The notes under the pieces: generated by a model | What the model saw: only the letters and a program-made list of their open reading frames with translations | Told to the model about the DNA's origin: nothing | Databases searched by the model: none | Position numbers and translations under genes: made by a program | Origin: Phycisphaerae bacterium | GTDB lineage: Bacteria; Planctomycetota; Phycisphaerae; UBA1845; PWPN01 | Reading direction: 5' to 3' | Assembly: GCA_012729395.1 (NCBI GenBank) | Contig: JAAYDF010000284.1 | Coordinates: 2,441 to 66,440, forward strand | DNA: 64,000 nt | In this document: positions 1 through 64,000 of the stretch, piece by piece | How positions within the stretch are numbered: the first letter of the stretch is position 1 | How the letters are laid out: every line of letters starts with the position of its first letter

Positions 1-1200
1 AAGCTGCTTGCCGTCGGGCGAGAGGGCGATGCCGTTGGGCTGGACGAGGTCGTCGATGATCCGCGTCAGCGTGCCGTCGCCGGCGATGTAGTAGACCGCC
101 TCCTTGTCCAGTTCGAGGTCGTCGCGCGGGCCGTACCGCGGATCGGTGAAGTAGATACCGCCCGCCTCGTCGAGCCACAGGTCGTTGGGGCTGTTGAGCC
201 GTTTGCCTTCATAGTGGGTGACGATATCGCGGCCCGGCCCGGCAGGCTGACCGCGCGAGACCCGCCGCCGGGCGTGCTCGCAGGCTACCAGCAGGCCGTC
301 CTTGTCGAACATCAGCCCGTTGGACTGCCCGCTGTCGGCGTTGGCCACCTCGGCTTTGCCGTCGGCATACCGCACGATGCGCGCCTCGGGAATATCCGAG
401 AAGTACAGTCCACCCCGCTTGTGGTCCCAGGCCGGCCCCTCGACGAACTTGAAATCGCCCGCCAACTTCTGGACCTTTGCCCCCGGCGGCAGGACGCCCT
501 TCACCCACGGATCCGAGGCCAAGAACAGCACATTGTCCACCCGCACGATCACGTCCTGGAAGTCGTCGTTGGTCGAGTACTCGAAGGCGATGAGGTAACT
601 GTGAGGCACCGCGTGCCCGGTCTTGACGTCCGCGTGGGGGTAGATTCGTGCCTTGTGCGGCTGAGCGCGGAGCCGCTCGTTGACCTTGGCGGTCAGGCCC
701 GGCTGCGTGTAGACGCCGGCGTCGTTGAACCCGTCGTTGGCCACCCACAGGCCGAACGGCGCGTCGCCGGGGTCGAAACGGGTGCGTTCCTTGTCGATCG
801 GCGGGCCGACCGGATCCTGGCCCTCGGCCGGCATCGGCGAGCGGAAGGTGTAGTGCCATAGCTCCTTGCGGCTGCCGTCCGCGGGTAAGTCGCCCGCCCC
901 CGGCCCAGCCGCGTACCAGCCGCCGCGAGCCGTCGTTTCCGCGCCGTAGGCGAGCACCGGCGTGCAGGTCACCGGCCGCCGGCCATCCACCCGCTGGAAC
1001 AAACCCGCAGGCGTCACGCGCTCGACCGCCGCGTTGCGCAAATCATGCTCAACCCCCAAGCCCCAGTACTGCCTGAGCAGATCCGCCAGCCGCGGCTCGC
1101 CCGCCGCCGGCTCCGGACCTTGCTGCGCCCCGGCCGGCAGGACGACCATGAACACCACCACCGCCAGACCGCTCACCCGTGCCCTCGCCATCATCTTCAT
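1..1200 (-). CDS. Secreted SMP-30/gluconolactonase/LRE-like beta-propeller protein (3' end runs off the window start)
   Basis: Own translation of the minus frame that is open at the window edge, so it is absent from the ORF track. ATG at 1200-1198, then a signal-like MKMMARARVSGLAVVVFMVVLPAGAQQ. Downstream: GGLYFSDIPEARIVRY, SNGLMFDKDGLLVACEH, LNSPNDLWLDEAGGIYFTDPRYG, IDDLVQPNGIALSPDGKQL, typical of SMP-30/gluconolactonase propellers. Listed ORFs 209-859(-) and 214-861(+) are in other frames. Confidence 0.7.
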   Translation of the reverse strand, partial: MKMMARARVSGLAVVVFMVVLPAGAQQGPEPAAGEPRLADLLRQYWGLGVEHDLRNAAVERVTPAGLFQRVDGRRPVTCTPVLAYGAETTARGGWYAAGPGAGDLPADGSRKELWHYTFRSPMPAEGQDPVGPPIDKERTRFDPGDAPFGLWVANDGFNDAGVYTQPGLTAKVNERLRAQPHKARIYPHADVKTGHAVPHSYLIAFEYSTNDDFQDVIVRVDNVLFLASDPWVKGVLPPGAKVQKLAGDFKFVEGPAWDHKRGGLYFSDIPEARIVRYADGKAEVANADSGQSNGLMFDKDGLLVACEHARRRVSRGQPAGPGRDIVTHYEGKRLNSPNDLWLDEAGGIYFTDPRYGPRDDLELDKEAVYYIAGDGTLTRIIDDLVQPNGIALSPDGKQL

Positions 1201-1212
1201 CGCTCTGCTCCG

Positions 1213-1941
1213 TCATCCCTGCCCGTGGACCACACGCAGGGCCTCGGCCAAGTCGATCTGCTTCTCGTAAATCGCTCGCCCAATGATGATGCCCAGCAGC
1301 GGCAACTTGGCCAGACGCCGAACGTCTTCGATGTCCGTCACGCCGCCCGAGGCGATCACCGGAACATGGCTGATCTCGGCCAAGTGCTTGGTGGCGTCAA
1401 TGTTCGGCCCCAGTAACATGCCATCGCGCCCGATGTCCGTGTAGATAATGGCGGCCAACGGCCAGTCGGTGACCCGCTCAGCTACTTGCAGGGCAGTCTC
1501 GCGCGTCTCCTTCGTCCAGCCGTGCACGGCAACGCGGCCCTCGCGCGTATCCACACCCAAGGCGACCCGGCCCGGGCATGAAGGACGCCGCATCAGGCTC
1601 TCGAACCATTCCCAGTCTTCCACCGCCTTGGTGCCCACCACGCACCGAGCGACACCGGCGGACAGGAGACTCTCGATGGTCTCGGTGTCGCGCAACCCGC
1701 CGCCCACTTCCAACTTCAGCTTCGTCGCCCCGAGAATGCCCTCGATCACCGGCAGATTGCACAGCCGACCTTCCTTCGCGCCGTCCAAGTCGACCAGGTG
1801 CAGCCAAGCCGCTCCGGCTTGCTCGAACTGGCGCGCGACCGCCACCGGGTCGTCGGCATAATCCAATTGCTTGTTGTAATCGCCCTGGAGCAGCCGAACG
1901 CACTTGCCGCCGCGAAGGTCGATGGCCGGTAGTATCTCCAT
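1213..1941 (-). CDS. hisA: ProFAR isomerase HisA
   Basis: 242-aa ORF. MEILPAIDLRGGKCVRLLQGDY, VGGGLR and ASGGV..GRAIY are HisA/HisF barrel signatures with a HisA-type N-terminus. Confidence 0.93.
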   Translation of the reverse strand: MEILPAIDLRGGKCVRLLQGDYNKQLDYADDPVAVARQFEQAGAAWLHLVDLDGAKEGRLCNLPVIEGILGATKLKLEVGGGLRDTETIESLLSAGVARCVVGTKAVEDWEWFESLMRRPSCPGRVALGVDTREGRVAVHGWTKETRETALQVAERVTDWPLAAIIYTDIGRDGMLLGPNIDATKHLAEISHVPVIASGGVTDIEDVRRLAKLPLLGIIIGRAIYEKQIDLAEALRVVHGQG

Positions 1942-2168
1942 GTGTCATCCTTTCAATGCTGTTGTGTGTCTGCCATCGCTTCGCAAGCGATGTACGCGGG
2001 AGCCTGCCACCCCAAACTGACCCATTTGCGGGTGCTGCTGATCACAACTCGAACGAGCCGCGGGCTTCATCCCGCGTGGCGTCTGTACGTGAAGCAGCCG
2101 TTGATCTCGGGCGAAGAGCCGCGCGGGCTGAAGCCCGCGGCTCGCTATCCCGCATCGGTCAGTTTGAG

Positions 2169-3389
2169 TTACTCCGTGTCCGCCTTCGCCTTGGCCTGCA
2201 CGCGGTTGAGCTTCAGGTCCTCGATCTCCAGCAGTTTCCCAAACTCGCCTTCGGTCAGCCGCTCCGCCAGATCCTCAGCCCCCATGCGGGCATTGATCTG
2301 GTAGGTGGCGATCTCCTTACTGAACTTCATGCCCACGCTGTTGACGCCTTCGATCTCCGCCAAGGCTTTCTTGAGCTTGCTGGCCGTGGCAAACTTGATC
2401 CCCTCCACCTCGAGGATTGACTCGCCGCCCGCGCTAATCTGCGTCGACCACTGCTCCATGATCTGGGCATACAACTCGTTGACCAGATTCTCGCCGGCCA
2501 AGGCCAGGGCCTGCTTGCCGGCCTGCGGGCTGAACTCCTTGCGACCCTGGGCGCCGCCGCGCGTGTTGGGGATGCCTTTGCTGGCCAGCAGCTTGGCGCT
2601 GTCCGTGTAGTACGCCTTGACCTGCACATCGCAATTGTAAAACGCGATCGGCACGCCGTAGGGCACCTCCAACCCCGCCTGGTTCGCGTTGGCTGTCCCG
2701 GCAATGAAAATGTGGGCGTTATGATCCTTGGCGATGGCCTGCATTTTCGCCGTATCGCCGGTCGCCGCCGCGTCCTCCAACTCCTTCCGCTTGACCTGCT
2801 CGATGGCCGTCCGGGCCACCAGGTCGAAGCCGCTCTTGAGCAGCCGCTCCTCGACTCGCGTTTCGAGAATGCTCTGCTCCTCAATTCGGCCGTCGATCCG
2901 CTCGACGATGTGAACCATGATCTTCGGCCGGCCGATCTGGTTCAGCACGTTCTGGATCGCACCCCAGCTTTCGTGCAGTACGCTCTTGGAGACCAGGGCC
3001 TTGATCCGCACCTTGATCGTGCCGCCGACGATCTTCTTCTCTTCCAGGATCTTGTAGTCGGTGACAATGCCCTGGGCCCGACTGATGATCGTGTCGTACA
3101 TCAACTGGAAGTTCTCGACCCGCGTGTCCGAGAAGATCTCCTGCTTGCCGCCTTTTTCCAGTGCGGTCCGCAGGGCGATCTTGAGGGCTTCTTCTCTGGT
3201 GACGCCTTCGCCCTCCGCTTCGACCTCGACCACATCGGCTGGGGTCGGCCTGGCGACCGGGGCCGCGGCACCTTCCTGGGCCCGTACCACCATTGGCGTC
3301 AGGCCTGCAACCATGATCCCTGCCGCACATACCGCCCCCCACGGCATCCAACGCATTGCTCGTGCAGAGCCGTTCTTGCTGCGAATCAT
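2169..3389 (-). CDS. Secreted protein of unknown function
   Basis: ORF 2169-3485. Preferred start is the ATG at 3389 (MIRSKNG), alternative ATG at 3356 (MRWMPWGAV). Hydrophobic signal segment AVCAAGIMVAGLTPMVVRA-QE. High GC3 coding signal. No family I can name with confidence. Confidence 0.6.
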   Translation of the reverse strand: MIRSKNGSARAMRWMPWGAVCAAGIMVAGLTPMVVRAQEGAAAPVARPTPADVVEVEAEGEGVTREEALKIALRTALEKGGKQEIFSDTRVENFQLMYDTIISRAQGIVTDYKILEEKKIVGGTIKVRIKALVSKSVLHESWGAIQNVLNQIGRPKIMVHIVERIDGRIEEQSILETRVEERLLKSGFDLVARTAIEQVKRKELEDAAATGDTAKMQAIAKDHNAHIFIAGTANANQAGLEVPYGVPIAFYNCDVQVKAYYTDSAKLLASKGIPNTRGGAQGRKEFSPQAGKQALALAGENLVNELYAQIMEQWSTQISAGGESILEVEGIKFATASKLKKALAEIEGVNSVGMKFSKEIATYQINARMGAEDLAERLTEGEFGKLLEIEDLKLNRVQAKAKADTE

Positions 3390-3497
3390 CTCCCGATTCT
3401 CCCGGCGGCGATGCTCTCGAGTGACAAGATCGCGACCTGGTGACCGCTTGCGAATCGCGCCACCCATCACTGGATTGTCCCACACCCGGTGGGCAGG

Positions 3498-4844
3498 TCA
3501 AGGCCCCGCGTTCGGCTCCGCACGGACGAGCGAGTCCGCGGGGCTGGTACCCCTCAGGACCGCCTCACCTTCGCGGGCCGGCGGGATGCCCAGGGCGTCG
3601 TAAGCCCATCGTACCGGGACAGCCAGCCGGAGATCGTTGACCGCCGCACTGAGCACGTCGGCCAGCTCGCGCAGATCGCGAGGCGGGTCCAGCGGTCGGC
3701 GGAAGAACGGTACGGGTACGCCCGGCCCAAACCGCATCCTCGTCAACGGAGCCAGCACGTCCCGCCGGATCGTTCGGGCCTCCTTGCCGAGATCGTCCTG
3801 CCGCAGGTCCAGTCGCACTTCGTTGTGGATCACCGCCGCCGCGTAGGTGCCCGTCTCGCCGCTGGTCTCGACGGTCAACGTCTGCCCCAGCCAGGCCTTG
3901 GATATCTCGCGATTGAAGAACGCACACATGCCCTCGTAGGGCGGTGAACCTGTGCCGTGGCCGGCCTCGAACATCTGCAGCTCGACCGCCTTGCTGAAGA
4001 TGGCCGACGCGTCCGTCCCCATCGCCTGCAACATGCTCAGAAGTTCGCGCTTTTCCTGAGCGGTGGCTGAGGGCTCGTAACGCGCCACCCGCACCGGCAT
4101 GCCGAACACCTCGGCAAAAACCATCCAGTCCTTCATCGCGAAGTGCTTGCCCAGGTACGACAACGCACTGACCCGCAGCAGCCCGCCACGCATCGGATGA
4201 CCCGAGACCGCGTGCGGCGTGTGCACGATGAATTTGGCCGGCGGCAGGGCGATGCCGTCGTACGGCGCCGACCCGGTCAGCACGCGCGGTTCACCCAACT
4301 CGCCAAACGCCACCCGCCCGAAATCCACCGGCACCACGTCCACCAGACGCAGCTCGCCCTTCTGAAAGTCCCACACATTCTCCGCCAGAGCGATGTTCCG
4401 CCCGAGAGCCAGCGACAGATGCTGCAGCGTCTCATCAAATCGGTCGATCCCCGCCAGCACTTCACGACAGTAGTCAGCCGCCTCGTCGGCAGGCCCGCGG
4501 TCCACGCCCTCGCGCACATCGGCCGCGGACTCGATCTGCCAGCGCAGCCCGGTCACCGCCCGCCGCCGCGTGTTCGCTACCGAATAGAGGTGGCCGTCCT
4601 TCTCCTCCATCTGCTCGAACAGGGCCATCGCCTGATCGACCGCGCCCTCGTCCGCTGCCCGCAGGATGTCCGCCAGCCTGCCGGGGGTCAGTCCGTCGGC
4701 CGGGTAATCCCGCCACCGATCCAGAGCCGACGGCCCTATCAGTAGCCCCAACGGCGGCCGAGACTCGCGACCGCGATACTGCTCAAAGCCAGTACGACGC
4801 TTCCGCCCACCCAAGGCATTCGCCACCCGTCTCGCCCAACTCAT
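3498..4844 (-). CDS. Phage portal protein, Mu gp29-like (DUF935)
   Basis: ORF 3498-5147 trimmed to the ATG at 4844 (MSWARRVANALGG), preceded by GAGGTGA. The body (GLTPGRLADILRAADEG..LFEQMEEKDGHLYSV..RRRAV, FAEVFGMPVRVARY, AAAVIHNEVRLDLRQDD) matches Mu-like portals. Confidence 0.85.
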   Translation of the reverse strand: MSWARRVANALGGRKRRTGFEQYRGRESRPPLGLLIGPSALDRWRDYPADGLTPGRLADILRAADEGAVDQAMALFEQMEEKDGHLYSVANTRRRAVTGLRWQIESAADVREGVDRGPADEAADYCREVLAGIDRFDETLQHLSLALGRNIALAENVWDFQKGELRLVDVVPVDFGRVAFGELGEPRVLTGSAPYDGIALPPAKFIVHTPHAVSGHPMRGGLLRVSALSYLGKHFAMKDWMVFAEVFGMPVRVARYEPSATAQEKRELLSMLQAMGTDASAIFSKAVELQMFEAGHGTGSPPYEGMCAFFNREISKAWLGQTLTVETSGETGTYAAAVIHNEVRLDLRQDDLGKEARTIRRDVLAPLTRMRFGPGVPVPFFRRPLDPPRDLRELADVLSAAVNDLRLAVPVRWAYDALGIPPAREGEAVLRGTSPADSLVRAEPNAGP

Positions 4845-4903
4845 CCGCTCACCTCGATTCTCCACTGCTCCATTCCTCATCTCCAATGCCGCATTCCCAA
4901 TGC

Positions 4904-6325
4904 CTACCAGATTCCTTCGCGTGCGAAGCGCAGGCTCGGCCCATGCAGCGCCTCGGGTCGGCCGCTCGCTTGACCCGCGGCCCGCACGGCCAGACACGCC
5001 GCCCAGAAGCGATCGCCGTGACCTCCCGATGACCGGTCGGCCTCGTATCGGCCCGGTCCGGCCGCGGTGACCGAGCGGCGAATCGAATGCCAGTTGTTGC
5101 GAATGGCCTCGTCCACCGGGATGCGGATGCGCCGATCCTCGACACACAGTCGCAGCCGCGTGGCCAACTCGTCCTTCAAGGCCGCCGTGAAAACCAGCGG
5201 CTCGACCCTCGATCGCCCGAACGATTCGACGGCTTCCTCGGCCAGGGCCAGCCCGATGCCGCTCGCATCGATGCAGCAGCGATGCACCTGCCGCAGAGCC
5301 AACAGGCCATGCAACGCCTCTCGCTGCTTGCGGAACGGCTCGCCGCGACTCTCGCGCACCCCGCGCGTCACCAGCAGCTTGCCACTCGCCTCAACCACCC
5401 ACAGCACCGTCAGATCGCGATATCGCCCGATGTCCATGCCGACGTACAGCGGGCCACGGCAGGAGGCGAGCGCGGCGATATCGAACACCTTGTCCAAGCT
5501 CGGGTCTTCGACCTCGGCAATCTGGGCGTGCGTCAGGAAGGCCGACGATTCATCCAGGAACTCGCAGCCGAACTCCTGGCGATAGAGCTCGTCGTCGTGC
5601 ATCGAGCGGCGGATCTGCTCCGGGTCGATCTCCAGGCCCGCCGTCACCGCGTCCGCCAGCGTCACCGTCGAGTGATGGAAGAGCGGGTTGTCGCGCAGCT
5701 CGGCAAACAAGTTGCCGCAACCGCGGGGCGTCGAGGCGACATCGAGCTCACCGTCGCCCCGCAACACGCTGGGGAACATCGCCGCCCAGATGGCCCGGTC
5801 GTCGCGGTGCATGGCAAACTCGTCAAGGAAAACATCGCCGGTAAAGCCCCGAGCGGTGGTCGGGTTGGCCGGCAAGCCGATCACCCGTACGCCGTTGGGC
5901 AGCTCGATGACCAGTTGCCGGAAGCTGGTCGTGCCCAGAAAACCGTCGCCGTGAAACTCCGCCGCCAGATTGAGCGCCCGGCAATGCTGCCGCGTTTTGA
6001 GCATCAGCTCGCGACTCTGGCGTTCGCCGGCCGACAGGAAGATCTGCGTCCGCCGCCGCTGCAATCCGCGCAGCAGACGACGAAGCGACTTCGTGAAACT
6101 CTTGCCGATCTGCCGCGACCAGCAACACCAACTGAACCTCGCCGTCGACAGCACGTCGGCCTGCTGGTAGCTCAGCAGAGGCACAATGGGCGACGAGGAT
6201 GGCTGGCAGTTCAGCAGGGGCTCAACGGGCGACGAGGACGCGGGTGTATCGGAGGCCGTGATGCCCGAATCGGCTACGTCTGCCTGCCGCGTGCCGTCCG
6301 CTGACGCTCCCGCCCCCATGTTCAT
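4904..6325 (-). CDS. Phage terminase large subunit, Mu gp28-like
   Basis: ORF 4904-6508 trimmed to the ATG at 6325 (MNMGAG). Walker A SRQIGKSF and Walker B DVFLDEFA. Nuclease acidic motifs GMDIGRYRD, IDASGIG and GHGDRFWAACLA are all intact. Confidence 0.85.
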   Translation of the reverse strand: MNMGAGASADGTRQADVADSGITASDTPASSSPVEPLLNCQPSSSPIVPLLSYQQADVLSTARFSWCCWSRQIGKSFTKSLRRLLRGLQRRRTQIFLSAGERQSRELMLKTRQHCRALNLAAEFHGDGFLGTTSFRQLVIELPNGVRVIGLPANPTTARGFTGDVFLDEFAMHRDDRAIWAAMFPSVLRGDGELDVASTPRGCGNLFAELRDNPLFHHSTVTLADAVTAGLEIDPEQIRRSMHDDELYRQEFGCEFLDESSAFLTHAQIAEVEDPSLDKVFDIAALASCRGPLYVGMDIGRYRDLTVLWVVEASGKLLVTRGVRESRGEPFRKQREALHGLLALRQVHRCCIDASGIGLALAEEAVESFGRSRVEPLVFTAALKDELATRLRLCVEDRRIRIPVDEAIRNNWHSIRRSVTAAGPGRYEADRSSGGHGDRFWAACLAVRAAGQASGRPEALHGPSLRFAREGIW

Positions 6326-6530
6326 GCCTCGTGACCAGGCTTGCCGTCGCCAACACGCCGCACCAGTGACAACGCCCCGACCGCCCCGTGACCCCGCGAG
6401 ACTGCCGGGGCGACGACACACGAGCGCGGTACACCCCAACGAGCCCGAAGCGCAAGCGCCGGGTTCAGTGGAGCGCCAGCGACCGTCCAAACGACGACTC
6501 GCATACACCGCTCACAGTGCAGTGCCACAC

Positions 6531-6575
6531 GGATCTGCGATCTGAAATCTCAAACTGCAAATTGCAGATCTCGAG
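6531..6575. repeat. GATCTGA/AGATCT-rich short repeat with central CTGCAAATTGCAG palindrome
   Basis: Sequence is ggatctgcgatctgaaatctcaaactgcaaattgcagatctcgag. The same motif family occurs at 42064-42136. Confidence 0.6.
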
Positions 6576-6664
6576 CCAGCGATTCGATCGTGTGCCCTCA
6601 CCTCTCACGCCTCGCACGCATCCCGCACCGCTCACAGATCAGTGCCGCGCGAACGCTGTGCTCA

Positions 6665-8680
6665 CTACTCCAGCACCACCATCTGGTGGCAGAGAAGCTG
6701 GTCGAGCTTAAACCGCAGACCTTGTGGGGTGTGTTGAAAGGCGAGCGGCTGCCCTTGCGGTTCGAGCGTGACCTTTGTCACCGGGCGTGGCAATCGCAGG
6801 GTAACGCACACGTCATGCAACGGCAGCAAATCCTCGATGACCTCCACGGGGGCACTGCGGCCGGTGATCGTGCTGCCCTCGACCGCCAAGCTGCCGCCGC
6901 GGGTGCTCATGGTGGCGTGCAGCAAGTGGAGGACGTATCGCCCCTGCTCTGGCTGCTCCATGAGCGACAGCCGGGCGGTCGACGGCAGGTCGCTCGTCAG
7001 CGTGCGGCCATCGCCGAGCAGGAGATCCAGCGCCCGCGTGACGTACTTCCGACAAGCAACAGCCCCGAACGCACGATAGATGGTAAAAACCGGATGGGCG
7101 AGGTACAGGATCGAGCCGTGCAGCACACCGCAGTCGTAGCCAGACGGTTCAGGCTGATACGGAGCGTGCTGGTGGCTGCAGAAATGCTGCCACGTCCGGT
7201 TGAAGTACGGATCGTGCACTTGGCCGAGCGATCGGCCGTGGGTAACGCGGATGCGCCGCGAACGCATGTACATGACCATCGGCGCGGCGACGTAGTCCGG
7301 CGCGATCTCTCCCGTCGGCTGAACGTAATCCGGCTGGAACGGGCTGGGGCCCGCGTCGTCGGCACCGATATCAAAGGCGAACGCCTCGCCGCTCGCCCGC
7401 AGGCCGCCGCCACCCGTCAGGAACAACCTGCCCCCTGCCGCCAAGTACGCCTCCAATTTGGCCCGCAGCGTCTCATCGACAGGCACGTCGTCCGGCAACA
7501 CGATCACCTTGTACCGGGCGAAGTCCATCTGATCGTCGAGCACGTCGAACAGGTAATGCCCTTCGAGCAAAACGCGAGCGGCCCCGGTGTCCGCCGGGCT
7601 CTCGACCTCTGTTTGCCGACGAACGGCCGCGCTCGACAGCAAACCCACGTCCGCGACCGATCGGGCACCCGCGCACCAGGGCTCCTTCCGCTCGACCTCG
7701 GCATACGCCTGCCCGACCAGCGCGTACGTGCTCTCATCGAGTGTGCCGCACGGATGGAGCTGATCGCCGACGCTGCACTTGGCCCCAAAGGCCAGCATGG
7801 CAGCACATTCGTACCGCAGCGCATTGGGGTGCTTGTACCCCCCGAACTCGCCCCAGGTGGTGTGGAACTTGCCAGTCATACCCAGGTAGTCAAGACCCAG
7901 CAGGTGGCAGTACTTGGCCGCGAAGGGGAAATGATCGTACCCCCATCCGCCAGTGGGAAGCGACTCGAGCTCGAGGTGACTGTAGAACCTCAGCAGCTCT
8001 CGCCGGCGGCCGGTGTGGGCACTGTTGTGGAAGACCGGCAGACCGGCACGCTCGGCACGGACGGCCGCAGTGGCGCGCTGGTAGTACCGCTGAACAGCCA
8101 GCTCCGCGCAACGCAGCCGGTCCATCTCATGCGTCGGATCCAGACCCTCGTGCTCCATGACCTCTCTACACCACCGACAACAGCATTGACCCTGGGAGAC
8201 GATGTCCAGAAAGATGCCGTCCGCCTCAGGAAACAGCCGCACTACCTCGCTGATCTGCTCGCACAGATAGTCCAGGTACGGCGAGTGGAAGCACATGGTG
8301 TGGAAGCCAGGCATCAACAACCCCGTGACCCAGCCGAGATAACGACCTCCGGCGTCCACCTCCCGCCATTCCGGGTGCTCGCTCGACATCACATTATCCA
8401 GCCCGGCCGACAGGTAGATCGGCACGTTGACGTCGATCTCCTTGCTGGCCTCAACCTGCGCCCGCAACAGGTCGAACGAAAGATGCGGATGCTGCCGGCC
8501 GACCCGCGTCGGGTGGTAGCTCCAGCCGTGGTGGCATTTGGCGAAGCAGGTGATCGAGTCGACATGGCCCGCCCGCAGGGTGTCCTGCCAATGCCGCTTG
8601 TCGAACGCCGCTCCGATACCCGCAATGTCGGGCGAGGTATGGAAATCCAGGTGGACCTGCCGAAATCGTAACTGGTGCAT
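6665..8680 (-). CDS. Putative glycoside hydrolase (TIM-barrel, GH42/alpha-amylase-like, with beta-galactosidase-trimerisation-like C-terminal region)
   Basis: 671-aa ORF, ATG at 8680 preceded by GAGGAGGG. N-terminus VHLDFHTSPDI..FAKCHHGWSYHPT and a Cys cluster CCCRWC. The family call is from memory of similar annotations and is not verified. Confidence 0.6.
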   Translation of the reverse strand: MHQLRFRQVHLDFHTSPDIAGIGAAFDKRHWQDTLRAGHVDSITCFAKCHHGWSYHPTRVGRQHPHLSFDLLRAQVEASKEIDVNVPIYLSAGLDNVMSSEHPEWREVDAGGRYLGWVTGLLMPGFHTMCFHSPYLDYLCEQISEVVRLFPEADGIFLDIVSQGQCCCRWCREVMEHEGLDPTHEMDRLRCAELAVQRYYQRATAAVRAERAGLPVFHNSAHTGRRRELLRFYSHLELESLPTGGWGYDHFPFAAKYCHLLGLDYLGMTGKFHTTWGEFGGYKHPNALRYECAAMLAFGAKCSVGDQLHPCGTLDESTYALVGQAYAEVERKEPWCAGARSVADVGLLSSAAVRRQTEVESPADTGAARVLLEGHYLFDVLDDQMDFARYKVIVLPDDVPVDETLRAKLEAYLAAGGRLFLTGGGGLRASGEAFAFDIGADDAGPSPFQPDYVQPTGEIAPDYVAAPMVMYMRSRRIRVTHGRSLGQVHDPYFNRTWQHFCSHQHAPYQPEPSGYDCGVLHGSILYLAHPVFTIYRAFGAVACRKYVTRALDLLLGDGRTLTSDLPSTARLSLMEQPEQGRYVLHLLHATMSTRGGSLAVEGSTITGRSAPVEVIEDLLPLHDVCVTLRLPRPVTKVTLEPQGQPLAFQHTPQGLRFKLDQLLCHQMVVLE

Positions 8681-8859
8681 GATAACTGTCCCTCCTCAAG
8701 ATGGGACCAGCGAATTGGCTCGCGTGAGTACCGCGAAACACGACTCCATCGCCGCGGCATCGCGTTTTGACCACCAAGAGGCAGACCAGGAGCGGCGTTC
8801 TTGCTGACGAGCGGTCCACCCGCATGGCTGCCGGGTTCCCTCGCCATTTTGCTGTCTTC

Positions 8860-9981
8860 TTACTCACCGCGCCACTCTGTGGCCAGCCTCTCCGCCAGCG
8901 GCGCCGCCCGCATGAAGGCCGCATCCACCACCCGCCCGGTCAGCGCTGCCGCCAGGCTCTGCGCCCAGCTCGGCTGAGGCAACTCGATACACCGCGGGAG
9001 ATGGCATACCCGCTCGTCGTGGATGAGCACGCGGAACTCACTGGGCGCCTCGTCATTTGACCGGACCTCATACCGTGTACCGCCTCCGCCGAAAACCACG
9101 GCCTGCAAGCCGAGCCGCTTGCCACCAAGCGTCAAACGCACGCGCACCTCGCGATCATCCGCCCGAAACGCATGCTCGCCAGTCCCCAGTGCCTTCACCG
9201 CCTGCCAGCCCAACTGACCCGCCACAAAAGCCGCTACCCAAATCGCGTCGATGCGGTCCTCGACTCGATCTCCACCCGCCGCCACCTCCAGCGACTCGAT
9301 CCGCCCCCATATCTCCCGAGGCGAGCCGTCGAACATGCCCGCCAGAACTTCCCGCCACTGGGAGGTTCGGTACCAACCCAGCTCGCGAACCGCCGCATGG
9401 TCGCCCGGAGTCAGATGACGCAAGCCCGCTGGGCCCGAATCAACAATCAACCGATCCGCCCGCGCCGCCACACACCGCCACAACTCAGGCCATCGACCCG
9501 GGTCAGGCAACCACCATGCCATGGTCGGCACGTCCGCCTCCAGCAACGGCAGCAAAGTCCGGTCAAGGTCGCGGCCGTCGTCCGCCGCGGTCCCAAGTAC
9601 AACCTGCTCGCAGCAGACCTGCGGCTGTCCCGGTTGCGGCACATGGCACAACGCCGAGACCGACGCACGCACGCCACCACCAGCTCCCGCCGTGATATCC
9701 TGCGTCCGTCCCGCGGAATCGAGCAACACAACCAGTGTCCGCGTCGGGTAATGAGGCGACAGATCACCCAGCACGTCGTTGACCGCGTTGAACCCCTCCT
9801 CCGACGCGACCACGATCAGGTTGGCGACACACACCCGTGTGGCGGTGACATGCTCGCCAGAGCCGGCATGCTGGCCTTGGGCTGATTCCCATAACCGGGC
9901 AAACGCCCGTTCAACATCGTCCGGACGGCGCAGAATCCCCCCTTCCGGAGTCAGCAACGCTGCCCAGCCTTCGTCGGGCAT
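8860..9981 (-). CDS. OpcA-like (glucose-6-phosphate dehydrogenase assembly protein-like) protein
   Basis: ORF 8860-10056 trimmed to the ATG at 9981 (MPDEGWAAL), with GGAGG 5 nt upstream. RVCVANLIVV, ALCH..CCEQVVL and DVPTMAWW resemble OpcA. There is no adjacent zwf. Confidence 0.55.
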   Translation of the reverse strand: MPDEGWAALLTPEGGILRRPDDVERAFARLWESAQGQHAGSGEHVTATRVCVANLIVVASEEGFNAVNDVLGDLSPHYPTRTLVVLLDSAGRTQDITAGAGGGVRASVSALCHVPQPGQPQVCCEQVVLGTAADDGRDLDRTLLPLLEADVPTMAWWLPDPGRWPELWRCVAARADRLIVDSGPAGLRHLTPGDHAAVRELGWYRTSQWREVLAGMFDGSPREIWGRIESLEVAAGGDRVEDRIDAIWVAAFVAGQLGWQAVKALGTGEHAFRADDREVRVRLTLGGKRLGLQAVVFGGGGTRYEVRSNDEAPSEFRVLIHDERVCHLPRCIELPQPSWAQSLAAALTGRVVDAAFMRAAPLAERLATEWRGE

Positions 9982-10216
9982 AACGCCTCCATCGCGAAAA
10001 CCCCCCAATGGCCGCGGGTCAACACCTGTGCGCCCGATAATCGTCCCGCCCCTCATTGTTCACCCTTGCCCGGCCCGCCGCAAGGGTAACAACGCATGTT
10101 TATCGCTTTTTCCGTTTGCAGAGCCCACCTCGCGAATCGTAAGCTCTACGCGGATGGGATACACAATGCGGGGAACCGTGCAGCCACGAAGCCCCAAACC
10201 GATCGAGGAGTCAATC

Positions 10217-10696
10217 ATGCACGTGCCAATGATGGGGGAGATTCTGTCCGAAATGGGTCTGCTCACCTCACAGCAGGTCGAGGATATCCTCGAACACCAG
10301 CGCCGCTCACGCCAGAAATTCGGCCAGATCGCCGTCCATCAGGGCTTGGTCACACCAGAACAGGTCTGGGAAGCCTGGGCCCGACAAGTCAGCTATCGGC
10401 GACAGTTCATCGACCTGGATGTGATGGGCGTCGACACCGAAGCCGTTCGCCGTGTCGGGGTGTCCACCGCACGGGCACTGGAGGTAGTCCCGCTCCGGCT
10501 GTGGGGCGACAACCTCGTGGTCGCGTGCTCACCCGAGTTCCGTTCCGGTGCTCTGTCGGATTTGGCCGAGCGTACCGGATGCCAAATCCATGCTTGCATC
10601 GCGCTGCCCGAGAGCATCCGCTATCACCTGAACCAGCTCGATAACGTCCTGGAGTCCGCCGAGAAGGAAACCACCCTCGTGCCCATGTGCGGCTGA
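10217..10696 (+). CDS. Stand-alone T2SS/T4P GspE N-terminal (MshEN-like) domain protein
   Basis: ATG at 10217 with GAGGAG at 10205-10210, an internal start of ORF 9779-10696. IDLDVMGVDTEAVRRVGVSTARALEVVPLRLWGDNLVVACSP has the pattern of GspE/PilB N1 domains. No ATPase domain follows. Confidence 0.65.
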   Translation: MHVPMMGEILSEMGLLTSQQVEDILEHQRRSRQKFGQIAVHQGLVTPEQVWEAWARQVSYRRQFIDLDVMGVDTEAVRRVGVSTARALEVVPLRLWGDNLVVACSPEFRSGALSDLAERTGCQIHACIALPESIRYHLNQLDNVLESAEKETTLVPMCG

Positions 10697-10827
10697 GCGC
10701 CATCGTAAAGACCCGCTTCTTCACGACCGCACCCTACAAAGCCGCGCCGCGCTAAGCAAAGCCGCGCCCGGAAGGAAGCGGTTCTGCCCGTCGAGATCAG
10801 CTTCCCGCCCATGCGGCCGGCACCCGC

Positions 10828-11331
10828 TCAGTAGCCGAACTTCTTCTTCAGCCTGCGAGCGATACTTCGCGGCACGAGTCGGCTCAGTCGGTTCACGTCG
10901 GCCATGCCCAACTCGACGATCTGCTTGATGTAGGTGCTCGAAGTCAGTGCATACTGATCGCGGGTGAGCAGGAAGATCGTCTCCACGCTCCCGATCGCCA
11001 GGTTGATGTTCGCCTGCTGCAATTCGTAGTGCAGGTCTACGTTGTCGCGGATACCGCGGATGATGATGTCCGCGTACGCCGACTGAACGAACTCCGCGGT
11101 CAGGCCTTCATAGGCCTCCACCCGGACACCCTTCAAATCTCCCACCAACTCGACCAGCATCTCGACGCGCTCGGCCGGCGTGAACAGAGCTTCCTTCTCC
11201 GGATTGTGACCGACGGCCACGATCAGCTCGTCCACCAGCTTGCTGCCGCGCTGGATGATGTCCACATGTCCGTTGGTCGGTGGGTCGAAGGTGCCGGGAA
11301 AGACCGCCCGTCGTCCAGTGTGATTGGGCAT
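10828..11331 (-). CDS. coaD: Phosphopantetheine adenylyltransferase
   Basis: 167-aa ORF. AVFPGTFDPPTNGHVDII (HxGH nucleotidyltransferase motif), IIRGIR and TSSTYIKQI are classical CoaD. Confidence 0.93.
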   Translation of the reverse strand: MPNHTGRRAVFPGTFDPPTNGHVDIIQRGSKLVDELIVAVGHNPEKEALFTPAERVEMLVELVGDLKGVRVEAYEGLTAEFVQSAYADIIIRGIRDNVDLHYELQQANINLAIGSVETIFLLTRDQYALTSSTYIKQIVELGMADVNRLSRLVPRSIARRLKKKFGY

Positions 11332-11421
11332 GACCTGTCCGCCTGAAAAACGCCGCCCGGGCTACCGCCCGGTCCATCGCGGGGCGATTCTAGCGACCGT
11401 CCCCACCCGCCTCAAGAAAAA

Positions 11422-11492
11422 AAGGTGTCAGGATGATTTTTCCGGGGGCGCAATCGCAGGTTGCGCCCCCGGAAAAATCATCCTGACACCTT
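11422..11492. repeat. Perfect extragenic palindrome (32-bp stem, 7-nt loop), GGTGTCAGG family
   Basis: Left arm 11422-11453 (aaggtgtcaggatgatttttccgggggcgcaa) is the exact reverse complement of 11461-11492. The loop is tcgcagg. It lies in the divergent coaD/cimA intergenic region. Confidence 0.9.
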
Positions 11493-11678
11493 CTTTCCTT
11501 GCCGTCCGCTCCGCGACTTGCTAGGATGGGCCGCATGGTAGACTGGCTACCCCTGGTTGCGACCGATAGTGACACCCCGGCACGTGCCTTTCGGGCGGGT
11601 GCCTTGGGCGCCATTCTGATTACTCGGCTCTGCAGTCGCGGCGGGTAGGGCGGTCCACATAGATGTCCAACGACCAGA

Positions 11679-11708
11679 GCCCTGCCCCGAAAAGGCAGGG
11701 CTTTTTTT
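11679..11708 (+). terminator. Rho-independent terminator-like hairpin with T7 tail
   Basis: Stem gccctgcc (11679-11686), loop ccgaaaa, stem ggcagggc (11694-11701), followed by ttttttt (11702-11708). There is no upstream plus-strand CDS. It lies 50 nt before the cimA ATG. Confidence 0.55.
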
Positions 11709-11757
11709 GCTGGCGGGCTCGGTGGCCCGGCCAGAAATCGAACCAAGAGGTACGGAT

Positions 11758-13410
11758 ATGCCCACCACCCGGGAACACATCGAGCTTTACGACACCACGC
11801 TACGCGATGGCACCCAAACCCAGAACGTCAGCCTCAGCCTGCAGGATAAGCTGCTGATCGCCCAACGGCTCGATGAGCTGGGTATCGACTACATCGAGGG
11901 CGGCTATCCGCTCAGTAACGCCCGCGATGCCGCCTTCTTCCGCGAGATCCGCTCGATGGGTCTGCGGCACGCCAAGGTGGTCGCCTTCGGCATGACCCGC
12001 CGCAAGGGCATCCGCGTCCAGGACGACGAGGGAATGAAGGCCCTCGTCGCCGCTCACACCCCGGCTGTCACGATCGTCGGCAAGAGCTGGGACCTCCACG
12101 TCCGCGAAGTCCTGCGCATCAGCGAAGAGGAGAACCTGGCCATGATCGCCGATTCAGTCCGCTTCTGTGCGCGAGGCGGACGCCAGGTCATCTACGACGC
12201 CGAGCATTTCTTCGACGGCTACGCGGCCAACTCACAGTTCGCTCTACGAACTCTCTTGGCCGCCCAGGATGCCGGGGCAAGCTGCATCTGCCTCTGCGAC
12301 ACCAATGGCGGATCGCTCCCCGAGCGCGTGGCCGAGGCTCTCGACGCGATTCGGCCACACCTGTCTGTGAGGATCGGTATCCACACGCACAACGACGCCG
12401 GCCTCGCCGTCGCCAACACCCTGGCCGCCATCTGTCACGGCGCCACCCAGGCACAGGGCACCATCAACGGCATGGGAGAACGGTGCGGCAACGCCGACCT
12501 CACCACCGTCGCCGCCAACCTGGCCCTCAAGCTCGACAAGAACGTCCTCGTCCCCGGCGGGCTGCAACGCCTCACCGAGATCAGCCGCTACGTCTATGAG
12601 GTCGCCAACCTCGTTCCCCACGATGCCCAGCCGTACGTCGGCCACGCGGCCTTCGCCCACAAGGGCGGTATGCATGTCCACGCCATCCGCCGCGTGACCC
12701 ACAGCTACGAACACACCAACCCGGAAACGGTCGGCAACTCCCGCCGCGTGCTCATCAGCGAGCTGAGCGGGGCCAGCGGTGTCGCCGAAAAGATCGGCCG
12801 AAAGTTCGACATCGCCCACGACAAGGGCCTCCAACGCCGACTCCTTCAGCGACTGCAAGAGCAGGAAGACTGCGGCTACGTCTACGAGTCCGCGGAGGCC
12901 AGCTTCGAACTCCTGTGCCGCCGTGAGCTGGGGCTGCACCACCCCTTCTGGCAACTCGGCCATTGGCGAGCCGTCGCCCTTCGCTCCGCCGCCGACACCG
13001 AGCCCAATACAGAGGTCATCGTCAAACTCAAAGTACGCGACCAATGGGAACATCACGTCGCCGAAGGCCATGGCCCCGTCGACGCTATGGCCACCGCCCT
13101 CCTCTGCGCTCTCAAGCCCCACTACCCCGACGTGGAGCATATCCGGCTCATCGACTACAAGGTCCGCGTCATCAACCCGCGAGCCGCTACCGCCGCACGC
13201 GTCCGCGTGACCATCGAGTTCCGCGACAACCAGACCCACACCCTCTTCAGCACCGTCGGCGTCAGCGAAAACGTCATCGAGGCGTCCTGGCAGGCTCTCG
13301 TGGATGGCATCGAGTACAAGCTGGCCAACGACGAGGACGGACGCCAAAAAACCTCCGCAAAGCCTCGCCGGCGGACGAAAAGGATGATCAACCTTGATGC
13401 GGACCTTTGA
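11758..13410 (+). CDS. cimA: Citramalate synthase / 2-isopropylmalate synthase family protein
   Basis: ATG at 11758 with AAGAGG upstream. ELYDTTLRDGTQ, HTHNDAGLAVANT and GERCGNADL, plus a C-terminal LeuA-dimer-like region. The ~550-aa length and N-terminus fit the CimA-type subgroup. Confidence 0.85.
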   Translation: MPTTREHIELYDTTLRDGTQTQNVSLSLQDKLLIAQRLDELGIDYIEGGYPLSNARDAAFFREIRSMGLRHAKVVAFGMTRRKGIRVQDDEGMKALVAAHTPAVTIVGKSWDLHVREVLRISEEENLAMIADSVRFCARGGRQVIYDAEHFFDGYAANSQFALRTLLAAQDAGASCICLCDTNGGSLPERVAEALDAIRPHLSVRIGIHTHNDAGLAVANTLAAICHGATQAQGTINGMGERCGNADLTTVAANLALKLDKNVLVPGGLQRLTEISRYVYEVANLVPHDAQPYVGHAAFAHKGGMHVHAIRRVTHSYEHTNPETVGNSRRVLISELSGASGVAEKIGRKFDIAHDKGLQRRLLQRLQEQEDCGYVYESAEASFELLCRRELGLHHPFWQLGHWRAVALRSAADTEPNTEVIVKLKVRDQWEHHVAEGHGPVDAMATALLCALKPHYPDVEHIRLIDYKVRVINPRAATAARVRVTIEFRDNQTHTLFSTVGVSENVIEASWQALVDGIEYKLANDEDGRQKTSAKPRRRTKRMINLDADL

Positions 13411-13455
13411 TCCGCCGCCCCAGCCCGTGGTACAATATCGCATCGGGGTGAAGCC

Positions 13456-13677
13456 ATGACCTACAGGGGTCAAGTCAAGGGCGGCGTAGTGGTACTGGAT
13501 GGCGAAGTACACCTACCCGACGGCGCGAGAGTGCGCGTCGACCTGATCGATCAACCCGACAACGAGTCCGGCTCCCTCCTGGAGCGTCTCGGGCCGGTGA
13601 TCGGCAAGGCCGTCGGCCTGTCCGCTGACGCAGCCAGCAACATCGACCGCGACCTGTACGGGGACAGGAACGCATGA
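13456..13677 (+). CDS. Type II antitoxin-like small protein
   Basis: 73-aa ORF. MTYRGQVKGGVVVLDGEVHLPDGARVRVDLI is the beta-hairpin pattern common in VapB/DUF104-type antitoxins. Its stop overlaps an ATG (ATGA at 13674-13677), as in toxin-antitoxin operons. Confidence 0.55.
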   Translation: MTYRGQVKGGVVVLDGEVHLPDGARVRVDLIDQPDNESGSLLERLGPVIGKAVGLSADAASNIDRDLYGDRNA

Positions 13678-13681
13678 AGGT

Positions 13682-13747
13682 ATCACCGAGGCGTTGACCG
13701 GGGATCATCACTTTGACCAGGCCGGATTCGTGACCCTGCCCACATGA
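13682..13747 (+). pseudogene. C-terminal remnant of a PIN-domain (VapC-like) toxin
   Basis: This frame reads ITEALTGDHHFDQAGFVTLPT-stop, the conserved C-terminal tail of VapC toxins. The roughly 110 N-terminal codons are missing. The coupled ATG at 13674 gives only MKVSPRR-stop. Confidence 0.5.
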
Positions 13748-14213
13748 ACGATCCGGTGGCCCGCGACATGCCACAATCCGATTCTCTGACCCGCGACACG
13801 CCCGGCCTTCGAGCCTGAAGGGCTCGTTCTACCGCCCAGGCCGAGGGCCTGGGGAACCGGACTCCCCCAAGCCCCAGGCCTGAAAGGGCCGTCACCCGCG
13901 ACATCAATCATTCCGCACGGCGGTTCAACCGCCAGTCGCGTGCGTCCCGCAGAGCCGCGACCGTCAGGGAGCGGACCTTTCCCCGATGCGCCCAGGCCGC
14001 CGCAAACGTCACGACCCCATCGGCGGCCGACTCGGAGCCCCCCATCCTCTTGCTCGCCCACAGCCCCCCCCGCACTGCCCCGCCAAGCAACCGACAGAAT
14101 CATCCTGAACCCCTCTTCTTCGAGGCGATCCCTGAGCCGTCCGATGTGGGAGCGTAGAGGCGCTAATCGTTTACACCCCGCTTGTATGCTTCCACCTCGA
14201 TACCTGCCGATAT

Positions 14214-15200
14214 TCATCGCCTACATAGTGGCTGCACCGTCGAGCTGGACACAAAAGCTTGGTGCGCTTCGCGACTTGGGAGAATTGCGTCGGGACGATT
14301 CAGGTTAACAACGATTGTACCTGCACAGCAGTGGTGACGCTCTCTGCCCCGTGCAAAGGCCTCACCGAGGTGCGAGGGTTCAGCCGTTGGCGGGGTCTCG
14401 GAGCAGTGCTCGGAAAGCTGGGTGCAGGCAATCCATGCCTCCGGGAGCGTTTGACGGATCGCCCCAATGACTTCAGGGCGTGGCGTCCCATGCACGCCAC
14501 GGCCTATTGAGAACACAACAATCTCAGGCTTAACTGCTTCGCACAATGCTTTCGTGAAAGCTGTCATATCAGTCCGACCAGCCCCACCTCCATGGTGCGG
14601 AAACACAACTATCTGCGCAGTCATGTCCTTCCCTGATTCAAGAAGGCCGGAAAGGCCAACTTCGTCAAGATCGCCGGGGAGGAGTGCTATTGGTTGACCT
14701 TGATCCAGAAGTCGCACAACCGCGCTGATTGAGTTGGTGGTTACACGGCGTCCTTCTCGATCGCGACTTCCGGGTCCCCCACTGGCTAGGTACCGGCTGG
14801 GCCCGAGTATTTCGAGGCGGACACCGCCGTGATCGAACCGGCCAGTTGCGTCAGAAGTAAGTGAGACCTCAAAGGCAAGTTTCTGGGAGTTGTGTGCTCG
14901 ATCAAGTTCGTACCTGAGATCATCCCAGAGGGCGGATCGCTGCTTTGAGTCCGCGTTGATGTGGACGCGTCCAAGCGTGAACTCGGCGCATGCGAGAAGG
15001 TGGATCAATCCGCCAATGTGGTCTTGGTCCGCATGCGACAGGAGCACGATATCCACCCGCTCAATTCCTTGCTGCTTCAGGTACTGACGCAAGGAATCTC
15101 CACGCCCGGTGTCAATGACTACAATCCCGTCCTCGTCGATGAGGACAGCACTGTTTCCATGGCCAACATCGAGAATCGCCAGCCTGTGCCCATTCGGCAT
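14214..15200 (-). CDS. ComEC-type metallo-beta-lactamase-fold hydrolase (putative nuclease)
   Basis: 328-aa ORF, ATG at 15200 preceded by GAGGTGG. LAILDVGHGNSAVL, SHADQDHIGG (HxDxDH, aa 56-61) and FPHHGG. Cys-rich C-terminus (CTQLSEHC..HHCC). Confidence 0.75.
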   Translation of the reverse strand: MPNGHRLAILDVGHGNSAVLIDEDGIVVIDTGRGDSLRQYLKQQGIERVDIVLLSHADQDHIGGLIHLLACAEFTLGRVHINADSKQRSALWDDLRYELDRAHNSQKLAFEVSLTSDATGRFDHGGVRLEILGPSRYLASGGPGSRDREGRRVTTNSISAVVRLLDQGQPIALLPGDLDEVGLSGLLESGKDMTAQIVVFPHHGGGAGRTDMTAFTKALCEAVKPEIVVFSIGRGVHGTPRPEVIGAIRQTLPEAWIACTQLSEHCSETPPTAEPSHLGEAFARGRERHHCCAGTIVVNLNRPDAILPSREAHQAFVSSSTVQPLCRR

Positions 15201-15208
15201 AAACCACC

Positions 15209-15880
15209 TCAGGACGGTTCCCAGTTGCAGAAGTACAGTTCTTCGACCTTCTCGCAGCCAACATTCGCTCGCGCATGAAACCGATTGCCGGGCTTGACGA
15301 GCTTACGCACATCGCCAGGGAGGTCATCCACAAGCACTCGTATCTTCACCCTGGGGTTCCATCCTGGAACTACCACATGAAAGTATCCATCGTCTAAAGA
15401 AGCGTCTTCGACGCGCACCAGCGTCCTAGAGGCTTCACGGCTCGGCTGAAACTGTCCTTGGAATTCCTCTATGCAGCGCTCAAACCCCTGCCTCAAGGAA
15501 TCTGGGTTCATGTCCGCGCTCTGAAGGAGCACCGGTATAAACTGCCGGCGGCTCCTCATCAGAGTGACATCCCAGTCGTTGTAGGCGGTGCAAAGCACGG
15601 CCGGAAGTTGAGCCTTGTAACACTCTACGACGAGTTCGTCTCCGTCGAATCGGGCGTAGTTACGCATCCTGAGATGGTAGTCACAGAGCACTGCATCTGC
15701 TTCGGCATGCCGCACATGCTGCACGAATCTCTCAGGCGTTTTAAGTTCCAAAAGGCTGGCCTCCGTGGCAGCGCTCACCCTCAGATCCTCAACCGCCCAC
15801 CCATAGGCTTCCCTTGCCGCTGGGTCGTCGTCGATGATGCATACCCTGTGGATCGACCTGCCTGCAAGTTGAAGCGGCAT
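15209..15880 (-). CDS. Receiver (REC)-like domain protein with uncharacterised C-terminal module
   Basis: 223-aa ORF. IIDDD (D17-D19), D67 in AVLCDYHL and T98 in AVLCTAY match the REC acidic pocket, phospho-acceptor and Thr. The conserved Lys position is not obvious. The last ~80 aa match no family I recognise. Confidence 0.65.
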   Translation of the reverse strand: MPLQLAGRSIHRVCIIDDDPAAREAYGWAVEDLRVSAATEASLLELKTPERFVQHVRHAEADAVLCDYHLRMRNYARFDGDELVVECYKAQLPAVLCTAYNDWDVTLMRSRRQFIPVLLQSADMNPDSLRQGFERCIEEFQGQFQPSREASRTLVRVEDASLDDGYFHVVVPGWNPRVKIRVLVDDLPGDVRKLVKPGNRFHARANVGCEKVEELYFCNWEPS

Positions 15881-15883
15881 GGC

Positions 15884-17950
15884 TTACACTCCAAGAATAG
15901 GAAGCTCCACGAAGATCTCTGCGCCACCAAGCGCACCGTGCTCGATCGCGTCTACCTGCCCTCCCATGTCCCGAACAGCATCCCGAACGATGGTGAGGCC
16001 CAGTCCCGTTCCGTTCCTCCGCGTTGTTTGCCCGGGCAGCCAAATGTCGCTCTTGCTAATCCCTTCAATTCCTGGCCCATTGTCGAGGATTGACATGGTG
16101 AGGATATCAGCATTTACAGCTGTCCGTACAACCAGCATTCGCTTCGTTGTGCTGGCCCGCTCAAAAGCAGCCAGGCTGTTGTTGATGAGATTGGTAATAA
16201 TCGATTCCACTGCTGCCTGGCTTGCTCGCAGATAGGGTGAGCCGGCGACTAGGTCCATTCTGACCACAACGTCACGACCCCGCAAGAAGGGCTCAAACGT
16301 GTTAAGGATTCCCGAGATCACGTCGTGAATATCCACTCTGGAAGCACGACGCTTGTCGTGATCAACGAGCTTGAGCGTCGCGTCGCCTAGGACCGCTAAG
16401 CGCCCCGTGGCTTGACTAATCGATGCTACCGGTTTCTCAAGCTTTTTGACATAGAACTCGGCAGATTCCTCCTTTGCACGTCGCTCGATAGTCATGACTG
16501 CTTGGCGGATGATCTTCAATGGGTTTCCGCTGGATTCATGAGCGAAGGTAACGGCCGTTATCCCAGCCGTGCTCAAGGTGCGATACAACTGTATTTCCTT
16601 CCGCAGTTGCTGGGCTTCACGCTCGCGTGAACGATCGTAGGCTTCTGCTGCTGCCTGGAGAGCCGGCCTTACGGCCTTGGGCGTGTTTTCGATTGCCTGG
16701 TCCAAGTCCCTCTTTGCCTTCCGCGCTCTCTTGGGTGCCGCCGCCCGTTCGCTCGCACGCCGCTTCTCTGCCTCCTCCAACCTTTTTCGTGCCATCCATT
16801 CCATCGCATCCTGTGCAAAGGACTTGAGCCCAGCAAAAGCCTCCCCCTCAATAAAGCCAGAACGGTCTGTCTTTTCCACCAACACATCCGATGTGTCGCA
16901 GAATCTGACGCGACCGATTGAGGTGTTGGTCCCCGGCCGCTCCTCCGGACTTTGGACTCTTCGCAGATCTATGTCAAGCCAATCATGCCCTGGACTGCCA
17001 TAAGGTTCAACCTTGATACCATTCCGATAGAGATGTACGCCGCCGAACTCCTGGAGCCATTCCCGGACTTCACCGATGCTTGACCGCCTAGTCGAGAAGG
17101 TGCTGTGCTGAAGCAGAAACACCCACAGATCGAATTGCGTGGCCGGGCACTCATACAACTTGTGCTGACGCTGTGAAGTCAAATCATCGTGAGTTGCCGC
17201 AAACACTCGCTTTCCTTGCCAGTCAAGCACGGACGCGCGAGCATGTCCTCGACTGTTGACGCGAGCACGTAGGTGATACTCCGCATCATCGAAGTAGCGT
17301 TTCCGGACGAGATCCTCCAAATCCGAAAACTCAGGAGCCGCTAGGGTTGGCTTGAAGCCGCGGGGATCATCACCAAAGGGATCGGCAAGCAGGATCAGGG
17401 ATCGGGCAAGCCGTTTAACATCCATCCTGCCAATCTTGGTTCTCAAATCTTCGATAAGAATTTGAGTGCCAGGATGCACATCCGAGGCTCGGTGGCTCTT
17501 TTCGATTGTGAGTGCTACGTCATCGATAACCTCGACGTCTTCGTATTCGTCCCAATCGATGAGGAGATCGTACTGTGTCGCCTTTTCTTGCTTTGGGCGC
17601 GTGGTCAGAAGAACTCTTGCACCCATGCGCAGAGCCGCCAGTCGGCCAAGGCCCTTGCTTCCCACGGGTATCCGGCCGAGGCGCGTTGGCGAACCTGTGC
17701 TCTTCTCGGAACGTCCCAACACAAGCCAGCCCCGCTCGATTCCGTTAGCATCCATTCCATCGCCATTATCGACTACGCGCACCGAACCGCCAAGTTGGTC
17801 CGTGTTCATTAGTTCAACCGTACATTTGCGCGCGTCGGCATCGTATGCATTCTTGACCAGTTCCAAAAGCCCTTTGTCGGGGCTAGGGTTGAGTTCTTCG
17901 CCTAGTCGTCTCAGAATGTCCGGGGCAAATCGTATCTGGACTGTGCTCAC
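15884..17950 (-). CDS. Fusion of MutL/MORC/Hsp90-type GHKL ATPase with a HisKA+HATPase_c histidine kinase
   Basis: 688-aa ORF whose GTG start overlaps the MTase stop (GTGA). N-terminal ELVKNAYDADA, VVDNGDGM and GSKGLGRLA. A coiled-coil linker, then FAHESSGNPL (H471), NLINNSLAAF, ILDNGPGI and GTGLGLTIV. No TM or PAS segments seen. Confidence 0.75.
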   Translation of the reverse strand: MSTVQIRFAPDILRRLGEELNPSPDKGLLELVKNAYDADARKCTVELMNTDQLGGSVRVVDNGDGMDANGIERGWLVLGRSEKSTGSPTRLGRIPVGSKGLGRLAALRMGARVLLTTRPKQEKATQYDLLIDWDEYEDVEVIDDVALTIEKSHRASDVHPGTQILIEDLRTKIGRMDVKRLARSLILLADPFGDDPRGFKPTLAAPEFSDLEDLVRKRYFDDAEYHLRARVNSRGHARASVLDWQGKRVFAATHDDLTSQRQHKLYECPATQFDLWVFLLQHSTFSTRRSSIGEVREWLQEFGGVHLYRNGIKVEPYGSPGHDWLDIDLRRVQSPEERPGTNTSIGRVRFCDTSDVLVEKTDRSGFIEGEAFAGLKSFAQDAMEWMARKRLEEAEKRRASERAAAPKRARKAKRDLDQAIENTPKAVRPALQAAAEAYDRSREREAQQLRKEIQLYRTLSTAGITAVTFAHESSGNPLKIIRQAVMTIERRAKEESAEFYVKKLEKPVASISQATGRLAVLGDATLKLVDHDKRRASRVDIHDVISGILNTFEPFLRGRDVVVRMDLVAGSPYLRASQAAVESIITNLINNSLAAFERASTTKRMLVVRTAVNADILTMSILDNGPGIEGISKSDIWLPGQTTRRNGTGLGLTIVRDAVRDMGGQVDAIEHGALGGAEIFVELPILGV

Positions 17951-19428
17951 AGCTCATCGCTCCACCAAGGCAGTCGCCCTAGCGCTGACACGGTCAGGTG
18001 ACGACATCGAATTGACCTATCGAGCCAAGATGTTGTCTCGTGCCTCTGAAGGACGCGAACCAACCTAAGACAGAATCCCAGGGTACGCTTCTTTGGAACA
18101 AGCACCAGGAGGTGATTTTCGACAGCCACCGGTCTTGTTCCGGCAATCACAGTGGCGATGGCCCGATGCTTATCCCCGGGGCGCGAAGTTCTTCTCACGG
18201 CTACGAATGGAGGCAATATGGTCCGTCCCGCGAATCTCCGCCTTCCCGGGAGAGACCTGAGCACCTTCCAAGCTGGCAGTCCGCGCGAGAACGCAAATTC
18301 GCGCCATGGCCCGCGATGCGGATCCCGGTAGTCGACCACAGGGCCCACGCAAACGTCGAAGTAGTCGCCTACTGTAGCGGAATGAGTGCCACTCGGGATG
18401 CTCCAGGAAGTGCGGTACGTTGATCGGCCAGTGCTACGAACGATGAGGTCGAGAAGGAAAACGTCGACATCCGCCCACCTGTCAAAACGACCGTAGACGC
18501 GAACAGAGTTAATCCAGGTGCGAGCTTGGACGATATCCCTCCATTTCTGATAGCGGGTACCGCACCTGAGGACATCCGGCAGAATCGCCACGACACGGGC
18601 TCCACTCTTGGCTTGTCGGAGGCATGTTTCCACGAATACCGCCGCCGAGTTGACAGACCCGGAAGCCCACTTGCAGCCGGGAGGGGCATGCATCGCCGTG
18701 TAAGGGGGGTTCATCACGATGTGGGAAGCTTTGGCAATTGCCCCGTCATCTCTCATCCCGCACCCAGTCCGCAAATGCGGAAAAAGGTCGGTGATGCATG
18801 GCAGCACTGGACTGCGTGGACGGATGCCCCGCGCAACTAGCGTCATCACGAGCCGAATCTTGGCAGCTCGAACAAACTCATCGTGGAGATCGTATCCGAT
18901 GATGCGGCTGCCCCAGAGTCTGAGCGTTCTCTCGAATCCCGTGGCAACAGGTAGGTGCCGAGCGCACTCGATGAGCAGATCACCCACGCCACAGGCAGGA
19001 TCGAGGATGACCGAATCCTCCGACAACGTGGATGCCGCTCCAGCAAGAGCTCGACGTGCGAGGCTTGAGCCCGTAAAGAACGCACCAGCCGACCGAACTT
19101 GCTCCGAGGGCACAAGACGATGGATCTCCTCCCTCGCTTGCCCGTCCAGCGCCGCGGCGAGTCTCTCGCGAGACGCTGGCGTCAAAGGCTCCACCAGTGA
19201 CTCTCCGAGGGTACGGCGGAGATCGACAAGATAGGGCTCGAACGCTTCCACTTGAGGCCTTATGCTCCAGTCAACTAGTACTACCCGGCCTGCGTGACAC
19301 GAAAAACGTGGGAGCACTGCCACCCCTGCGCAGCCACGCGTGGCCGAGAGCATCCACATTTGAGTGCGTCTATTTGTACCATAAAGAGCTGCGACCACAA
19401 GCGGAGCCCGACTGCCCTCCCTGGCCAA
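17947..19428 (-). CDS. N6-adenine DNA methyltransferase (gamma-class, Eco57I/TaqI-like)
   Basis: 493-aa ORF. ILDPACGVGDLL (motif I) precedes IVMNPPY (motif IV, aa 238-243), followed by a long C-terminal putative target-recognition region. The listed start is a TTG at 19428. The ATGs at 19359/19353 are alternatives, so the start is uncertain. Confidence 0.75.
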   Translation of the reverse strand: MAREGSRAPLVVAALYGTNRRTQMWMLSATRGCAGVAVLPRFSCHAGRVVLVDWSIRPQVEAFEPYLVDLRRTLGESLVEPLTPASRERLAAALDGQAREEIHRLVPSEQVRSAGAFFTGSSLARRALAGAASTLSEDSVILDPACGVGDLLIECARHLPVATGFERTLRLWGSRIIGYDLHDEFVRAAKIRLVMTLVARGIRPRSPVLPCITDLFPHLRTGCGMRDDGAIAKASHIVMNPPYTAMHAPPGCKWASGSVNSAAVFVETCLRQAKSGARVVAILPDVLRCGTRYQKWRDIVQARTWINSVRVYGRFDRWADVDVFLLDLIVRSTGRSTYRTSWSIPSGTHSATVGDYFDVCVGPVVDYRDPHRGPWREFAFSRGLPAWKVLRSLPGRRRFAGRTILPPFVAVRRTSRPGDKHRAIATVIAGTRPVAVENHLLVLVPKKRTLGFCLRLVRVLQRHETTSWLDRSIRCRHLTVSALGRLPWWSDEL

Positions 19429-19622
19429 GGCGCTGTGAGACGGTCGGAGTAATGGTTCGCGCCGCCGTGCACGCCTTGGTCCAGCAATCCAGACAAACGA
19501 CAGTGGAGTATCGCCGGTTGCGGACTTTCAGTCCAGACGGTGCAACTCCGGGAAGGGTGGGGGGGCAGTTAGGCGAGAGTTTGGGGAGCGATGCGGGGGT
19601 CGAGGCCCGCCTTCGCGGCCTC

Positions 19623-21758
19623 CTACGCCCCGGCCGCGACCGACTCATCCGCAGGCAGGGCCGCGGGCTTCGCCGCCTCCGATGCAAGAACTCGGATCGC
19701 CTGAAGCAGGGCCGCCCGGTCGATCGGTTTGCCCATGAACTCGTCGCAACCCGCCGCAAGGCAGCGCTGCCGCTCCTCAAGCAACGCGTGGGCCGTCAAG
19801 GCAATGATCGGGCTCCGGTAACCTTCGCGGCGAAGGGTCCGCGTTGCTTCGTACCCGTCCATCACCGGCATCTGCATGTCCATCAGGATAACGTCAAACG
19901 GCCGGCCAGCTTGCTGAGCGTTCAAAGCACGCTCCACCGCCTGCTCGCCGTTCTCCACGACGACCACGCTCGCGCCGGCCTTCTTGAGAATGAACGAGAT
20001 CAACCGCTGGTTGTCAGGACCATCCTCCGCCAGCAGGATCCGGGCAGACAACCGCTCACCCGATGAAGCCGGCAGAGCCGATGACTGACCGCCTTTCGCC
20101 CGACAGTGCGCCAGGTGTGAACCGACCAAGGCCACGCCCGTCAGATCCCCTGCCGCCACCGTCAAACGAAACCGCGCGCCAGCGCCCGGCGTCGATTCCA
20201 CCAGTACCAGATCACCCCCCAGCATCTGGGCCAGCCGCTTACTGATGCACAGGCCCAAACCCGTCCCCCCGTAACGACGAGTGGTCGAGGCGTCCGCCTG
20301 CGTGAACTCTCGGAACAACTTCTGCGCCTGCTCCGAAGATATCCCGATGCCCGTGTCCATCACGTCAAACTGCAACAAGGGACGCGGCGTGTCCGCATCC
20401 GCCAGCCGTACCAGCAAACGAATACCCCCGCTATCCGTGAATTTGATCGCATTGCTCAACAGGTTCGCCAGTATCTGCCGTAAACGCGTGGGGTCGGTCT
20501 CTACCGTCTCGGGCAGGTCGTCCAGATACTCAACCTTGAACGTCAACATCCGGTCACGCAGCCCCGCGTGAGCCAGTGACTCGGCACTCGCCACCAGCTC
20601 GAAAGGCGAACAGCGAATGCGCTCGACCATCAGCCGGCCGGCCTCGATCTTCGAAAGATCAAGGATGTCGTTGATCACCGTCAGAAGATGCAGCCCGTTC
20701 CGCTGGATCGCCAACACGGCCTCCTGCCGGTCCGCCTCCGCCAACTGCCCGTCCAGCAAGTTCTCCGAAAAACCCAGAATCGCAGTCAACGGCGTGCGGA
20801 TCTCGTGGCTCATGTGCGCGACAAAACGAGTCTTCGCGTGGTTCGCCGACTCCGCCGCCGCCTTGACCGTCTCCAGGTCGGCGATCGTCATCAGCAGCTC
20901 TTCGTGTTGCGCTTTGAGATACTCCTGCTGCGCTTCCAACTCCATATTCTTGTAGCGAAGGAGCTCCGCCTGCTTCTCCAGCTGCTTCTCCGCCTCTTTG
21001 CGGTGGGTGTGGTCCATCGCGATTTCGCAGCGAACCATGCGGCCGTCGGGCCAACGAATCACTTGGTCGATGCAGTGGAACCATCGCCCGGTCCGGCGAT
21101 TACAGAAGTCCCAGGTGTAAGACTCGCCCGGCCGGTCATGAAACAGCCGACCGTTCGTACAAAACGAGCAAGGGGCCTCCAACCCCTGAAGCGCCTCGTA
21201 GCACTTCCGCCCGGTCACGTCGCCAAAGTACCTGCGAAACGTCTCGTTGACATAAAGCAGCTCGTAAGTCTGCGGATCACACGCGTAGACCGGTTCGCCA
21301 AGGCTCTCCAGAATCGCTATGAGCTGCTTGTGTGAGGCCTCCACCTCATCATCGAGCCGCCGCCGCTCCGCCGCGTGACGGGCTTCCGCTAACACCAACT
21401 CCACCCGGTAAGGCAGACCGGCCCAAGCGGTTTCCGTCCGTACCACGCAGTCGGCGGCCCCGGCGCCCAGGATCGCCGCCACCTCTTGGGGCGTCGCCCA
21501 GTTCGCCAGGATCACCACCGGAAAGACATGCTTGGGATCCTGAGGGGCAATCAGGTCCGTTCCCCGACCATCCGGCAGAATCAGGTCCGCCATGACCAAG
21601 TCCGGCAAACCTTCCCGCAGGCTCTCCCGGGCCTCGCGAAGACTGCCGGTCAGGATCAGACTGCAACGCTTGGTCAGCGGAGCCAGCGCCAAGCGCAACG
21701 CCTCACGATCCGCCTCGCTTTCCACAGCCAACAAAATGACACTCGGCCCGCCTTGCAC
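19623..21758 (-). CDS. Hybrid sensor histidine kinase/response regulator (REC-PAS-HisKA-HATPase_c-REC)
   Basis: 711-aa ORF with a GTG start. N-terminal REC ([11 protein letters not shown]), H-box [14 protein letters not shown]-boxes DTGIGI and GGTGLGL, C-terminal REC ([12 protein letters not shown]). Confidence 0.85.
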
Positions 21759-22263
21759 GTCACATCACCCCAGACCAGAACCACCTCTCGGCGTCCCTCT
21801 GTCCCGCCACCCATGCGGGTACCTAAACCTACGATTTCCTCTGCTCGTGATGCGCGCATTTTTCAGGGATTTACCTGATAAGCGGATCCATGCGTCAAAT
21901 CGCAGACTGGCTCCTGGCAAGGCCTCGCGGCAAGGTATTACCAGACCAAAAAAGTTGCCCATGATGAAATATATCTATAACATGCCTTTCGATATGAGCT
22001 TACGCCTGCCCAGGCAAATCCCGCAGGCCATCTTCCCTTCGATTTGATTCTCTCGATCGTTTTATTTTACAGAGAGTTAGGCGATTACGCCGCCCGCCAG
22101 GAAACTTGTGAGCAACCCGTGCAACCTTTGGCCGCGACCCGTGTCCAAGATGCTGAAGACTTCACCGCGACGGCCTGCTTCCGAAGCCCTGACAGCCGCG
22201 TTGGGCTTGGCGAGTGGAAGACGAGTCGGAGACGGGCGGGCCGATGAGTGAAGGAGATGAGCA

Positions 22264-22473
22264 GTGCCTGTTTACGTTCAATGTCCATATTGCGAACACC
22301 CGCGAATCGTGGCGGCCCCGCGGCGCGGAAAGGCCGTCTACTGCCGGCAATGCGGGATGCCCTACCAAACCTCGATCCTCGAGAACAAGGTGCGTCCGTT
22401 AGCTTTGGCTACTGTGGGTGAGTCGGTCCGTCGGCAGGCAGCCGGCGGCAAGGTGTACGTCATCGATATCTGA
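22264..22473 (+). CDS. Small zinc-ribbon protein
   Basis: 69 aa, GTG start at 22264 with AAGGAG 8 nt upstream. CPYC..(16)..CRQC is a four-Cys ribbon. Confidence 0.45.
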   Translation: MPVYVQCPYCEHPRIVAAPRRGKAVYCRQCGMPYQTSILENKVRPLALATVGESVRRQAAGGKVYVIDI

Positions 22474-22495
22474 GCTCTCAGAACACAACATCCCA

Positions 22496-22571
22496 AGGTG
22501 TCAGGCATCTTTTCGCGGGGTCTTCTCTATCCTCCTCTATGGGAAGCCCAAGGAAAAGGTTCCTGACACCT
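22496..22571. repeat. Degenerate member of the GGTGTCAGG inverted-repeat family
   Basis: Left arm 22496-22514 (aggtgtcaggcatcttttc) against right arm 22553-22571 (gaaaaggttcctgacacct), 17/19 complementary, with a 38-bp spacer. It lies between convergent genes. Confidence 0.7.
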
Positions 22572-22572
22572 C

Positions 22573-23253
22573 TTATTTCTCGTCCTGACGATGCCGAGTC
22601 ACCAACTGGTGGGCCAAACGAGTGGGCTCCGGCAGGCGATAACGCGTCACGCAGCGCATGACCCACGTCACCGAATCGGCCAAGGTCGCCCGATGCCCCA
22701 CGCTGACATACACCGGCCGCACGCCCGGCCGGGTACGCAACACCGCTCCGACGACTTCCCCGCGATCAGTGAGCGGCGCGAAGCGCCCCGGCTCGTTCGG
22801 CGGCTCATCGTGACTGCCGCACAGTCGGCTCTTCGCGCACCCGATGGCCGGCCGATCGAGTAGCAGCCCCGCGTGGCTGGCCAACCCAAACCGCCGCGGA
22901 TGGGCCAGACCCTGGGCGTCGAACATGAACAGGTCCGGCTCACAGGCCAACTTGCGAACAGCCGCCAGCGCTGCCGGTATCTCGCGGAAGCTCAGCAGGC
23001 CCGGCACATAAGGAAACCGCACCGGCCGCCAAGCGAGCCGTTCCTCCACCACCGCCCCGCGCTCGATGTCCCACACCACGACGCCGGCCAGGCACCGTTC
23101 GCCATCCGGGCTGAACGCCAGGTCCACACCCGCCACCCGCCGCACCGGCCCGCTCAGCTCCTCGATACGCACCCGCCCCGCCAGCCGCTTTTGCAGCCGA
23201 ATCGCCGCCCGTGGCAACATCGACCAGCGATGAATGGGAGGAGGAATCTTCAT
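22573..23253 (-). CDS. nfi: Endonuclease V
   Basis: 226-aa ORF. VAGVDLAF, YVPGLLSFREIP and FDAQGLAHPRRFGLASHAGL are canonical Nfi motifs. Confidence 0.9.
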   Translation of the reverse strand: MKIPPPIHRWSMLPRAAIRLQKRLAGRVRIEELSGPVRRVAGVDLAFSPDGERCLAGVVVWDIERGAVVEERLAWRPVRFPYVPGLLSFREIPAALAAVRKLACEPDLFMFDAQGLAHPRRFGLASHAGLLLDRPAIGCAKSRLCGSHDEPPNEPGRFAPLTDRGEVVGAVLRTRPGVRPVYVSVGHRATLADSVTWVMRCVTRYRLPEPTRLAHQLVTRHRQDEK

Positions 23254-23311
23254 GGCGGATGACCGATCCTGCCGCGTGGGCCGCTTGCGGCTTCGCGGGC
23301 AGGAGAGCGGA

Positions 23312-23941
23312 TCACGGCGGCGACACCCCGGCCGCGCTGCTGTGCGTCGCCAGCAGCTCAGTCATGGCCGTCTTGTGCTCCGACAGCATAGAGAGGATCA
23401 CTCCACCGTACCAGGGTAGCCAGGTCCTGAAGCGGATCCGCGAGGTCGCATCGGATTCCCGGTCCCACTCGCATGAGGTGATCCTGCTCCACTTCAGCAG
23501 AGATCCATAGCACCAGATGCCGCGCTCGCAAACCTGAAGGCGGCTGAAGGTGTGGCTGATAAGGAGTCCCGAGCCGATGAGGGCGTTAAGCACGATCAGC
23601 GTCTGGCTCATCCTGCTCCTGCCAGTCGAGATCATCACCAGCGCTCCCAGCAGCAACACTGCCACGGCAAGCCGACACGAGTACTCAGCAGCAGGGCCGC
23701 CACAATCGAGCAGCACGGGGCCGGCGGTACCGCGATCACGCAGCCAGACGATCAACACGACGGTGAACGCCACGCCGCTGATCCCACTGCCGGAGATGAC
23801 GAGCGAATCGATGAGGGACGTGCCGAGCAGAATCGACGCGCTAAACGCGCCAAGCACGAGAAGCGGAATACCGACGGCCGCGCAAACCAGGAAGTCTCTG
23901 TGGCCACAGCTTGCTTCCGCGTGGTTGGCCTGTGCTAACAT
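23312..23941 (-). CDS. Membrane protein of unknown function
   Basis: 209-aa ORF, ATG at 23941 with AGGAGG 8 nt upstream. Four hydrophobic segments followed by a soluble Trp/Cys-rich tail. Confidence 0.6.
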   Translation of the reverse strand: MLAQANHAEASCGHRDFLVCAAVGIPLLVLGAFSASILLGTSLIDSLVISGSGISGVAFTVVLIVWLRDRGTAGPVLLDCGGPAAEYSCRLAVAVLLLGALVMISTGRSRMSQTLIVLNALIGSGLLISHTFSRLQVCERGIWCYGSLLKWSRITSCEWDRESDATSRIRFRTWLPWYGGVILSMLSEHKTAMTELLATHSSAAGVSPP

Positions 23942-24067
23942 ATGGAAACCTCCTGTGAACGCTTCAGAGACGCAGAACAGGGTTCGTCAGTAAGCGGCGA
24001 GCCGTGCAACCCCAAGCATCCAATGCTCGTCTCTACCCGACTTCCACCCCCTGGTGACCTACCAGCC

Positions 24068-24322
24068 TCACAGCAGCCATCGCCCGGCCAAGACCCCGTT
24101 GATCGACAGATCCTCGTCCAGGGTTTCCCATCGCAGGGCTTGGCCGCGAGCCTCGATGCGCACCTCGCGAAGCTGTTCATCAGACGCGTGACGCAACCGG
24201 CGGTACTTGTCCGCCGGAAATGCGATCTCCCGCCCGTCCTCGAGCTCCACGCGCACCTTGCGACCGTCGATCCACGCGCGAACGGCCCGGGCGCCGCCGA
24301 TACTATCAGCCAAAGTACTCAT
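24068..24322 (-). CDS. DUF2442 family protein
   Basis: ATG at 24322 (MSTLADS), inside listed ORF 24068-24361. VELEDGREIAFPADKYRRLRHASDEQLREVRI..G.ALRWETLDEDLSINGVL is the DUF2442 pattern. It overlaps the end of the upstream DUF4160 frame. Confidence 0.7.
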   Translation of the reverse strand: MSTLADSIGGARAVRAWIDGRKVRVELEDGREIAFPADKYRRLRHASDEQLREVRIEARGQALRWETLDEDLSINGVLAGRWLL

Positions 24323-24538
24323 GCCATTTTTCCAAGAACTCTTCGCGGTGCTCTTCAACAACCGCTTGCAGAAGCGTCAGCTCATGTTGCCGCATGCCGT
24401 CATTATACACCAATGAAACCGGATCTAGCCAGAACTTGCAGGTGTCTTCATTGCGGCGTATGTGGACATGGGGCGGCTCGCGGCCCTCGTCGCTGTAGAA
24501 GTGGAAACGAAATCCTTGCCAGGGAAGATTGTGGGCAT
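24306..24538 (-). pseudogene. DUF4160 family gene with a 1-nt frameshift after codon 5
   Basis: The ATG at 24538 gives MPTIF. The conserved body, PWQGFRFHFYSDEGREPPHVHIRRNEDTCKFWLDPVSL..EEFLEKWHEYFG-stop (TGA 24308-24306), continues in a different frame. That frame has no start codon after its upstream TGA. The span is 233 nt, not a multiple of 3. Confidence 0.65.
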
Positions 24539-24798
24539 TTCAGTGTCACACGACGGGCACATTGGGCAGCCCTGTCAGCCGAACCAATCAATCATAGACT
24601 TGGTCCGGTGCGGGTATCCTACCGGTGCCCCCTGCCCTTCCTGTATTGTTTCGGGTGCGTGAGAGCAAGTCCTTCGCCTGCTTTGGCCATTTGCATCGCA
24701 GGATGAGCAGGGGGCTCGGCCGCTTGCGGCTTCGCGGGGAAGGGGGGGCAGCGGCACCGTCGCGGGCGGGCTCTCGCGGCGGCAGAACATGATCGCGG

Positions 24799-25527
24799 CT
24801 ACGCGTTTTCGAGGTCCGGCTCGAACTCGGCGGAGGGCTCGATGGCGTTGAGTTCGCGGAGGGCGAGGTAGGCGGCCTTCTGCTCGGCCTCCTTTTTGGA
24901 GGGGCCCCAGGCGCTGCCGTAGCGACGCCCGCCGATGACCACGCTGATCTCGAAGCACTTGCTGTGGTCCGGGCCCTTCTCGTCCATGAGGTCGTACATG
25001 GGTGTGGCCGCCAGAACCCGCTGGGCATGCTGCTGCAAGCGAGACTTGTAGTTGCGCTGGTGCTCTGAATCGGCGGCCAAGGTGATGTGCGGGCCCATCG
25101 TCTCCAGGACAAACTGCCGCACCCGCTCGATATCTCGGCAATCGAGGTAGATGGCGGCGATGAGCGACTCGTAGACCGCGGCGGCCAGCGACTGCGGCAA
25201 CTGGGCTCGCCCGCACATTCCTTTTCCCAGGAAAAGGAACTTAGGCAACCCCAGCTCGCGGGCGATTTCGGCGCAGGTGCGGCGTGAGACCACGGCCGAC
25301 TTGACCTTGGTCAGCTCCCCCTCCAAGTACTCGGGAAACCGCTCGTAGAGCTCCTGGCAGACGATCATCCCCAGGATCGCATCGCCGAGGAACTCGAGTC
25401 GTTCGTTGCTATCAATGCGCGAATCGGTGCTGGACGCGTGCGTGAGGGAGACGGCCAGGAGATGAGGATCCTGGAATCGATACCCGATCGCCTCCTGCGC
25501 ATCCTGCAGGGCTTGTTCTTCGCTCAC
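24799..25527 (-). CDS. rnc: Ribonuclease III
   Basis: ERLEFLGDAILG signature plus a dsRBD (KSRLQQHAQR..GPSKKEAEQKAA). I prefer the GTG at 25527 (VSEEQALQDAQEAIGYRF) over the listed start at 25710. The 61 extra codons look non-coding. Confidence 0.9.
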   Translation of the reverse strand: MSEEQALQDAQEAIGYRFQDPHLLAVSLTHASSTDSRIDSNERLEFLGDAILGMIVCQELYERFPEYLEGELTKVKSAVVSRRTCAEIARELGLPKFLFLGKGMCGRAQLPQSLAAAVYESLIAAIYLDCRDIERVRQFVLETMGPHITLAADSEHQRNYKSRLQQHAQRVLAATPMYDLMDEKGPDHSKCFEISVVIGGRRYGSAWGPSKKEAEQKAAYLALRELNAIEPSAEFEPDLENA

Positions 25528-26069
25528 GATTGACCTTGACTTCGTCAACCGGCCGATGGCGAAAACCGCACGAACGCGGGTGCGATCTTCGCCGCGGGCC
25601 GGGGGTGGCTGACCGTTTGGACCTTGGAACGCCCACTTCGCCGTCCGGAGAACCGTTCGCACGGGCAAGAGCCAGCCGTCACCGGGCGGACAAGGATGAG
25701 GCCGTCGCAAGGGCGATCAGCGACCGCTGGATGAACACTTATCCATGTTATAATCGTCCCGACGGGTAGTCAAATTGAGTAAGCTGCGGGCTTTGGGAAA
25801 AAATGGCGTGCCCCGGGCCTCAAGCAGCCGATCTACAAGACGAGACAGCAAGGCAGCGAGAGGGCGGGAGCGCGGCTCAGCGAGGAGGCTTGCCTGGTGG
25901 TCGGAGAGCCGGAGGAATCCTCGTCCAAAGCTTCCCTACCGGTGAACCTCTTCGCGGCGCAGGCAGGAACGAATTCGCACGGGCCTTACTCCTGAGCCAC
26001 CAAGCCCGGTTGCGGGCAGGGGGATTCCCTTATAGAGTGCCGCCAACGGCATCAGCAGGGAGGATCGAT

Positions 26070-28001
26070 ATGTGTCGTATGGGCAGCACGGGCAGGGGTC
26101 TGGTGGTGCTGGCGGCGGTTGCGGTCGCCGCCTTGGCCGGCCGGGCACAGGCACAGATCGACACCTCACGGTACATGGCCCCCGACCAGCTACGGCGCGG
26201 CATGAAGGGTTTCGGACGCACCGTGATGGCCGGCACCGAGATCCAGACCTTCGATTTCGAAGTCATCTCGGTGATGAAAAACGCTTGGTACGCCGGGCAG
26301 GATGTCATCCTGGTCCGCTGTTCCGGGCTCAATCTTGAACACAGCGGGATCATCGGCGGCATGAGCGGCTCGCCGTGTTACGTCCGTGACGACGAAGGCC
26401 GGGAACGCATGATCGGCGCGATCGCCTACGGGTGGTCGTTCAGTAAGGATCCGATCTGCGGCGTTCAGCCGGTGACCCAGATGCTGCCCATTCAAGGTCT
26501 GCGTGACCCGCAGAATCAGCCAGTGCCGGCCAGCGGCCCCGCGAGAAGCGAGGTCGAGCAATCGGCGGCGCCGCCCGGCAGCGGCAGTGGGCTATCCCTC
26601 GGCAGGGTCTACGCCAGGGCCTGGGGCGAGCCGGTCCACGCTCACTCGCGATTCAGCATCTTCAACACCGACTCACCGGCCGACTGGACGACCGTAGACA
26701 GCCCGCCCCCCGCGGATCAGCTTCGCCCGCTGGCCGTACCGGTCATGGTCTCGGGAGCGACCGGCCGCCATTTGGGCCGGCTTGCCGAGCGCTTTGAGCA
26801 ACTGGGCCTGACGCTGGTCGCCTCGGGCGCCGCCGGTGGAGCCGACGCACCCGCCGCCGGGGTCCAACTCGAACCCGGCTCCGTCCTGTGCGTCGCGCTG
26901 ATGACCGGCGATATGAACATGCAGGCCCTGGGCACCTGCACCGAGGTGGTCGGCGATCGCGTGCTGGGCTTCGGACACTCGCTGTTCGGCAAGGGCTCCG
27001 TCGAGTTGCCGCTGGCCACCGGCATGGTGCACACGGTCATCCCCTCGGTCATGCGGTCCAACAAGCTGGGAGCCGCCCTCGAGACCGTCGGTACGCTATG
27101 GGGCGACGAGACGACCGGCGTCTTCGGTATCCGCGGCAAGGCCCCGTCGCTGACCAACGTCGAGGTCACCCTCCGCGATGTCCGCGCTGAGCGAACCTAC
27201 CGTTACCAGGTTGCCCGCGACCGGCTGATCACCGCCTTGTTGCTCAACATGGCTCTCAGTGAGTCCATCTATGCCCACAACTCGCTACCCGACGAGCACA
27301 CCGTCCGTTACAGCATTCAGGTGGACTTCGAGGGGTTGGGCACGTTCCGCACCGACAACTTCACCAGCCAAGTCGGCAGTATGGGCGTCGAGATGGACCT
27401 GTTGTTCCCCGTGCTGGCGATCACCAACACGCCCTACGGCGACGTGAAGATCACTCGAACCAAGGTGGACGTGAGCATTGAGCCGACCGCTCGACAAGCC
27501 CAGATCGATCGTATTCAATTGCCCCGCACGGTCTACAAGCCGGGTGAGACCATCGCCGCCCACGTCCGCTGGTTCCACTACCGAGGCCAGCCGGCCTATA
27601 CGGAATCCGTGTATCGGCTCACGCTTCCCGCGGACCTCCGGGATGGGGAATACGACCTAGCTATAGGCGGTGTGGAGGTGCACCTCAGTGCCTTGCGTCA
27701 AGAGAAGTCCTACCTATGGCGGGTTGAGAAGCTCAGCGAAATCCTGTCCACACTGAATCTGGTGGGCTCGTTCCCGGAGGATCGCCTGTACATGCGGCTG
27801 ACTTTGCCGGATGGCGGTTTAGCTGTCGGGCGAGTCGAGATGCCCGAGCTTCCCTCGTTCCGCCAGAAGATCGTGGCCGACGCCAAGCGAGGCGACGTCG
27901 AACCCTACCGCGAGGCCCTCGTGACGCAACATGAGACCGGGTTCGCCGTCCGGGGCGGGCAGACGTTTAAGATCAAGGTGCAGCAACGAGACGATTACTG
28001 A
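26070..28001 (+). CDS. Secreted SpoIVB/S55-like serine peptidase domain protein
   Basis: ATG at 26070 with AGGGAGGA upstream. Signal peptide LVVLAAVAVAALAGRAQA and a GIIGGMSGSPCYV serine motif. Long C-terminal region of unknown function. Confidence 0.6.
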   Translation: MCRMGSTGRGLVVLAAVAVAALAGRAQAQIDTSRYMAPDQLRRGMKGFGRTVMAGTEIQTFDFEVISVMKNAWYAGQDVILVRCSGLNLEHSGIIGGMSGSPCYVRDDEGRERMIGAIAYGWSFSKDPICGVQPVTQMLPIQGLRDPQNQPVPASGPARSEVEQSAAPPGSGSGLSLGRVYARAWGEPVHAHSRFSIFNTDSPADWTTVDSPPPADQLRPLAVPVMVSGATGRHLGRLAERFEQLGLTLVASGAAGGADAPAAGVQLEPGSVLCVALMTGDMNMQALGTCTEVVGDRVLGFGHSLFGKGSVELPLATGMVHTVIPSVMRSNKLGAALETVGTLWGDETTGVFGIRGKAPSLTNVEVTLRDVRAERTYRYQVARDRLITALLLNMALSESIYAHNSLPDEHTVRYSIQVDFEGLGTFRTDNFTSQVGSMGVEMDLLFPVLAITNTPYGDVKITRTKVDVSIEPTARQAQIDRIQLPRTVYKPGETIAAHVRWFHYRGQPAYTESVYRLTLPADLRDGEYDLAIGGVEVHLSALRQEKSYLWRVEKLSEILSTLNLVGSFPEDRLYMRLTLPDGGLAVGRVEMPELPSFRQKIVADAKRGDVEPYREALVTQHETGFAVRGGQTFKIKVQQRDDY

Positions 28002-28185
28002 TTGGGGCGAGGGGGGAATGCTGAAGGCTGAAGGCATTGGGGGGGATGGGATGTGACGAGAGAGTCGCGTGAGTGGGCTTGCCGCTTCGCGGGGTGAGCG
28101 AATCGGTCCTCCTCACGCGGTTTTTCGGAGCCGCAATAGCGGCGTCTGAAGGCTTTTTCGCAGAAGGAAAAGGAAACCCGCACCG

Positions 28186-30495
28186 ATGAAGCGATCATGG
28201 TTGAATCTACTATCGTGGGCGAGCCTGGCGGTGGTGGTCGGGCCGGCCTGGGCGGTCAAGCCCGAGTTCTGGACGCATGAGCAGCCGAGCGACTTCACCG
28301 CCGCCGAACTGGATAACATCGTCATCACCAACCAGGGCGAGGTGCGTCTCGGTCGCAAGAGCGAGACACTGCACGCACCCGGCCAAGAGGCGGAAGTCAT
28401 CAACGCCATCGCCCGGGCCGGCGACGGCAAGATCTACGCCGCGTCCGGGCCGCGGGGCATCATCTACCGCATCGACGGGGATAAGGTGACGCAGTTCGCG
28501 ACCTTGCCGGACGGCGGGACGATCTTCTCTCTGCTGTTTGCCCAGGATGGCAAGCTGCTGGCGGGCACAGGCGGCGGACCGCAGGCCCGCATCCATCTCA
28601 TCGACGGCAACGGCAAGGTCTCGTTGTTTTACGAGCCCCCGGGTGCCCGGTACATCTGGTCGATGGTCCGTGGGCCGGCGGGAGAGATTTATGTCGCCAC
28701 CGGCGTCGAAGGGAAGTTGTTCGTGGTCAACGCCGACGGCACCAACGGGCGACTGCTCGCCGACCTCAAACCCAAGAGTCTGCTCTGCCTGGCATTCGGG
28801 CCCGACGGATCGCTCTATGGGGGCACGGACGAGGATGGGCTGGTCTATCGGATCAACCCAGCCAGCGGCAAGTGGTACGTCCTTTACGATGCCAAGGAGC
28901 CCGAGATCAGCGCCTTGGTCGTGGATGCGGCCGGCAACGTCTACGCCGCGACGGCTTCGGCGGAAGCGGCCCGGCCCGGCCGGACCGTCGCCGACACCCC
29001 GGGCGGCAAGCCGGACCATTCCGCGTCCGCCCCCGCGACCCGTCCCGCGTCGGATACCGCCCCCGGTACGGCGCCCGGTACGAACCCAGGTCAGCCACCA
29101 GCCTCCGGAACGGGCGCTGACGACGAGGACGACGACGAGAAAGAGGCCAAGCAGGCGATCATGCAAGCCATGGGCATGCCCAAGAACCTCGGGCGAGCCG
29201 TGCCGGCCGGCCCATCCCCCGAAGGCGGCAACGCCATCTACCGCATCGACATCGACGGGTTCGTCACCGAGGTCTTCCGCGAGCCGGTGATGATCCTCGA
29301 CATGACCGAAGCCGACGGCACCATCCACGTCGCCACCGGCAACGAGGGCCGCATCTACGCCATCAATCCGATGGACGAGCGGACCACCATGATCGCCCGT
29401 CTCAAGGCCGAGCAGGCCACCTGCCTGCTGCGCCTGCCTCGCGGCGAGTTGATTCTGGGGACCGCCAATCCCGCCACCCTCGTCAAGCTGTCCGACGGGT
29501 TTGCCCCCAAGGGTACGTTGACCGCCAAGCCGCTCGATGCCGGCCAGATCGTCAAGTGGGGCCGAGCCAATTGGACCGCCACGATTCCCGAGGGCACCCG
29601 GTTGACCATCGCCACGCGAAGCGGCAATGTTCAGGATGAGAAATCCGACGCCTGGGAGGAATGGTCCGGCGAGATAGACGCGACCGCTCCGCAACAGGTG
29701 GCCTCGGCCGGAGCGCGTTTTCTGCAATATCGGCTCACGTTCGAGAGTACGGTGCCTCGCGCATCGGCGACACTTCGCAAGCTGACCATCGCTCGCATCG
29801 AGGAGAACCGGCCTCCGCAGATCACCGAGCTCAAGGTGCTCTCGCTCAGTGACGCGGCCAAGGATCCGTCGAGCCCGCCGAAGGTCAAGGGCATGATGGC
29901 CGGCAGTATGATGGGCGAAGGGGACGGCCAGGCTCCGCCCGGCCGCCAGCGGGTCGTCATGTGGAAGGCCGATGACCCCAACAAGGATACGCTGCTTTAC
30001 GAAGTCTTCACCCGCGAGGTCGGGCAGCAGCGATGGATCCGCATCGCCAAGGATCTCAAGGAGCCCTTCCACGTCTGGGATACGCAAACGGTTCCGGACG
30101 GCCGACACGAGATTCGCGTGACCACGACGGACGCTCCCAGTAATCCGCCGGGCACCGAGCTGTCCGCCGCCCGTATCAGCGATGCCATCGTGGTGGACAA
30201 TACCCCGCCGGACGTGACCATCGGTGCCGTCGCCATGGAAGGCCGTACCCGAGCCACAGTCAACGCCACGATGGTCGATGCCTTGTCGAACATCGCCGAG
30301 GCCAGCTATACCATCAATAGCAGCGACAAATGGATCCCGCTGACCGCGTTGGACGACATTTTTGACTCGCCCAGCGAGGCGGTCTCGTTCACCATCGACG
30401 ATTTGACACCGGGCGAGCACCGCATCGCCCTGCGTGTCCGGGACGCCCAGGGCAACACCCGCTACGTGACCCGCACGGTGACCGTGGGCGATTAG
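28186..30495 (+). CDS. Secreted beta-propeller repeat protein
   Basis: 769 aa. Signal peptide MKRSWLNLLSWASLAVVVGPAWA. Repeated DGKIYAA / AGEIYVATG / DGSLYGGT / AGNVYAAT blades, with a low-complexity Pro/Ala/Asp linker. Confidence 0.6.
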   Translation: MKRSWLNLLSWASLAVVVGPAWAVKPEFWTHEQPSDFTAAELDNIVITNQGEVRLGRKSETLHAPGQEAEVINAIARAGDGKIYAASGPRGIIYRIDGDKVTQFATLPDGGTIFSLLFAQDGKLLAGTGGGPQARIHLIDGNGKVSLFYEPPGARYIWSMVRGPAGEIYVATGVEGKLFVVNADGTNGRLLADLKPKSLLCLAFGPDGSLYGGTDEDGLVYRINPASGKWYVLYDAKEPEISALVVDAAGNVYAATASAEAARPGRTVADTPGGKPDHSASAPATRPASDTAPGTAPGTNPGQPPASGTGADDEDDDEKEAKQAIMQAMGMPKNLGRAVPAGPSPEGGNAIYRIDIDGFVTEVFREPVMILDMTEADGTIHVATGNEGRIYAINPMDERTTMIARLKAEQATCLLRLPRGELILGTANPATLVKLSDGFAPKGTLTAKPLDAGQIVKWGRANWTATIPEGTRLTIATRSGNVQDEKSDAWEEWSGEIDATAPQQVASAGARFLQYRLTFESTVPRASATLRKLTIARIEENRPPQITELKVLSLSDAAKDPSSPPKVKGMMAGSMMGEGDGQAPPGRQRVVMWKADDPNKDTLLYEVFTREVGQQRWIRIAKDLKEPFHVWDTQTVPDGRHEIRVTTTDAPSNPPGTELSAARISDAIVVDNTPPDVTIGAVAMEGRTRATVNATMVDALSNIAEASYTINSSDKWIPLTALDDIFDSPSEAVSFTIDDLTPGEHRIALRVRDAQGNTRYVTRTVTVGD

Positions 30496-30686
30496 CGGCG
30501 GCACCGTCCGGACTCAGGCCCATGGCAAGCGCCTCCGGGCCCGACAAGACGAACTCCTTCTTCGGACACTCGGCCGCCGGGCTACTCAACCTTGAGCCGG
30601 CCGGTTATCATGACTCCGTTGGCCGGGACGCCGGGCCGCAAGGGGTGGCGCCCGTCCCGGTCGCGGGTTCCTGGACCGGAGTTCCC

Positions 30687-32465
30687 ATGCGTTCACAGCG
30701 TCGACACTCGAACCTGACCGGACTGGCCTGCCGGGCTTTCGCCCTGGGAGCCGCCAGCCCGGCCTGGGCCTGGGCCGCCCCGCCTCTGGCCCAGGTGCCC
30801 GAGCCTGGTGGGTATGTCAGTTGGATCCGCGTCGTGCTGATCCTGGTGATGATTCTGCCCTGGTTGGCCTTCTGTCAGTGGGTGGACCAGGACACCCGGT
30901 ATGTCCGGCGGATCAACCGGGAGATGTGGAACGGCATCGTGCTGGGCGGCGGGACGGTCGGGCTGATTGTCTGGCTGTTCATGCCTTGGCAGACCGCTGG
31001 GCTGTTCGCGGCGGGCTTCGGGCTGTGGCTGGTGATCACCGCCGGTACCTGTGCCGTCTACGTCATCGTCCGCAACAACATCGTGGACCCGACGGCCCGG
31101 GTCTTCACCCCGCGGCACATCAAGGGCTGGTATGCCAGCTTGGGCAAGAAGAAGGAAGAGCGGCGGGCGATCATGGAGCGGGTCAAGTTGACGACCCACA
31201 GCGGCGGCAAGGTGCCGGTCCCCGACGACCCCTCCAAAGCGGAGCCCTACGAGGCTGCCCAGACCATGCTCTACGATGCCCTGTGGCGACGGGCCTCTGA
31301 AGTCGAGATGGTCGTCACCCGCAACGCGGCTCGGCTCGCCTATCGGGTAGACGGCGTCGTCACCCCCCGCCACGACCTGCTGGATCGCGACAACGCCGAC
31401 CGGGCCTTGCTCTTCATCAAGGAGATCGGCGGCCTGGATCTCGCCGAGCGACGCAAGCCCCAAGCAGGCAAGATTCGCGGCTCCATCGGGGGCAACCGGG
31501 GCATGATCGACATCGAGGTCCGCTCCAGCGGCACGACCGAACACGAGCGGCTCAGCCTGCGAATCGTCGGTGACGAAACGCGCCTGCGACTTCACGATCT
31601 GGGCATGGATGAAGCCATCTTGGAGCGATTCGAGAAGCTCATGGCCGAGCCCGGCGGGCTGATCTTGATCAGCGGCCCCAAAACCAGCGGGGTCACCACC
31701 ACCCTGTACGCCTGCCTGCGAAACCACGACGCCTTCATGCAGAACCTGCTGACGCTCGAACGCGTCCCGCTCATGGAGCTCGAGAACATCACCCAGCACC
31801 TGTACGATCCGACCAAACACGAGGGCAGCTTCGCCCGACAGCTTCAGACCGTGCTGCGCCGCGAGCCCGACGTTGTCCTGGTCAGCGACTGCCTCGACCG
31901 CGAAACCGCTCACCTGGCGGTCAAAGCCGCCCAGGACGGCAAGCGGATCTACCTGGGTATCCAAGCCAAGGACAGCTTCGACGCTCTCAAGAAGCTCATC
32001 AGTCTGGCTGGTGACACGGACGGCGTCGCCTCCACCCTGCGGGGCATCACCGGACAACGCCTCATTCGCAAGCTGTGCATCGCCTGCCGCGTCAGCTACA
32101 AGCCCGACGTTCAAATCCTCAAGAAAGCCAACCTGCCGGTGGACAAAATTGACCAGTTCTACCGGCCGCCCAAACCCGAGGAGATGGTCGACGAGAAAGG
32201 CAACCCGCGGGTCTGCCCAAATTGTCAGAACAGCGGCTACTTCGGACGAGCCGGACTCTTCGAGCTCCTGGTGGTGGACGACCCGATGCGGGAACTCATC
32301 CGCAACGGCCAACCGGTCAACAACATTCGCGCCCAGGCCCGCAAGGGAAACATGCTTTACCTGCAAGAGGTCGGCGTGCAGAAGGTCATCCAGGGCGTCA
32401 CCGCTATGAACGAGATGCTCCGGGTACTCCGCGACGACGACAACACCGTCAGGAAAGGTGGGTGA
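30687..32465 (+). CDS. Membrane-anchored GspE/PilB-like protein with degenerate ATPase motifs
   Basis: ATG at 30687. The N-terminal region has several hydrophobic helices. The GspE-like core keeps CIAC..CPNC but reads GPKTSGVTTT in place of Walker A GPTGSGKTTT. It also reads SDCLD in place of GEIRD, and GIQAKD in place of the His box. Confidence 0.7.
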   Translation: MRSQRRHSNLTGLACRAFALGAASPAWAWAAPPLAQVPEPGGYVSWIRVVLILVMILPWLAFCQWVDQDTRYVRRINREMWNGIVLGGGTVGLIVWLFMPWQTAGLFAAGFGLWLVITAGTCAVYVIVRNNIVDPTARVFTPRHIKGWYASLGKKKEERRAIMERVKLTTHSGGKVPVPDDPSKAEPYEAAQTMLYDALWRRASEVEMVVTRNAARLAYRVDGVVTPRHDLLDRDNADRALLFIKEIGGLDLAERRKPQAGKIRGSIGGNRGMIDIEVRSSGTTEHERLSLRIVGDETRLRLHDLGMDEAILERFEKLMAEPGGLILISGPKTSGVTTTLYACLRNHDAFMQNLLTLERVPLMELENITQHLYDPTKHEGSFARQLQTVLRREPDVVLVSDCLDRETAHLAVKAAQDGKRIYLGIQAKDSFDALKKLISLAGDTDGVASTLRGITGQRLIRKLCIACRVSYKPDVQILKKANLPVDKIDQFYRPPKPEEMVDEKGNPRVCPNCQNSGYFGRAGLFELLVVDDPMRELIRNGQPVNNIRAQARKGNMLYLQEVGVQKVIQGVTAMNEMLRVLRDDDNTVRKGG

Positions 32466-32471
32466 TAGACC

Positions 32472-34472
32472 ATGTGGTTCTCCCTCTTCGCCATCGTGCT
32501 GATCCTCGCCATGACCTTCTTCCAGGGTTTACAGGGCCTGTTCAGTGCGCTCATCACCTGCATACTCACCGTTCTGGCCGCCGCCCTGGCGTTTGGACTC
32601 TACGAGGATCTCTACTTCGGCCAGTTGATCCGCTTCCAGCCGGACCACGGGCGAAGCATCGCCCTGGTCGGCATCTTCATCATCGGCCTCCTGGTGCTGC
32701 GCGGCCTGTTCGACGCGATCATCAAGGGCAACATGCATTTTCCTCTCTATGTGGACCGCATTGGGGGCGGCGTCGTGGGCTTTGTCAGCGCCCTGATCAC
32801 CGTCGGCGTGCTGGCGGTTGGGGTACAGATGTTGCCGTTCGGCACGTCGTTCCTGGGATTCAGCCGCTACGAGCTGGTCGATGAGCAGGAGCGAGCCGTC
32901 GCTCCCCCCGAAGATGCGGACCAGGAAGCCATCCGCACCTTTCGCTCGAGGATCGATTACCGAACGGTGAAGCACCGCCGCCGCAGCCTGGCGGGCTTCT
33001 TCAACCCCGACGGTTTCGCGGCCGGCATCGCCTCACACCTCTCGGCCAATGCTCTGCAGGGCCGCAATCAACTCTCCGCCGTGTATCCCGATCTGCTGGG
33101 CAGCATATACAACGCCCAATCGGCGCACTTCAACGCCTCGCGTATCGCGGTGCCGTCCGATTCCCTGCGCGTCGAGGCCTGGTGGTTCATGCCCAACAAG
33201 AGCCCCATCGATTCGCTCCACGATCGTGTCCCGGTCGAGACCCCCGAAGGGCAAGGCAAATCGGGGCAGCGTGGACCTGGATCCACGCTGGTCCGCCTGG
33301 AACGCATCAAAACCGAGGCGGGCGCCGGCCCCGAGCAGCGGTACATCGTCGTGCGGGTCAATCTTAACTCGGAGGCCCGAGACGAAGACAACCACCACCG
33401 GTTCACGACTGAGCAGGTCCGCTTGGTCGCTCGCGTCGGCAAACCCGGAGAGGTCCGCGAGTTCTTCCTCGCGGGTATCAACCACGCTTTCCAAACAGCC
33501 AACAGCCACGATCAAGCTCAGCCCCGATGGGTGAAACTGTATCGTGGAGAGAGTATCGCCCGCCAAAATGAAAGCGGCGGTCTCAACCTCGACTGGGTGT
33601 TCGCGGTGCCGCAGACACCCGATTTCACGCCTCTGTTCGTGGAGTACAAACAGAACGCGCGAGCGGCTCTGTCCCCGGCACAAGACAAGAGCAATGAGCC
33701 ACAGGTTCCGACCCCCTTGAAGCCGCCCGCCAGGAAGGCGAAACCAGGAGAGGAACCGCCTCAGGAGCCCGCGCCGCCGCAGCCTTTTGACAACAAACCC
33801 AGCGCGGACGCATCGCCATCCCCCCAACCGCAACCCTCTACGCCGCGGCCCGGATCGCCGCAGCCCTCAACGCCTCGCCCGGGTGATCGCATGCAGGATC
33901 GCGTTTCCGGCATCGGCCCCACCCGCGAGGGCATCTTCAGCACCCGCCTGCCCTTCACCCTCACGGACTACGGGGCCAGCAGCCTGGAACTGGGCGGCGG
34001 CGTGTTACGAGGCGGGCACGTCTGGGCCAACCTGGACGACAACTGGAAGCCGCTCTCGGGCAGCCGCGGCCCGATTGAGACATTCGAAGAGCCGCCCGGC
34101 ATAAAGCTGTTGCAGATCAGCGTGGAGAAACTGCAGCCGGCAAGCTGGATCGGCGGGATCCTGGGCACCGCCATCGACAACATTCAGGATTTCTACCTGG
34201 TCGACGAGGGAGGCAAGAAATTCATGCCTGTCGGGATGTACGCGGTTGCCATGGCCGGCGGCCGGCCTACCATCGAGATACGATTCCTTGACGACATCGC
34301 CCGCGGCATGGCCCGACTGCCCAAGTTCGAACGCATCCGCCCACGCGACCTCCAGGGCGACTACGCCCTCTTCTTCCTCTTCCACCTTCCGCCCGGCACG
34401 CGCCCCGTGCACATCCACACCGGCCGCACCAACGTCGATCTCCGCGACTTCAACCTCGTCGCCCCCAACTGA
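32472..34472 (+). CDS. CvpA-like membrane protein with long extracytoplasmic C-terminal region
   Basis: 666 aa, starting 6 nt after the upstream stop. The N-terminal four hydrophobic helices (MWFSLFAIVLILAMTFFQG...) resemble the CvpA family. There is a Pro-rich segment with a duplicated PQPSTPRPG. Confidence 0.6.
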   Translation: MWFSLFAIVLILAMTFFQGLQGLFSALITCILTVLAAALAFGLYEDLYFGQLIRFQPDHGRSIALVGIFIIGLLVLRGLFDAIIKGNMHFPLYVDRIGGGVVGFVSALITVGVLAVGVQMLPFGTSFLGFSRYELVDEQERAVAPPEDADQEAIRTFRSRIDYRTVKHRRRSLAGFFNPDGFAAGIASHLSANALQGRNQLSAVYPDLLGSIYNAQSAHFNASRIAVPSDSLRVEAWWFMPNKSPIDSLHDRVPVETPEGQGKSGQRGPGSTLVRLERIKTEAGAGPEQRYIVVRVNLNSEARDEDNHHRFTTEQVRLVARVGKPGEVREFFLAGINHAFQTANSHDQAQPRWVKLYRGESIARQNESGGLNLDWVFAVPQTPDFTPLFVEYKQNARAALSPAQDKSNEPQVPTPLKPPARKAKPGEEPPQEPAPPQPFDNKPSADASPSPQPQPSTPRPGSPQPSTPRPGDRMQDRVSGIGPTREGIFSTRLPFTLTDYGASSLELGGGVLRGGHVWANLDDNWKPLSGSRGPIETFEEPPGIKLLQISVEKLQPASWIGGILGTAIDNIQDFYLVDEGGKKFMPVGMYAVAMAGGRPTIEIRFLDDIARGMARLPKFERIRPRDLQGDYALFFLFHLPPGTRPVHIHTGRTNVDLRDFNLVAPN

Positions 34473-34564
34473 GCTCCCCCCGTCGCGTCCTCATCTGCCG
34501 CGCTTGAACAAACACACACGATGTGCCAGGATACCCGCGTCTTGTCCCTGAAGGAGGATTCGCT

Positions 34565-35389
34565 ATGCAACCGTTACAGATCGGCGTTTGTTCGTGGTCG
34601 CTGGCCATCCCGGATCTGGCCCAGACCCTGGCTACCGTTCGCGACCAACTTGGCCTCAAGCTGGTGCACCTCGGGATTTTTGACGAAGGCTGGCGGGATC
34701 CCGACAGGGTGCTCAAGATTGTTGAAGACAGCGGCGTCGAAGCCAGCGCCACCTGTGTCGCGTTTGCCGGCGAAGACTACGCCAGCATCGCCCGTATCGC
34801 CGCGACCGGCGGATTCAAACCCGACGACGTCTGGGCCGACCGTCGCGCCAAAACCATGGGCGTGGCGGAAATCACCGCCCGGCTGGGCCTCAAGCACCTC
34901 ATGACCCACATCGGGTTTGTACCCCACGACCCCCGGGATCCCCAGTACGCGGTCATGGTCGACCGGATCAAGGACATCTGCGATGCCTTGGGACAGCGGG
35001 GCATCTCCCTGGTCATGGAGACCGGGCAGGAGAAGGTCCAAGACCTCATCGCCTTCATCGGGCGGGTGGAACGACCCAACATTGCGGTGAATTTCGACCC
35101 GGCCAACATGATCCTCTACGGGGCGGGCGAGCCGATCGAGGCCGTCGAGGCCCTGGGCTCGCGCATCGTGCACGTGCACATGAAAGACGCGACCTGGTCC
35201 AAGGCACCCGGAAAGGACTGGGGCGCGGAAGTCGTCCTGGGCACCGGCGAGGCCGACATCCCACGCGTGGTCAGCAAACTTCGCGCCCAAGGCTACCGCG
35301 GCCCGCTGGTCATCGAACGCGAGGCCGGCCAGCAGCGTCTGGCCGACATCCGCGAGGCCGTGAAGCTTCTTGAATCCCTGGTCGGCTGA
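34565..35389 (+). CDS. Sugar phosphate isomerase/epimerase (xylose isomerase-like TIM barrel)
   Basis: ATG at 34565 with AAGGAGGA upstream. LVMETGQE, VNFDPANMILYG, VHVHMKD and PLVIERE are typical AP-endonuclease-2/xylose-isomerase-like barrel motifs. Confidence 0.8.
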   Translation: MQPLQIGVCSWSLAIPDLAQTLATVRDQLGLKLVHLGIFDEGWRDPDRVLKIVEDSGVEASATCVAFAGEDYASIARIAATGGFKPDDVWADRRAKTMGVAEITARLGLKHLMTHIGFVPHDPRDPQYAVMVDRIKDICDALGQRGISLVMETGQEKVQDLIAFIGRVERPNIAVNFDPANMILYGAGEPIEAVEALGSRIVHVHMKDATWSKAPGKDWGAEVVLGTGEADIPRVVSKLRAQGYRGPLVIEREAGQQRLADIREAVKLLESLVG

Positions 35390-35436
35390 AGATACCCTGC
35401 TGAAGGTTCCCCATCGCCTCTCGGCAAGGTCAGGAT

Positions 35437-37443
35437 ATGGATGACAGTCGACGATCCAGCGACGCGCCACGGTGGCACACCACCGGCGCGTATCTTGCGC
35501 CCGCTCAGAGCGGCTCCGGTTCCAGCAACGGTGAGCGCACCAAACCGTTGCTCTTCGAGATCGCCTGGGAGGTCTGCGCCCAGACCGGCGGGATCTACAC
35601 CGTCCTGCGAAGCAAGGCACCGGCGTCGGCGAAACGCTGGGGCGACAACTACTGGCTGGTAGGGCCGTATCGCGAGTCAGCGGCCGCCATCGAGTTTGAG
35701 CTGGAGACGCCGACCGGCGTGGTCGCGCAGGCGATCGAGAGCCTTCGCGACCGGGGTATTATCGTCCACAGTGGCCGGTGGCTGATCACCGGCCGCCCCC
35801 GCGTTCTCCTGGTGGACACTTCCAGCCAAGCCCAATCCCTCGGGCAGATGAAGTACTACCTGTGGAAGGACTTGGGCATCGGCACGCCAGAGCACGAGGG
35901 CGAGCTGAACGACGTCATCCTGTTCGGCTACATGGCCGCCGATCTGCTCCAGGCGATTCACGAACGAATGGGCGACCGGCCCATGCTCGCCCATTTCCAC
36001 GAGTGGCAGGGAGCGCTGGCCTTACCACTGCTACACCATCGGCAGATCAGCTTCCCCACGGTCTTTACCACCCACGCCACCCTCGTCGGGCGGAGCCTCA
36101 GCGCCGCCAACGCCAACCTGTACGATCACCTGATGGAAATCGACGGCGAGGCCGTCGCCCACAAGCACGGCTTCCACCACCGGTTTTCCATGGAGCGAGC
36201 CGCCGCCCAGGCCGCCGACGTGTTCACCACCGTTTCCGGGATCACCGCCCTGGAGGCCCGGCAATTCCTTGGCCGGCAACCCGAAGTGCTCGTCCCCAAC
36301 GGCCTGAATGTCGAACGATTCGCAGCCCCCTACGAGTTCCAGAACCTCCACCGCCGGTGCAAGCAGCTCATCCACGAGTTCGTGATGGGCCACTTCTTCT
36401 CCAGCTACACCTTCGATCTGAACCAGACGCTCTACATCTTCACCGCCGGCCGGTATGAGTACCGAAACAAGGGATTCGACGTCTTCATCGAGGCCCTGCA
36501 CCAGCTCAATCAACGGCTTAAGGCCGACCCGACCGGCATGACCGTCGTGGCGTTCATCATCGCACCGGCGGCGTATCGCGGCCTGAATGTCGACACGCTC
36601 AAGCGCCAGGCCATGTTCCACGAATTGCGCGAAACCTGCGAGTCGATCAAAGACGACATGGGCCAGCGGCTGTTCAAAACCCTGGCCGACGGGCACCTGC
36701 CCTCGATGGATGAACTCCTCGACGAGTACGCCCGCGTTCGCCTCAAACGCATCATGCACGCCTGGCGGCAGTACGCCCAACCGACGATCGTCACCCATGA
36801 CCTGTGGGACGACGGGAAGGACGCGATCCTGTGCCACCTGCGTCACCGGCGATTGCTCAACGCCGCCGACGATCCGGTCAAAGTGCTCTTCCACCCCGAG
36901 TTCATCACCTCGACCAGCCCGGTATTGGGCCTGGAGTACGACCAGTTCGTCCGTGGGTGCAACCTCGGCGTTTTCCCGTCGTACTACGAACCCTGGGGTT
37001 ACACGCCGATGGAGTGTGTGGTTCGTGGCATCCCGGCCATCACCAGCGACCTGAGCGGGTTCGGAGCCTACGTCATGAGCCACTTCCCGGATCACGACAA
37101 CAACGGCATCTGGGTCGCCCGTCGTCGCGATCGCGGCGTCCAGGAAACCATCGATCAGGTCGCCGGATGGCTCTGGGACCTCACCCGCATGTCGAATCGT
37201 CGGCGAATCCAGCTCCGCAATCAGGTCGAAAGCCATGCCGAACATTTCGACTGGGGCCATATGACCCGCTACTACCGCGTAGCCCGACGGTGGGCCTTCC
37301 AGAAGCACTTCCCGGATCGCGATATCCTCCCCGCCGAACCGCAAACCTCGCTGCCAGCCGGCCCGTCTTCTCGGGTGGCCGGTCAGGTATCCCCAACCAG
37401 GCACGCCGACACGGACACCACAACGATTCCCAAAATGCCGTAG
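35437..37443 (+). CDS. Glycogen synthase, GT3 (eukaryote-like) family
   Basis: 668 aa. LFEIAWEVCAQTGGIYTVLRSKA, AHFHEWQ, TTHATLVGR and FPSYYEPWGYTPMEC are hallmark GT3 glycogen synthase motifs. Confidence 0.8.
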   Translation: MDDSRRSSDAPRWHTTGAYLAPAQSGSGSSNGERTKPLLFEIAWEVCAQTGGIYTVLRSKAPASAKRWGDNYWLVGPYRESAAAIEFELETPTGVVAQAIESLRDRGIIVHSGRWLITGRPRVLLVDTSSQAQSLGQMKYYLWKDLGIGTPEHEGELNDVILFGYMAADLLQAIHERMGDRPMLAHFHEWQGALALPLLHHRQISFPTVFTTHATLVGRSLSAANANLYDHLMEIDGEAVAHKHGFHHRFSMERAAAQAADVFTTVSGITALEARQFLGRQPEVLVPNGLNVERFAAPYEFQNLHRRCKQLIHEFVMGHFFSSYTFDLNQTLYIFTAGRYEYRNKGFDVFIEALHQLNQRLKADPTGMTVVAFIIAPAAYRGLNVDTLKRQAMFHELRETCESIKDDMGQRLFKTLADGHLPSMDELLDEYARVRLKRIMHAWRQYAQPTIVTHDLWDDGKDAILCHLRHRRLLNAADDPVKVLFHPEFITSTSPVLGLEYDQFVRGCNLGVFPSYYEPWGYTPMECVVRGIPAITSDLSGFGAYVMSHFPDHDNNGIWVARRRDRGVQETIDQVAGWLWDLTRMSNRRRIQLRNQVESHAEHFDWGHMTRYYRVARRWAFQKHFPDRDILPAEPQTSLPAGPSSRVAGQVSPTRHADTDTTTIPKMP

Positions 37444-37452
37444 GAGAACATC

Positions 37453-39375
37453 ATGCGCATGCAGAGTATGGCCGGCCTCCTGGCTCTGGGAGCCGTGTCG
37501 GCAGGCTGTGCCGGGCCAACCACGCGAATCAACCTGGCGGAGTATGAGGACCAAGTCTACGCGTCGTGGCTCGGGCAGTGCATCGGCAACATGTACGGGC
37601 TCTCGCACGAGCACAAGTACCAGGATGAGCCGCGCACTGAGCCCATCGACAACTGGATGCCGGACGCCCTGCAGCGCCTCCGCGAGTTCAACGGATCATT
37701 CAGCGACGACGACACGGATATCGAATACGTGATGTTGTTCTGCATGGAACAGCACGGACCGGAGCCGACGTACGCCCAGGTGGCCGAGTCGTGGAAGAGA
37801 CACATCAACAACCATATATGGGTCGCGAACCGCTCGGCCCGCGACTTGATGAACCTCGGGTACCTGCCGCCGCTGACCGGACGCAAGGATCTCAACGAGA
37901 ACTGGTATCAAATCGACCCGCAACTGGTCTGCGAGATCTGGGCGGTGACCACACCGGGCATGATCCGCTACGCGGCCGCCAAGGCCGACTGGGCCGCCAA
38001 GGTCACCAACGACGACTACGGCACGCATCCCACCATCTGGTACAACGCCATGTACGCGGCGGCGTTCCGCGAGCAGAACGTCGAGCGGCTCTGCCAGATC
38101 GGGTACGAGCAAGTGCCGCCGGGCAGCGTGTTCCGGACCGCGATCGACGACGTGCGACAATGGAAGCAGGAACACGGCGACGACTGGGTGGCCGTGCGGG
38201 AGAAGATCAAACGCAAGTACCACGACCGCGAGGGGCTCACGCCGGACTTCGCGACCGGATACGTCGGGGCGATCCTCAACGGTGCCCTGGGTGTGCTGGC
38301 CCTGTTGTACGGCGAGGGTGATTTCGAGAAGACCATGAACTATGCGTGCATGGCGGGCTATGACGCGGACAACCAGTGTGCGACGCTGGCGGGCTTGGTG
38401 GCCCTGATGCACGGCAGCGCGTCGATCCCCCGGAAGTACACGCATGTGCTGCCAGAGTGGACCGACCCGCTCAATGATTTCTACAAGAACCGCACGCGCG
38501 ACGGGCTGCCCGACGGTCGGCTGATGGACATGGCTCGCCGAACGGCAGCCATCGGTCGCCGGCTGGTGACTGAAACGGGCGGCCGCGTCGAACAGGCGGG
38601 CGATCGCGAGGTGCTGGTGATCAACACGCAGGCGGAGTTCTTCGCTCCGCTGGAGGTGCGCCTCTTCCCGATTCACCTGGACGCCGGCCAGCCCGCGACG
38701 GTTGAAATCGAGGTCATCGGTGGCCGGCCGACCAGCCGGGGCGTCGACGTGATTCTGGCGGGAGCCCTGCCGCCGGGAATGCAGACGCAACGGCGGGGCA
38801 ACCGGAAGGTGCTCACCGGGGTACCCCGGGAGGCGGGACAATACGAGTTGGCGACGACCGTGTTCGACGGCTCGATTCGGCGGGAGCAACAACTGTCGAT
38901 ATTCGTTCATCGCCCCAACGAAGCCCGGTCGGCCAGCAGAGTCCTGGCCGCGGTCACCAACCCCGGCGGCGGCGGCAGCCGCAATCTCGAAACCCTCCGC
39001 GACGGCGACCTGTCCATCCGCCACTACGACAGCTTCACCGGGGCTGATACGCCGGCCGAGGACTTCTACGGCTACGAGTGGAAGGAACCAATCGCGCTTT
39101 CCAGCCTGCTGCTCTACACCGGACCGGTCTTCCAGGATGGCGGGTGGTTCGAGACCTTGGATGTTCAGTACCAGGGCCAAGACGGGCGTTGGCAGCCAGT
39201 GGCCGGATTGGAGTGCCTGCCTCGGTTTGACCTGGAGGCGGCTCGCCAGGGCCGGCGGCAGTACGCGCTGTCTTTTCGCCCGATAACTACAACCGCCATC
39301 CGCGTGATCGGCCGGCCGGGTGGATCGGCCTGCTTCACCAGCGTGTACGAGTTGGTCGTACCCCGCTGGCGCTAG
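37453..39375 (+). CDS. ADP-ribosylglycohydrolase family lipoprotein
   Basis: 640 aa, AGGAG upstream, lipobox LGAVSAGC. SFSDDDTDIEY and GYDADNQCATLAGL are ARH-fold metal-site motifs. There is an additional C-terminal beta-rich region. Confidence 0.7.
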   Translation: MRMQSMAGLLALGAVSAGCAGPTTRINLAEYEDQVYASWLGQCIGNMYGLSHEHKYQDEPRTEPIDNWMPDALQRLREFNGSFSDDDTDIEYVMLFCMEQHGPEPTYAQVAESWKRHINNHIWVANRSARDLMNLGYLPPLTGRKDLNENWYQIDPQLVCEIWAVTTPGMIRYAAAKADWAAKVTNDDYGTHPTIWYNAMYAAAFREQNVERLCQIGYEQVPPGSVFRTAIDDVRQWKQEHGDDWVAVREKIKRKYHDREGLTPDFATGYVGAILNGALGVLALLYGEGDFEKTMNYACMAGYDADNQCATLAGLVALMHGSASIPRKYTHVLPEWTDPLNDFYKNRTRDGLPDGRLMDMARRTAAIGRRLVTETGGRVEQAGDREVLVINTQAEFFAPLEVRLFPIHLDAGQPATVEIEVIGGRPTSRGVDVILAGALPPGMQTQRRGNRKVLTGVPREAGQYELATTVFDGSIRREQQLSIFVHRPNEARSASRVLAAVTNPGGGGSRNLETLRDGDLSIRHYDSFTGADTPAEDFYGYEWKEPIALSSLLLYTGPVFQDGGWFETLDVQYQGQDGRWQPVAGLECLPRFDLEAARQGRRQYALSFRPITTTAIRVIGRPGGSACFTSVYELVVPRWR

Positions 39376-39489
39376 CAAAAAGGTGTCAGGAACCTTTTTC
39401 GCCTGAACCGCACGTTGGGCCGCGACCAATCAGTGAAGCCGCTGGCGCCGGGAGGGCGGAGGCGAAAAAGGTTCCTGACACCTTTTTGC
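39375..39489. repeat. MITE-like element of the GGTGTCAGGAAC family (perfect 29-bp terminal inverted repeats, 57-bp core)
   Basis: 39375-39403 (gcaaaaaggtgtcaggaacctttttcgcc) is the exact reverse complement of 39461-39489. It starts on the last base of the upstream TAG stop. Confidence 0.9.
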
Positions 39490-39584
39490 GGGGGTGGACG
39501 GCGGGCGGGGAATGTGGACAATAGGCGGCCCGGCCGGGGTGCGGCCGAGGTTGAGTGAGGGATCCCCCTGACGAGGAGGCTCGT

Positions 39585-39746
39585 ATGGATCGCAAATATC
39601 ATCGTGTGGTTCGCTGGCTGGCCCTGGCCACGTCCGGGGCGGTTGTATTCCAGGCGGCCAGTTGTGACCTTGTACTGCAGACGGTTCAGACCGGCCTTCT
39701 GGCGACGGTGACCGGGATCCTTTACTACTTGGCCCGGAACGTGTGA
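39585..39746 (+). CDS. Small hydrophobic protein
   Basis: 53 aa, ATG at 39585 with a strong GAGGAGG at 39573-39579. MDRKYHRVVRWLALATSGAVVFQAASC... looks like a signal or lipoprotein-type N-terminus. Confidence 0.45.
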   Translation: MDRKYHRVVRWLALATSGAVVFQAASCDLVLQTVQTGLLATVTGILYYLARNV

Positions 39747-40165
39747 GGGCGGAGCTGAAGCCGGCCGTGGGGTGCTGTTCCGGGGCGGAGCAGGGCTCCG
39801 GCGGACTTGGCGAGGCTTTGGTATGGCAGGGCTGGATGGGGCCTTCTGGTAGCGGCCGACCGCTCCGCCTAGACGGGGCGGGCAGGCTGTGGCGGCTGGC
39901 GTCTGAAGAGCTGTCGCTGTCCAGCCGCCGCTGCGAAGCAGCGCTGTCATATGAGGGAGTGGTGCTCGCGGTGTTTTTTTGCCGACGATCGGAGCTTGGT
40001 GAATTCACGACTTGGTGAGGTTGTGGTGCGGCGAGGCTCAGTTGTCGCGAAAGCCCGCACGTGCGCCGCAATGTTCCCTTTATGACCCGAATGGTAATGT
40101 CGTGCCTCGACCCGCGTGAGTGAGCGCGGCAAGGGTGAGGCACGCCCCAGGAGTGAGAGAGTTCC

Positions 40166-42052
40166 ATGTTCAGAAAAGAGACTGTACTCGAAGACAAGGC
40201 CTTCAAGGTCCTTGAGAAGATTCCAACCCGCGTTTTCGCGAGCGACGTGACCGCATCGCATTATGTGGCCGGTCTGATCGCCGAGACGATCCGCCGGCAC
40301 AACGGGCAGGGCAAGCCGACGGTACTCGGTCTGGCGACCGGCAATACGCCGGTCAACGTCTACCGCGAGCTGATCCGCCTGCACCGTGAGGAAGGGCTGG
40401 ACTTCAGCCGCGTGGTGACCTTCAATCTTGATGAGTACTGGCCGATGCCACCGGACAGCATCCAGAGCTACTACCGCTGGATGCGGGAGAATTTCTTCGA
40501 CCACGTGAACGTGCCCGCAGCGAACATCCACATTCCGGACGGCACGTTGCCGCCGAGCGAAGTGGCCTCGTTCTGCGACATTTACGAAGAGCGTATCCGT
40601 GCGGCGGGCGGCATCGACATTCAGATTCTGGGCATCGGGCGGACGGGGCATGTGGGGTTCAACGAGCCCGGTTCCTCGCGTGAATCTCGGACCCGGTTGA
40701 TCAGTCTGGACAGGGTGACTCGCATGGACGCGGCGGCGGACTTCTTCGGCGAGGAGAACGTGCCCCGCCAGGCGATCACCATGGGCGTGGGCACGATTTT
40801 GGCGGCCAAGCGGATTCTGCTTCTGGCGTTTGGCGAGCAGAAAGCGCCGATCATTCGCAAGGCGGTCGAGGGCCCGATCACCGACGAAGTGGCGGCCAGC
40901 TTCCTGCAGGAGCACGACAACGCGGAGGTGATCTGCGGCCCGGCCTCGTCGGCGAATCTGACGCGACTGGCCACGCCTTGGCTGCTCGGCGAGATTGAGT
41001 GGACCCCCGGCTACGAGCGGCGGGCGGTGATCTGGCTGAGCCTTACCGCGGGCAAGAGCATTCTTCGGTTGGATCAGGATGACTACGATCATCACCACTT
41101 GGCCTCATTGGTCCGTCAGGCGGGCCCCGTAGACGACCTCAACATCCGCGTCGGCCGCAGCCTGTGGGATACCCTCCTGCGTCAGGGCATGGCCCCGACC
41201 GGCAAACGCATGATCTGTTTCAGCCCGCACCCCGACGACGATGTGATCAGCATGGGGGCGACGCTGACCGAAATGACCAAGTGCGGCAACGAAGTGCACG
41301 TAGCCTACATGACCAGTGGTAACATTGCCGTCTTTGATGACTACGCTCGCCAGATGCTGAACTTCTGGTCGGATCTTAACCACATTTTCGAGTTTGACTC
41401 GAACCGGACGCTGAGCTTCGTCCGCAAGGTCAAGGACTTTTTCGCGGCCAAGACGCCTGGGGCGGTGGACATTCGCGAGGTTCAACAGATCAAGGAGTGG
41501 ATTCGCCGGAACGAGGCTGCCGCAGCCTGCCGCTCGATGCGTATTCCCTTCCGCAACGCCCATTTCCTCGATCTGCCGTTCTACCAGACGGGCGAGGTCA
41601 GCAAGCGCCCGATCACCGATGCGGACGTGAAGATTGTGACGGAGCTGTTGCGTAAGGTTCGGCCGCATTGGGTCTTTTTGGCGGGCGAGATGGCGGACCC
41701 GCATGGTACGCACCGGCTGTGTGCTGAGGCGGTTCTCCGGGCGCTGCGGGAGCTCGGCCCGGACGAGAAGCCCGAGATCGTCTGGCTTTACCGTGGTGCG
41801 TGGCAAGAATGGGATGTGGATATGATCGACATGGCCATTCCGTTCTCCAAGGCCCAGTTGACGAACAAGATCTTCGGCATTTTCAAGCACCAGTCCCAGA
41901 AGGACAAGGCTCTGTTCCCTGGCCCGTACGACGACCGCGAGTTCTGGCAGCGAGCCGAGGCCCGCAACCGCGAAACCGCCGCCAAGTACAACGCGCTCGG
42001 CTTGCCGGATTACTACGCCATCGAGGCGTTCGTCCGGTGGGAGGGGGAGTGA
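40166..42052 (+). CDS. nagB: Glucosamine-6-phosphate deaminase, long form fused to an LmbE/PIG-L-like domain
   Basis: 628 aa. LGLATGNTP, FNLDEY and GIGRTGHVGFNEPGS form the NagB core. C-terminal SPHPDDDVISMG is the LmbE-type motif. Confidence 0.88.
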   Translation: MFRKETVLEDKAFKVLEKIPTRVFASDVTASHYVAGLIAETIRRHNGQGKPTVLGLATGNTPVNVYRELIRLHREEGLDFSRVVTFNLDEYWPMPPDSIQSYYRWMRENFFDHVNVPAANIHIPDGTLPPSEVASFCDIYEERIRAAGGIDIQILGIGRTGHVGFNEPGSSRESRTRLISLDRVTRMDAAADFFGEENVPRQAITMGVGTILAAKRILLLAFGEQKAPIIRKAVEGPITDEVAASFLQEHDNAEVICGPASSANLTRLATPWLLGEIEWTPGYERRAVIWLSLTAGKSILRLDQDDYDHHHLASLVRQAGPVDDLNIRVGRSLWDTLLRQGMAPTGKRMICFSPHPDDDVISMGATLTEMTKCGNEVHVAYMTSGNIAVFDDYARQMLNFWSDLNHIFEFDSNRTLSFVRKVKDFFAAKTPGAVDIREVQQIKEWIRRNEAAAACRSMRIPFRNAHFLDLPFYQTGEVSKRPITDADVKIVTELLRKVRPHWVFLAGEMADPHGTHRLCAEAVLRALRELGPDEKPEIVWLYRGAWQEWDVDMIDMAIPFSKAQLTNKIFGIFKHQSQKDKALFPGPYDDREFWQRAEARNRETAAKYNALGLPDYYAIEAFVRWEGE

Positions 42053-42063
42053 GGGCGGAAACT

Positions 42064-42136
42064 TGAGATCTGGGATTTCAGATTTGAGATCTGAGATTTG
42101 AGAGCTGGGATCTGAGATCTGGAATCTGAGATTCGG
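42064..42136. repeat. Degenerate tandem repeat GAGATCTGRGATTT (about five units)
   Basis: Sequence is tgagatctgggatttcagatttgagatctgagatttgagagctgggatctgagatctggaatctgagattcggg. It lies between convergent nagB and 42163-43329. Confidence 0.75.
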
Positions 42137-42162
42137 GTTGCCCCTTCACGGGTCGAGCACCG

Positions 42163-43329
42163 CTACCGGCTTGCCGCTTCGCGGGGAGCGTCGTTGTTGT
42201 CCATCGCAACAGTGTCCGGCGCGACAGTATCTGGCATGGCTTTGTCCGGCGCGGCAGTGTCCGGCATAGCAGGATCTGGTGCGGCGATTTCCGGCGTAGC
42301 AGCATTCGTCGCGGCAGCATCCGGCGGCATAGCCGAAGACGGGGAAGCCGGCGAAGCGGTTTCTGGCGCTTCGGCTTTGCCGGTCGCGTCGGCATGCCGG
42401 TCGCGAGCCAGCAGGCGGTCGACCAGCGATTCGGTCCACGTTTTGCGTGCGGGATCGAAGTGATCCTTGGCGGCGGTCAGGAAGGGTTTCATCCGGTCAT
42501 TAAGATACGCGGCCACGCCCTCGCTGCTGATGGTGGCGAGGGTGCGGCCGTAGCTATCGAGGATCTGCTCGCCGACGAGGTCGGTCCCGGTCTGCCCGAG
42601 TGCGAAGGCGGCTCCGACGCTCTTGCGAGCCCAGCCGGCGACGTCGATGGTGAGAATCCCGCCGAGTGTTTCCAGGGAGATGTTCTCGCGGTTAGCGACC
42701 TGCTCCATTTGCGTCCAGATGGTTTCGAGCCGGGGCAGGAGGTTGGTCGCCCGAGCGAACATCTGGCCGTAGGTCGCGGTGAGCTGATTGGCGAGGTTGC
42801 CGATCTCCTCGCGTGAGAGTGGGGGGGTATCGATGGCCGTCACGCTCGATTGTGACGCTTCCTGGATGGCGGCCAACAGGTCGGGCAGCCCGGTGACCTG
42901 GACGTCGGGCTCGATGACCCCGTTGGCTTTGAGTTGCTCGCCGAGGCGTTTGAGGAAGGCGTTGCTGCCCGCGGCCGCATCGCCGGCGATGGCGAAGACC
43001 CACAGCGGCGAGAAGTGCATGGCGAACAGGCCGGCGGTCTCGAGGGCGCTGCCCACGATCTTCTTCTGCACATATTGGGGATCCGCGGGCGGCTGGTTCG
43101 CGTTGGCGTCGGCTTGGCGGATCTTGGCCACCTTCTCGATCATGAAGCGCTGCGTGTCGCCGAGAAAGATGCGGTACAGCGTCGTGCCGCGCAGCACCTC
43201 CGGGAAAAGCGTCTCGGTGAGCAGCGAGGTGGTCCCGCCCGCCATGGCCGCCAGGGAGCGAACGGTGCGTTCCGGCAAGCTGACCATATAACCCAACTGC
43301 TGGCGAAGAGCGTCGACAAATCCGGACAT
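42163..43329 (-). CDS. Conserved hypothetical protein with low-complexity C-terminal tail
   Basis: 388 aa, ATG at 43329, high GC3. The tail contains AMPDTAAPD-like repeats. The last codons (EAASR) are encoded by the dispersed GGCTTGCCGCTTCGCGGGG motif. Confidence 0.65.
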   Translation of the reverse strand: MSGFVDALRQQLGYMVSLPERTVRSLAAMAGGTTSLLTETLFPEVLRGTTLYRIFLGDTQRFMIEKVAKIRQADANANQPPADPQYVQKKIVGSALETAGLFAMHFSPLWVFAIAGDAAAGSNAFLKRLGEQLKANGVIEPDVQVTGLPDLLAAIQEASQSSVTAIDTPPLSREEIGNLANQLTATYGQMFARATNLLPRLETIWTQMEQVANRENISLETLGGILTIDVAGWARKSVGAAFALGQTGTDLVGEQILDSYGRTLATISSEGVAAYLNDRMKPFLTAAKDHFDPARKTWTESLVDRLLARDRHADATGKAEAPETASPASPSSAMPPDAAATNAATPEIAAPDPAMPDTAAPDKAMPDTVAPDTVAMDNNDAPREAASR

Positions 43330-43374
43330 TGTGGTTTCTCCTGGCGATGGTTTTCAGTCATCATCGTACTGTGG

Positions 43375-43556
43375 CACGCCGGTCGCCACGGTCTGCACGC
43401 CGGTCGCCACGGGGGGCGACCGCTACGGGGCAGAAGCACGCGGCCGATGCGTGCGCCTCCGGGGATCAACCGCCCCATTTCTGGGGCGGCTCGGGGCGTG
43501 GCCCGCCGGTCGCCGCGGCTCAGCTGAGCTCGCCGAAGTCGGGGGGCGACCGCTAC
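43375..43556. repeat. Cluster of short GC-rich repeats and hairpins (GCACGCCGGTCGCCACGG x2, GGGGGGCGACCGCTAC x2)
   Basis: The 18-mer occurs at 43375-43392 and 43395-43412, and the 16-mer at 43411-43426 and 43541-43556. cggtcgcc/ggcgaccg form 8-bp stems. The cluster overlaps the last ~45 codons of the coaB ORF. Confidence 0.7.
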
Positions 43557-44172
43557 CCTGTAAATCTTCGAGCACGCGGAGCAAGCCTCGGGCGACGGCG
43601 GCTTTGGTGCCCGTCAACGAGTCGAACCAGCCGCGGCCAGGGGCGTATAGCTCTACTACGGCACGGTCGGCACCGACGTTCTCCGGGCCGTTCAATACGA
43701 TCAGGTCACAGTTTTTGCGAGCGCATTTGCGTTCGGCATGGGGACGGGCGTCATGGTCTTCCATGGCGAAGCCCACTAAGATGCGTCCGCCTTTACGAGC
43801 TCCCAGTGCGGCGGCGATGTCCTCGGTCGGCTCCAGGGCGATCCGATAAGCGCGGTTCTTCTTCGGCAGTTTCTGGGCGGCGGTCTCGACCGGGCGGTAA
43901 TCGCAGACCGCGGCGGTCATCACCATGGCGTCCACCTCGCGCAGGGCTCGCCTGCAGGCCTGGGCCATCTCGGCGGCGGTGGTCACGGGGATACACTTGA
44001 CGCCCCGCGGCACGGGCAGGGCAACGGGCCCGCTGACCAGGGTAACCGTATGGCCTCGCCGCGCGGCCTCCCGAGCGATGGCGTATCCCATCTTCCCGGT
44101 CGAGGCGTTGGTGATGAACCGCACCGAGTCGAAGAACTCACGGGTGGGTCCGGCAGTCACAAGCAGACGCAT
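43423..44172 (-). CDS. coaB: Phosphopantothenate-cysteine ligase (CoaB domain only)
   Basis: ATG at 44172 (MRLLVTAGPTREFFDSVRFITNASTGKMG). AAVCDYRP and LVGFAMED are CoaB/DFP C-domain motifs. No CoaC flavoprotein domain is present upstream. Confidence 0.8.
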   Translation of the reverse strand: MRLLVTAGPTREFFDSVRFITNASTGKMGYAIAREAARRGHTVTLVSGPVALPVPRGVKCIPVTTAAEMAQACRRALREVDAMVMTAAVCDYRPVETAAQKLPKKNRAYRIALEPTEDIAAALGARKGGRILVGFAMEDHDARPHAERKCARKNCDLIVLNGPENVGADRAVVELYAPGRGWFDSLTGTKAAVARGLLRVLEDLQGSGRPPTSASSAEPRRPAGHAPSRPRNGAVDPRRRTHRPRASAP

Positions 44173-44315
44173 GGGGCGTTGTCTCCAGCACACGACGCAA
44201 GCTTCGTCATCTGGCAGAGGCTTGCGTATGTGGTCAGTTGTACGGGTTTTTCGCGAAGAGGCAAGCGGGCAACGTGTTTGTCTCGCCACTCACTTCTCAC
44301 TTTGCGCTTGGCGTT

Positions 44316-46214
44316 CTACTCTCCCTGTGTCGTGAACCGCTCGTAGAGTTGGGCGTACTTTCCGTCTTGTTCGAGGAGTTCCCAATGCGTGCCTCGTTCG
44401 ACGATTCGGCCGGCGTCGATCACCAGGATCAGATCGGCCCGCAGGATGGTGCTGAGCCGGTGGGCGACGATGAAGGTGGTGCGGCCGGCCAGCAGGCGTT
44501 CGAGTGATTGCTGGACGATCCGTTCGGTGGCTGAGTCGACGGAGCTGGTGGCCTCGTCGAGCATGAAGATGCGCGGGTCGGCGAGGAAGGCCCGGGTGAA
44601 GCAGATGAGCTGCCGCTGGCCGAGGGACATATTGGCGCCGCGTTCACCGACCTGTGTATGAAACCCATCGCGTGAGGCGGCAATGGCGTCGTAGGTACCG
44701 AGCCCGCGGGCGGCGGTGAGAACGTCGTCCTCGGTGGCGTCGGGTCTGGCGTACCGGATGTTGTCCATGACTGTTCCGGTGAAGAGGTAGTTGACCTGCA
44801 ACACAAGGCCCATCTGCCGGTGAAGGGATTCGCCGGTGACGTGGCGAATATCGTGCTCGTCGATCAGGATGCGGCCTTGCTGGGGTTGGTAGAACCGGCC
44901 GATGAGGGAGATGATACTGCTCTTGCCGCTGCCGGTGGCCCCGACGAGGGCGATCATCTGGCCGGGCTGCGCCTCGAAGGTGATATCGAAGAGCACGGGG
45001 CGACCGGGGGCATAGCCGAAGGTCACGTTCTCGAAGCGGACGTGTCCGCGGATGGGCGGCAGGTGGATCGCGTCGGGCAGGTCGGCCACCTCGGGGGGGG
45101 TATCGAGGAGGTTGAAGAGTCGCTCGGCCCCGGCCATGGCCATCATGAGCTGGTTGTAGAAGTTCCCGACGTTGACGATGGGAGCCATGAACCACTCCCA
45201 ATAGAGGAAAGCGGCTATCACGGATCCGACGCCGATGGTACGGTCGATGCGTCCGGTGGCTACGAGGTAACCGCCGTAGATCAGGATGATGGCCTTGCCG
45301 GCAAATCCAATCAGGCCGAGCAGCGGCTGATAGACTCCGTTGAGGCGGGCGGCGTTGACGTTGTTGATCGTGTTGGCCTCTTGGAGGGCGTTGAAAACGC
45401 TGAGGTTGCCCGCCTGACGATTGAAGGCCATGACCACCCGTGCCCCGGTGATATTCTCCGCCAGATTGGCCGAGACGCGGGTGAAACCCTCGCGAGCGAT
45501 CTGGTAACACAGGGCGGCCTTGCGGCGATAGACGCGGTTCAGCACGAAGAGGATAGGCCCGAGCCAGACCACGGCGGCGAACAATCGCGGCTCGGTATAG
45601 AGCAGCATGCCGGCCGCGACGACCATCATGAGCGCGTTCTTGGCGACGATGTCGAGGCCCCAGACGTTGATCTCGCGGAGGCTGTTCACGTCGCTGGTGC
45701 ATCGGCTGATGATGCGGCCGAGCTTGGTGCGATCGTAGAAGCTCATGGAGAGAGCCTGGAGGTGGGCGAAGAGGCGGCGGCGGATGTCGAACTGCACGCG
45801 TTCGCCGGCGTCAGTCATGATAAGGATGGTCCCGCGATGCAGGAGGAGGGCGACGCCAAGCACGAGGGCCCACAGTCCGATGAGTAATGCCAGCCGGGCG
45901 ATCGCCGACGCTTCCGTCGGCATGGGGTCCAACTGCCCGGTGGCGTAGTTCACCGTCCAGTTGACGATGGCAGCCATGAACCGCGGCGACTGCATCTCGA
46001 GCAGGATCATGACCAGCCCGAGAACGATGCCCAACGCATATTGCCGGGCGTAGGGTCGCAGGCAGCTGAAGAGTCTGCGAATGAGCCGCCAGTCGATGGG
46101 TCGGTATCGTTCCTCGCCGTCGGCGGTGAGGATCTCGGTGAGGCGTGGCGTCGAGCCGAGCAGGCGCTTGCGGAGGGACCGCAGCCATGATGTCCGGTCA
46201 GTCCTCGGGGTCAT
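44316..46214 (-). CDS. ABC exporter, fused permease/ATPase (MsbA/multidrug type), subunit 2
   Basis: 632 aa. Six-helix TMD, then GATGSGKSS, LSLGQRQL and IFMLDEATSSVD. Confidence 0.88.
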   Translation of the reverse strand: MTPRTDRTSWLRSLRKRLLGSTPRLTEILTADGEERYRPIDWRLIRRLFSCLRPYARQYALGIVLGLVMILLEMQSPRFMAAIVNWTVNYATGQLDPMPTEASAIARLALLIGLWALVLGVALLLHRGTILIMTDAGERVQFDIRRRLFAHLQALSMSFYDRTKLGRIISRCTSDVNSLREINVWGLDIVAKNALMMVVAAGMLLYTEPRLFAAVVWLGPILFVLNRVYRRKAALCYQIAREGFTRVSANLAENITGARVVMAFNRQAGNLSVFNALQEANTINNVNAARLNGVYQPLLGLIGFAGKAIILIYGGYLVATGRIDRTIGVGSVIAAFLYWEWFMAPIVNVGNFYNQLMMAMAGAERLFNLLDTPPEVADLPDAIHLPPIRGHVRFENVTFGYAPGRPVLFDITFEAQPGQMIALVGATGSGKSSIISLIGRFYQPQQGRILIDEHDIRHVTGESLHRQMGLVLQVNYLFTGTVMDNIRYARPDATEDDVLTAARGLGTYDAIAASRDGFHTQVGERGANMSLGQRQLICFTRAFLADPRIFMLDEATSSVDSATERIVQQSLERLLAGRTTFIVAHRLSTILRADLILVIDAGRIVERGTHWELLEQDGKYAQLYERFTTQGE

Positions 46215-48201
46215 GGATCTGTTCTCCGGCAGAGACAGGGATGGTGCCCAGCCGCATCATGCGGTCCATGTGGCTTGCTCCGTCGTCGGGACCGAGGGCG
46301 TCGGCGTGGAGCTGCCCGCTGACGATTTGCCGATAGTGGCCCTCCTGGGCCAGCAGTTCATCGTGCGTGCCCTGCTGGGTGATTTGTCCATTCTCCACAA
46401 CGATGACCATGTCGGCCCGCTTCACGGTACTGATGCGGTGGGCGATGACGAAGACCGTTCGGTCGGTCATGACCAGTCGCATGGCCTTACGGATGCTGCT
46501 TTCGGTCTCCGGATCGACGGCGGCGGTGGCGTCGTCGAGGACGAGGATTCTCGGGTCGGCGTGGATGGCCCGAGCGATGGCCAGCCGTTGGCGTTGCCCA
46601 CCGGAGAGGTTGTGGCCGCGCTCGCCGAGCATGGTCTGGTATCCCAACGGCAACGCCTCGATGAACTCGTGGGCCTGGGCAAGGCGGGCGGCGGCCTCGA
46701 TCGTACCCTCATCACTGAGCGGGCGACCGTAGGCGATGTTGGCGGCCACGGTGTCGCTGAACAGAAATGTCTCCTGGAACACGTAGGCAACCTGTGTGCG
46801 AAGCGAAGCCAGGGCGGCGTCTCGGATGTCCATGCCGTCGATCAGGATGCGGCCTTGTTGAGGGTCGTAGAACCGGGCGATGAGGCTGACGAGCGTGGTT
46901 TTGCCGGCCCCGGTCGGACCGACGATCGCCACGGTGCTGCCGCCCGGCACGTCGAGGTTGAGATCGCGGAGTACCGGGTGAGCCGGGTCGTATCCGAAAG
47001 TCACATGCTCGATATGCACATGTCCCTTCCCGGGCGGCAGGGGACGGGCGTCGGGCTTCTCGGGGACCGAGGGCGGGGCCATGAGAATCTCGTAGAGGCG
47101 GCGGGCGGAGACGATGGCGTTCTGGTACTGATCGTTGATCACCGCGACCTGTTGGAGGCGCAGCAGGATGGCCCCCATGGCCGACCCGAGCATGAGCACG
47201 TCACCGGCGTTGAGCCGGCCTTTGATGATGAGCACGCCGGCCGCCAGAAAAAGCGACAGGTGCGAAAGCGTCGCGATCCCGCGGATGACCGGGGCGAAGT
47301 CGGCAAACAGTCGGATGCGGTGCATGACCTTGCCGAAGAAGTCGTCGCAACTGCGGCCATATTTGGCGATCTCCTGCGGCTCGGTGGCGAAGGCCTTGAC
47401 CACGTGCACGCCGGCGATGTTCTCGGTGATGACCGCGAGATTCTTGTCGCCAGCCTCCATGGCTGCCTTGAGGGCGGGCTGGGCCTTGCGGCTGAACCGC
47501 AGGATGTACCACGTCCAGACCGGCAGCGGCACCATGGACAGGGCGGCCACCCACGGCGAACGCGAGAGCAGCAGGGCCATGTACCCGCCGACGATCAGCA
47601 CGATCTCGAGGGTAATGAGCACGGCCGACTGGATAAACGCCCGCACGTTCTGCAGGTCGCTGAGCGAACGGTTGATGAGTTCGCCGGTGGAGATGGCGTC
47701 GTGGAAAGCGAAGCCAGCCCGCTGGAGCTTGTCGTAGACCGCCTCGCGGATGTAGAAGACCATCTCCATGCTGACGCGGCTGTTGGCGACTTCGCGCAGA
47801 TAGCGAAGCACACCCATGGTGATGGTCAGGGCCGCCAGGACGAACACGGTTCGGCGTAATCCCGAGATCTCGCCCTCGCCGCCATTGAGCCAGGACCAGA
47901 CCGTCTCGTCGAATCGCGTCTCGCCGATGTGGATGGCCTGGATTGCGTCGACCGCACTGGCCGTCAGCCGGACCGTGACGACCTCGACCCCGGTCCATAC
48001 GACCAGCAGCAGGCAGGCGAGGACCATGAGCCCTCTGACCGGCCGCAGAAAGCCGAACATCCAGCGCAGAAGCTGTCGGTTGCTGATATCTGAAACGGAT
48101 TCTTTCACGGGAGCACTGGTCGCCAAGGTGTCTGGATGGACTGCCTTTCTGGGGTCCGCAGCCCATGGATGGGCTCCATCGCGGTCCAACCGGGAGTGCA
48201 T
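46198..48201 (-). CDS. ABC exporter, fused permease/ATPase, subunit 1
   Basis: GPTGAGKTT, LSGGQRQR and ILVLDDATAAVD. It overlaps the downstream partner by 17 nt. The start is uncertain: listed at 48351, I prefer the ATG at 48201, and the GTG at 48108 is also possible. Confidence 0.85.
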   Translation of the reverse strand: MHSRLDRDGAHPWAADPRKAVHPDTLATSAPVKESVSDISNRQLLRWMFGFLRPVRGLMVLACLLLVVWTGVEVVTVRLTASAVDAIQAIHIGETRFDETVWSWLNGGEGEISGLRRTVFVLAALTITMGVLRYLREVANSRVSMEMVFYIREAVYDKLQRAGFAFHDAISTGELINRSLSDLQNVRAFIQSAVLITLEIVLIVGGYMALLLSRSPWVAALSMVPLPVWTWYILRFSRKAQPALKAAMEAGDKNLAVITENIAGVHVVKAFATEPQEIAKYGRSCDDFFGKVMHRIRLFADFAPVIRGIATLSHLSLFLAAGVLIIKGRLNAGDVLMLGSAMGAILLRLQQVAVINDQYQNAIVSARRLYEILMAPPSVPEKPDARPLPPGKGHVHIEHVTFGYDPAHPVLRDLNLDVPGGSTVAIVGPTGAGKTTLVSLIARFYDPQQGRILIDGMDIRDAALASLRTQVAYVFQETFLFSDTVAANIAYGRPLSDEGTIEAAARLAQAHEFIEALPLGYQTMLGERGHNLSGGQRQRLAIARAIHADPRILVLDDATAAVDPETESSIRKAMRLVMTDRTVFVIAHRISTVKRADMVIVVENGQITQQGTHDELLAQEGHYRQIVSGQLHADALGPDDGASHMDRMMRLGTIPVSAGEQIHDPED

Positions 48202-48359
48202 TGTACCGTTGCCGGCCGGACTTGGCCACCGCCCGCGGTGGGCGGCAACCCGGGGCCGTATCGGGGAATCTTCCTCCCGAGCGAACATGCCCGCGTGGCA
48301 TGGCGAATGGAGACCGGCACTCTTCAGCACCTTGCGATGCGTCGGGTACAATCACCGCC

Positions 48360-49445
48360 ATGACCGACGCTCCGCGCGAAGACCTGTCGCCTCCGGACGG
48401 GGACCGCCCCCGTCGCCGGCCCCGTTATCCCGGCACGCATCCGCGCCGGCTCGAGCAGAAGTACAAGGAGCACAACCCGCGGGCCTACCCGGAGATCGTC
48501 GCCGAGGTCCGCGCCCGCGGGGGCACGCCGGCCGGCACGCATGTCCCCGTCCTCCTCGCCGAAATCATGGATATCCTGGCGCCGACCGAAGGCGAATGCG
48601 TCGCCGACGGCACGCTCGGATATGGCGGGCACGCGACCGAGTTCCTGCGGCGCATCGGCCCAACGGGCAGGTTGTTCGGCTTCGACTTGGACGCCGTGCA
48701 GTTGGAGCGCACGCGTCAGCGGCTGGCCGAGTCGTTCAGCAACTTCACCGTACATCGCAGCAACTTCGCCGGCTTGGCCAAGCCCCTCGCGGCCGCGGGG
48801 CTCGACGGATACGACATCATCCTCGCGGACCTCGGCGTGTCGAGCATGCAGGTGGACGATCCCGCCCGCGGGTTCAGCTACAAATACGACGGCCCGCTGG
48901 ACATGCGTATGGATGATCGCCGGCCACGGACGGCGGCGGAGCTTCTGGCGACCATGCCGGCCGGAGAGCTGGCCCGCGCCCTATGGGAACTGGCCGACGA
49001 GAAGGACAACGAGCGCATCGCCCATGCGATCGTCCAGCAGCGGACCCGCCGACCCATCCGCCGCACGTTCGATCTGGTCGAGATCCTCTTCGAGGCCAAA
49101 GGAATGACCCGCCGGACATGGCGCGAGCGGGCGAAGGCGGACCAGCACGCCCTGCATCCCGCCGCAAAGACGTTCCAGGCCCTGCGCATTCTGGTCAACG
49201 ACGAGCTCGGCAGTCTGAAGAACCTGCTGCGGATCGCGCCGTCCTGCCTGCGGTCCGGCGGGCGCATCGGCATCATCAGCTTTCACAGCGGGGAAGACCG
49301 GTTGGTTGAAAGGGCGTTTCGCGAGGGGCTCGAGCGGAGCGTCTATGCCGCCGTCAGCGAAGACGCCGTCCGCCCCAGTCGCACCGAGCGGTTCGATAAC
49401 CCCCGTAGCAGTTCCGCCAAATTCCGCTGGGCCCGCCGAGTTTGA
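48360..49445 (+). CDS. rsmH: 16S rRNA (cytosine1402-N4)-methyltransferase
   Basis: ATG at 48360. HVPVLLAEI, DGTLGYGGH, DLGVSSMQVD, GPLDMRM and SFHSGEDR are RsmH/MraW signatures. Confidence 0.92.
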   Translation: MTDAPREDLSPPDGDRPRRRPRYPGTHPRRLEQKYKEHNPRAYPEIVAEVRARGGTPAGTHVPVLLAEIMDILAPTEGECVADGTLGYGGHATEFLRRIGPTGRLFGFDLDAVQLERTRQRLAESFSNFTVHRSNFAGLAKPLAAAGLDGYDIILADLGVSSMQVDDPARGFSYKYDGPLDMRMDDRRPRTAAELLATMPAGELARALWELADEKDNERIAHAIVQQRTRRPIRRTFDLVEILFEAKGMTRRTWRERAKADQHALHPAAKTFQALRILVNDELGSLKNLLRIAPSCLRSGGRIGIISFHSGEDRLVERAFREGLERSVYAAVSEDAVRPSRTERFDNPRSSSAKFRWARRV

Positions 49446-49522
49446 CCGCACTTACACGGGCGATGTTCATCGCAGATCGAAGGAGCCGCGGGCTTCAATC
49501 CGCACGAATCAGTCAGTCCTGG

Positions 49523-50908
49523 CTACTCGTAGCGCAGGGCCTCGATCGGATCGAGCCGGGAGGCTTTCCATGCGGGGTAGTATCCGAAGACTACGCCGAC
49601 GCTGACGGACACGCCGACGGCCGCAACAATCGCCCCAATGGACAGTTCCGTGGGCCAATCCAGCAGCGAGCGCAACAACAGTGAGCTACTCCGACCGATG
49701 GCGATACCCAGAGCACCGCCCAGCATGCACAAGACGATGGACTCGACCAGAAACTGGCGAAGGATGTCTCGCCCGCGAGCTCCCACCGCCATCCGCAAGC
49801 CGATCTCGCGGGTCCGCTCGGTGACGGACACGAGCATGATGTTCATGATGCCCACACCACCCACCACCAGCGAGATCATGGCCACGAAGAGCAGCAGACG
49901 GGTCATCATGTTCGAGGTCGAGGCCATGGTGCGGGTCATCTCGGTCATATCGCGGAGGTTGAAGTCATCCAGCTCGCCCGGGCGGATGCGGTGGCGTTCG
50001 CGCAACAGCAGCGTGATCTGCTCCATCGCACGGGGAACCTGTTGTGGCGACTGGGCGGCGACGGTGATCTGGTGGACGCTGACGAAACGCACCAGCGTGG
50101 GGTTATTGGCCAGTTGCGTGGGTGAGGGAATCGGATAGAAGTTCACCTGTCCGGGATAGACACTGTCGGGCGTGTTGGTTTGCGAGCTTTGATTGGAGCG
50201 AGCGCTCTGATTGGTATCGGTCAGCGATGTACCGGAAATGCGCCGTTGCACCGAGGTCCAGGGGGCCAGGAAGATATCGTCCTGATCGAGGCCCATCATG
50301 TTGGCCCCCTTGCCGCGCAGAACGCCAACCACCTTGAAGCTGACGTTGCGCACACGCACCTCCTGCCCGATCGGTGAGATACCGTCGAATAGCTCGCGCA
50401 CCAACGTCTGGCCAAGCAGGCAGACCTTGCTGGCATTGCGGACGTCCTGCTCCGTGAAGGGCTCGCCCTCCGCGAGCGGCTGCCAGTTCTGAGCGTCCAG
50501 ATAAGCGGGCGCTATCCCGTAGATGTAGAGCGGCACCCAGTTGCGATTGCCGTAGACGATCTGGGCACGAGCCCGAACAACCGGGGCGGCAATGCGCACC
50601 GCCGGACACTCGCGGACAATGGCCTCGGCATCCTCGGGGGTCAGGGTATTCGCGCTGCCGCCGCCAAAGGTCACCCCACCGCTGGCCGCGGCACCCGGAC
50701 GCACGACGATATTGTCGGCCCCCATGTTGGCGATGGTGCGCTCGATGGCACGAGCGGACCCGTTCCCGATCTCCATCATCGCGATCACCGCGGACACGCC
50801 GATGATGATGCCCAACGTGGTCAGCGCCGAACGCATGATGTTGCGCCGAAGGGCGTGTAAGGCGGTCCGCAGCGTGCGTGAATGAAATCGAGCGGTGAAC
50901 CGGCTCAT
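49523..50908 (-). CDS. ABC transporter permease, MacB/FtsX family
   Basis: 461 aa. An N-terminal TM helix, a large periplasmic domain and a C-terminal FtsX-type helix bundle. The start overlaps the ATPase stop (ATGA). Confidence 0.88.
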   Translation of the reverse strand: MSRFTARFHSRTLRTALHALRRNIMRSALTTLGIIIGVSAVIAMMEIGNGSARAIERTIANMGADNIVVRPGAAASGGVTFGGGSANTLTPEDAEAIVRECPAVRIAAPVVRARAQIVYGNRNWVPLYIYGIAPAYLDAQNWQPLAEGEPFTEQDVRNASKVCLLGQTLVRELFDGISPIGQEVRVRNVSFKVVGVLRGKGANMMGLDQDDIFLAPWTSVQRRISGTSLTDTNQSARSNQSSQTNTPDSVYPGQVNFYPIPSPTQLANNPTLVRFVSVHQITVAAQSPQQVPRAMEQITLLLRERHRIRPGELDDFNLRDMTEMTRTMASTSNMMTRLLLFVAMISLVVGGVGIMNIMLVSVTERTREIGLRMAVGARGRDILRQFLVESIVLCMLGGALGIAIGRSSSLLLRSLLDWPTELSIGAIVAAVGVSVSVGVVFGYYPAWKASRLDPIEALRYE

Positions 50909-51657
50909 GAGCTGCCCTCCCTGCCGGACACGGCAGTCGCGGGAGAACCCGCGGCTGGCTCGTCCCCTCGGGCGGTGAAGGTCCCATCCGCGATCAATCC
51001 GTCGCGAATGTGGATGGCTCGCTGGGCGTGCTCGGCCACGGCGGCGTCATGGGTCACGAGGATGATGGTGATACCCTCTTGCTGGTTGAGCCGCTGGAAC
51101 ATACCCAGGATCTCCTCGCTGGTGCGCGAGTCGAGGTTCCCCGTGGGCTCGTCAGCAAAGAGGATCAACGGGCGGTTGATAAGTGAGCGGGCGATGGCCA
51201 CACGCTGCTGCTGCCCCCCGGACAACTGGGCCGGCTCGTGGTCCATGCGTTCGGCCAGGCCTACAAGCTCGAGCAGGGCCGCCGCCCGCTCGCGACCCTC
51301 GTGATTCGATACGCCGACCGGGTCGTAAAGCAACGGCATCAACACGTTATCGAGCGCGCTCGTGCGAGGCAGCAGGTTGAAGTTCTGGAACACGAACCCG
51401 ATCTTGCGGTTGCGCAGCAAAGCCCGCTCGTCGGCGGATAACCGCGAAATCTCCTGGCCATCCAGCCAATACCGCCCGTCCGTCGGCCGGTCCAAACAGC
51501 CAAGAATGTTCATCAACGTCGTTTTCCCCGAGCCGGATGTGCCCATGAGCGCGACCAACTCACCCTGCTTTACTGAGAGGGTGATACCCTTGAGCACAGC
51601 GAGATCCACTTCGCCGAGGCGGTAGGTTTTGGTGATGTTCTCCAGCCTGATCATCAT
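50905..51657 (-). CDS. ABC transporter ATP-binding protein (MacB/LolD type)
   Basis: ATG at 51657 (MMIRLENITKTY) overlaps the adaptor stop (ATGA). GTSGSGKTT, LSGGQQQRVAIARS and ILFADEPTGNLD. Confidence 0.9.
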   Translation of the reverse strand: MMIRLENITKTYRLGEVDLAVLKGITLSVKQGELVALMGTSGSGKTTLMNILGCLDRPTDGRYWLDGQEISRLSADERALLRNRKIGFVFQNFNLLPRTSALDNVLMPLLYDPVGVSNHEGRERAAALLELVGLAERMDHEPAQLSGGQQQRVAIARSLINRPLILFADEPTGNLDSRTSEEILGMFQRLNQQEGITIILVTHDAAVAEHAQRAIHIRDGLIADGTFTARGDEPAAGSPATAVSGREGSS

Positions 51658-53021
51658 GTCCCCTGACGGCTGCCGCGGAAGTAGCCCGGCGTGAACGGGC
51701 TTCGTGTCTGGTTGCCGTTGTTCTGCTCGAACTCGCCGACAATCACTTCGAGCCCTTCCTTGAGCAGATCGCCGCGGACCTCGGTCATGACCCCGTCGTT
51801 CACACCGACCTCGACCGCGATCGGCCGAACCCGTCCCCCATCCGCCACCCACAGCGAACCACGACCCGCGCCGCCGGCCGGCCGGCCTGAACCGCCACCC
51901 GGACCGCGACCGCCAGGACCGCCACCCTGTGGCCGGCCGCCCGACGAGCGAGCCTGATCCGCGGCCGGCGCGGACGCCTGCGCATCCGGGGCGATCCGCT
52001 CCGGCGCCGGCGTCCATCGCAAAGCCGAGTTCGGCACCATCAACACGTTGTCGCGACGAGAAACCTCGAACCGCACATTGGCGGTCAGATAAGGCAACAA
52101 CTTGGCGTCGGGGTTGTCCGTGTCGACCTCGACCGTATAAGTCACCACGTTCTGCGTCATGCTCGCGTTCAGGCGGATCTTGGCAACCTGACCCTGGAAA
52201 ACATGACCAGCAAAAGCGTCCGTGGTGAAACTCGTCGCTTGGCCGGGATGAATACTGCCAATATCCGCCTCGTTGACCGCGACCCAGACCTGCATCCGCC
52301 GCAGATCCTTGGCGATCAGGAATAGACTGGGTGCGTTCAGGCTGGCGACAACGGTCTGCCCGATGTTCACCCGGCGATCGATGATCACGCCCTTGACCGG
52401 CGAACGAATCGTGCAGTATCCGAGATTGGTCTGAGCACGCCTCAACACCGCCTCCGCCTGGTCGACGCTGGTACGGGTCTGGGCAATCGTCGCTTCCCCG
52501 ACGGCGACCGTGGCCTTGGCGATCGCGTAGGCGGCCTCGTAGGCCTCGTAATCCGCGGTCGACAACGCCCGCGAAGGACCCAGTTCCTGAGCCCGCTTCC
52601 AGTTCTGCTCGGCTTGCAGGAGGCGAGCCTGCATTTGCCCCAGATCCGCTTCCGCACGCTGCACGTTGGATTTGGCTTGAGCCACCTCCGCCTCGGCCCG
52701 CTCGACGTCGGCGGCGTAAAGCGAGTTGTCGATCCTCGCCAATACAGTCCCTTGCTCAACCTCCGAGCCATAATCTATCGTCTTGCTCTCGTCTTTCGGA
52801 TCCGGGCCCAGCGATTCGATCCGGCCGGCGACCTGGGCGCCCACGTCGATGACCTCCACCGGCACGACCGTGCCCGTCGCGCTGATGCTGCTCAGCAGAT
52901 CTCCTCGCTGCACCGCCACCGTGCGGAACACCGAGGTCGGCGCGGAAGCCCGCTGCCAATACGAAAAACCGACGGCCCCCCCGGCGAAGACCAAAACCAT
53001 GAATAGAAGCAGTTTCTTCAT
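51654..53021 (-). CDS. Efflux periplasmic adaptor (HlyD/MacA family)
   Basis: 455 aa. An N-terminal anchor helix, a coiled-coil hairpin, and beta-barrel/MP domains. A Gly/Pro-rich insertion lies near the C-terminus. Confidence 0.85.
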   Translation of the reverse strand: MKKLLLFMVLVFAGGAVGFSYWQRASAPTSVFRTVAVQRGDLLSSISATGTVVPVEVIDVGAQVAGRIESLGPDPKDESKTIDYGSEVEQGTVLARIDNSLYAADVERAEAEVAQAKSNVQRAEADLGQMQARLLQAEQNWKRAQELGPSRALSTADYEAYEAAYAIAKATVAVGEATIAQTRTSVDQAEAVLRRAQTNLGYCTIRSPVKGVIIDRRVNIGQTVVASLNAPSLFLIAKDLRRMQVWVAVNEADIGSIHPGQATSFTTDAFAGHVFQGQVAKIRLNASMTQNVVTYTVEVDTDNPDAKLLPYLTANVRFEVSRRDNVLMVPNSALRWTPAPERIAPDAQASAPAADQARSSGGRPQGGGPGGRGPGGGSGRPAGGAGRGSLWVADGGRVRPIAVEVGVNDGVMTEVRGDLLKEGLEVIVGEFEQNNGNQTRSPFTPGYFRGSRQGT

Positions 53022-53548
53022 TTTGAGATTCTCCGGCCGTTCGATGGCCGACCCGCCTGGTGGTCTCGCTCGCCGTGCTCACCGTGATGCGACACAAACA
53101 CCCCGTGGAGCATCCCCATGGCCAGACCAATCTGGCCTAGTTGCCGCGGAGTGAGCGTCTTCAGCGTACAAGCCATCGCCGCCTCAGTAGCCGCCAGGGC
53201 CTTGCGATATGCATCCCGCCCCTGTCGGGTCAGTGAAAGCGAGATACGTCGCCGATCACCCGCGTGAGCCCGGCGATCCATGAGCCCCCGATCGACCAGC
53301 AACTGCACCATCCGCGAGGCCGCCGACAACGACAACCCGATGTGCTCCGCCAACGCGGAGAGCGACGCGTCGGCGTGGCCGCTCAAGAAGATCAAGCTAC
53401 GAAACTGTGGCACGGTCAACTCAGCGCAGCGATGGTGGCGCATCTGGCGTCGCATGAAACGCATGATCACCGGCACGACGGCCAGGAGCTTGCGAGCACA
53501 GTCGTCCGCCGGGACACCCCGGAATGTTGCTTTTCTCAACTGTTGCAC
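53018..53548 (-). CDS. MarR family transcriptional regulator
   Basis: 176 aa with a GTG start. LTVPQFRSLIFL..SLSALAEHIGLSLSAASRMVQLLVDRGLMDR...DRRRISLSLT is a winged-helix MarR core. Its stop overlaps the adaptor start. Confidence 0.8.
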   Translation of the reverse strand: MQQLRKATFRGVPADDCARKLLAVVPVIMRFMRRQMRHHRCAELTVPQFRSLIFLSGHADASLSALAEHIGLSLSAASRMVQLLVDRGLMDRRAHAGDRRRISLSLTRQGRDAYRKALAATEAAMACTLKTLTPRQLGQIGLAMGMLHGVFVSHHGEHGERDHQAGRPSNGRRISK

Positions 53549-53645
53549 ACGTTAATCATATGAGGCACTTTCGTGCCGGTCAATCGACCGCGGATACGCG
53601 GGATGAGGCTCACGGGCGAGTCAACCGGGGGTTGTCACCCCCGGC

Positions 53646-55766
53646 TCATTCCCGCCAGCGGTGTTTGAGTCGGCGGTCGAGTTCATCGAGATCGATGTGC
53701 GGAGTGGGGCGGCGGGGGATGGACGCGGCGGGACAGGTGCGCAACTCGAGCAACGAATGAATCTCGCTGGGTAGGAACCGCGTCAACTGAGCGTAGCTGT
53801 GGGCGTCGCTGAGGTAGACCCGCCGATGATAGTAACGAAGAGGAAAATAGATGTATAGCATATCACGGGCCCGGGTCATGGCCACGTAGAAGAGCCGCCG
53901 CTCCTCGTCGACGCCCGCCTCGTTCTCGGTAGCCATGTCCGAGGGAATCATTCCGTCGGCGGCGTGAATGATGTGCACCACGTCCCATTCGCAACCCTTG
54001 GCCGAGTGGATCGTACTCAGGATAAGGTAGTCCTCGTCGATGAGCGGAGGGCCGGCCAGATCGGCGGTCGAGGCGGGTGGATCGAGCGTGAGATCGGCGA
54101 TGAAGCGGTTGCGCGAGCGGTAGCGGGCGGCGATCTGTTCGAGTTGCTCGATGTCACGCAAACGGATGACCCAGTTGTCGTAACGGGCCTGCACGATCGG
54201 CTCGTAGAACTGTCGAAGCTTCTCGATCTGGGCGGCGACCGATGTGCCGCGCGTCGTCGGCCGAGTGAGGTCGTCGTCCTCCTCGGCCGGCGCGGTCGGC
54301 ATGCCCACACATTGCAGCAAAGTGGTCCGCAATTGCCCGAACATCTCGCGGGCCGCGGGCGGCACCTTGAGCGACTCCTCGGCCAGGCATCGCCAGGGAG
54401 ACCGCGCGGAGCCGTCAGCAACCGCTCCCGCCGGCGAGCTTTGCCCCGGTGCACGATGCACGCCCAGGGCTTCCATGATCCGCCGGGCACTCTTCGGGCC
54501 AATGCCCTCGATCAGCAGCAGCACCCGAAACCAACTCAACTCGTCGTACGGATTCTCCAGGATACGCAACAGGGCGAGCAGATCCTTGACGTGGGCCGCC
54601 TCGACGAACTTCAGTCCGCCGTACTTGTGGAACGGGATTTTGCACCGGGTGAGCTCAACCTCCAATTGATCGCTGTGATGGCCGGCCCGGAAAAGCACCG
54701 CCTGCTTGCGCAGCAGGGTGCCCATCTCCAAGTGGGCGAGGATGCGTTCGCAGACCAGGCGGCACTGCTCGGCCTCGTCCATGCAGGTGTAGAGCACGGG
54801 CTTCTGCTCGGACGGCCGCTGCGACCAAAGGTTCTTGGTGAACCGCTCGCGGGCCGGAGCCATCACCGCGTTCGAGGCCGCCAGGATAGGCTCGGTCGAG
54901 CGGTAGTTCTGCTCGAGGGTCACAATGTGCGTGCCCGGGAATTGCTTCGGGAAGTCAAGGATGTTGCGCACCGTGGCCGCCCGGAACGAGTAGATCGACT
55001 GGGCGTCGTCGCCGACGACCATGATGTTGTGGTTCTCGCGACGCAGGCCCAGCAGAATCTCCGCCTGGAGGGCGTTGGTGTCCTGGTATTCATCGACCAG
55101 CACGTGATCGAACCGCTCGGCCACCTCGTCGCCCGCGCCGGACAGGGCGTGCAACTCCCGCCAGAGCAGCAGGAGGTCGTCGTAGTCTAAGACGTTGCGC
55201 TCACGCTTGCGGCGGGTGAAGGCGTCGAAGAGATCACGCAGCGGGTCGGCATACTCCTCGCACCAGGGCCAGTGCCGTGTGAGAATGTCCGTCAGTTTGT
55301 CGGTGCTGTTGACCGTGCGCGATTAGATCGCCTGCAGCGTCTCCTTGCGGGGGAAGCGGCGATCCTTCTTGGCCAGCCCGAGGTCGTTGCGAGTCAGGTT
55401 GAGCAGGTCGGCGGCGTCGGCGGCGTCGATCACGCTGAAGCCCGGCGGCAGCCCCAGGGCCTGCCCGTGGAAGCGCAGCAGGCGGTGAGCGACCGCGTGG
55501 AAGGTACCACCCCAGACGTGCGTCGTGGTGCGCCGGCCGGTGAGCTGGTCGGCCCGGTGAATCATCTCGGCGGCCGCCCGGCGAGTGAAAGTCAGCAGCA
55601 GAATGCGGTCCGGCGGGACGCCGCTCTCGATCAGCCAGGCCACTCGGCAAGCCAGCGTCCGCGTCTTGCCCGTGCCCGCACCGGCCACGACCAGCAGCGG
55701 CCCCGCCCCATGCGTGACCGCCTCACGCTGCGGACCGTTCAGACTGTCCAGCCAAGACTCGGACAT
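53646..55766 (-). pseudogene. UvrD/PcrA-like superfamily 1 helicase interrupted by one in-frame TAA
   Basis: ORFs 55323-55814 (AGAGTGKTRTL, TFHAVAHRLL) and 53646-55154 (VDEYQDTN ... TIHSAKGCEWD ... YVAMTRAR) are in the same frame. The bridging 168 nt are open and read SRTVNSTDKL...DYDDLLLLW. The only block is the TAA at 55325-55323, where homologues have Tyr (IYSR). Confidence 0.75.
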
Positions 55767-55833
55767 TGACCACGTTCCCGTCGATGACGTTCCTGTTCCA
55801 GGGGTTGCCGGCAATCGGCCGACAAGCTTCCCA

Positions 55834-55903
55834 CCCGGGGACTTGCGTCCCCGGCTCGATACTGGACGCTAGTCCCCTCGAGCCGGGGACGCAAGTCCCC
55901 GGG
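55834..55903. repeat. Perfect 26-bp inverted repeat with nested 8-bp hairpins
   Basis: 55834-55859 (cccggggacttgcgtccccggctcga) is the exact reverse complement of 55878-55903, with an 18-nt spacer. Each arm contains ccggggac/gtccccgg. Confidence 0.9.
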
Positions 55904-55985
55904 TATCCAGTCGGCTTGCCGTGAACTGACGGGGCGGGTCTAATGACCCGGGGTGCATGACCTTTTTTCGCGAGAGGATGATCGT

Positions 55986-56621
55986 ATGAACGCACGAACG
56001 AGTGGACTGGCGGTAGTGGCGACGGCGGCATTGGTATGGGCCTTGGCGGCGGGCTACAACCACGCCCAGCAGGCCGGCGGGCCAAGCGCGGGCACGCGTG
56101 TCGGGGTCGTGGACTTGGTCCGCGTGTTCAACGAGTTCGAGCAGACCAAGGCCCTCAACGCCGAGATGGAGCGATACAAACTCCGCGTGGCCGAGGAAAA
56201 ACAGGCCAAGGAGGAGAAACTCGAGGTCGAACGCAATACGCTGCAGGGCTTCGCCCCCGACAGTGCCGAGTACGCCCAGCGCATGCGGGCCCTCAAGAAG
56301 ATGATGATCGACTACAAGGCCTGGGTGGCCGTCGAACGCGAGAACATGACCGACGAACACCGAGCCTGGATCGAGCGGACTTATGCGGCCGTGATGGAAG
56401 GCATCGCGGCAGTCGCCCGCCACAATGGCATCCAGGTGGTCGTGACTCGCGAGGAACTCGAGACCAGCGTGCCGGAGACCGAAACGCTACTCAAGCAGAT
56501 CCTCAACCGCAAAGTCGTCTACGCCGACCCCGAACTGGATCTGACGGACGCGGTCCTGGTCACACTCAACGACCTGTTCGCCAAGAAAGGCGGGGCCAAA
56601 TCCATCAAGTTTGGGCAGTAG
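55986..56621 (+). CDS. skp: OmpH/Skp family periplasmic chaperone
   Basis: ATG at 55986 (MNARTSGLAVVATAALVWALAAG). VGVVDLVRVFNEF followed by a long coiled-coil, then VVY..DLTDAVL. It is positioned upstream of lpxD, as in many Gram-negative bacteria. Confidence 0.8.
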   Translation: MNARTSGLAVVATAALVWALAAGYNHAQQAGGPSAGTRVGVVDLVRVFNEFEQTKALNAEMERYKLRVAEEKQAKEEKLEVERNTLQGFAPDSAEYAQRMRALKKMMIDYKAWVAVERENMTDEHRAWIERTYAAVMEGIAAVARHNGIQVVVTREELETSVPETETLLKQILNRKVVYADPELDLTDAVLVTLNDLFAKKGGAKSIKFGQ

Positions 56622-56783
56622 AACGGATGGAAGCAGATATGGGAGCAGCGTGTGGGGTATCAGAGCCGCGACCGTACGGAAGCGGTTCTTCTCGGCAGCG
56701 AGGAACCGCTCCCTGACGGCCGCGGCTCTGCAAGACAGCCGCGGCCCCGACAAGGCATCTCACATACCCTGCGAGGGACGACG

Positions 56784-57824
56784 ATGGGCACAAGCTACAC
56801 ACTGGCCGAGGTTGCCAAATGGGTAAGCGGGGCGGTCCGCGGCGACGCCAGCGTGCGCGTCAGCGGGGTGGCCGGCGTCGAAGAAGCCCAACCCTGTGAT
56901 CTGACCTGGCTGACCGACGACCGCTTCAGGGCGGCATTGGGTGCGTCGCGTGCGGGAGCGGTCTTGGCAGGCGAGCGACTGGGGGCTGCCCCGATGCCGG
57001 CCATCCTGTGCGCCAAGCCCGAACTGGCGATCGTGACCATCCTGGAGCGTTTCGCTCCGCCCACGCCTCGCCCGCCGGTCGGCGTCCACCCCACCGCCTG
57101 CGTCGCCCCATCCGCCCGACTCGGTCGCGACGTCGCCGTCGGCCCTTGGACCATCATCGGCGAGAACGCGGTGATCGGCGACCGGTCCATCCTGCACGCC
57201 CAGAACTTCGTCGGGGCCGACTGCCGCATCGGTCATGACTGTGAACTCTGGCCCGGCGTGGTCATCCGCGAGCGCTGCGTGCTCGGCGACCGGGTGATTG
57301 TCCACCCCAACACCACGATCGGCTCCGACGGGTTCGGTTACATCTACGCCGAGGGTCGGCATGTGAAAATCCCCCAGATCGGCAACGTGGTGATTGAAGC
57401 GGACGTGGAAATTGGCGCCAATTGCAGTATCGACCGGGCCAAATTCGGCAGCACCTGCGTCTCCGCGGGCACTAAGATTGATAACCTTGTGCAGGTGGCT
57501 CATAATGTCAAGGTGGGTCCGGGCTGCATCCTCGTGGCCCAGTGTGGGATCGCGGGCAGTGCCCGACTCGGCACGGGCGTGGTGCTGGGCGGCAAGGTAG
57601 GTATCAAGGATCATGCGGTTCTGGGCGACGGGGTCCAGGTTTCGGCTTGTTCGTGTGTCTCCAAGGATATCGCGGCCGGGGCACGGCTGATGGGCATACC
57701 GGCCATTGACCGCGACGAGTGGGTTCGCCAGCGGGCCGGCACCCGCCGAGTTCCGCAACTGGCGGATCAGATCAAGGCTCTGGCTGAACGGATTGACCGA
57801 CTTGAGAGTGCAGCGGACGATTGA
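56784..57824 (+). CDS. lpxD: UDP-3-O-acylglucosamine N-acyltransferase
   Basis: ATG at 56784. Left-handed beta-helix hexapeptide repeats, IGSDGFGY, KIPQIGNVVIEADVEIGAN and AHNVKVG. Confidence 0.92.
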   Translation: MGTSYTLAEVAKWVSGAVRGDASVRVSGVAGVEEAQPCDLTWLTDDRFRAALGASRAGAVLAGERLGAAPMPAILCAKPELAIVTILERFAPPTPRPPVGVHPTACVAPSARLGRDVAVGPWTIIGENAVIGDRSILHAQNFVGADCRIGHDCELWPGVVIRERCVLGDRVIVHPNTTIGSDGFGYIYAEGRHVKIPQIGNVVIEADVEIGANCSIDRAKFGSTCVSAGTKIDNLVQVAHNVKVGPGCILVAQCGIAGSARLGTGVVLGGKVGIKDHAVLGDGVQVSACSCVSKDIAAGARLMGIPAIDRDEWVRQRAGTRRVPQLADQIKALAERIDRLESAADD

Positions 57825-59118
57825 ACACCCTGTCGAGATCGCCGGTCTCGGTCTGTTCACCGGCGAGCCGGCCACCCTGCGCTTTCGGCCCGCCCCGCCG
57901 GGCACCGGGGTCGTCTTCGTTCGCGACGATCAGCGGCCCCCCATCCACATCCCCGCCCGGGTCGACAACGTCGCCAAACGGCTTCGCCGGACTTCCATCC
58001 GCAACGGGTCGGTGCAGATCGAGACCGTCGAGCACTGCCTGTCAGCCCTATCGGGTATGGGTATCGACAATATATTCGTGGATCTCAGCGGCAACGAGGT
58101 GCCCGGCTTGGATGGCAGTTGCCAGGCGTTCGTGGAGAAGCTCAAAGAGGCCGGAATCGTCGACCAGGACCAGCCGCGGCAAATCTACCGCGTCCCGGAA
58201 ACGATTCGCGTTTCCGACGGGCCGAGTTACGTCATGGCCGCCCCCGCAGCCCAGGACGAGGATACCCTCGAGATCATCTACGATCTGAACTACGGCGGAA
58301 GCCCGGCCATTGGACAGCAGGTCTACAAGGTACGCCTGACCCCCGAGGCCTTCGAGCACCAGATCGCCGGCGCGCGAACCTTTGTGCTCAAAGAAGAGGC
58401 TGAACAACTGCAGGCGGCCGGGCTGGGACGACACCTCAGTTACCAGGATATCCTCGTCTTCGGCTCCGACGGCCCAATCGACAACGATCTCCGTTTTCCC
58501 GACGAGTGCGTCCGGCACAAGATTCTCGACCTGATCGGCGATTTGTCTCTGTTCGGCAAGTTTCTGGTCGGCCACGTATTCGCCCGGCAGTCGGGCCACT
58601 CGCTCAACCACGAGTTGGTGCGACGACTGCACGAGCTGGAGGACGCATCCAACCTGCAGCGCATGCTCAAGAGCGAGCCCGCTTTCGACATTCGCGAGAT
58701 TCAACGCATTCTGCCGCACCGCTTCCCGTTCTTGATGGTCGACCGAGTCATCGAGATCGAGCCCGGCAAGCGGGCGGTCGGGCTCAAGAATGTGACCGTC
58801 AATGAGGAGTTCTTCACGGGCCATTACCCGGGCCAGCCAATTATGCCCGGCGTGCTGATCATCGAGGCCATGGCCCAACTGGGCGGGCTTCTCTTGTCGC
58901 GTGAACTCGAGCACACCGGGAAAGTGGCCGTGTTGCTGAGCCTCGACCGGGTGAAGTTTCGCCGCCCGGTCATGCCCGGCGACCAATTACTGCTCGAAGC
59001 CAATGCCCGTCGCGTCAAATCACGCACCGGACACGTGTCCTGTGCCGCACGTGTGGGCGACGACCTGGTAGCGGAAGCGGATATCAAGTTCATGATGGTG
59101 GACGCCGATCCGCTGTGA
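57808..59118 (+). CDS. lpxC-fabZ: Bifunctional UDP-3-O-acyl-GlcNAc deacetylase / 3-hydroxyacyl-ACP dehydratase
   Basis: GTG at 57808 (or TTG at 57802) gives MQRTIEHPVEIAGLGLFTG. The LpxC part has ETVEHCLSAL, HKILDLIGDL and GHSLN. The FabZ part has LPHRFPFLMVDRV and FFTGHYPGQPIMPGVL. Confidence 0.9.
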   Translation: MQRTIEHPVEIAGLGLFTGEPATLRFRPAPPGTGVVFVRDDQRPPIHIPARVDNVAKRLRRTSIRNGSVQIETVEHCLSALSGMGIDNIFVDLSGNEVPGLDGSCQAFVEKLKEAGIVDQDQPRQIYRVPETIRVSDGPSYVMAAPAAQDEDTLEIIYDLNYGGSPAIGQQVYKVRLTPEAFEHQIAGARTFVLKEEAEQLQAAGLGRHLSYQDILVFGSDGPIDNDLRFPDECVRHKILDLIGDLSLFGKFLVGHVFARQSGHSLNHELVRRLHELEDASNLQRMLKSEPAFDIREIQRILPHRFPFLMVDRVIEIEPGKRAVGLKNVTVNEEFFTGHYPGQPIMPGVLIIEAMAQLGGLLLSRELEHTGKVAVLLSLDRVKFRRPVMPGDQLLLEANARRVKSRTGHVSCAARVGDDLVAEADIKFMMVDADPL

Positions 59119-59128
59119 CCTTTTTCAC

Positions 59129-60013
59129 ATGAGCGACCTGATGATTCATCCGACCGCGTATGTTGACCCCAAGGCCGAACTGGGGCCCGGCGTGCGTATT
59201 GGACCTTACAGCTACGTCGGTCCCGGCGTCATCCTGGGCGAGGGCTGCCTGCTGCACCACCATGTCAGCATCGCCGGCCCCACTATCTGCGGCCGAGATA
59301 ACCGGTTTCACCCCGGCACGGTCATCGGTGAGGACCCGCAGGACATCAAGTACCGCGGCGAGCCCACCCGACTCGAAATCGGCGACGACAACGTTTTCCG
59401 CGAAAACGTCACCGTCCACCGCGGCACCGAGGTCAGCAGCGGCGTCACCCGCATCGGTTCACACAACCGGTTCCTCGTCGGCGTGCACATCGCCCACGAC
59501 GCCGTCGTCGACAACGACTGTATTCTCTCCAACTACGTCCAGCTCGCGGGTCACGTACACCTCGAAGATCGCGTGACCATCGGCGGCGTGGTCGGCATCC
59601 ACCACTTCACGACCATCGGCATGCTCGCCTACGTCGGCGGGCTCACCCGGATCGTGACCGACGTGGCCCCCTTCATGATCGTCGAGGGCAACCCCTCCCG
59701 CACACGCGGATTCAACGAGATCGGCATGAAACGCTGGGGCTACACCGAAGAGCAGATCCGCAGTGTGCGCGAGGCGTACCGCATCCTCTTCAGCTCGCGA
59801 GCCGACAACACCGGCCGATCGTTCATCGAACGCCTCACCGATCTCCAAAGCCGCCCCGATCTCAACGGCGACGTCCGCTACCTCTGCGAATCCGTACGCC
59901 GTAGTTTGCACCAAGGCGTCTATGGCCGGCAACTCGAAACCCTTCGCCGTGACACCGACATGGACCGGGCCGGTTTCTACCATCGCCCCACACCTCAGGA
60001 GCCCCAACAGTGA
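59129..60013 (+). CDS. lpxA: Acyl-ACP--UDP-GlcNAc O-acyltransferase
   Basis: 294 aa. MIHPTAYVDPKAELG, hexapeptide repeats, VHIAHD, IGGVVGIHHFTTIG and NPSRTRGFNEIGMKR. Confidence 0.93.
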   Translation: MSDLMIHPTAYVDPKAELGPGVRIGPYSYVGPGVILGEGCLLHHHVSIAGPTICGRDNRFHPGTVIGEDPQDIKYRGEPTRLEIGDDNVFRENVTVHRGTEVSSGVTRIGSHNRFLVGVHIAHDAVVDNDCILSNYVQLAGHVHLEDRVTIGGVVGIHHFTTIGMLAYVGGLTRIVTDVAPFMIVEGNPSRTRGFNEIGMKRWGYTEEQIRSVREAYRILFSSRADNTGRSFIERLTDLQSRPDLNGDVRYLCESVRRSLHQGVYGRQLETLRRDTDMDRAGFYHRPTPQEPQQ

Positions 60014-61038
60014 ACCAGCGTATCCCCGTAGCCGTCGTCGGGACCGGGCACATGGGCCGGCACCATGTGCGCATCTACAGCGAACTGCCCGAGGCCGACC
60101 TGGTCGGCATCGTCGATACCGACGAGACAAAGGCTGCGGAACTGGCGGGCAAGTTCAATACCACCGCCTACCCTTCGATCGAGCCGTTGCTGGGCCGTGT
60201 CCAGGCGGTCACCGTCGCCGTCCCCACGGTCGCCCACTTGCGGGTGGCCCGGCCGTTCCTCGAACGCGGCGTGGCCGTTCTCATCGAGAAGCCCTTGGCT
60301 CCGGACTCGACCGCTGCCCGCGAACTGCATGCCGTCGCCCGCCGCCACAATACCCTGCTCCAGGTCGGGCATACCGAGCGATTCAACCCGGTGGTGCGGG
60401 CCATGCACCAGATGAAGGTCGAGCCCCAGTTCATCGAGACCCACCGCATCAGCCCGTTCACCTTCCGGTCCGCGGACATCGGGGTGGTCATGGACATGAT
60501 GATCCATGACATCGATATCGTGCTGTCGCTGGTGCGCTCGCGGCCGGCCCGCGTGGACGCCGTCGGCGTGAGCGTGCTCGCCCGACACGAAGACATCGCC
60601 AACGCCCGTGTCACCTTCGAGACCGGATGCGTCGCCAACCTGACCGCGTCACGGCTGGCCCTCAAGACCGAACGCAAGATCCGCGTGTTCAGCCAGGAGG
60701 CCTACCTGTCTCTGGACTACCAGAAGAAACAGGGACTGGCGATCAAGAAGGATGCCAACCTCGACCTCCTCAAACTCGCCCGCGAACGCAACGCCGAGGA
60801 TCTTTCGCAACTGGCGGGCGTCGACTTCGGATCGATGGTCAAGGTCGAACCGCTGCTGGTGGATGACGTCGAGCCGCTCCGAGCCGAGCTCCAGGCCTTC
60901 CTGCGGTCGGTCCGGACCGGCGAACCCCCGGCCGTCAGCGCCGAGGAAGGTGCCGCCGCCGTCGAACTCGCCGAACGCATCGTCGCCGCGATCAAGGAGC
61001 ATGATTGGAAAATCACGGATGTTCGCGGCGATGCGTGA
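60010..61038 (+). CDS. Gfo/Idh/MocA family oxidoreductase (possibly GnnA-like, lipid A associated)
   Basis: The GTG start overlaps the lpxA stop (GTGA). VAVVGTGHMGRHH Rossmann motif and LIEKPLA. The GnnA-like role is inferred only from its position in the lpx operon. Confidence 0.8.
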   Translation: MNQRIPVAVVGTGHMGRHHVRIYSELPEADLVGIVDTDETKAAELAGKFNTTAYPSIEPLLGRVQAVTVAVPTVAHLRVARPFLERGVAVLIEKPLAPDSTAARELHAVARRHNTLLQVGHTERFNPVVRAMHQMKVEPQFIETHRISPFTFRSADIGVVMDMMIHDIDIVLSLVRSRPARVDAVGVSVLARHEDIANARVTFETGCVANLTASRLALKTERKIRVFSQEAYLSLDYQKKQGLAIKKDANLDLLKLARERNAEDLSQLAGVDFGSMVKVEPLLVDDVEPLRAELQAFLRSVRTGEPPAVSAEEGAAAVELAERIVAAIKEHDWKITDVRGDA

Positions 61039-61169
61039 GATCATCCGTCGCAAGCCACAGACCATCGAACACCACCGCGTGCGGCACTCATCCGCAAACG
61101 ACCGGCAGGTAGCCGCCTCCGTTTCAGAAGCGGCCCGACGAACCTCGCCATGCGTACCCGAGGACATCC

Positions 61170-61453
61170 GTGAGTATCGGTATCCTCTATGCCCTGGCCA
61201 GCCTGTGCTTCGCGGGCGTCAACGACTTCGCCTTCAAGCAGTACATCCAGCACGGCCGCCGTCCGCTGGGGCTGTTCGTGATGGGCGTGGGCGTGATCTG
61301 GACGGCCGTGTTCGGGGCGGGCGTACCAGCCAGCTCAGCTTCATCGTCACCGCATTGCTCGGAGTCATCTTCCACCGCGAGCCCCTCGGCTTGCGCAAAA
61401 CCCTCGCCCTCACCACCGCCGTCGCCTGTATCCTGACGCCGGCGCAGGGGTGA
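61170..61453 (+). pseudogene. Collapsed EamA/DMT-like transporter gene (internal deletion plus frameshift)
   Basis: The frame from GTG 61170 gives MSIGILYALASLCFAGVNDFAFKQY..GLFVMGVGVIWTAVFG and then nonsense Ser/Pro codons. A second frame from about 61325 gives SQLSFIVTALLGVIFHREPLGLRKTLALTTAVACILTPAQG-stop (61453), a typical EamA C-terminal helix pair. Confidence 0.5.
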
Positions 61454-61675
61454 AGGTAGGACGAAGGGGATCTTCGCGCGGTCTCCGCGAAGCGGCAAGC
61501 CGGTCTGCGCTTCCTGTTCGCAGAGGCCACATGCGCACAAGGTTCATCAAACCATGCATCCTTGACGTGACCCTTCTTCCTGTGGATAATCCCATCACCT
61601 TTCGCAGGTTTGGGGTGTTGACAGGATTACTATCGGTTGTTGATCATCATTCGAGATGTCCTCAAGGAGACGAAC

Positions 61676-62176
61676 ATGGCGGAGCCAATTTGGCTGGACG
61701 GATACGCAGGACAGACGGTTGAGCAGTTGCTCGCCCTGGAGGGTACCCACCGCATCGATTCTCTGGTCGTCGCTTTCGAACAGGCTCTCGACCAGAAAGC
61801 CGCCCGCGAGGGCGACCACAGCCTTACGGACGAGGAGCGAGTGGTACCTGCGGTCGAGGCTCTCGAACGAGAAGTCAACAACGGCGGCTACGACCAGTTC
61901 TTCGTCAATTCCTCCTCCGAGTACGCCTCAGTCATCGTAGACGCTTTGCGGAAGATCGGCTGTCCGCGAACAGCCGAGATCACCCAGTCAGCCATCTCGG
62001 CTCTCGGTCTTACGACGTTCGAAGCCGACGCCATCGAGGAGGCGATCCACGCTGAGAATGCAGGCAGGGATAGTACCCTGAATGAGTGCGACTCGCGTTA
62101 TTTCGATAACGATGAGGACATTGCCGGGCGGCTCTTCGCTTTTATCAAGGCGAACAAGGACAAGATCAGGCTGTAG
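61676..62176 (+). CDS. DUF4375 (DMP19-like) domain protein
   Basis: ATG at 61676 with AAGGAGA upstream. EALEREVNNGGYDQFFVNSS is the family signature. Local GC is lower than in the neighbouring genes. Confidence 0.65.
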   Translation: MAEPIWLDGYAGQTVEQLLALEGTHRIDSLVVAFEQALDQKAAREGDHSLTDEERVVPAVEALEREVNNGGYDQFFVNSSSEYASVIVDALRKIGCPRTAEITQSAISALGLTTFEADAIEEAIHAENAGRDSTLNECDSRYFDNDEDIAGRLFAFIKANKDKIRL

Positions 62177-62238
62177 CGGTGTTCCACCGCTGGGTCTCAA
62201 TCGTGGCCCTGGTGCAGGAGCGGAGACGACGGCTGCGC

Positions 62239-63471
62239 TCACTGGGCCTCGACGGTGGCGGTTACCAGCGCGCGAGACGCGGCGTGAGCCGGAGTCTCCT
62301 CCACGGCCGGCGCGCGGCCGATAGCGGCGGCGATCAGCTTACCGATCTGTTCGAGGCGAGCGGGCCAGGACTCGGCCGCCATGAGCCGAGCCCGGTTGAC
62401 TCTGGCCGCTTGGGTATTGGATTCAATAGCCTGGGCGCAGCCAGCCACCGCACCGGCCACGTCGGCGGCGAGCCAAACGGAGCCTTCCAGCTCGCGCACC
62501 GCGGGAAGCGGGGTGCTGACCACAGGCAGACCCGCCGCAAGGTATTCATACAGCTTGATCGGGTTGGCGTGGTGCGTCAGCGGCACATCACGGAAGGGAA
62601 TCAATCCGACGTCAAAACCGCGCAGGTAGGCGGGCAGATCGCTGTGGTCCTTGGGACCGAGGCAGTGCACGTTGGGCAAGTTCACCAACGAGCCGAGCGG
62701 CGTGACCGACGGCCCGATGAGCACGATCGAGGCATCCGGCCGGCTACGAGCCAGCCCAGCCAAGAGATCCAGATCCACCCACTCCCCGACCACACCCACA
62801 AAACCCAGCACCGGTCGAGGCAAAGCAGCCAGATCCGGCGGGACCGCGATATCCTCCCACACCGCCCGCGACAGATGCCGGGCATTCACGCCGTGCTCGA
62901 TCAAATGCACGTTGGGGTGCAGCCGACGCTTGGCCTCGTACAACGGCCGCGACGTCGTCAGCACCAGCCCGCACTTGTCGATCAACTCGCGCTCCCGACG
63001 CAAGATCAACTCGCGGTCGTACCCGGGAAACTCGCCGAAAGCATCCACACAATAGTAGATCGCCAGCTCTTCGTTGAACCGCCCAACCAAGTCCCCGATG
63101 TCCGGGGCGAAACTCCATACTTGCACCGGTCGCGGCGGCAGCGAATCAAGCACCTTGCGAACCGCCCTGCACACCAGCCGAGCGGTGATGCGGCGAGCCA
63201 GCGTCGAGCCGGGTAACGGCACCTGAAGCGGAGTGAGAACGGTCATCTGCTCGGACACCACCCGCGGCCCACGTCGAATCTGAAGCAGCTTCGCAGCCAT
63301 CGTGCACAGATCGCTCGGTCGAATGCTGGGCCGACGCGACGCATGCCAATTCACCCAAATAACGTTGTTCCGCTCCGCCAACTGGCGCATGATGTGATGT
63401 TTGCTCGTCGGGTGGAAATTCCACCCACTGGCAAAGCAGATGATGTTTTTGTCGCTGATCACGCCGGACAA
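62239..63471 (-). CDS. Glycosyltransferase, GT-B fold (GT1/GT4-like)
   Basis: 410 aa. GFVGVVGEWVDLDLL, ANPIKLYEYLAAGLPVVST (E-x7-E-like region). Start is the TTG at 63471 or the GTG at 63462. Confidence 0.8.
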   Translation of the reverse strand: MSGVISDKNIICFASGWNFHPTSKHHIMRQLAERNNVIWVNWHASRRPSIRPSDLCTMAAKLLQIRRGPRVVSEQMTVLTPLQVPLPGSTLARRITARLVCRAVRKVLDSLPPRPVQVWSFAPDIGDLVGRFNEELAIYYCVDAFGEFPGYDRELILRRERELIDKCGLVLTTSRPLYEAKRRLHPNVHLIEHGVNARHLSRAVWEDIAVPPDLAALPRPVLGFVGVVGEWVDLDLLAGLARSRPDASIVLIGPSVTPLGSLVNLPNVHCLGPKDHSDLPAYLRGFDVGLIPFRDVPLTHHANPIKLYEYLAAGLPVVSTPLPAVRELEGSVWLAADVAGAVAGCAQAIESNTQAARVNRARLMAAESWPARLEQIGKLIAAAIGRAPAVEETPAHAASRALVTATVEAQ

Positions 63472-63550
63472 TCCTCACGTCAACCGGGCATCACTCGCGG
63501 CCCGCTCGCCTCCTGGGCAGAATGGCGAATGTCCAATACTCAATGATCAA

Positions 63551-64000
63551 TCAATCTCCCACACCCACCGCCACGGCCGTCAACGGATCGACCGCTTCAC
63601 ACGCGTGTGCCTTCGCGAGCTCGATTTCACCCGCCTCCACCCGATCCTCGTCTCCTTCATCACAAGGCACACCCGTCAATAGGCTCTCCAGCCGCATCAG
63701 CCCAGGTACCGGATCCCAGCGGCGCTTCACAAACTCCCGACCGGCACTGCCGATCGCCGCCGCCAACTCCGCGTCCCTGAGCAAGGCAACCACCGCCTCG
63801 ACGAACTCCGCCGGCGAATCCGCCACCAGAATCTCGCGACCAGCCTCAGCGCCAATCCCCGCGGCCACGCACGAGGTCACCACGCACGGCCGACCCATGT
63901 CCATGGCCATCAACACCTTGGTCTGCACGCCCCGAGCCAGCCGCAACGGAGCCACGTTCACCCGCATCGCCTCGACATAAGGCTCGACCGCCGGTACCGT
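63551..64000 (-). CDS. Glycosyltransferase, C-terminal part (5' end beyond window)
   Basis: The frame is open to the window end. VNVAPLRLARGVQTKVLMAMDMGRPCVVT is a GT-B C-domain motif. The listed ORF 63551-63967 is the part after an internal Met. Confidence 0.7.
   Translation of the reverse strand, partial: TVPAVEPYVEAMRVNVAPLRLARGVQTKVLMAMDMGRPCVVTSCVAAGIGAEAGREILVADSPAEFVEAVVALLRDAELAAAIGSAGREFVKRRWDPVPGLMRLESLLTGVPCDEGDEDRVEAGEIELAKAHACEAVDPLTAVAVGVGD

Follow-up and report, generated by a model that had tools for sequence, protein, structure and literature searches.

The window analysed here, a 64,000-nucleotide stretch of DNA from a Phycisphaerae bacterium, carries on its minus strand (14214-19428) four co-oriented, tightly coupled genes encoding a DNA methyltransferase (MTase), a MORC-type GHKL::histidine-kinase fusion, a receiver protein and a metallo-beta-lactamase-fold (MBL) hydrolase. 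We propose, with a probability of about 0.6, that these genes form a self-contained, horizontally mobile, restriction-modification (R-M)-like defence cassette of the MORC-type GHKL::histidine-kinase superfamily. A defence function is likely, and the R-M-like defence role suggested in the preliminary description of this DNA was supported. The superfamily around the soluble MORC-type GHKL::histidine-kinase includes the HEF_HK/Response_reg_2 pairs and Ambrosia (AbrR-AbrA-AbrB-AbrC-AbrD, namely XRE, N6-MTase, HATPase kinase, REC-wHTH and HNH), which was validated as an anti-phage system in a 2025 preprint (10.1101/2025.09.30.679545). If the cassette defends against phages or plasmids, the single validated example, Ambrosia, would widen into a large modular superfamily of bacteria and some archaea, in which one MORC-like kinase sensor is combined with interchangeable nucleases (MBL, HNH, fused receivers) and methyltransferases (N6, C5 or none).

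Table 1. Features of the cassette, in positions of the window
Feature	Position	Strand	Description
MTase	17947..19428	-	longest ORF, 493 aa from TTG 19428
Kinase, AbrB-like core gene	15884..17950	-	688 aa, GTG start
N-terminal GHKL ATPase domain of the kinase, aa 1-190	17381..17950	-	Bergerat-fold motifs ExxxNxxD, DxGxG, GxxGxG
Codon of kinase H471, predicted phospho-acceptor	16538..16540	-	H-box HESSGNP
Receiver protein	15209..15880	-	223 aa
MBL hydrolase, predicted nuclease effector	14214..15200	-	328 aa
Low-GC, low-GC3 island with the cassette	14000..19430		composition and flanking genes

The genes are coupled at every junction: the stop of the MTase (TGA) and the start of the kinase (GTG) overlap in CTGTGA, only 3 nt lie between the kinase TAA and the receiver ATG (TAAGCCATG), and the receiver TGA lies inside a GAGGTGG sequence 8 nt upstream of the MBL ATG. 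The composition of the block differs from that of its surroundings, with a GC3 of 0.57-0.64 in the four cassette genes versus 0.73-0.82 in five neighbouring genes, and a GC content, read in 1-kb steps, of 0.55-0.59 across 14-19 kb versus about 0.64 elsewhere. The flanks of the island are host-like: cimA and coaD lie on one side, and on the other are nfi and a classical hybrid histidine kinase, whose gene is separated from the MTase ORF by about 195 nt; these window flanks consist of housekeeping genes and hold no defence island. The preliminary description had listed the four minus-strand ORFs, their coupling signals and hand GC counts of single lines (26, 31, 33 and 42 of 60), and all of these were found exactly as it gave them. 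Its suggestion that the cassette was acquired horizontally was borne out by the foreign GC3 and by the 60-65% identity between phyla. Its decayed toxin-antitoxin pair, however, was not recovered: the small ORFs below the MBL gene (13456-14217; 73 aa and 169 aa) matched no Pfam family, and no counterpart of the 169-aa ORF was present beside any related cassette.

The kinase is a soluble protein in which a MORC-type GHKL ATPase module is joined to long helices and a histidine-kinase core, and it lacks a transmembrane or classical sensor domain, the MORC-type module occupying that place. The GHKL domain is followed by a middle alpha/beta domain (aa 200-365), the long helices (aa 370-475) and the histidine-kinase core, which comprises a DHp region with H471 and a CA domain (aa 536-684). 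Pfam placed HATPase_c_3 at aa 26-142 (1e-19) and HATPase_c at aa 579-684 (5e-17). In the AF2 model (pLDDT 78.7) H471 lies within the DHp helices, and Foldseek matched this model to the ATPase modules of MORC2, SMCHD1 and Hsp90 over about 450 N-terminal columns and to the cores of CpxA, ZraS and HK853 over about 240 columns; MORC2 was the top PDB sequence match of the GHKL domain (E 0.002). The motifs reported earlier were correctly placed, both in the N-terminal part (ELVKNAYDA 30-38, VDNGDGM 60-66, GSKGLGRLA 97-105) and in the C-terminal part (FAHESSGNPL 469-478 with H471, NLINNS 587-592, DNGPGI 623-628, GTGLGL 647-652), and the H-box fits the HisKA HExxxP pattern. More than 2700 homologues of the kinase were found; among 50 of them, invariant residues were E30, N34, D37, D61, G63, G65 and G97-G102 in the N-terminal part, and H471, E472, P477, N587, N591, D623, G625, G627 and G647-L652 in the C-terminal part.

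The receiver protein consists of a REC domain (aa 1-140, with D17, D18, D19, D67 and T98) and a C-terminal five-stranded beta-barrel (aa 151-221) with an OB-like strand order; no helix-turn-helix or other recognisable DNA-binding domain was seen in its AF2 model (pLDDT 94.2). The match to Pfam Response_reg (7e-4) fell under the gathering score, Foldseek matched receiver domains with a TM of about 0.7 over the REC part only, and the fold of the beta-barrel matched no solved structure in that search. D18 and D67 were invariant in 27 homologues, and the position of the conserved beta5 lysine, K or R in most homologues, is Q121 in the window protein. Of the other canonical two-component features, all kinase boxes are invariant and receiver residues D17, D18, D67 and T98 are present. 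The receiver family comprises 315 clusters at 50% identity (E<=1e-30).

The first gene encodes an AbrA-like gamma-class N6-adenine DNA methyltransferase, with motif I DPACGVG and motif IV NPPY. DPACGVGDLL (143-152) and NPPY (240-243) were at the residues claimed for them, numbered here, as throughout, on the longest ORF (493 aa). The protein matched Pfam N6_Mtase over the gathering score (4e-5) and, in PADLOC, MTase_II (4e-12) and, partially, mad2 (1e-11). D143, G147, G149, D180, N240, P241 and P242 were at least 95% conserved in 35 homologues. The 493-aa TTG ORF initially described does exist, but a true start there was not supported, since gene callers take ATG 19359 (470 aa); homologues align to the ORF only from about residue 98. 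The start is likely ATG 19359 or later, judging from these alignments and gene calls. As a stand-in for Ambrosia in sequence comparisons we used Pseudomonas fluorescens locus L075, of MT-HK-REC-HNH architecture and without an XRE gene; the window MTase is 38% identical to its MTase (E 7e-97).

The last protein has a ComEC-type metallo-beta-lactamase fold with an HxDxDH motif at 56-61, and it matched Lactamase_B in Pfam (1e-12) and ComEC in NCBIfam (2e-12). The earlier placement of SHADQDH (55-61) in this protein, and of IIDDD (15-19), D67 and T98 in the receiver, was correct, and H56, D58, D60, H61, D177, H202 and H203 were at least 95% conserved in 42 MBL homologues. All four domain assignments of the preliminary description, including "MORC-like" and "ComEC-type", agreed with Pfam, PADLOC, NCBIfam and structure. 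The closest solved relatives of the MBL protein are ComEC/Rec2 MBL domains, the top PDB sequence matches (4e-10), which carry an HxDxDH-type metal motif as well. The ComEC/Rec2 MBL domain is reported to degrade the non-transforming DNA strand. A competence role for the window protein is unlikely: in contrast to ComEC chains of roughly 800 aa, it has 328 aa without the channel parts, and it is encoded in a kinase/receiver operon. PADLOC matched it to the MBL effectors of Lamassu (LmuA, 1e-8), DRT (4e-8) and Avs1a, and this type of MBL domain thus has a precedent as an effector in the Lamassu, DRT and Avs1 models. Weak similarities to the cyclic-nucleotide-degrading Apyc1 (PDB 7u2r, 7e-4; precomputed Pfam Anti-Pycsar_Apyc1 "weak") and to CbpE (1.5e-5) would be compatible with a small-molecule phosphodiesterase acting on cyclic nucleotides, like Apyc1, or phosphorylcholine esters, like CbpE, in nucleotide signalling, counter-defence or addiction. 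We regard this as highly improbable: the ComEC/Rec2 nuclease-type domains match far better in both PDB and NCBIfam, and an HNH endonuclease holds the same operon position in sister clades, which speaks for a nuclease in this position.

The 688-aa fusion has relatives in at least 583 species-level genomes and also on plasmids. These genomes are spread over many phyla: Planctomycetota, Gemmatimonadota, Acidobacteriota, Actinomycetota, Cyanobacteriota, Bacteroidota, Pseudomonadota, Verrucomicrobiota, Chloroflexota, CPR and Thaumarchaeota. We defined the close clade as kinase relatives at 40% identity or more and counted its untruncated loci. All 47 had the order kinase, receiver protein, MBL; in loci from so many phyla, this arrangement is far beyond chance, and it confirms the synteny across phyla that had been anticipated. 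An N6-MTase adjoins the triad in 32 of the 47 (31 directly upstream and co-oriented, one divergent), many loci having a 4-nt overlap of MTase stop and kinase start, and the remaining 15, mostly cyanobacterial, have no adjacent MTase. Distant relatives keep the kinase and exchange the other modules: 13 loci, all in the distant clade, have HNH in the MBL position, others have C5 methyltransferases in place of the N6 type, and in some the receivers are fused to further domains. Such swapping of effector and methyltransferase is modularity of the kind typical of defence systems. The Burkholderia copy has an integrase and ParDE as neighbours on a conjugative plasmid, and the Hymenobacter copy, also on a plasmid, lies next to ThiF and patatin genes; elsewhere the flanks bear no relation to one another, and integrases, transposases, MmeI-type R-M, TIR and HsdR turn up in them sporadically. 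Cultured carriers include Burkholderia sp. IDO3 (plasmid p1), Hymenobacter volaticus, Albitalea terrae, Amnibacterium setariae, Brevundimonas bullata, Anabaena azotica and Nostoc paludosum.

The RefSeq labels of the cassette genes ("sensor histidine kinase", "response regulator", "MBL fold metallo-hydrolase"), the housekeeping genes flanking the window cassette and the fact that the founding HEF_HK family members were first noticed through up-regulation in planta would all suit ordinary cytoplasmic two-component signalling of host physiology, with a metabolic or RNA-processing MBL protein, an unrelated or epigenetic MTase and no defence. This explanation seems improbable to us. It does not fit the MORC-type ATPase module that stands in for a transmembrane or classical sensor, the association with DNA methyltransferases and nuclease modules (HNH, MBL) that persists across variants, the patchy, HGT-like distribution with 60-65% identity across phyla and a foreign GC3, or the validated anti-phage phenotype of the homologous Ambrosia architecture.

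Within a defence cassette, the MORC-like ATPase module, possibly with the coupled N6-adenine MTase, would engage DNA and detect invading DNA or infection. Detection would prompt the CA domain to autophosphorylate the kinase at H471, from which the phosphate would pass to receiver D67, as the intact catalytic motifs suggest. The phosphorylated receiver could then act directly on the co-translated ComEC-type MBL phosphodiesterase or bring it to nucleic acid, and the MBL nuclease activity would thereby be switched on against the invader; direct action is favoured because the receiver has an OB-like beta-barrel and not a DNA-binding wHTH. The methyltransferase of the MBL clade would be an accessory module, self-marking or target-marking, and not obligatory. 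A phosphorelay licensing a nuclease is a reasonable hypothesis. More tentatively, the MBL clade may be a post-translationally gated immune nuclease, in which a MORC-type clamp reads the state of DNA, His-Asp phosphotransfer follows and the REC-OB protein switches on the ComEC-type DNase, without need of the MTase, which the cyanobacterial three-gene form lacks. If so, direct licensing of a nuclease by a phosphorelay would be seen in immunity for the first time, the MBL clade would exemplify DNA surveillance by a MORC module in bacteria, and the cassette would be a tractable bacterial model for DNA sensing by MORC-type ATPases.

The work on Ambrosia bears directly on this proposal. There, anti-phage defence depended on each of the genes and on the receiver aspartate (D60A), phage grown on cells with the methylase alone stayed sensitive, reporters in place of AbrA or AbrD were induced on infection, and the authors favour transcriptional control by the receiver (10.1101/2025.09.30.679545). 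Since methylation did not protect the phage, simple self/non-self R-M logic may be wrong, and the earlier claim that methylation marks self DNA is doubtful for this reason and because of the MTase-less loci of the close clade. Applied to the window, an Ambrosia-like scheme would have an infection-sensing kinase whose phosphorylated receiver induces transcription of an otherwise silent MTase and MBL nuclease, the nuclease then acting on DNA methylated by the cassette's own enzyme (Type IV-like), with no allosteric switch. This is the working model for Ambrosia, based on the reporter induction, the loss of defence in D60A and the non-protective methylation, and the MTase and kinase of the window have homologues in the Ambrosia-type locus. 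We nevertheless consider it rather unlikely here: the window receiver has no wHTH or recognisable DNA-binding domain, its C-terminal half being a beta-barrel; with four genes in one tight operon, sensor and effector would be co-transcribed; no XRE/C-protein gene is present at the window cassette; and the existence of MTase-less triads means that dependence of the nuclease on methylation cannot hold generally. The route from signal to effector is better addressed in the MBL clade, since its receiver lacks a DNA-binding domain and transcriptional control and direct activation are thus cleanly separable; the natural methyltransferase-less form can be used to test the contribution of methylation.

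Several known systems share parts of this architecture. Detocs (DtcA-DtcB-DtcC) uses a His-Asp phosphorelay for anti-phage signalling to a receiver-controlled effector. The window cassette has the phosphorelay concept in common with it, but has a single receiver protein and no TPR sensor, buffer receiver or PNP effector, and instead combines a methyltransferase with a MORC-like sensor module and an MBL effector encoded separately. With no PNP domain and no Detocs model among the PADLOC matches, membership was rejected. So was membership of BREX/Pgl, which is recognised by a PglX methyltransferase together with PglZ, BrxC or BrxL, or by the PglW kinase: no BREX or Pgl model appeared among those matches, and the cassette has a His and not a Ser/Thr kinase. 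The analogies drawn earlier to these systems hold as themes only. MADS, the methylation-associated defence system, was discarded as well: its MAD2 methyltransferase model NF047738 gave 18.8 bits where the cut-off is 720, the PADLOC mad2 match was partial and no other mad protein was matched.

Prokaryotic MORC/paraMORC ATPases of R-M systems have been described (Iyer, Abhiman & Aravind 2008; PMC2292703). The Type II restriction enzymes of the BbrUII/HgiDII family resemble the window kinase, with its MORC2-like fold, in having a GHKL module (HATPase_c_3) at the N-terminus and in their R-M setting, and kinase aa 12-184 matched NCBIfam NF050001 (BbrUII/HgiDII) at 8e-19 over profile positions 9-186 of 659. 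Identity with this restriction enzyme was ruled out by the score (67.6 bits, cut-off 550) and the unaligned nuclease part: the C-terminal half of the window protein is a histidine-kinase core without a nuclease, and cleavage is predicted to be delegated through the receiver to the separate MBL protein. HEF_HK (PF19191)/Response_reg_2 (PF19192) pairs were linked to R-M systems and paraMORC ATPases by Bellieny-Rabelo et al. 2021, with an emphasis on C5 methyltransferases and HNH_2; the text mentions no MBL partner, phage or phenotype test (PMC8011034). These pairs likewise place a soluble HATPase_c_3 + DHp + HATPase_c protein by a divergent REC protein and DNA methyltransferase or nuclease genes, with conservation of the predicted His and Asp sites. 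The window kinase and receiver did not match PF19191/PF19192 in Pfam at E<=0.1; among the relatives tested, only the Bacteroidota HerA-linked type did, weakly (L067: HEF_HK 6.6e-5, Response_reg_2 2e-5).

The closest counterpart is Ambrosia, for which an AbrB HMM with a threshold of 500 bits has been published (10.1101/2025.09.30.679545). Both have an N6-adenine MTase, an HATPase_c_3 + HATPase_c kinase, a REC protein and a nuclease in the same gene order. As with AbrA, the window MTase (N6_Mtase, NPPY) lies directly upstream of the kinase, with overlapping stop and start; the kinase is AbrB-like in architecture, with an N-terminal HSP90/MORC-like HATPase ahead of a histidine-kinase core, and is collinear end to end with the L075 kinase at 25% identity (E 2e-53); and both receivers have a phospho-acceptor Asp, D67 in the window and the essential D60 in AbrC. 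The two differ in receiver output, which is a beta-barrel in the window (AF2 model) and a wHTH in AbrC, in effector, a ComEC-type MBL hydrolase as opposed to the Type IV-like HNH of AbrD, and in the HipB-like XRE regulator AbrR, whose gene does not flank the window cassette. The kinase clades are distinct as well, with at least 40% identity within the MBL clade and at most 29% to HNH-type loci, and the MBL clade spans many phyla, whereas Ambrosia was reported in Gammaproteobacteria only (10.1101/2025.09.30.679545). The label "undescribed" given to the system at first was therefore too broad, the kinase/receiver pairing near R-M genes having been reported from computational analysis in 2021 (PMC8011034) and its HNH relative, Ambrosia, validated in 2025; novelty is confined to the MBL-bearing variant, which remains unnamed.

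ORF calling in the window placed four co-oriented genes, encoding a methyltransferase (MTase), a fusion kinase, a receiver protein and an MBL hydrolase, exactly where the preliminary description had put them, and its junctions, motif positions and hand GC counts were all correct upon re-derivation from the sequence. The genes of this cassette are closely spaced: the MTase TGA overlaps the kinase GTG, the receiver ATG lies 3 nt from the kinase TAA, and the receiver TGA is contained in a GAGGTGG, with the MBL ATG 8 nt further on. Promoter and terminator scans gave no signal exceeding shuffled expectation. GC3 is 0.57-0.64 in the four genes vs 0.73-0.82 in five neighbouring genes, and in a 1-kb profile GC drops to 0.55-0.59 at 14-19 kb, compared with ~0.64 elsewhere. 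The start of the MTase is uncertain: gene callers choose the ATG at 19359, giving 470 aa, and in the longest ORF, to which the residue numbers used here refer, alignment with homologues begins only near residue 98. The annotation of the source, a Phycisphaerae (Planctomycetota) metagenome-assembled genome, offers merely 'histidine kinase' and 'MBL fold metallo-hydrolase'. In a search for an empty insertion site, the contigs retrieved via the flanking genes were all from the same strain (100% identity), and their ends were scattered, not at island edges.

Features of the cassette and its surroundings in the window (nucleotide positions), and domains of the kinase model (residues)
Feature	Position	Strand	Details
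Portal protein	3498-5147	minus	PHROG 113, 5e-96
Terminase large subunit	4904-6508	minus	PHROG 5909, 2e-42
coaD	10828-11331	minus	
Palindrome	11413-11501		~90 nt, intergenic
cimA	11707-13410	plus	
169-aa ORF	13708-14217	minus	ATGA overlap with MBL stop
MBL hydrolase	14214-15200	minus	328 aa (ORF calling)
Receiver protein	15209-15880	minus	223 aa (ORF calling)
Fusion kinase	15884-17950	minus	688 aa, GTG start (ORF calling)
Methyltransferase	17947-19428	minus	493 aa from TTG (ORF calling)
Hybrid histidine kinase	19623-21758	minus	REC-PAS-HisKA-HATPase_c-REC
Kinase, GHKL domain	residues 1-190		AlphaFold2 model
Kinase, alpha/beta middle domain	residues 200-365		AlphaFold2 model
Kinase, two very long helices	residues 370-475		AlphaFold2 model
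Kinase, DHp helices	from H471		AlphaFold2 model
Kinase, CA domain	residues 536-684		AlphaFold2 model

The 73-aa and 169-aa ORFs that had been taken for a decayed toxin-antitoxin pair have no Pfam match, and the latter is absent beside all related cassettes; both were rejected as part of the system on these grounds. The 169-aa ORF, predicted by public gene callers, is likely to be spurious or restricted to its lineage. The gene directly upstream of the cassette encodes a classical hybrid histidine kinase, which could be mistaken for a cassette member; its GC3 is host-like (0.77) and it is unrelated to the cassette kinase. Prophage-like packaging genes are found ~8 kb from the cassette, with housekeeping genes between, and the intergenic region between coaD and cimA holds a near-perfect palindrome (blastn self-match, with 91% identity to the reverse complement).

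The kinase contains two GHKL domains by Pfam, HATPase_c_3 at residues 26-142 and HATPase_c at 579-684, and was modelled with AlphaFold2 on 50 homologues (pLDDT 78.7). In Foldseek, its N-terminal ~450 residues align with the ATPase modules of MORC2, SMCHD1 and Hsp90/TRAP1, and its C-terminal ~240 residues with the kinase cores of CpxA, ZraS and HK853. Because of these matches to both module types, and because the ATPase motifs (E30, N34, D37; D61, G63, G65; G97-G102) and the kinase boxes (H471-E472...P477; N587, N591; D623, G625, G627; G647-L652) are invariant, the label of a MORC-like GHKL::histidine kinase is right.

In sequence, the receiver protein stays short of the Pfam threshold; the model, of very high confidence (pLDDT 94.2), shows a REC fold, with a TM of ~0.7 to solved receiver domains (Foldseek). 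D18 and D67 show no variation and T98 almost none, while the position of the usual β5 lysine is Q121, being K or R in most homologues. Following the REC domain, residues 151-221 are modelled as a five-stranded β-barrel, with a short helix separating the third strand from the fourth, which, judging by strand order alone, may be OB-like; the model contains no helix-turn-helix. For this C-terminal domain the PDB sequence search was empty, and Foldseek with the whole model matched the REC half only. The family is discrete, with 315 clusters (50% identity, E<=1e-30); most of the matches listed have 215-235 aa and align over their full length.

The nearest relative of the MBL protein is the ComEC/Rec2 MBL domain (PDB matches 4e-10; NCBIfam ComEC 2e-12). 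Its metal ligands H56, D58, D60, H61, D177, H202 and H203 are conserved, and its PADLOC matches include MBL effectors from Lamassu, DRT and Avs1. The MTase weakly passes the Pfam N6_Mtase threshold (4e-5) and is matched by PADLOC Type II methyltransferase models (4e-12); among 35 homologues, conservation reaches at least 95% at motif I (D143, G147, G149), at the motif II acid D180 and at N240-P241-P242.

The protein collection contains more than 2,700 homologues of the fusion kinase; nearly all of the best 120 are ~688 aa long and 59-65% identical, and their sources are unrelated. A scan with one genome per species found kinase relatives in at least 583 genomes, including Latescibacterota, Acidobacteriota, Actinomycetota, Cyanobacteriota, Bacteroidota, Pseudomonadota, Verrucomicrobiota, Chloroflexota, Planctomycetota, CPR bacteria, Streptococcus and Nitrosopumilus archaea. 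We then constructed an iterated profile for each of the four proteins and used these to score every ORF in 86 loci. In the close clade, whose kinases are at least 40% identical to that of the window, 31 loci had the layout MTase-kinase-receiver-MBL (six of them closely related Gemmatimonadota sharing the same flanks), one had it with the MTase divergently oriented, 15 carried kinase-receiver-MBL with no adjacent MTase, and four were cut by a contig end. Synteny is thus conserved across phyla, the kinase-receiver-MBL order being kept in all untruncated close-clade loci. The loci with no adjacent MTase were mostly cyanobacterial, and in the four inspected the upstream gene was unrelated or not identifiable (EF-G, solute-binding protein, DUF3160). 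From these counts and unrelated upstream genes, the invariant unit is the kinase-receiver-MBL triad, and the MTase is frequent but dispensable.

The flanks of the cassettes are otherwise unrelated: the 124 neighbouring proteins (181 families) included no recurrent family as a fifth conserved gene, and integrases, transposases, MmeI-type R-M, TIR and HsdR genes appeared only sporadically. Cassettes were found on a conjugative Burkholderia plasmid, where an integrase and ParDE are close by, on a Pseudanabaena plasmid, and on a Hymenobacter plasmid beside ThiF and patatin genes. The four genes are DCN14_RS38335, RS37465, RS37460 and RS37455 in Burkholderia sp. IDO3 p1 and MUN86_RS30770 to RS30755 in Hymenobacter volaticus. 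In the Hymenobacter locus, L096 (Hymenobacter volaticus plasmid NZ_CP095070.1, 1-5261), a ThiF-family adenylyltransferase, two hypotheticals and a patatin-like phospholipase lie directly upstream of the cassette and may resemble a CBASS operon; if so, this part of the plasmid would be a small defence island. The cassette is not notably phage-borne, since phage genomes yielded only one partial kinase relative and it is essentially absent there.

At 24-29% identity, relatives of the kinase still have the two-GHKL architecture but are combined with different partners, and the effector type tracks the kinase clade: MBL occurs in every locus at or above 40% identity and in none at or below 29%. Thirteen loci (L051, L053, L054, L055, L057, L059, L062, L065, L071, L075, L080, L082 and L086) combine the kinase with a receiver and a ~210-aa HNH protein, most with an N6-MTase up- or downstream; they come from Pseudomonas, Methyloversatilis, Chloroflexota, Gemmatimonadaceae, Bacteroidota, Paceibacterota (CPR) and Christensenellaceae. 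Streptococcus mitis, Stenotrophomonas and alphaproteobacteria carry a C5 cytosine methyltransferase together with the kinase and a fusion of the receiver to a long domain; the REC region of these fusions has weak matches to PDC-M60B/C and SduA, and their long C-terminal domains received no Pfam or PADLOC assignment, as nuclease or otherwise. In two Nitrosopumilaceae loci (L063, L064) the genes after the kinase encode a canonical REC protein (193 aa; Response_reg 3.5e-10), an unassigned 199-aa protein and a C5 MTase; since these archaea carry kinase relatives, the superfamily crosses the domain boundary. A distinct HerA-linked variant is found in the Bacteroidota loci L067 and L069, where a HerA-like ATPase (DUF87/HerA_C, 3e-28) and two further genes precede the kinase, and the 399-aa receiver-fused protein after it is the sole one touching Pfam Response_reg_2.

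Two published descriptions bear on this architecture. Bellieny-Rabelo et al. (2021; PMC8011034) defined Pfam HEF_HK and Response_reg_2 from kinase-like/receiver-like pairs with HATPase_c_3 and HATPase_c, related to paraMORC ATPases and enriched beside R-M genes, especially C5 methylases and HNH_2; it was a computational study throughout, and neither phage nor an MBL partner is mentioned in its text. Ambrosia, an anti-phage system validated in Pseudomonas aeruginosa and reported from Gammaproteobacteria only, comprises an XRE regulator, the N6-MTase AbrA, the HK/HSP90-like HATPase AbrB, the REC-wHTH protein AbrC and the Type IV-like HNH protein AbrD (preprint 10.1101/2025.09.30.679545). It needs all its genes and the receiver Asp D60, its expression is induced upon infection, and phage grown on AbrA-only cells remain sensitive to it (10.1101/2025.09.30.679545). 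In our sequence comparison, a P. fluorescens locus of the same architecture stood in for Ambrosia: the kinases are collinear (25% identity, E 2e-53) and the MTases 38% identical (E 7e-97). The kinase-receiver-HNH core is found in Betaproteobacteria and several Bacteroidota, among others, far wider than Ambrosia's reported range; one inspected Pseudomonas HNH-type locus had no XRE gene upstream.

In the mechanism that we favour, the phosphorylated receiver would license the MBL nuclease directly and post-translationally, with the MORC-like module as a possible DNA or infection sensor. The main rival is transcriptional induction of the kind reported for Ambrosia, whose receiver output is a wHTH. 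Direct licensing is preferred because the window receiver has no DNA-binding domain, because its gene and the MBL gene are strictly inherited together, and because only 8 nt, with a Shine-Dalgarno-like sequence, separate the two genes. The proposal that methylation marks self DNA is doubtful, given the 15 MTase-less close-clade loci and the sensitivity of AbrA-grown phage to Ambrosia. The preliminary description is confirmed in its observation and supported in part in its interpretation.

A scan of the four proteins for named systems (PADLOC, NCBIfam) gave generic or far sub-threshold matches only: MTase_II, mad2, the REase_II N-terminus, LmuA/DRT/Avs1a MBL and 6A-MBL. BREX, Pgl and Detocs were rejected, no such model being among the PADLOC matches; so were MADS, 6A-MBL and BbrUII/HgiDII, since the window proteins lie below the curated thresholds of these, and Lamassu, its LmuA match being generic or sub-threshold. 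The cassette had been called undescribed, but its class is known from the 2021 computational paper and the 2025 Ambrosia preprint; literature searches turned up no version with an MBL protein that has been named. Neither the HEF_HK nor the Response_reg_2 model matches the window proteins, and whereas Ambrosia has an HNH effector, a wHTH receiver output and an XRE gene, the cassette has an MBL effector, a receiver β-barrel and no XRE gene. The best reading of the cassette is that it represents an unnamed variant within the Ambrosia/HEF_HK class of two-component x restriction-modification hybrids. The class is no longer new; this widespread MBL clade of it is unstudied and well suited to resolving the mechanism.

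Follow-up and report, generated by a model that had tools for sequence, protein, structure and literature searches.

Proteins that combine a HATPase_c_3 domain, a DHp domain and a HATPase_c domain, with an adjacent gene for a REC-like protein, have been described from restriction-modification (R-M) neighbourhoods (Bellieny-Rabelo et al. 2021, PMC8011034). The paraMORCs are encoded beside nucleases and methylases in R-M operons, and the S5 motif GhXhhpXXRhl is recognized as specific to MORC (Iyer, Abhiman and Aravind 2008, PMC2292703). Ambrosia is an anti-phage system of Pseudomonas aeruginosa, AbrR-AbrA-AbrB-AbrC-AbrD, that consists of an XRE/HipB-like regulator (AbrR), an N6-methyltransferase (AbrA), a HATPase protein (AbrB), a REC protein (AbrC) and an HNH endonuclease (AbrD), with a host range of mainly Pseudomonadales (bioRxiv 10.1101/2025.09.30.679545). 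According to the same preprint, AbrB (GCF_025908315.1, CDS_0547) is 747 aa long and has HATPase_c_3 and HATPase_c but no HEF_HK in its Pfam scan. Defence is lost in each of the mutants AbrB N40A (N-terminal GHKL domain), AbrC D60A and AbrD H60A. Reporters that replace AbrA or AbrD show hardly any expression until phage infection, which induces them strongly, and phage from AbrA-expressing cells are still sensitive, so that AbrA methylation is not protective.

In this study we describe a cassette in the window, that is, the whole stretch of 64,000 nucleotides that was analysed. In this order, it has genes for an m6A methyltransferase, a paraMORC-histidine kinase, a REC protein and a predicted nuclease. 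Its 688-aa kinase is probably the sensor-transmitter of a horizontally mobile, R-M-like defence cassette of four genes that is homologous to Ambrosia.

Results

Two GHKL modules in one histidine kinase

The minus strand of the window encodes at 15884..17950, from a GTG start, a 688-aa histidine kinase with two GHKL modules (Table 1). Two Pfam domains are matched, HATPase_c_3 (aa 26-142; E 1.3e-19) and HATPase_c (aa 579-684; E 5.3e-17), and the domain scan of the protein reveals no TM, PAS, GAF or HAMP. In module 1, the residues E30, N34, D61, G63, G65, G97, K99, G100 and G102 are invariant in an alignment of 33 family members, and its Bergerat residues (ExxxN, DxGxG, GxxGxG) are invariant or nearly so in both the 33 close and the 58 distant relatives. 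The same 33-member alignment shows H471, E472, P477, N587, N591, D623, G625, G627 and G647-L652 to be invariant in module 2, where the CA boxes are N587/N591, D623xGxG627 and G647TGLGL652. The catalytic residues are thus invariant at the ATP sites of both modules. In the C-terminal half, H471-E472...P477 aligns with the H-box of FixL (AHE..PL), aa 440-685 match the AtoS, ZraS and FixL models of NCBIfam, and the PDB matches are FixL and ZraS (E about 1e-10). Judging from sequence, the DHp domain is of the FixL/NtrB-like HisKA type, although the kinase is not matched by Pfam HisKA despite this FixL-like H-box. The linker between the two modules has a high content of R, E, A and K, with helices at 370-421 and 428-439 by DSSP on the AF2 model.

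Table 1. Genes and domains of the four-gene cassette, with positions in the window.
Feature	Position	Strand	Remark
N6-adenine DNA methyltransferase, AbrA-like	17947..19251	-	434 aa from likely GTG start at 19251
GHKL (Bergerat) ATPase, MORC/MutL/Hsp90 type	17381..17950	-	kinase aa 1-190; boundary approximate
S5/transducer-like alpha+beta domain	16847..17380	-	kinase aa ~191-368; boundaries approximate
Long charged helix, coiled-coil linker from ATPase module to DHp	16586..16846	-	kinase aa ~369-455
DHp + CA domain + stop codon	15884..16585	-	kinase aa ~456-688
Response-regulator-like protein, 223 aa	15209..15880	-	REC + beta-rich C-terminal domain
MBL-fold metallo-hydrolase, 328 aa, predicted nuclease effector	14214..15200	-	Lactamase_B, ComEC

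An AF2 model of aa 1-440 (pLDDT 84) was aligned by Foldseek over about 420-450 columns with the GHKL and S5 domains of MORC2, SMCHD1, MORC3, Hsp90 N+M and MutL LN40 (E 6e-14 to 1e-10), the match of the ATPase module to MORC2 having an E value of 6e-14. No substitution of R363 (in the motif K360-T-D-R363), D323 or W324 occurs in 58 relatives of 24-59% identity, and K360 is invariant within the close kinase family. R363 and K360 are candidates for the basic residue of the S5 domain that would reach the gamma-phosphate of ATP. These GHKL+S5 matches rule out a degenerate duplicated CA domain as module 1. The protein is a soluble histidine kinase with a genuine GHKL+transducer module of the MORC/MutL/Hsp90 type at the sensor position. 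The initial annotation had proposed two distinct GHKL ATPase modules in one polypeptide that lacks TM, PAS, GAF and HAMP; both proposals are borne out by the Pfam matches, the invariant motifs and the domain scan, and its residue numbers are right, the minus strand having been left unstated there. What it took for about 250 aa of unknown fold is in fact, by AF2 and Foldseek, the S5/transducer domain. Neither are the N-terminal boxes a chance resemblance, which it had named beforehand as the result that would speak against it: a MORC-type fold is modelled, and in a representative library 1008 clusters (50% identity) match the kinase at E <= 1e-30, with full-length alignments making up most of the best 150 of the matches listed.

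The class of this module can be narrowed further. The MORC-specific S5 motif is missing from the kinase, where the sequence from G346 onward reads G-R-V-R-F-C-D-T-S, without Arg at +8 and with a non-hydrophobic residue at +1, and it is missing too from the consensus of the 58 relatives. The module is therefore considered paraMORC-grade rather than MORC. The N-terminal 180 aa also resemble the N-terminus of the BbrUII/HgiDII restriction enzymes (NCBIfam, E 8e-19); with their full-length model, NF050001, the score is 67.6 bits where the cutoff is 550, and the match is confined to the GHKL domain (aa 12-184).

Partner genes of the kinase

The kinase gene is the second of four genes in the order methyltransferase, kinase, REC and MBL, which are tightly packed and all on the minus strand. 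The stop codon of the methyltransferase and the start codon of the kinase overlap within GTGA, 3 nt separate the kinase stop from the REC start, and 8 nt separate the REC stop from the MBL start, which is preceded by GGTGG. A non-coding stretch of roughly 370 bp lies upstream of the methyltransferase start. The maximal open reading frame of the methyltransferase reaches 19428; the GTG start listed in Table 1 was chosen because of the homologue lengths of 399-439 aa and an upstream GGAG. In this protein motif I (DPACGVGD) precedes motif IV (NPPY), and it matches Pfam N6_Mtase (E 4e-5) and, weakly, mad2/MTase_II of PADLOC. MADS was rejected as the identity of the locus, since this mad2-like match is the only one and the other mad genes are absent.

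The REC domain of the third protein spans aa ~10-140 with D17-D18, the acceptor D67, T98 and P116, with Ile in the place of the canonical Lys before P116. D18 and D67 are invariant in the family and T98 is nearly so. Pfam Response_reg matches weakly (E 7e-4), and the AF2 model (pLDDT 92.7) matches REC domains by Foldseek with E 6e-6 and a TM score on the target of 0.6-0.72. The C-terminal domain at aa ~150-221 is beta-rich with five strands. It could be assigned to no family, since the top 50 Foldseek matches span the REC part only and a profile search against the PDB was insignificant; neither Pfam nor AF2/Foldseek gives an HTH or wHTH match in this protein. The order of its elements, beta1-3, helix, beta4-5, suggests an OB-like barrel from the modelled secondary structure alone.

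The fourth protein carries the MBL motifs H56-A-D58-x-D60-H61, D177/D179 and H202-H203 and a Cys-rich C-terminal region (C259, C266, C291, C292, C326). It matches Pfam Lactamase_B (E 1e-12) and NCBIfam ComEC (E 2e-12) and has no HNH match. With the family profile, the best PDB match is the MBL domain of ComEC/Rec2 (E 7e-15) and the second best is phosphorylcholine esterase. MBL-fold enzymes are chemically diverse. Because of this diversity and the second-best match, a role of the protein as a DNase is a prediction.

Recurrence of the cassette at unrelated loci

The cassette forms a low-GC island, with a GC content of 0.55-0.59 against 0.62-0.66 in the housekeeping flanks. The same four genes are collinear at eight other loci with unrelated flanks, which come from MAGs of Latescibacterota, Gemmatimonadota and Gammaproteobacteria, a Hymenobacter plasmid and a conjugative Burkholderia plasmid. 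The MBL variant is seen in Latescibacterota, Gemmatimonadota, Bacteroidota, Betaproteobacteria and Cyanobacteria, and elsewhere the cassette is accompanied, among others, by type I R-M genes, an Eco57I-like gene and toxin-antitoxin systems. On a Pseudanabaena plasmid the methyltransferase is missing and the MBL gene is interrupted by IS982. Other relatives have HNH (Deinococcus) or PIN (locus L034) in the place of MBL, suggesting that the fourth gene is an interchangeable nuclease effector; at L034 the REC protein has a 28-aa tail and the PIN gene follows directly. A scan of genome contigs with the kinase alone as query gave three full-length relatives, the remainder being MutL genes, paraMORC operons and ordinary kinases. 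No dedicated model for the kinase, the REC protein or the cassette was found in PADLOC or NCBIfam, whose matches to the cassette proteins are only the REase_II/BbrUII resemblance of the kinase N-terminus, generic MTase_II/mad2, and MBL.

Several other candidates in the region were considered. A comparison by eye of the window with seven related loci revealed no conserved small open reading frame for an XRE/HTH gene upstream of the methyltransferase, and scans of the 13-20 kb region for tRNA genes, Rfam families and promoters/terminators gave nothing over background. The 169-aa open reading frame at 13708-14217 appears spurious, being G/R-rich, without a family match and missing from the homologous cassettes. 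The hybrid kinase upstream at 19623-21758 was rejected as a cassette member since it is missing from all related loci.

Comparison with Ambrosia

The order of an N6-methyltransferase, a kinase with HATPase_c_3 and HATPase_c, a REC protein and a nuclease is common to the window cassette and Ambrosia. The methyltransferase shares 37% identity over 367 aa with AbrA (BLASTP, E 6e-72). The kinase shares 27% identity over 379 aa, covering GHKL and S5, with the N-terminal 399 aa of AbrB (E 3e-33); ELVKNAYDADA is identical in both, and N40 of AbrB corresponds to N34 here. The REC protein matches AbrC in the REC domain only, at E 5e-4 by BLASTP and at E 3e-6 by hhalign (probability 88%). Residue D67 is aligned to D60 of AbrC, whereas the C-terminal domains are unrelated, being beta-rich in the window protein and helical/wHTH in AbrC. 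The two systems also differ in their nucleases, a ComEC-type MBL hydrolase in the window and HNH in AbrD, and the window cassette has no XRE gene such as AbrR. From this homology, an anti-phage role is predicted for the window cassette.

Discussion

It is reasonable to regard module 1 as the input domain of the kinase, and the loss of Ambrosia defence in AbrB N40A, which corresponds to N34 here, lends indirect support to this role. The dimeric GHKL+S5 module would bind and hydrolyse ATP and, like MORC or MutL, might clamp or scan DNA, or might respond to an infection-specific DNA or protein cue. ATP-dependent dimerisation of the N-terminus would then act through the coiled-coil helix on the DHp domain, upon which the CA domain would autophosphorylate H471, and the phosphoryl group would pass to D67 of the adjoining REC protein. 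The phosphorylated REC protein would unleash the ComEC-type MBL nuclease on invading DNA, whether by direct action of its beta-rich C-terminal domain or, as in the model put forward for Ambrosia, by switching on expression. The methyltransferase may mark DNA for self-protection or for a targeting logic as suggested for Ambrosia. Domain identities, conserved motifs, the operon, the recurrence of the cassette and its homology to Ambrosia are observed; what we infer in this scheme is the nature of the signal, the way in which control runs and DNA as the substrate of the nuclease. The Ile in the place of the canonical REC Lys and the absence of a dedicated PADLOC or NCBIfam model weigh against the scheme.

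A possible but rather doubtful form of this scheme is phosphorelay restriction at the protein level, in which a MORC-like, ATP-driven DNA clamp would read the status of DNA and switch the kinase, and the beta-barrel domain of the phosphorylated REC protein would license the MBL nuclease directly; in the sister cassettes the licensed effector would be the PIN or HNH nuclease. A possible but rather doubtful alternative is transcriptional control of the Ambrosia type, in which kinase and REC protein switch on the methyltransferase and nuclease genes at infection, the REC C-terminal domain acting on the operon promoter with no direct gating. The phage-induced reporters of Ambrosia, for which such a model was proposed (bioRxiv 10.1101/2025.09.30.679545), and the non-coding stretch ahead of the methyltransferase gene are consistent with this alternative. 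However, kinase and REC share one tightly coupled operon with their supposed targets, and the tail of the L034 REC protein beside the PIN gene looks more like control of a toxin at the protein level. The Ambrosia model may also not transfer to this cassette, because the match to AbrC is weak and confined to REC, the C-terminal domain is beta-rich with no HTH or wHTH match, and the XRE gene is absent.

It is also possible, though rather doubtful, that the cassette encodes an ATP-dependent restriction complex, in which GHKL+S5 is a DNA-handling motor working with the MBL nuclease, kinase and REC tune or license it, for example by a delay in a new host, and the methyltransferase protects the host itself. 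The BbrUII/HgiDII-like N-terminal 180 aa, recognized by PADLOC as REase_II, and the presence of paraMORCs in R-M operons (PMC2292703) point in this direction. So does the Pseudanabaena plasmid, where the loss of the methyltransferase and the split MBL gene fit the R-M logic after lost protection, but this is a single case that could be plain decay. The continued sensitivity of AbrA-grown phage in Ambrosia (bioRxiv 10.1101/2025.09.30.679545) argues against protection by methylation, and the invariant catalytic residues of kinase and REC point to a central rather than an accessory role of the phosphorelay. Very improbable is an ordinary cytoplasmic two-component system whose extra ATP domain would sense the nucleotide or energy status and which would act on housekeeping targets beside incidental methyltransferase and MBL genes: the source annotations ('C4-dicarboxylate-specific signal transduction histidine kinase', 'sensor histidine kinase') and a speculation on NTP sensing (PMC8011034) agree with it, but the four genes travel together across unrelated contexts, phyla and plasmids and form a low-GC island, no DNA-binding output family is recognized in the REC protein, and three of the four proteins have homologues in a validated defence system.

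What the initial annotation called an unusual signalling logic stands in its anatomy, but not as a rarity or novelty, since the architecture is widespread, was described in 2021 (PMC8011034) and was validated in defence in 2025. The other result that it had named as speaking against it, an architecture common in ordinary metabolic two-component systems, holds by half, for the commonness but not for the setting, which is one of R-M-like defence cassettes. The initial annotation had treated the protein alone, overlooking the four-gene operon in which DNA methyltransferase, REC and predicted MBL nuclease genes accompany it. Little is understood, in prokaryotes and eukaryotes alike, of how the MORC family converts DNA engagement into downstream signalling. 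This family offers a tractable model for MORC-type signalling, since the output of a histidine kinase can be read by phosphorylation, and its relatives can be compared for transcriptional versus direct control of the nuclease because the nuclease module is swappable between MBL, HNH and PIN. The MBL variant takes Ambrosia-like systems well past Pseudomonadales, into many environmental phyla and plasmids, and is missed by current defence-finder models. If direct licensing is true, this would be the first GHKL clamp to serve a histidine kinase as input domain, the first post-translational gating of a nuclease by a response regulator, unlike the transcriptional model proposed for Ambrosia, and a restriction system with a His-Asp phosphorelay placed between detection and cleavage.

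Among other known systems, the defensive two-component system Detocs reportedly differs in its sensor domain, has a further REC protein that serves as a 'buffer', depletes ATP by means of a REC-fused PNP effector and lacks a methyltransferase. Neither the buffer REC protein nor the REC-fused PNP effector is present in the window cassette. The likeness lies in phage defence, predicted for the window cassette, by a His-Asp phosphorelay in which a soluble sensor kinase acts on an effector under REC control (bioRxiv 10.1101/2023.01.24.525353). The general searches of the cassette proteins detected no sequence relationship to Detocs. With MORC/paraMORC proteins (PMC2292703) and BbrUII/HgiDII the window kinase shares intact GHKL ATP motifs, an S5-type domain in which a basic residue is conserved and an operon with methylase and nuclease, but its fusion partner is a histidine-kinase transmitter and not a nuclease, TIR or other extension. 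The HEF_HK/Response_reg_2 pairs (PMC8011034) resemble the cassette in that the kinase is soluble and of the same architecture, a REC-like gene adjoins it and a methyltransferase gene lies upstream, and a paraMORC ancestry has been proposed. However, they have C5-methyltransferase, HNH_2 or Vsr partners where the window cassette has an N6-methyltransferase and MBL, and the DHp domain of the window kinase is of another, FixL/NtrB-like HisKA type. In searches that had no positive control for either model, PF19191 (kinase) and PF19192 (REC-like) had no match at E <= 10 in the window proteins and were likewise unmatched in the 58 aligned proteins and three plasmid relatives, one of them beside dcm. 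The combination of HATPase_c_3, DHp and HATPase_c with an adjoining REC-like gene and R-M genes is found in the window cassette and the related loci. In summary, the fusion architecture of this kinase has been described previously, and the cassette of methyltransferase, kinase, REC protein and MBL protein is related to Ambrosia with a different nuclease.

Results

The open reading frame that the initial annotation had read as one polypeptide with two GHKL modules is real and is encoded on the minus strand, and the residue numbering given there is correct. That annotation viewed the kinase without its genomic context. Four minus-strand genes lie tightly packed here, and the kinase gene comes second among them (see the table). 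The stop of the MTase gene and the kinase start share a GTGA, the REC gene follows the kinase stop after 3 nt, and 8 nt separate the REC stop from the MBL gene. The cassette (window 14200-19300) is a low-GC island of 55-59% GC between flanks of 62-66%, with housekeeping genes on its sides, including LeuA, endonuclease V, OpcA and glycogen synthase; no tRNA genes or Rfam families were found within or beside it.

Genes of the cassette in the window
Gene	Position	Strand	Features
N6-adenine MTase (gene 1)	17947-19251	minus	likely GTG start; DPACGVGD precedes NPPY
Kinase	15884..17950	minus	GTG start, 688 aa
REC protein (gene 3)	15209-15880	minus	weak Response_reg match (E 7e-4); REC fold by AF2/Foldseek
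MBL-fold hydrolase (gene 4)	14214-15200	minus	family profile, conserved motifs

Some other genes of the window were set aside. An ATG open reading frame of 169 aa (13708-14217, minus) shares 4 nt with the MBL gene at its stop codon, as coupled genes do. Being G/R/A-rich and without family match, and having no counterpart after the cassette in any related locus, it was rejected as a fifth gene and is probably spurious. Apart from it, the stretch of roughly 800 bp separating LeuA from the MBL gene carries no assignment. Directly upstream lies a 711-aa hybrid kinase (19623-21758, minus) with N-terminal REC, PAS, HisKA, HATPase_c and C-terminal REC domains. It adjoins the cassette in no other locus and was rejected as a member; it is probably unrelated chromosomal signalling. 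At 35437-39375 (plus), a 668-aa glycogen synthase, which matches 'GT4-conflict' weakly, precedes a 640-aa protein with an ADP-ribosylglycohydrolase domain; the pair has no relation to the cassette.

Pfam places HATPase_c_3 at aa 26-142 of the kinase (E 1.3e-19) and HATPase_c at aa 579-684 (E 5.3e-17), while no TM, PAS, GAF or HAMP sensor was found even with the threshold relaxed to E <= 10, in agreement with the initial annotation. A 33-sequence family alignment shows E30, N34, D61, G63, G65, G97, K99, G100 and G102 to be invariant in module 1, the N-terminal GHKL, and H471, E472, P477, N587, N591, D623, G625, G627 and G647-L652 in module 2, the DHp/CA; at both ATP sites, most of these residues show little or no variation among 58 relatives, with identity down to 24%. 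The C-terminal 245 aa resemble the kinase cores of FixL, ZraS and CpxA (PDB, E about 1e-10), the H-box of FixL (AHE..PL) aligning with H471. Pfam HisKA does not match the kinase, probably because one extra residue is inserted around the H-box.

The kinase was modelled over aa 1-440 with AlphaFold2 from a 71-sequence alignment (pLDDT 84, pTM 0.78), giving two alpha/beta domains and then a helix (aa 370-421). The top Foldseek matches in PDB are the MORC2 ATPase with DNA (9cdh, E 6e-14), SMCHD1, MORC3, Hsp90/TRAP1 and MutL LN40, each aligned over about 420-450 columns. Module 1 thus comprises an entire GHKL+S5 (transducer) ATPase and is no degenerate duplicated CA domain, and the middle region, previously taken to be of unknown fold, is predicted to be an S5/transducer domain plus the helix. 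R363, in a K-T-D-R motif, is invariant in 58/58 relatives and is a candidate S5 basic finger. Direct reading of the kinase sequence did not find the MORC-specific S5 motif defined by Iyer et al. (PMC2292703), which makes module 1 paraMORC-grade. In addition, aa 12-184 resemble the N-terminus of BbrUII/HgiDII restriction enzymes (NCBIfam, E 8e-19, far under the family cutoff).

The AF2 model of the REC protein (pLDDT 92.7) matches the REC fold (Foldseek E 6e-6, TM on target 0.6-0.72) and adds a five-stranded beta-rich domain at the C-terminus. No variation occurs at D18 or the acceptor D67, and hardly any at D17 and T98; a residue other than the usual Lys precedes P116. The best PDB match of the gene 4 family profile is the MBL nuclease domain of ComEC/Rec2 (E 7e-15), and the protein carries the motif H56-A-D-x-D60-H61, D177/D179, H202-H203 and a conserved Cys cluster.

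The kinase belongs to a large family, with at least 120 clusters (90% identity) at 59-65% identity to the window protein, nearly all of equal length, and 1008 clusters (50% identity) in a representative library matching at E <= 1e-30. By tblastn, eight other loci, whose flanks are unrelated, carry all four genes in collinear order; they come from Latescibacterota and Gemmatimonadota-type MAGs, a Gammaproteobacteria MAG, a Hymenobacter volaticus plasmid and a conjugative Burkholderia plasmid; identities to the window proteins are 49-65% (kinase), 43-57% (MBL), 32-53% (REC) and 35-51% (MTase).

Variant loci differ at the fourth position. In an ENA contig (L034, contig_14, 3700-8163) the MTase, kinase and REC genes are retained, a PIN-domain gene takes the MBL position, and the cassette is nested inside a type I R-M locus, with HsdM/HsdS on one side and HsdR on the other. 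Its REC protein has a 28-aa C-terminal extension reminiscent of the toxin-binding tail of an antitoxin. Plasmid P2 of Deinococcus gobiensis I-0 (L031, 2500-8517) encodes, in this order, an Eco57I-type MTase, a distant 750-aa double-GHKL kinase, a weakly REC-like 215-aa protein and an HNH endonuclease, with two HTH regulators upstream, and is an Ambrosia-like layout beyond Gammaproteobacteria. The fourth position is thus a nuclease slot whose occupant changes (MBL, PIN or HNH), as is typical of defence systems.

More distant relatives were also seen. A Chitinophagaceae MAG (L016, 3590-11935) has a 745-aa double-GHKL kinase, 26% identical, preceded by a 1073-aa protein without Pfam match and a PAPS-reductase-like protein and followed by two unknown proteins; it may be a version coupled to another DNA-modification chemistry. 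Another distant double-GHKL kinase occurs on 43 Campylobacter plasmids; in the one examined, the conjugative C. coli plasmid pCCDM224L (L030, 4989-9442), the 732-aa kinase precedes a 340-aa response regulator and a convergent dcm C5-methylase, resembling the layout in PMC8011034. Three Pseudomonas/Lysobacteraceae loci (L007, L006 and L019, about 5600-10400), detected via N-terminal GHKL similarity, are classical paraMORC operons of SNF2 helicase, a 535-539-aa HATPase_c_3 protein and a 286-288-aa gene, Pfam-confirmed in L007 only, where the third gene is an HNH nuclease; their HATPase_c_3 proteins are stand-alone relatives of module 1.

Discussion

The domains, motifs, operon, conservation and homology are direct observations, and we consider it likely that the cassette is an Ambrosia-related defence system, its details being held with less confidence. 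We propose that the paraMORC module would act as input through ATP-driven dimerisation or DNA engagement, and that the coiled coil would relay this to the DHp/CA, so that H471 is phosphorylated, the phosphoryl group passes to D67 of REC and the MBL nuclease is then activated. What we say of the signal, of the substrate and of the level of control, transcriptional or post-translational, is inferred. Transcriptional control is the model of the Ambrosia authors (bioRxiv 10.1101/2025.09.30.679545); for the MBL variant the sequences incline us mildly to protein-level control, because the REC protein has no HTH, XRE is absent and the PIN variant has a REC tail. The MTase might serve self-protection in the MBL cassette. 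On plasmid ABRG53c of Pseudanabaena sp. ABRG5-3 (L028, 6001-10777) both the kinase and the REC gene are whole, but no MTase gene adjoins them and an IS982 transposase interrupts the MBL gene, a pattern that fits nuclease inactivation following methylase loss, or plain system decay. This single case agrees with self-protection; however, AbrA did not protect phage in Ambrosia (bioRxiv 10.1101/2025.09.30.679545).

The initial annotation was sound as an observation and in part as an interpretation, but the architecture of a two-GHKL polypeptide is not new. Proteins with the layout HATPase_c_3 + 'HEF_HK' DHp + HATPase_c were reported by Bellieny-Rabelo et al. 2021 (PMC8011034), who found them linked (91.6%) to a REC-like 'Response_reg_2' gene and enriched near R-M genes, proposed a paraMORC origin and suggested HATPase_c_3 as sensor, essentially the GHKL-as-sensor idea of the initial annotation. 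PF19191 and PF19192, both used without a positive control, matched none of the window proteins or relatives scanned, suggesting that these represent a distinct branch, alike in kind to the HEF_HK/Response_reg_2 pairs.

Ambrosia was validated in P. aeruginosa by a 2025 preprint (bioRxiv 10.1101/2025.09.30.679545) and comprises XRE AbrR, N6-MTase AbrA, 'sensor histidine kinase/HSP90-like ATPase' AbrB, REC AbrC and HNH AbrD, point mutation of any of which abolishes defence. Compared with sequences from its supplement, AbrA is 37% identical to the window MTase over 367 aa (E 6e-72); AbrB, available as its first 399 aa, is 27% identical to the kinase over 379 aa (E 3e-33), with ELVKNAYDADA identical; and AbrC matches the REC protein (BLASTP E 5e-4, hhalign E 3e-6), D60 aligning with D67. 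According to the primer table, AbrB N40A hits the Asn of ELVKNAYDADA, the N-terminal Bergerat Asn, which aligns with N34 of the kinase. This mutant, half of the experiment proposed in the initial annotation, lost defence, and therefore shows that defence by the homologue requires the MORC-like ATP site. What is new is the cassette variant, with its predicted ComEC-type MBL nuclease, a REC protein with beta domain and no XRE, and its broad environmental and plasmid distribution; none of the PADLOC and NCBIfam models covers it. Whereas Ambrosia has XRE AbrR and HNH AbrD, the window cassette is without XRE and carries the MBL hydrolase in the nuclease position, and the beta-rich C-terminal domain of its REC protein is a feature of the variant.
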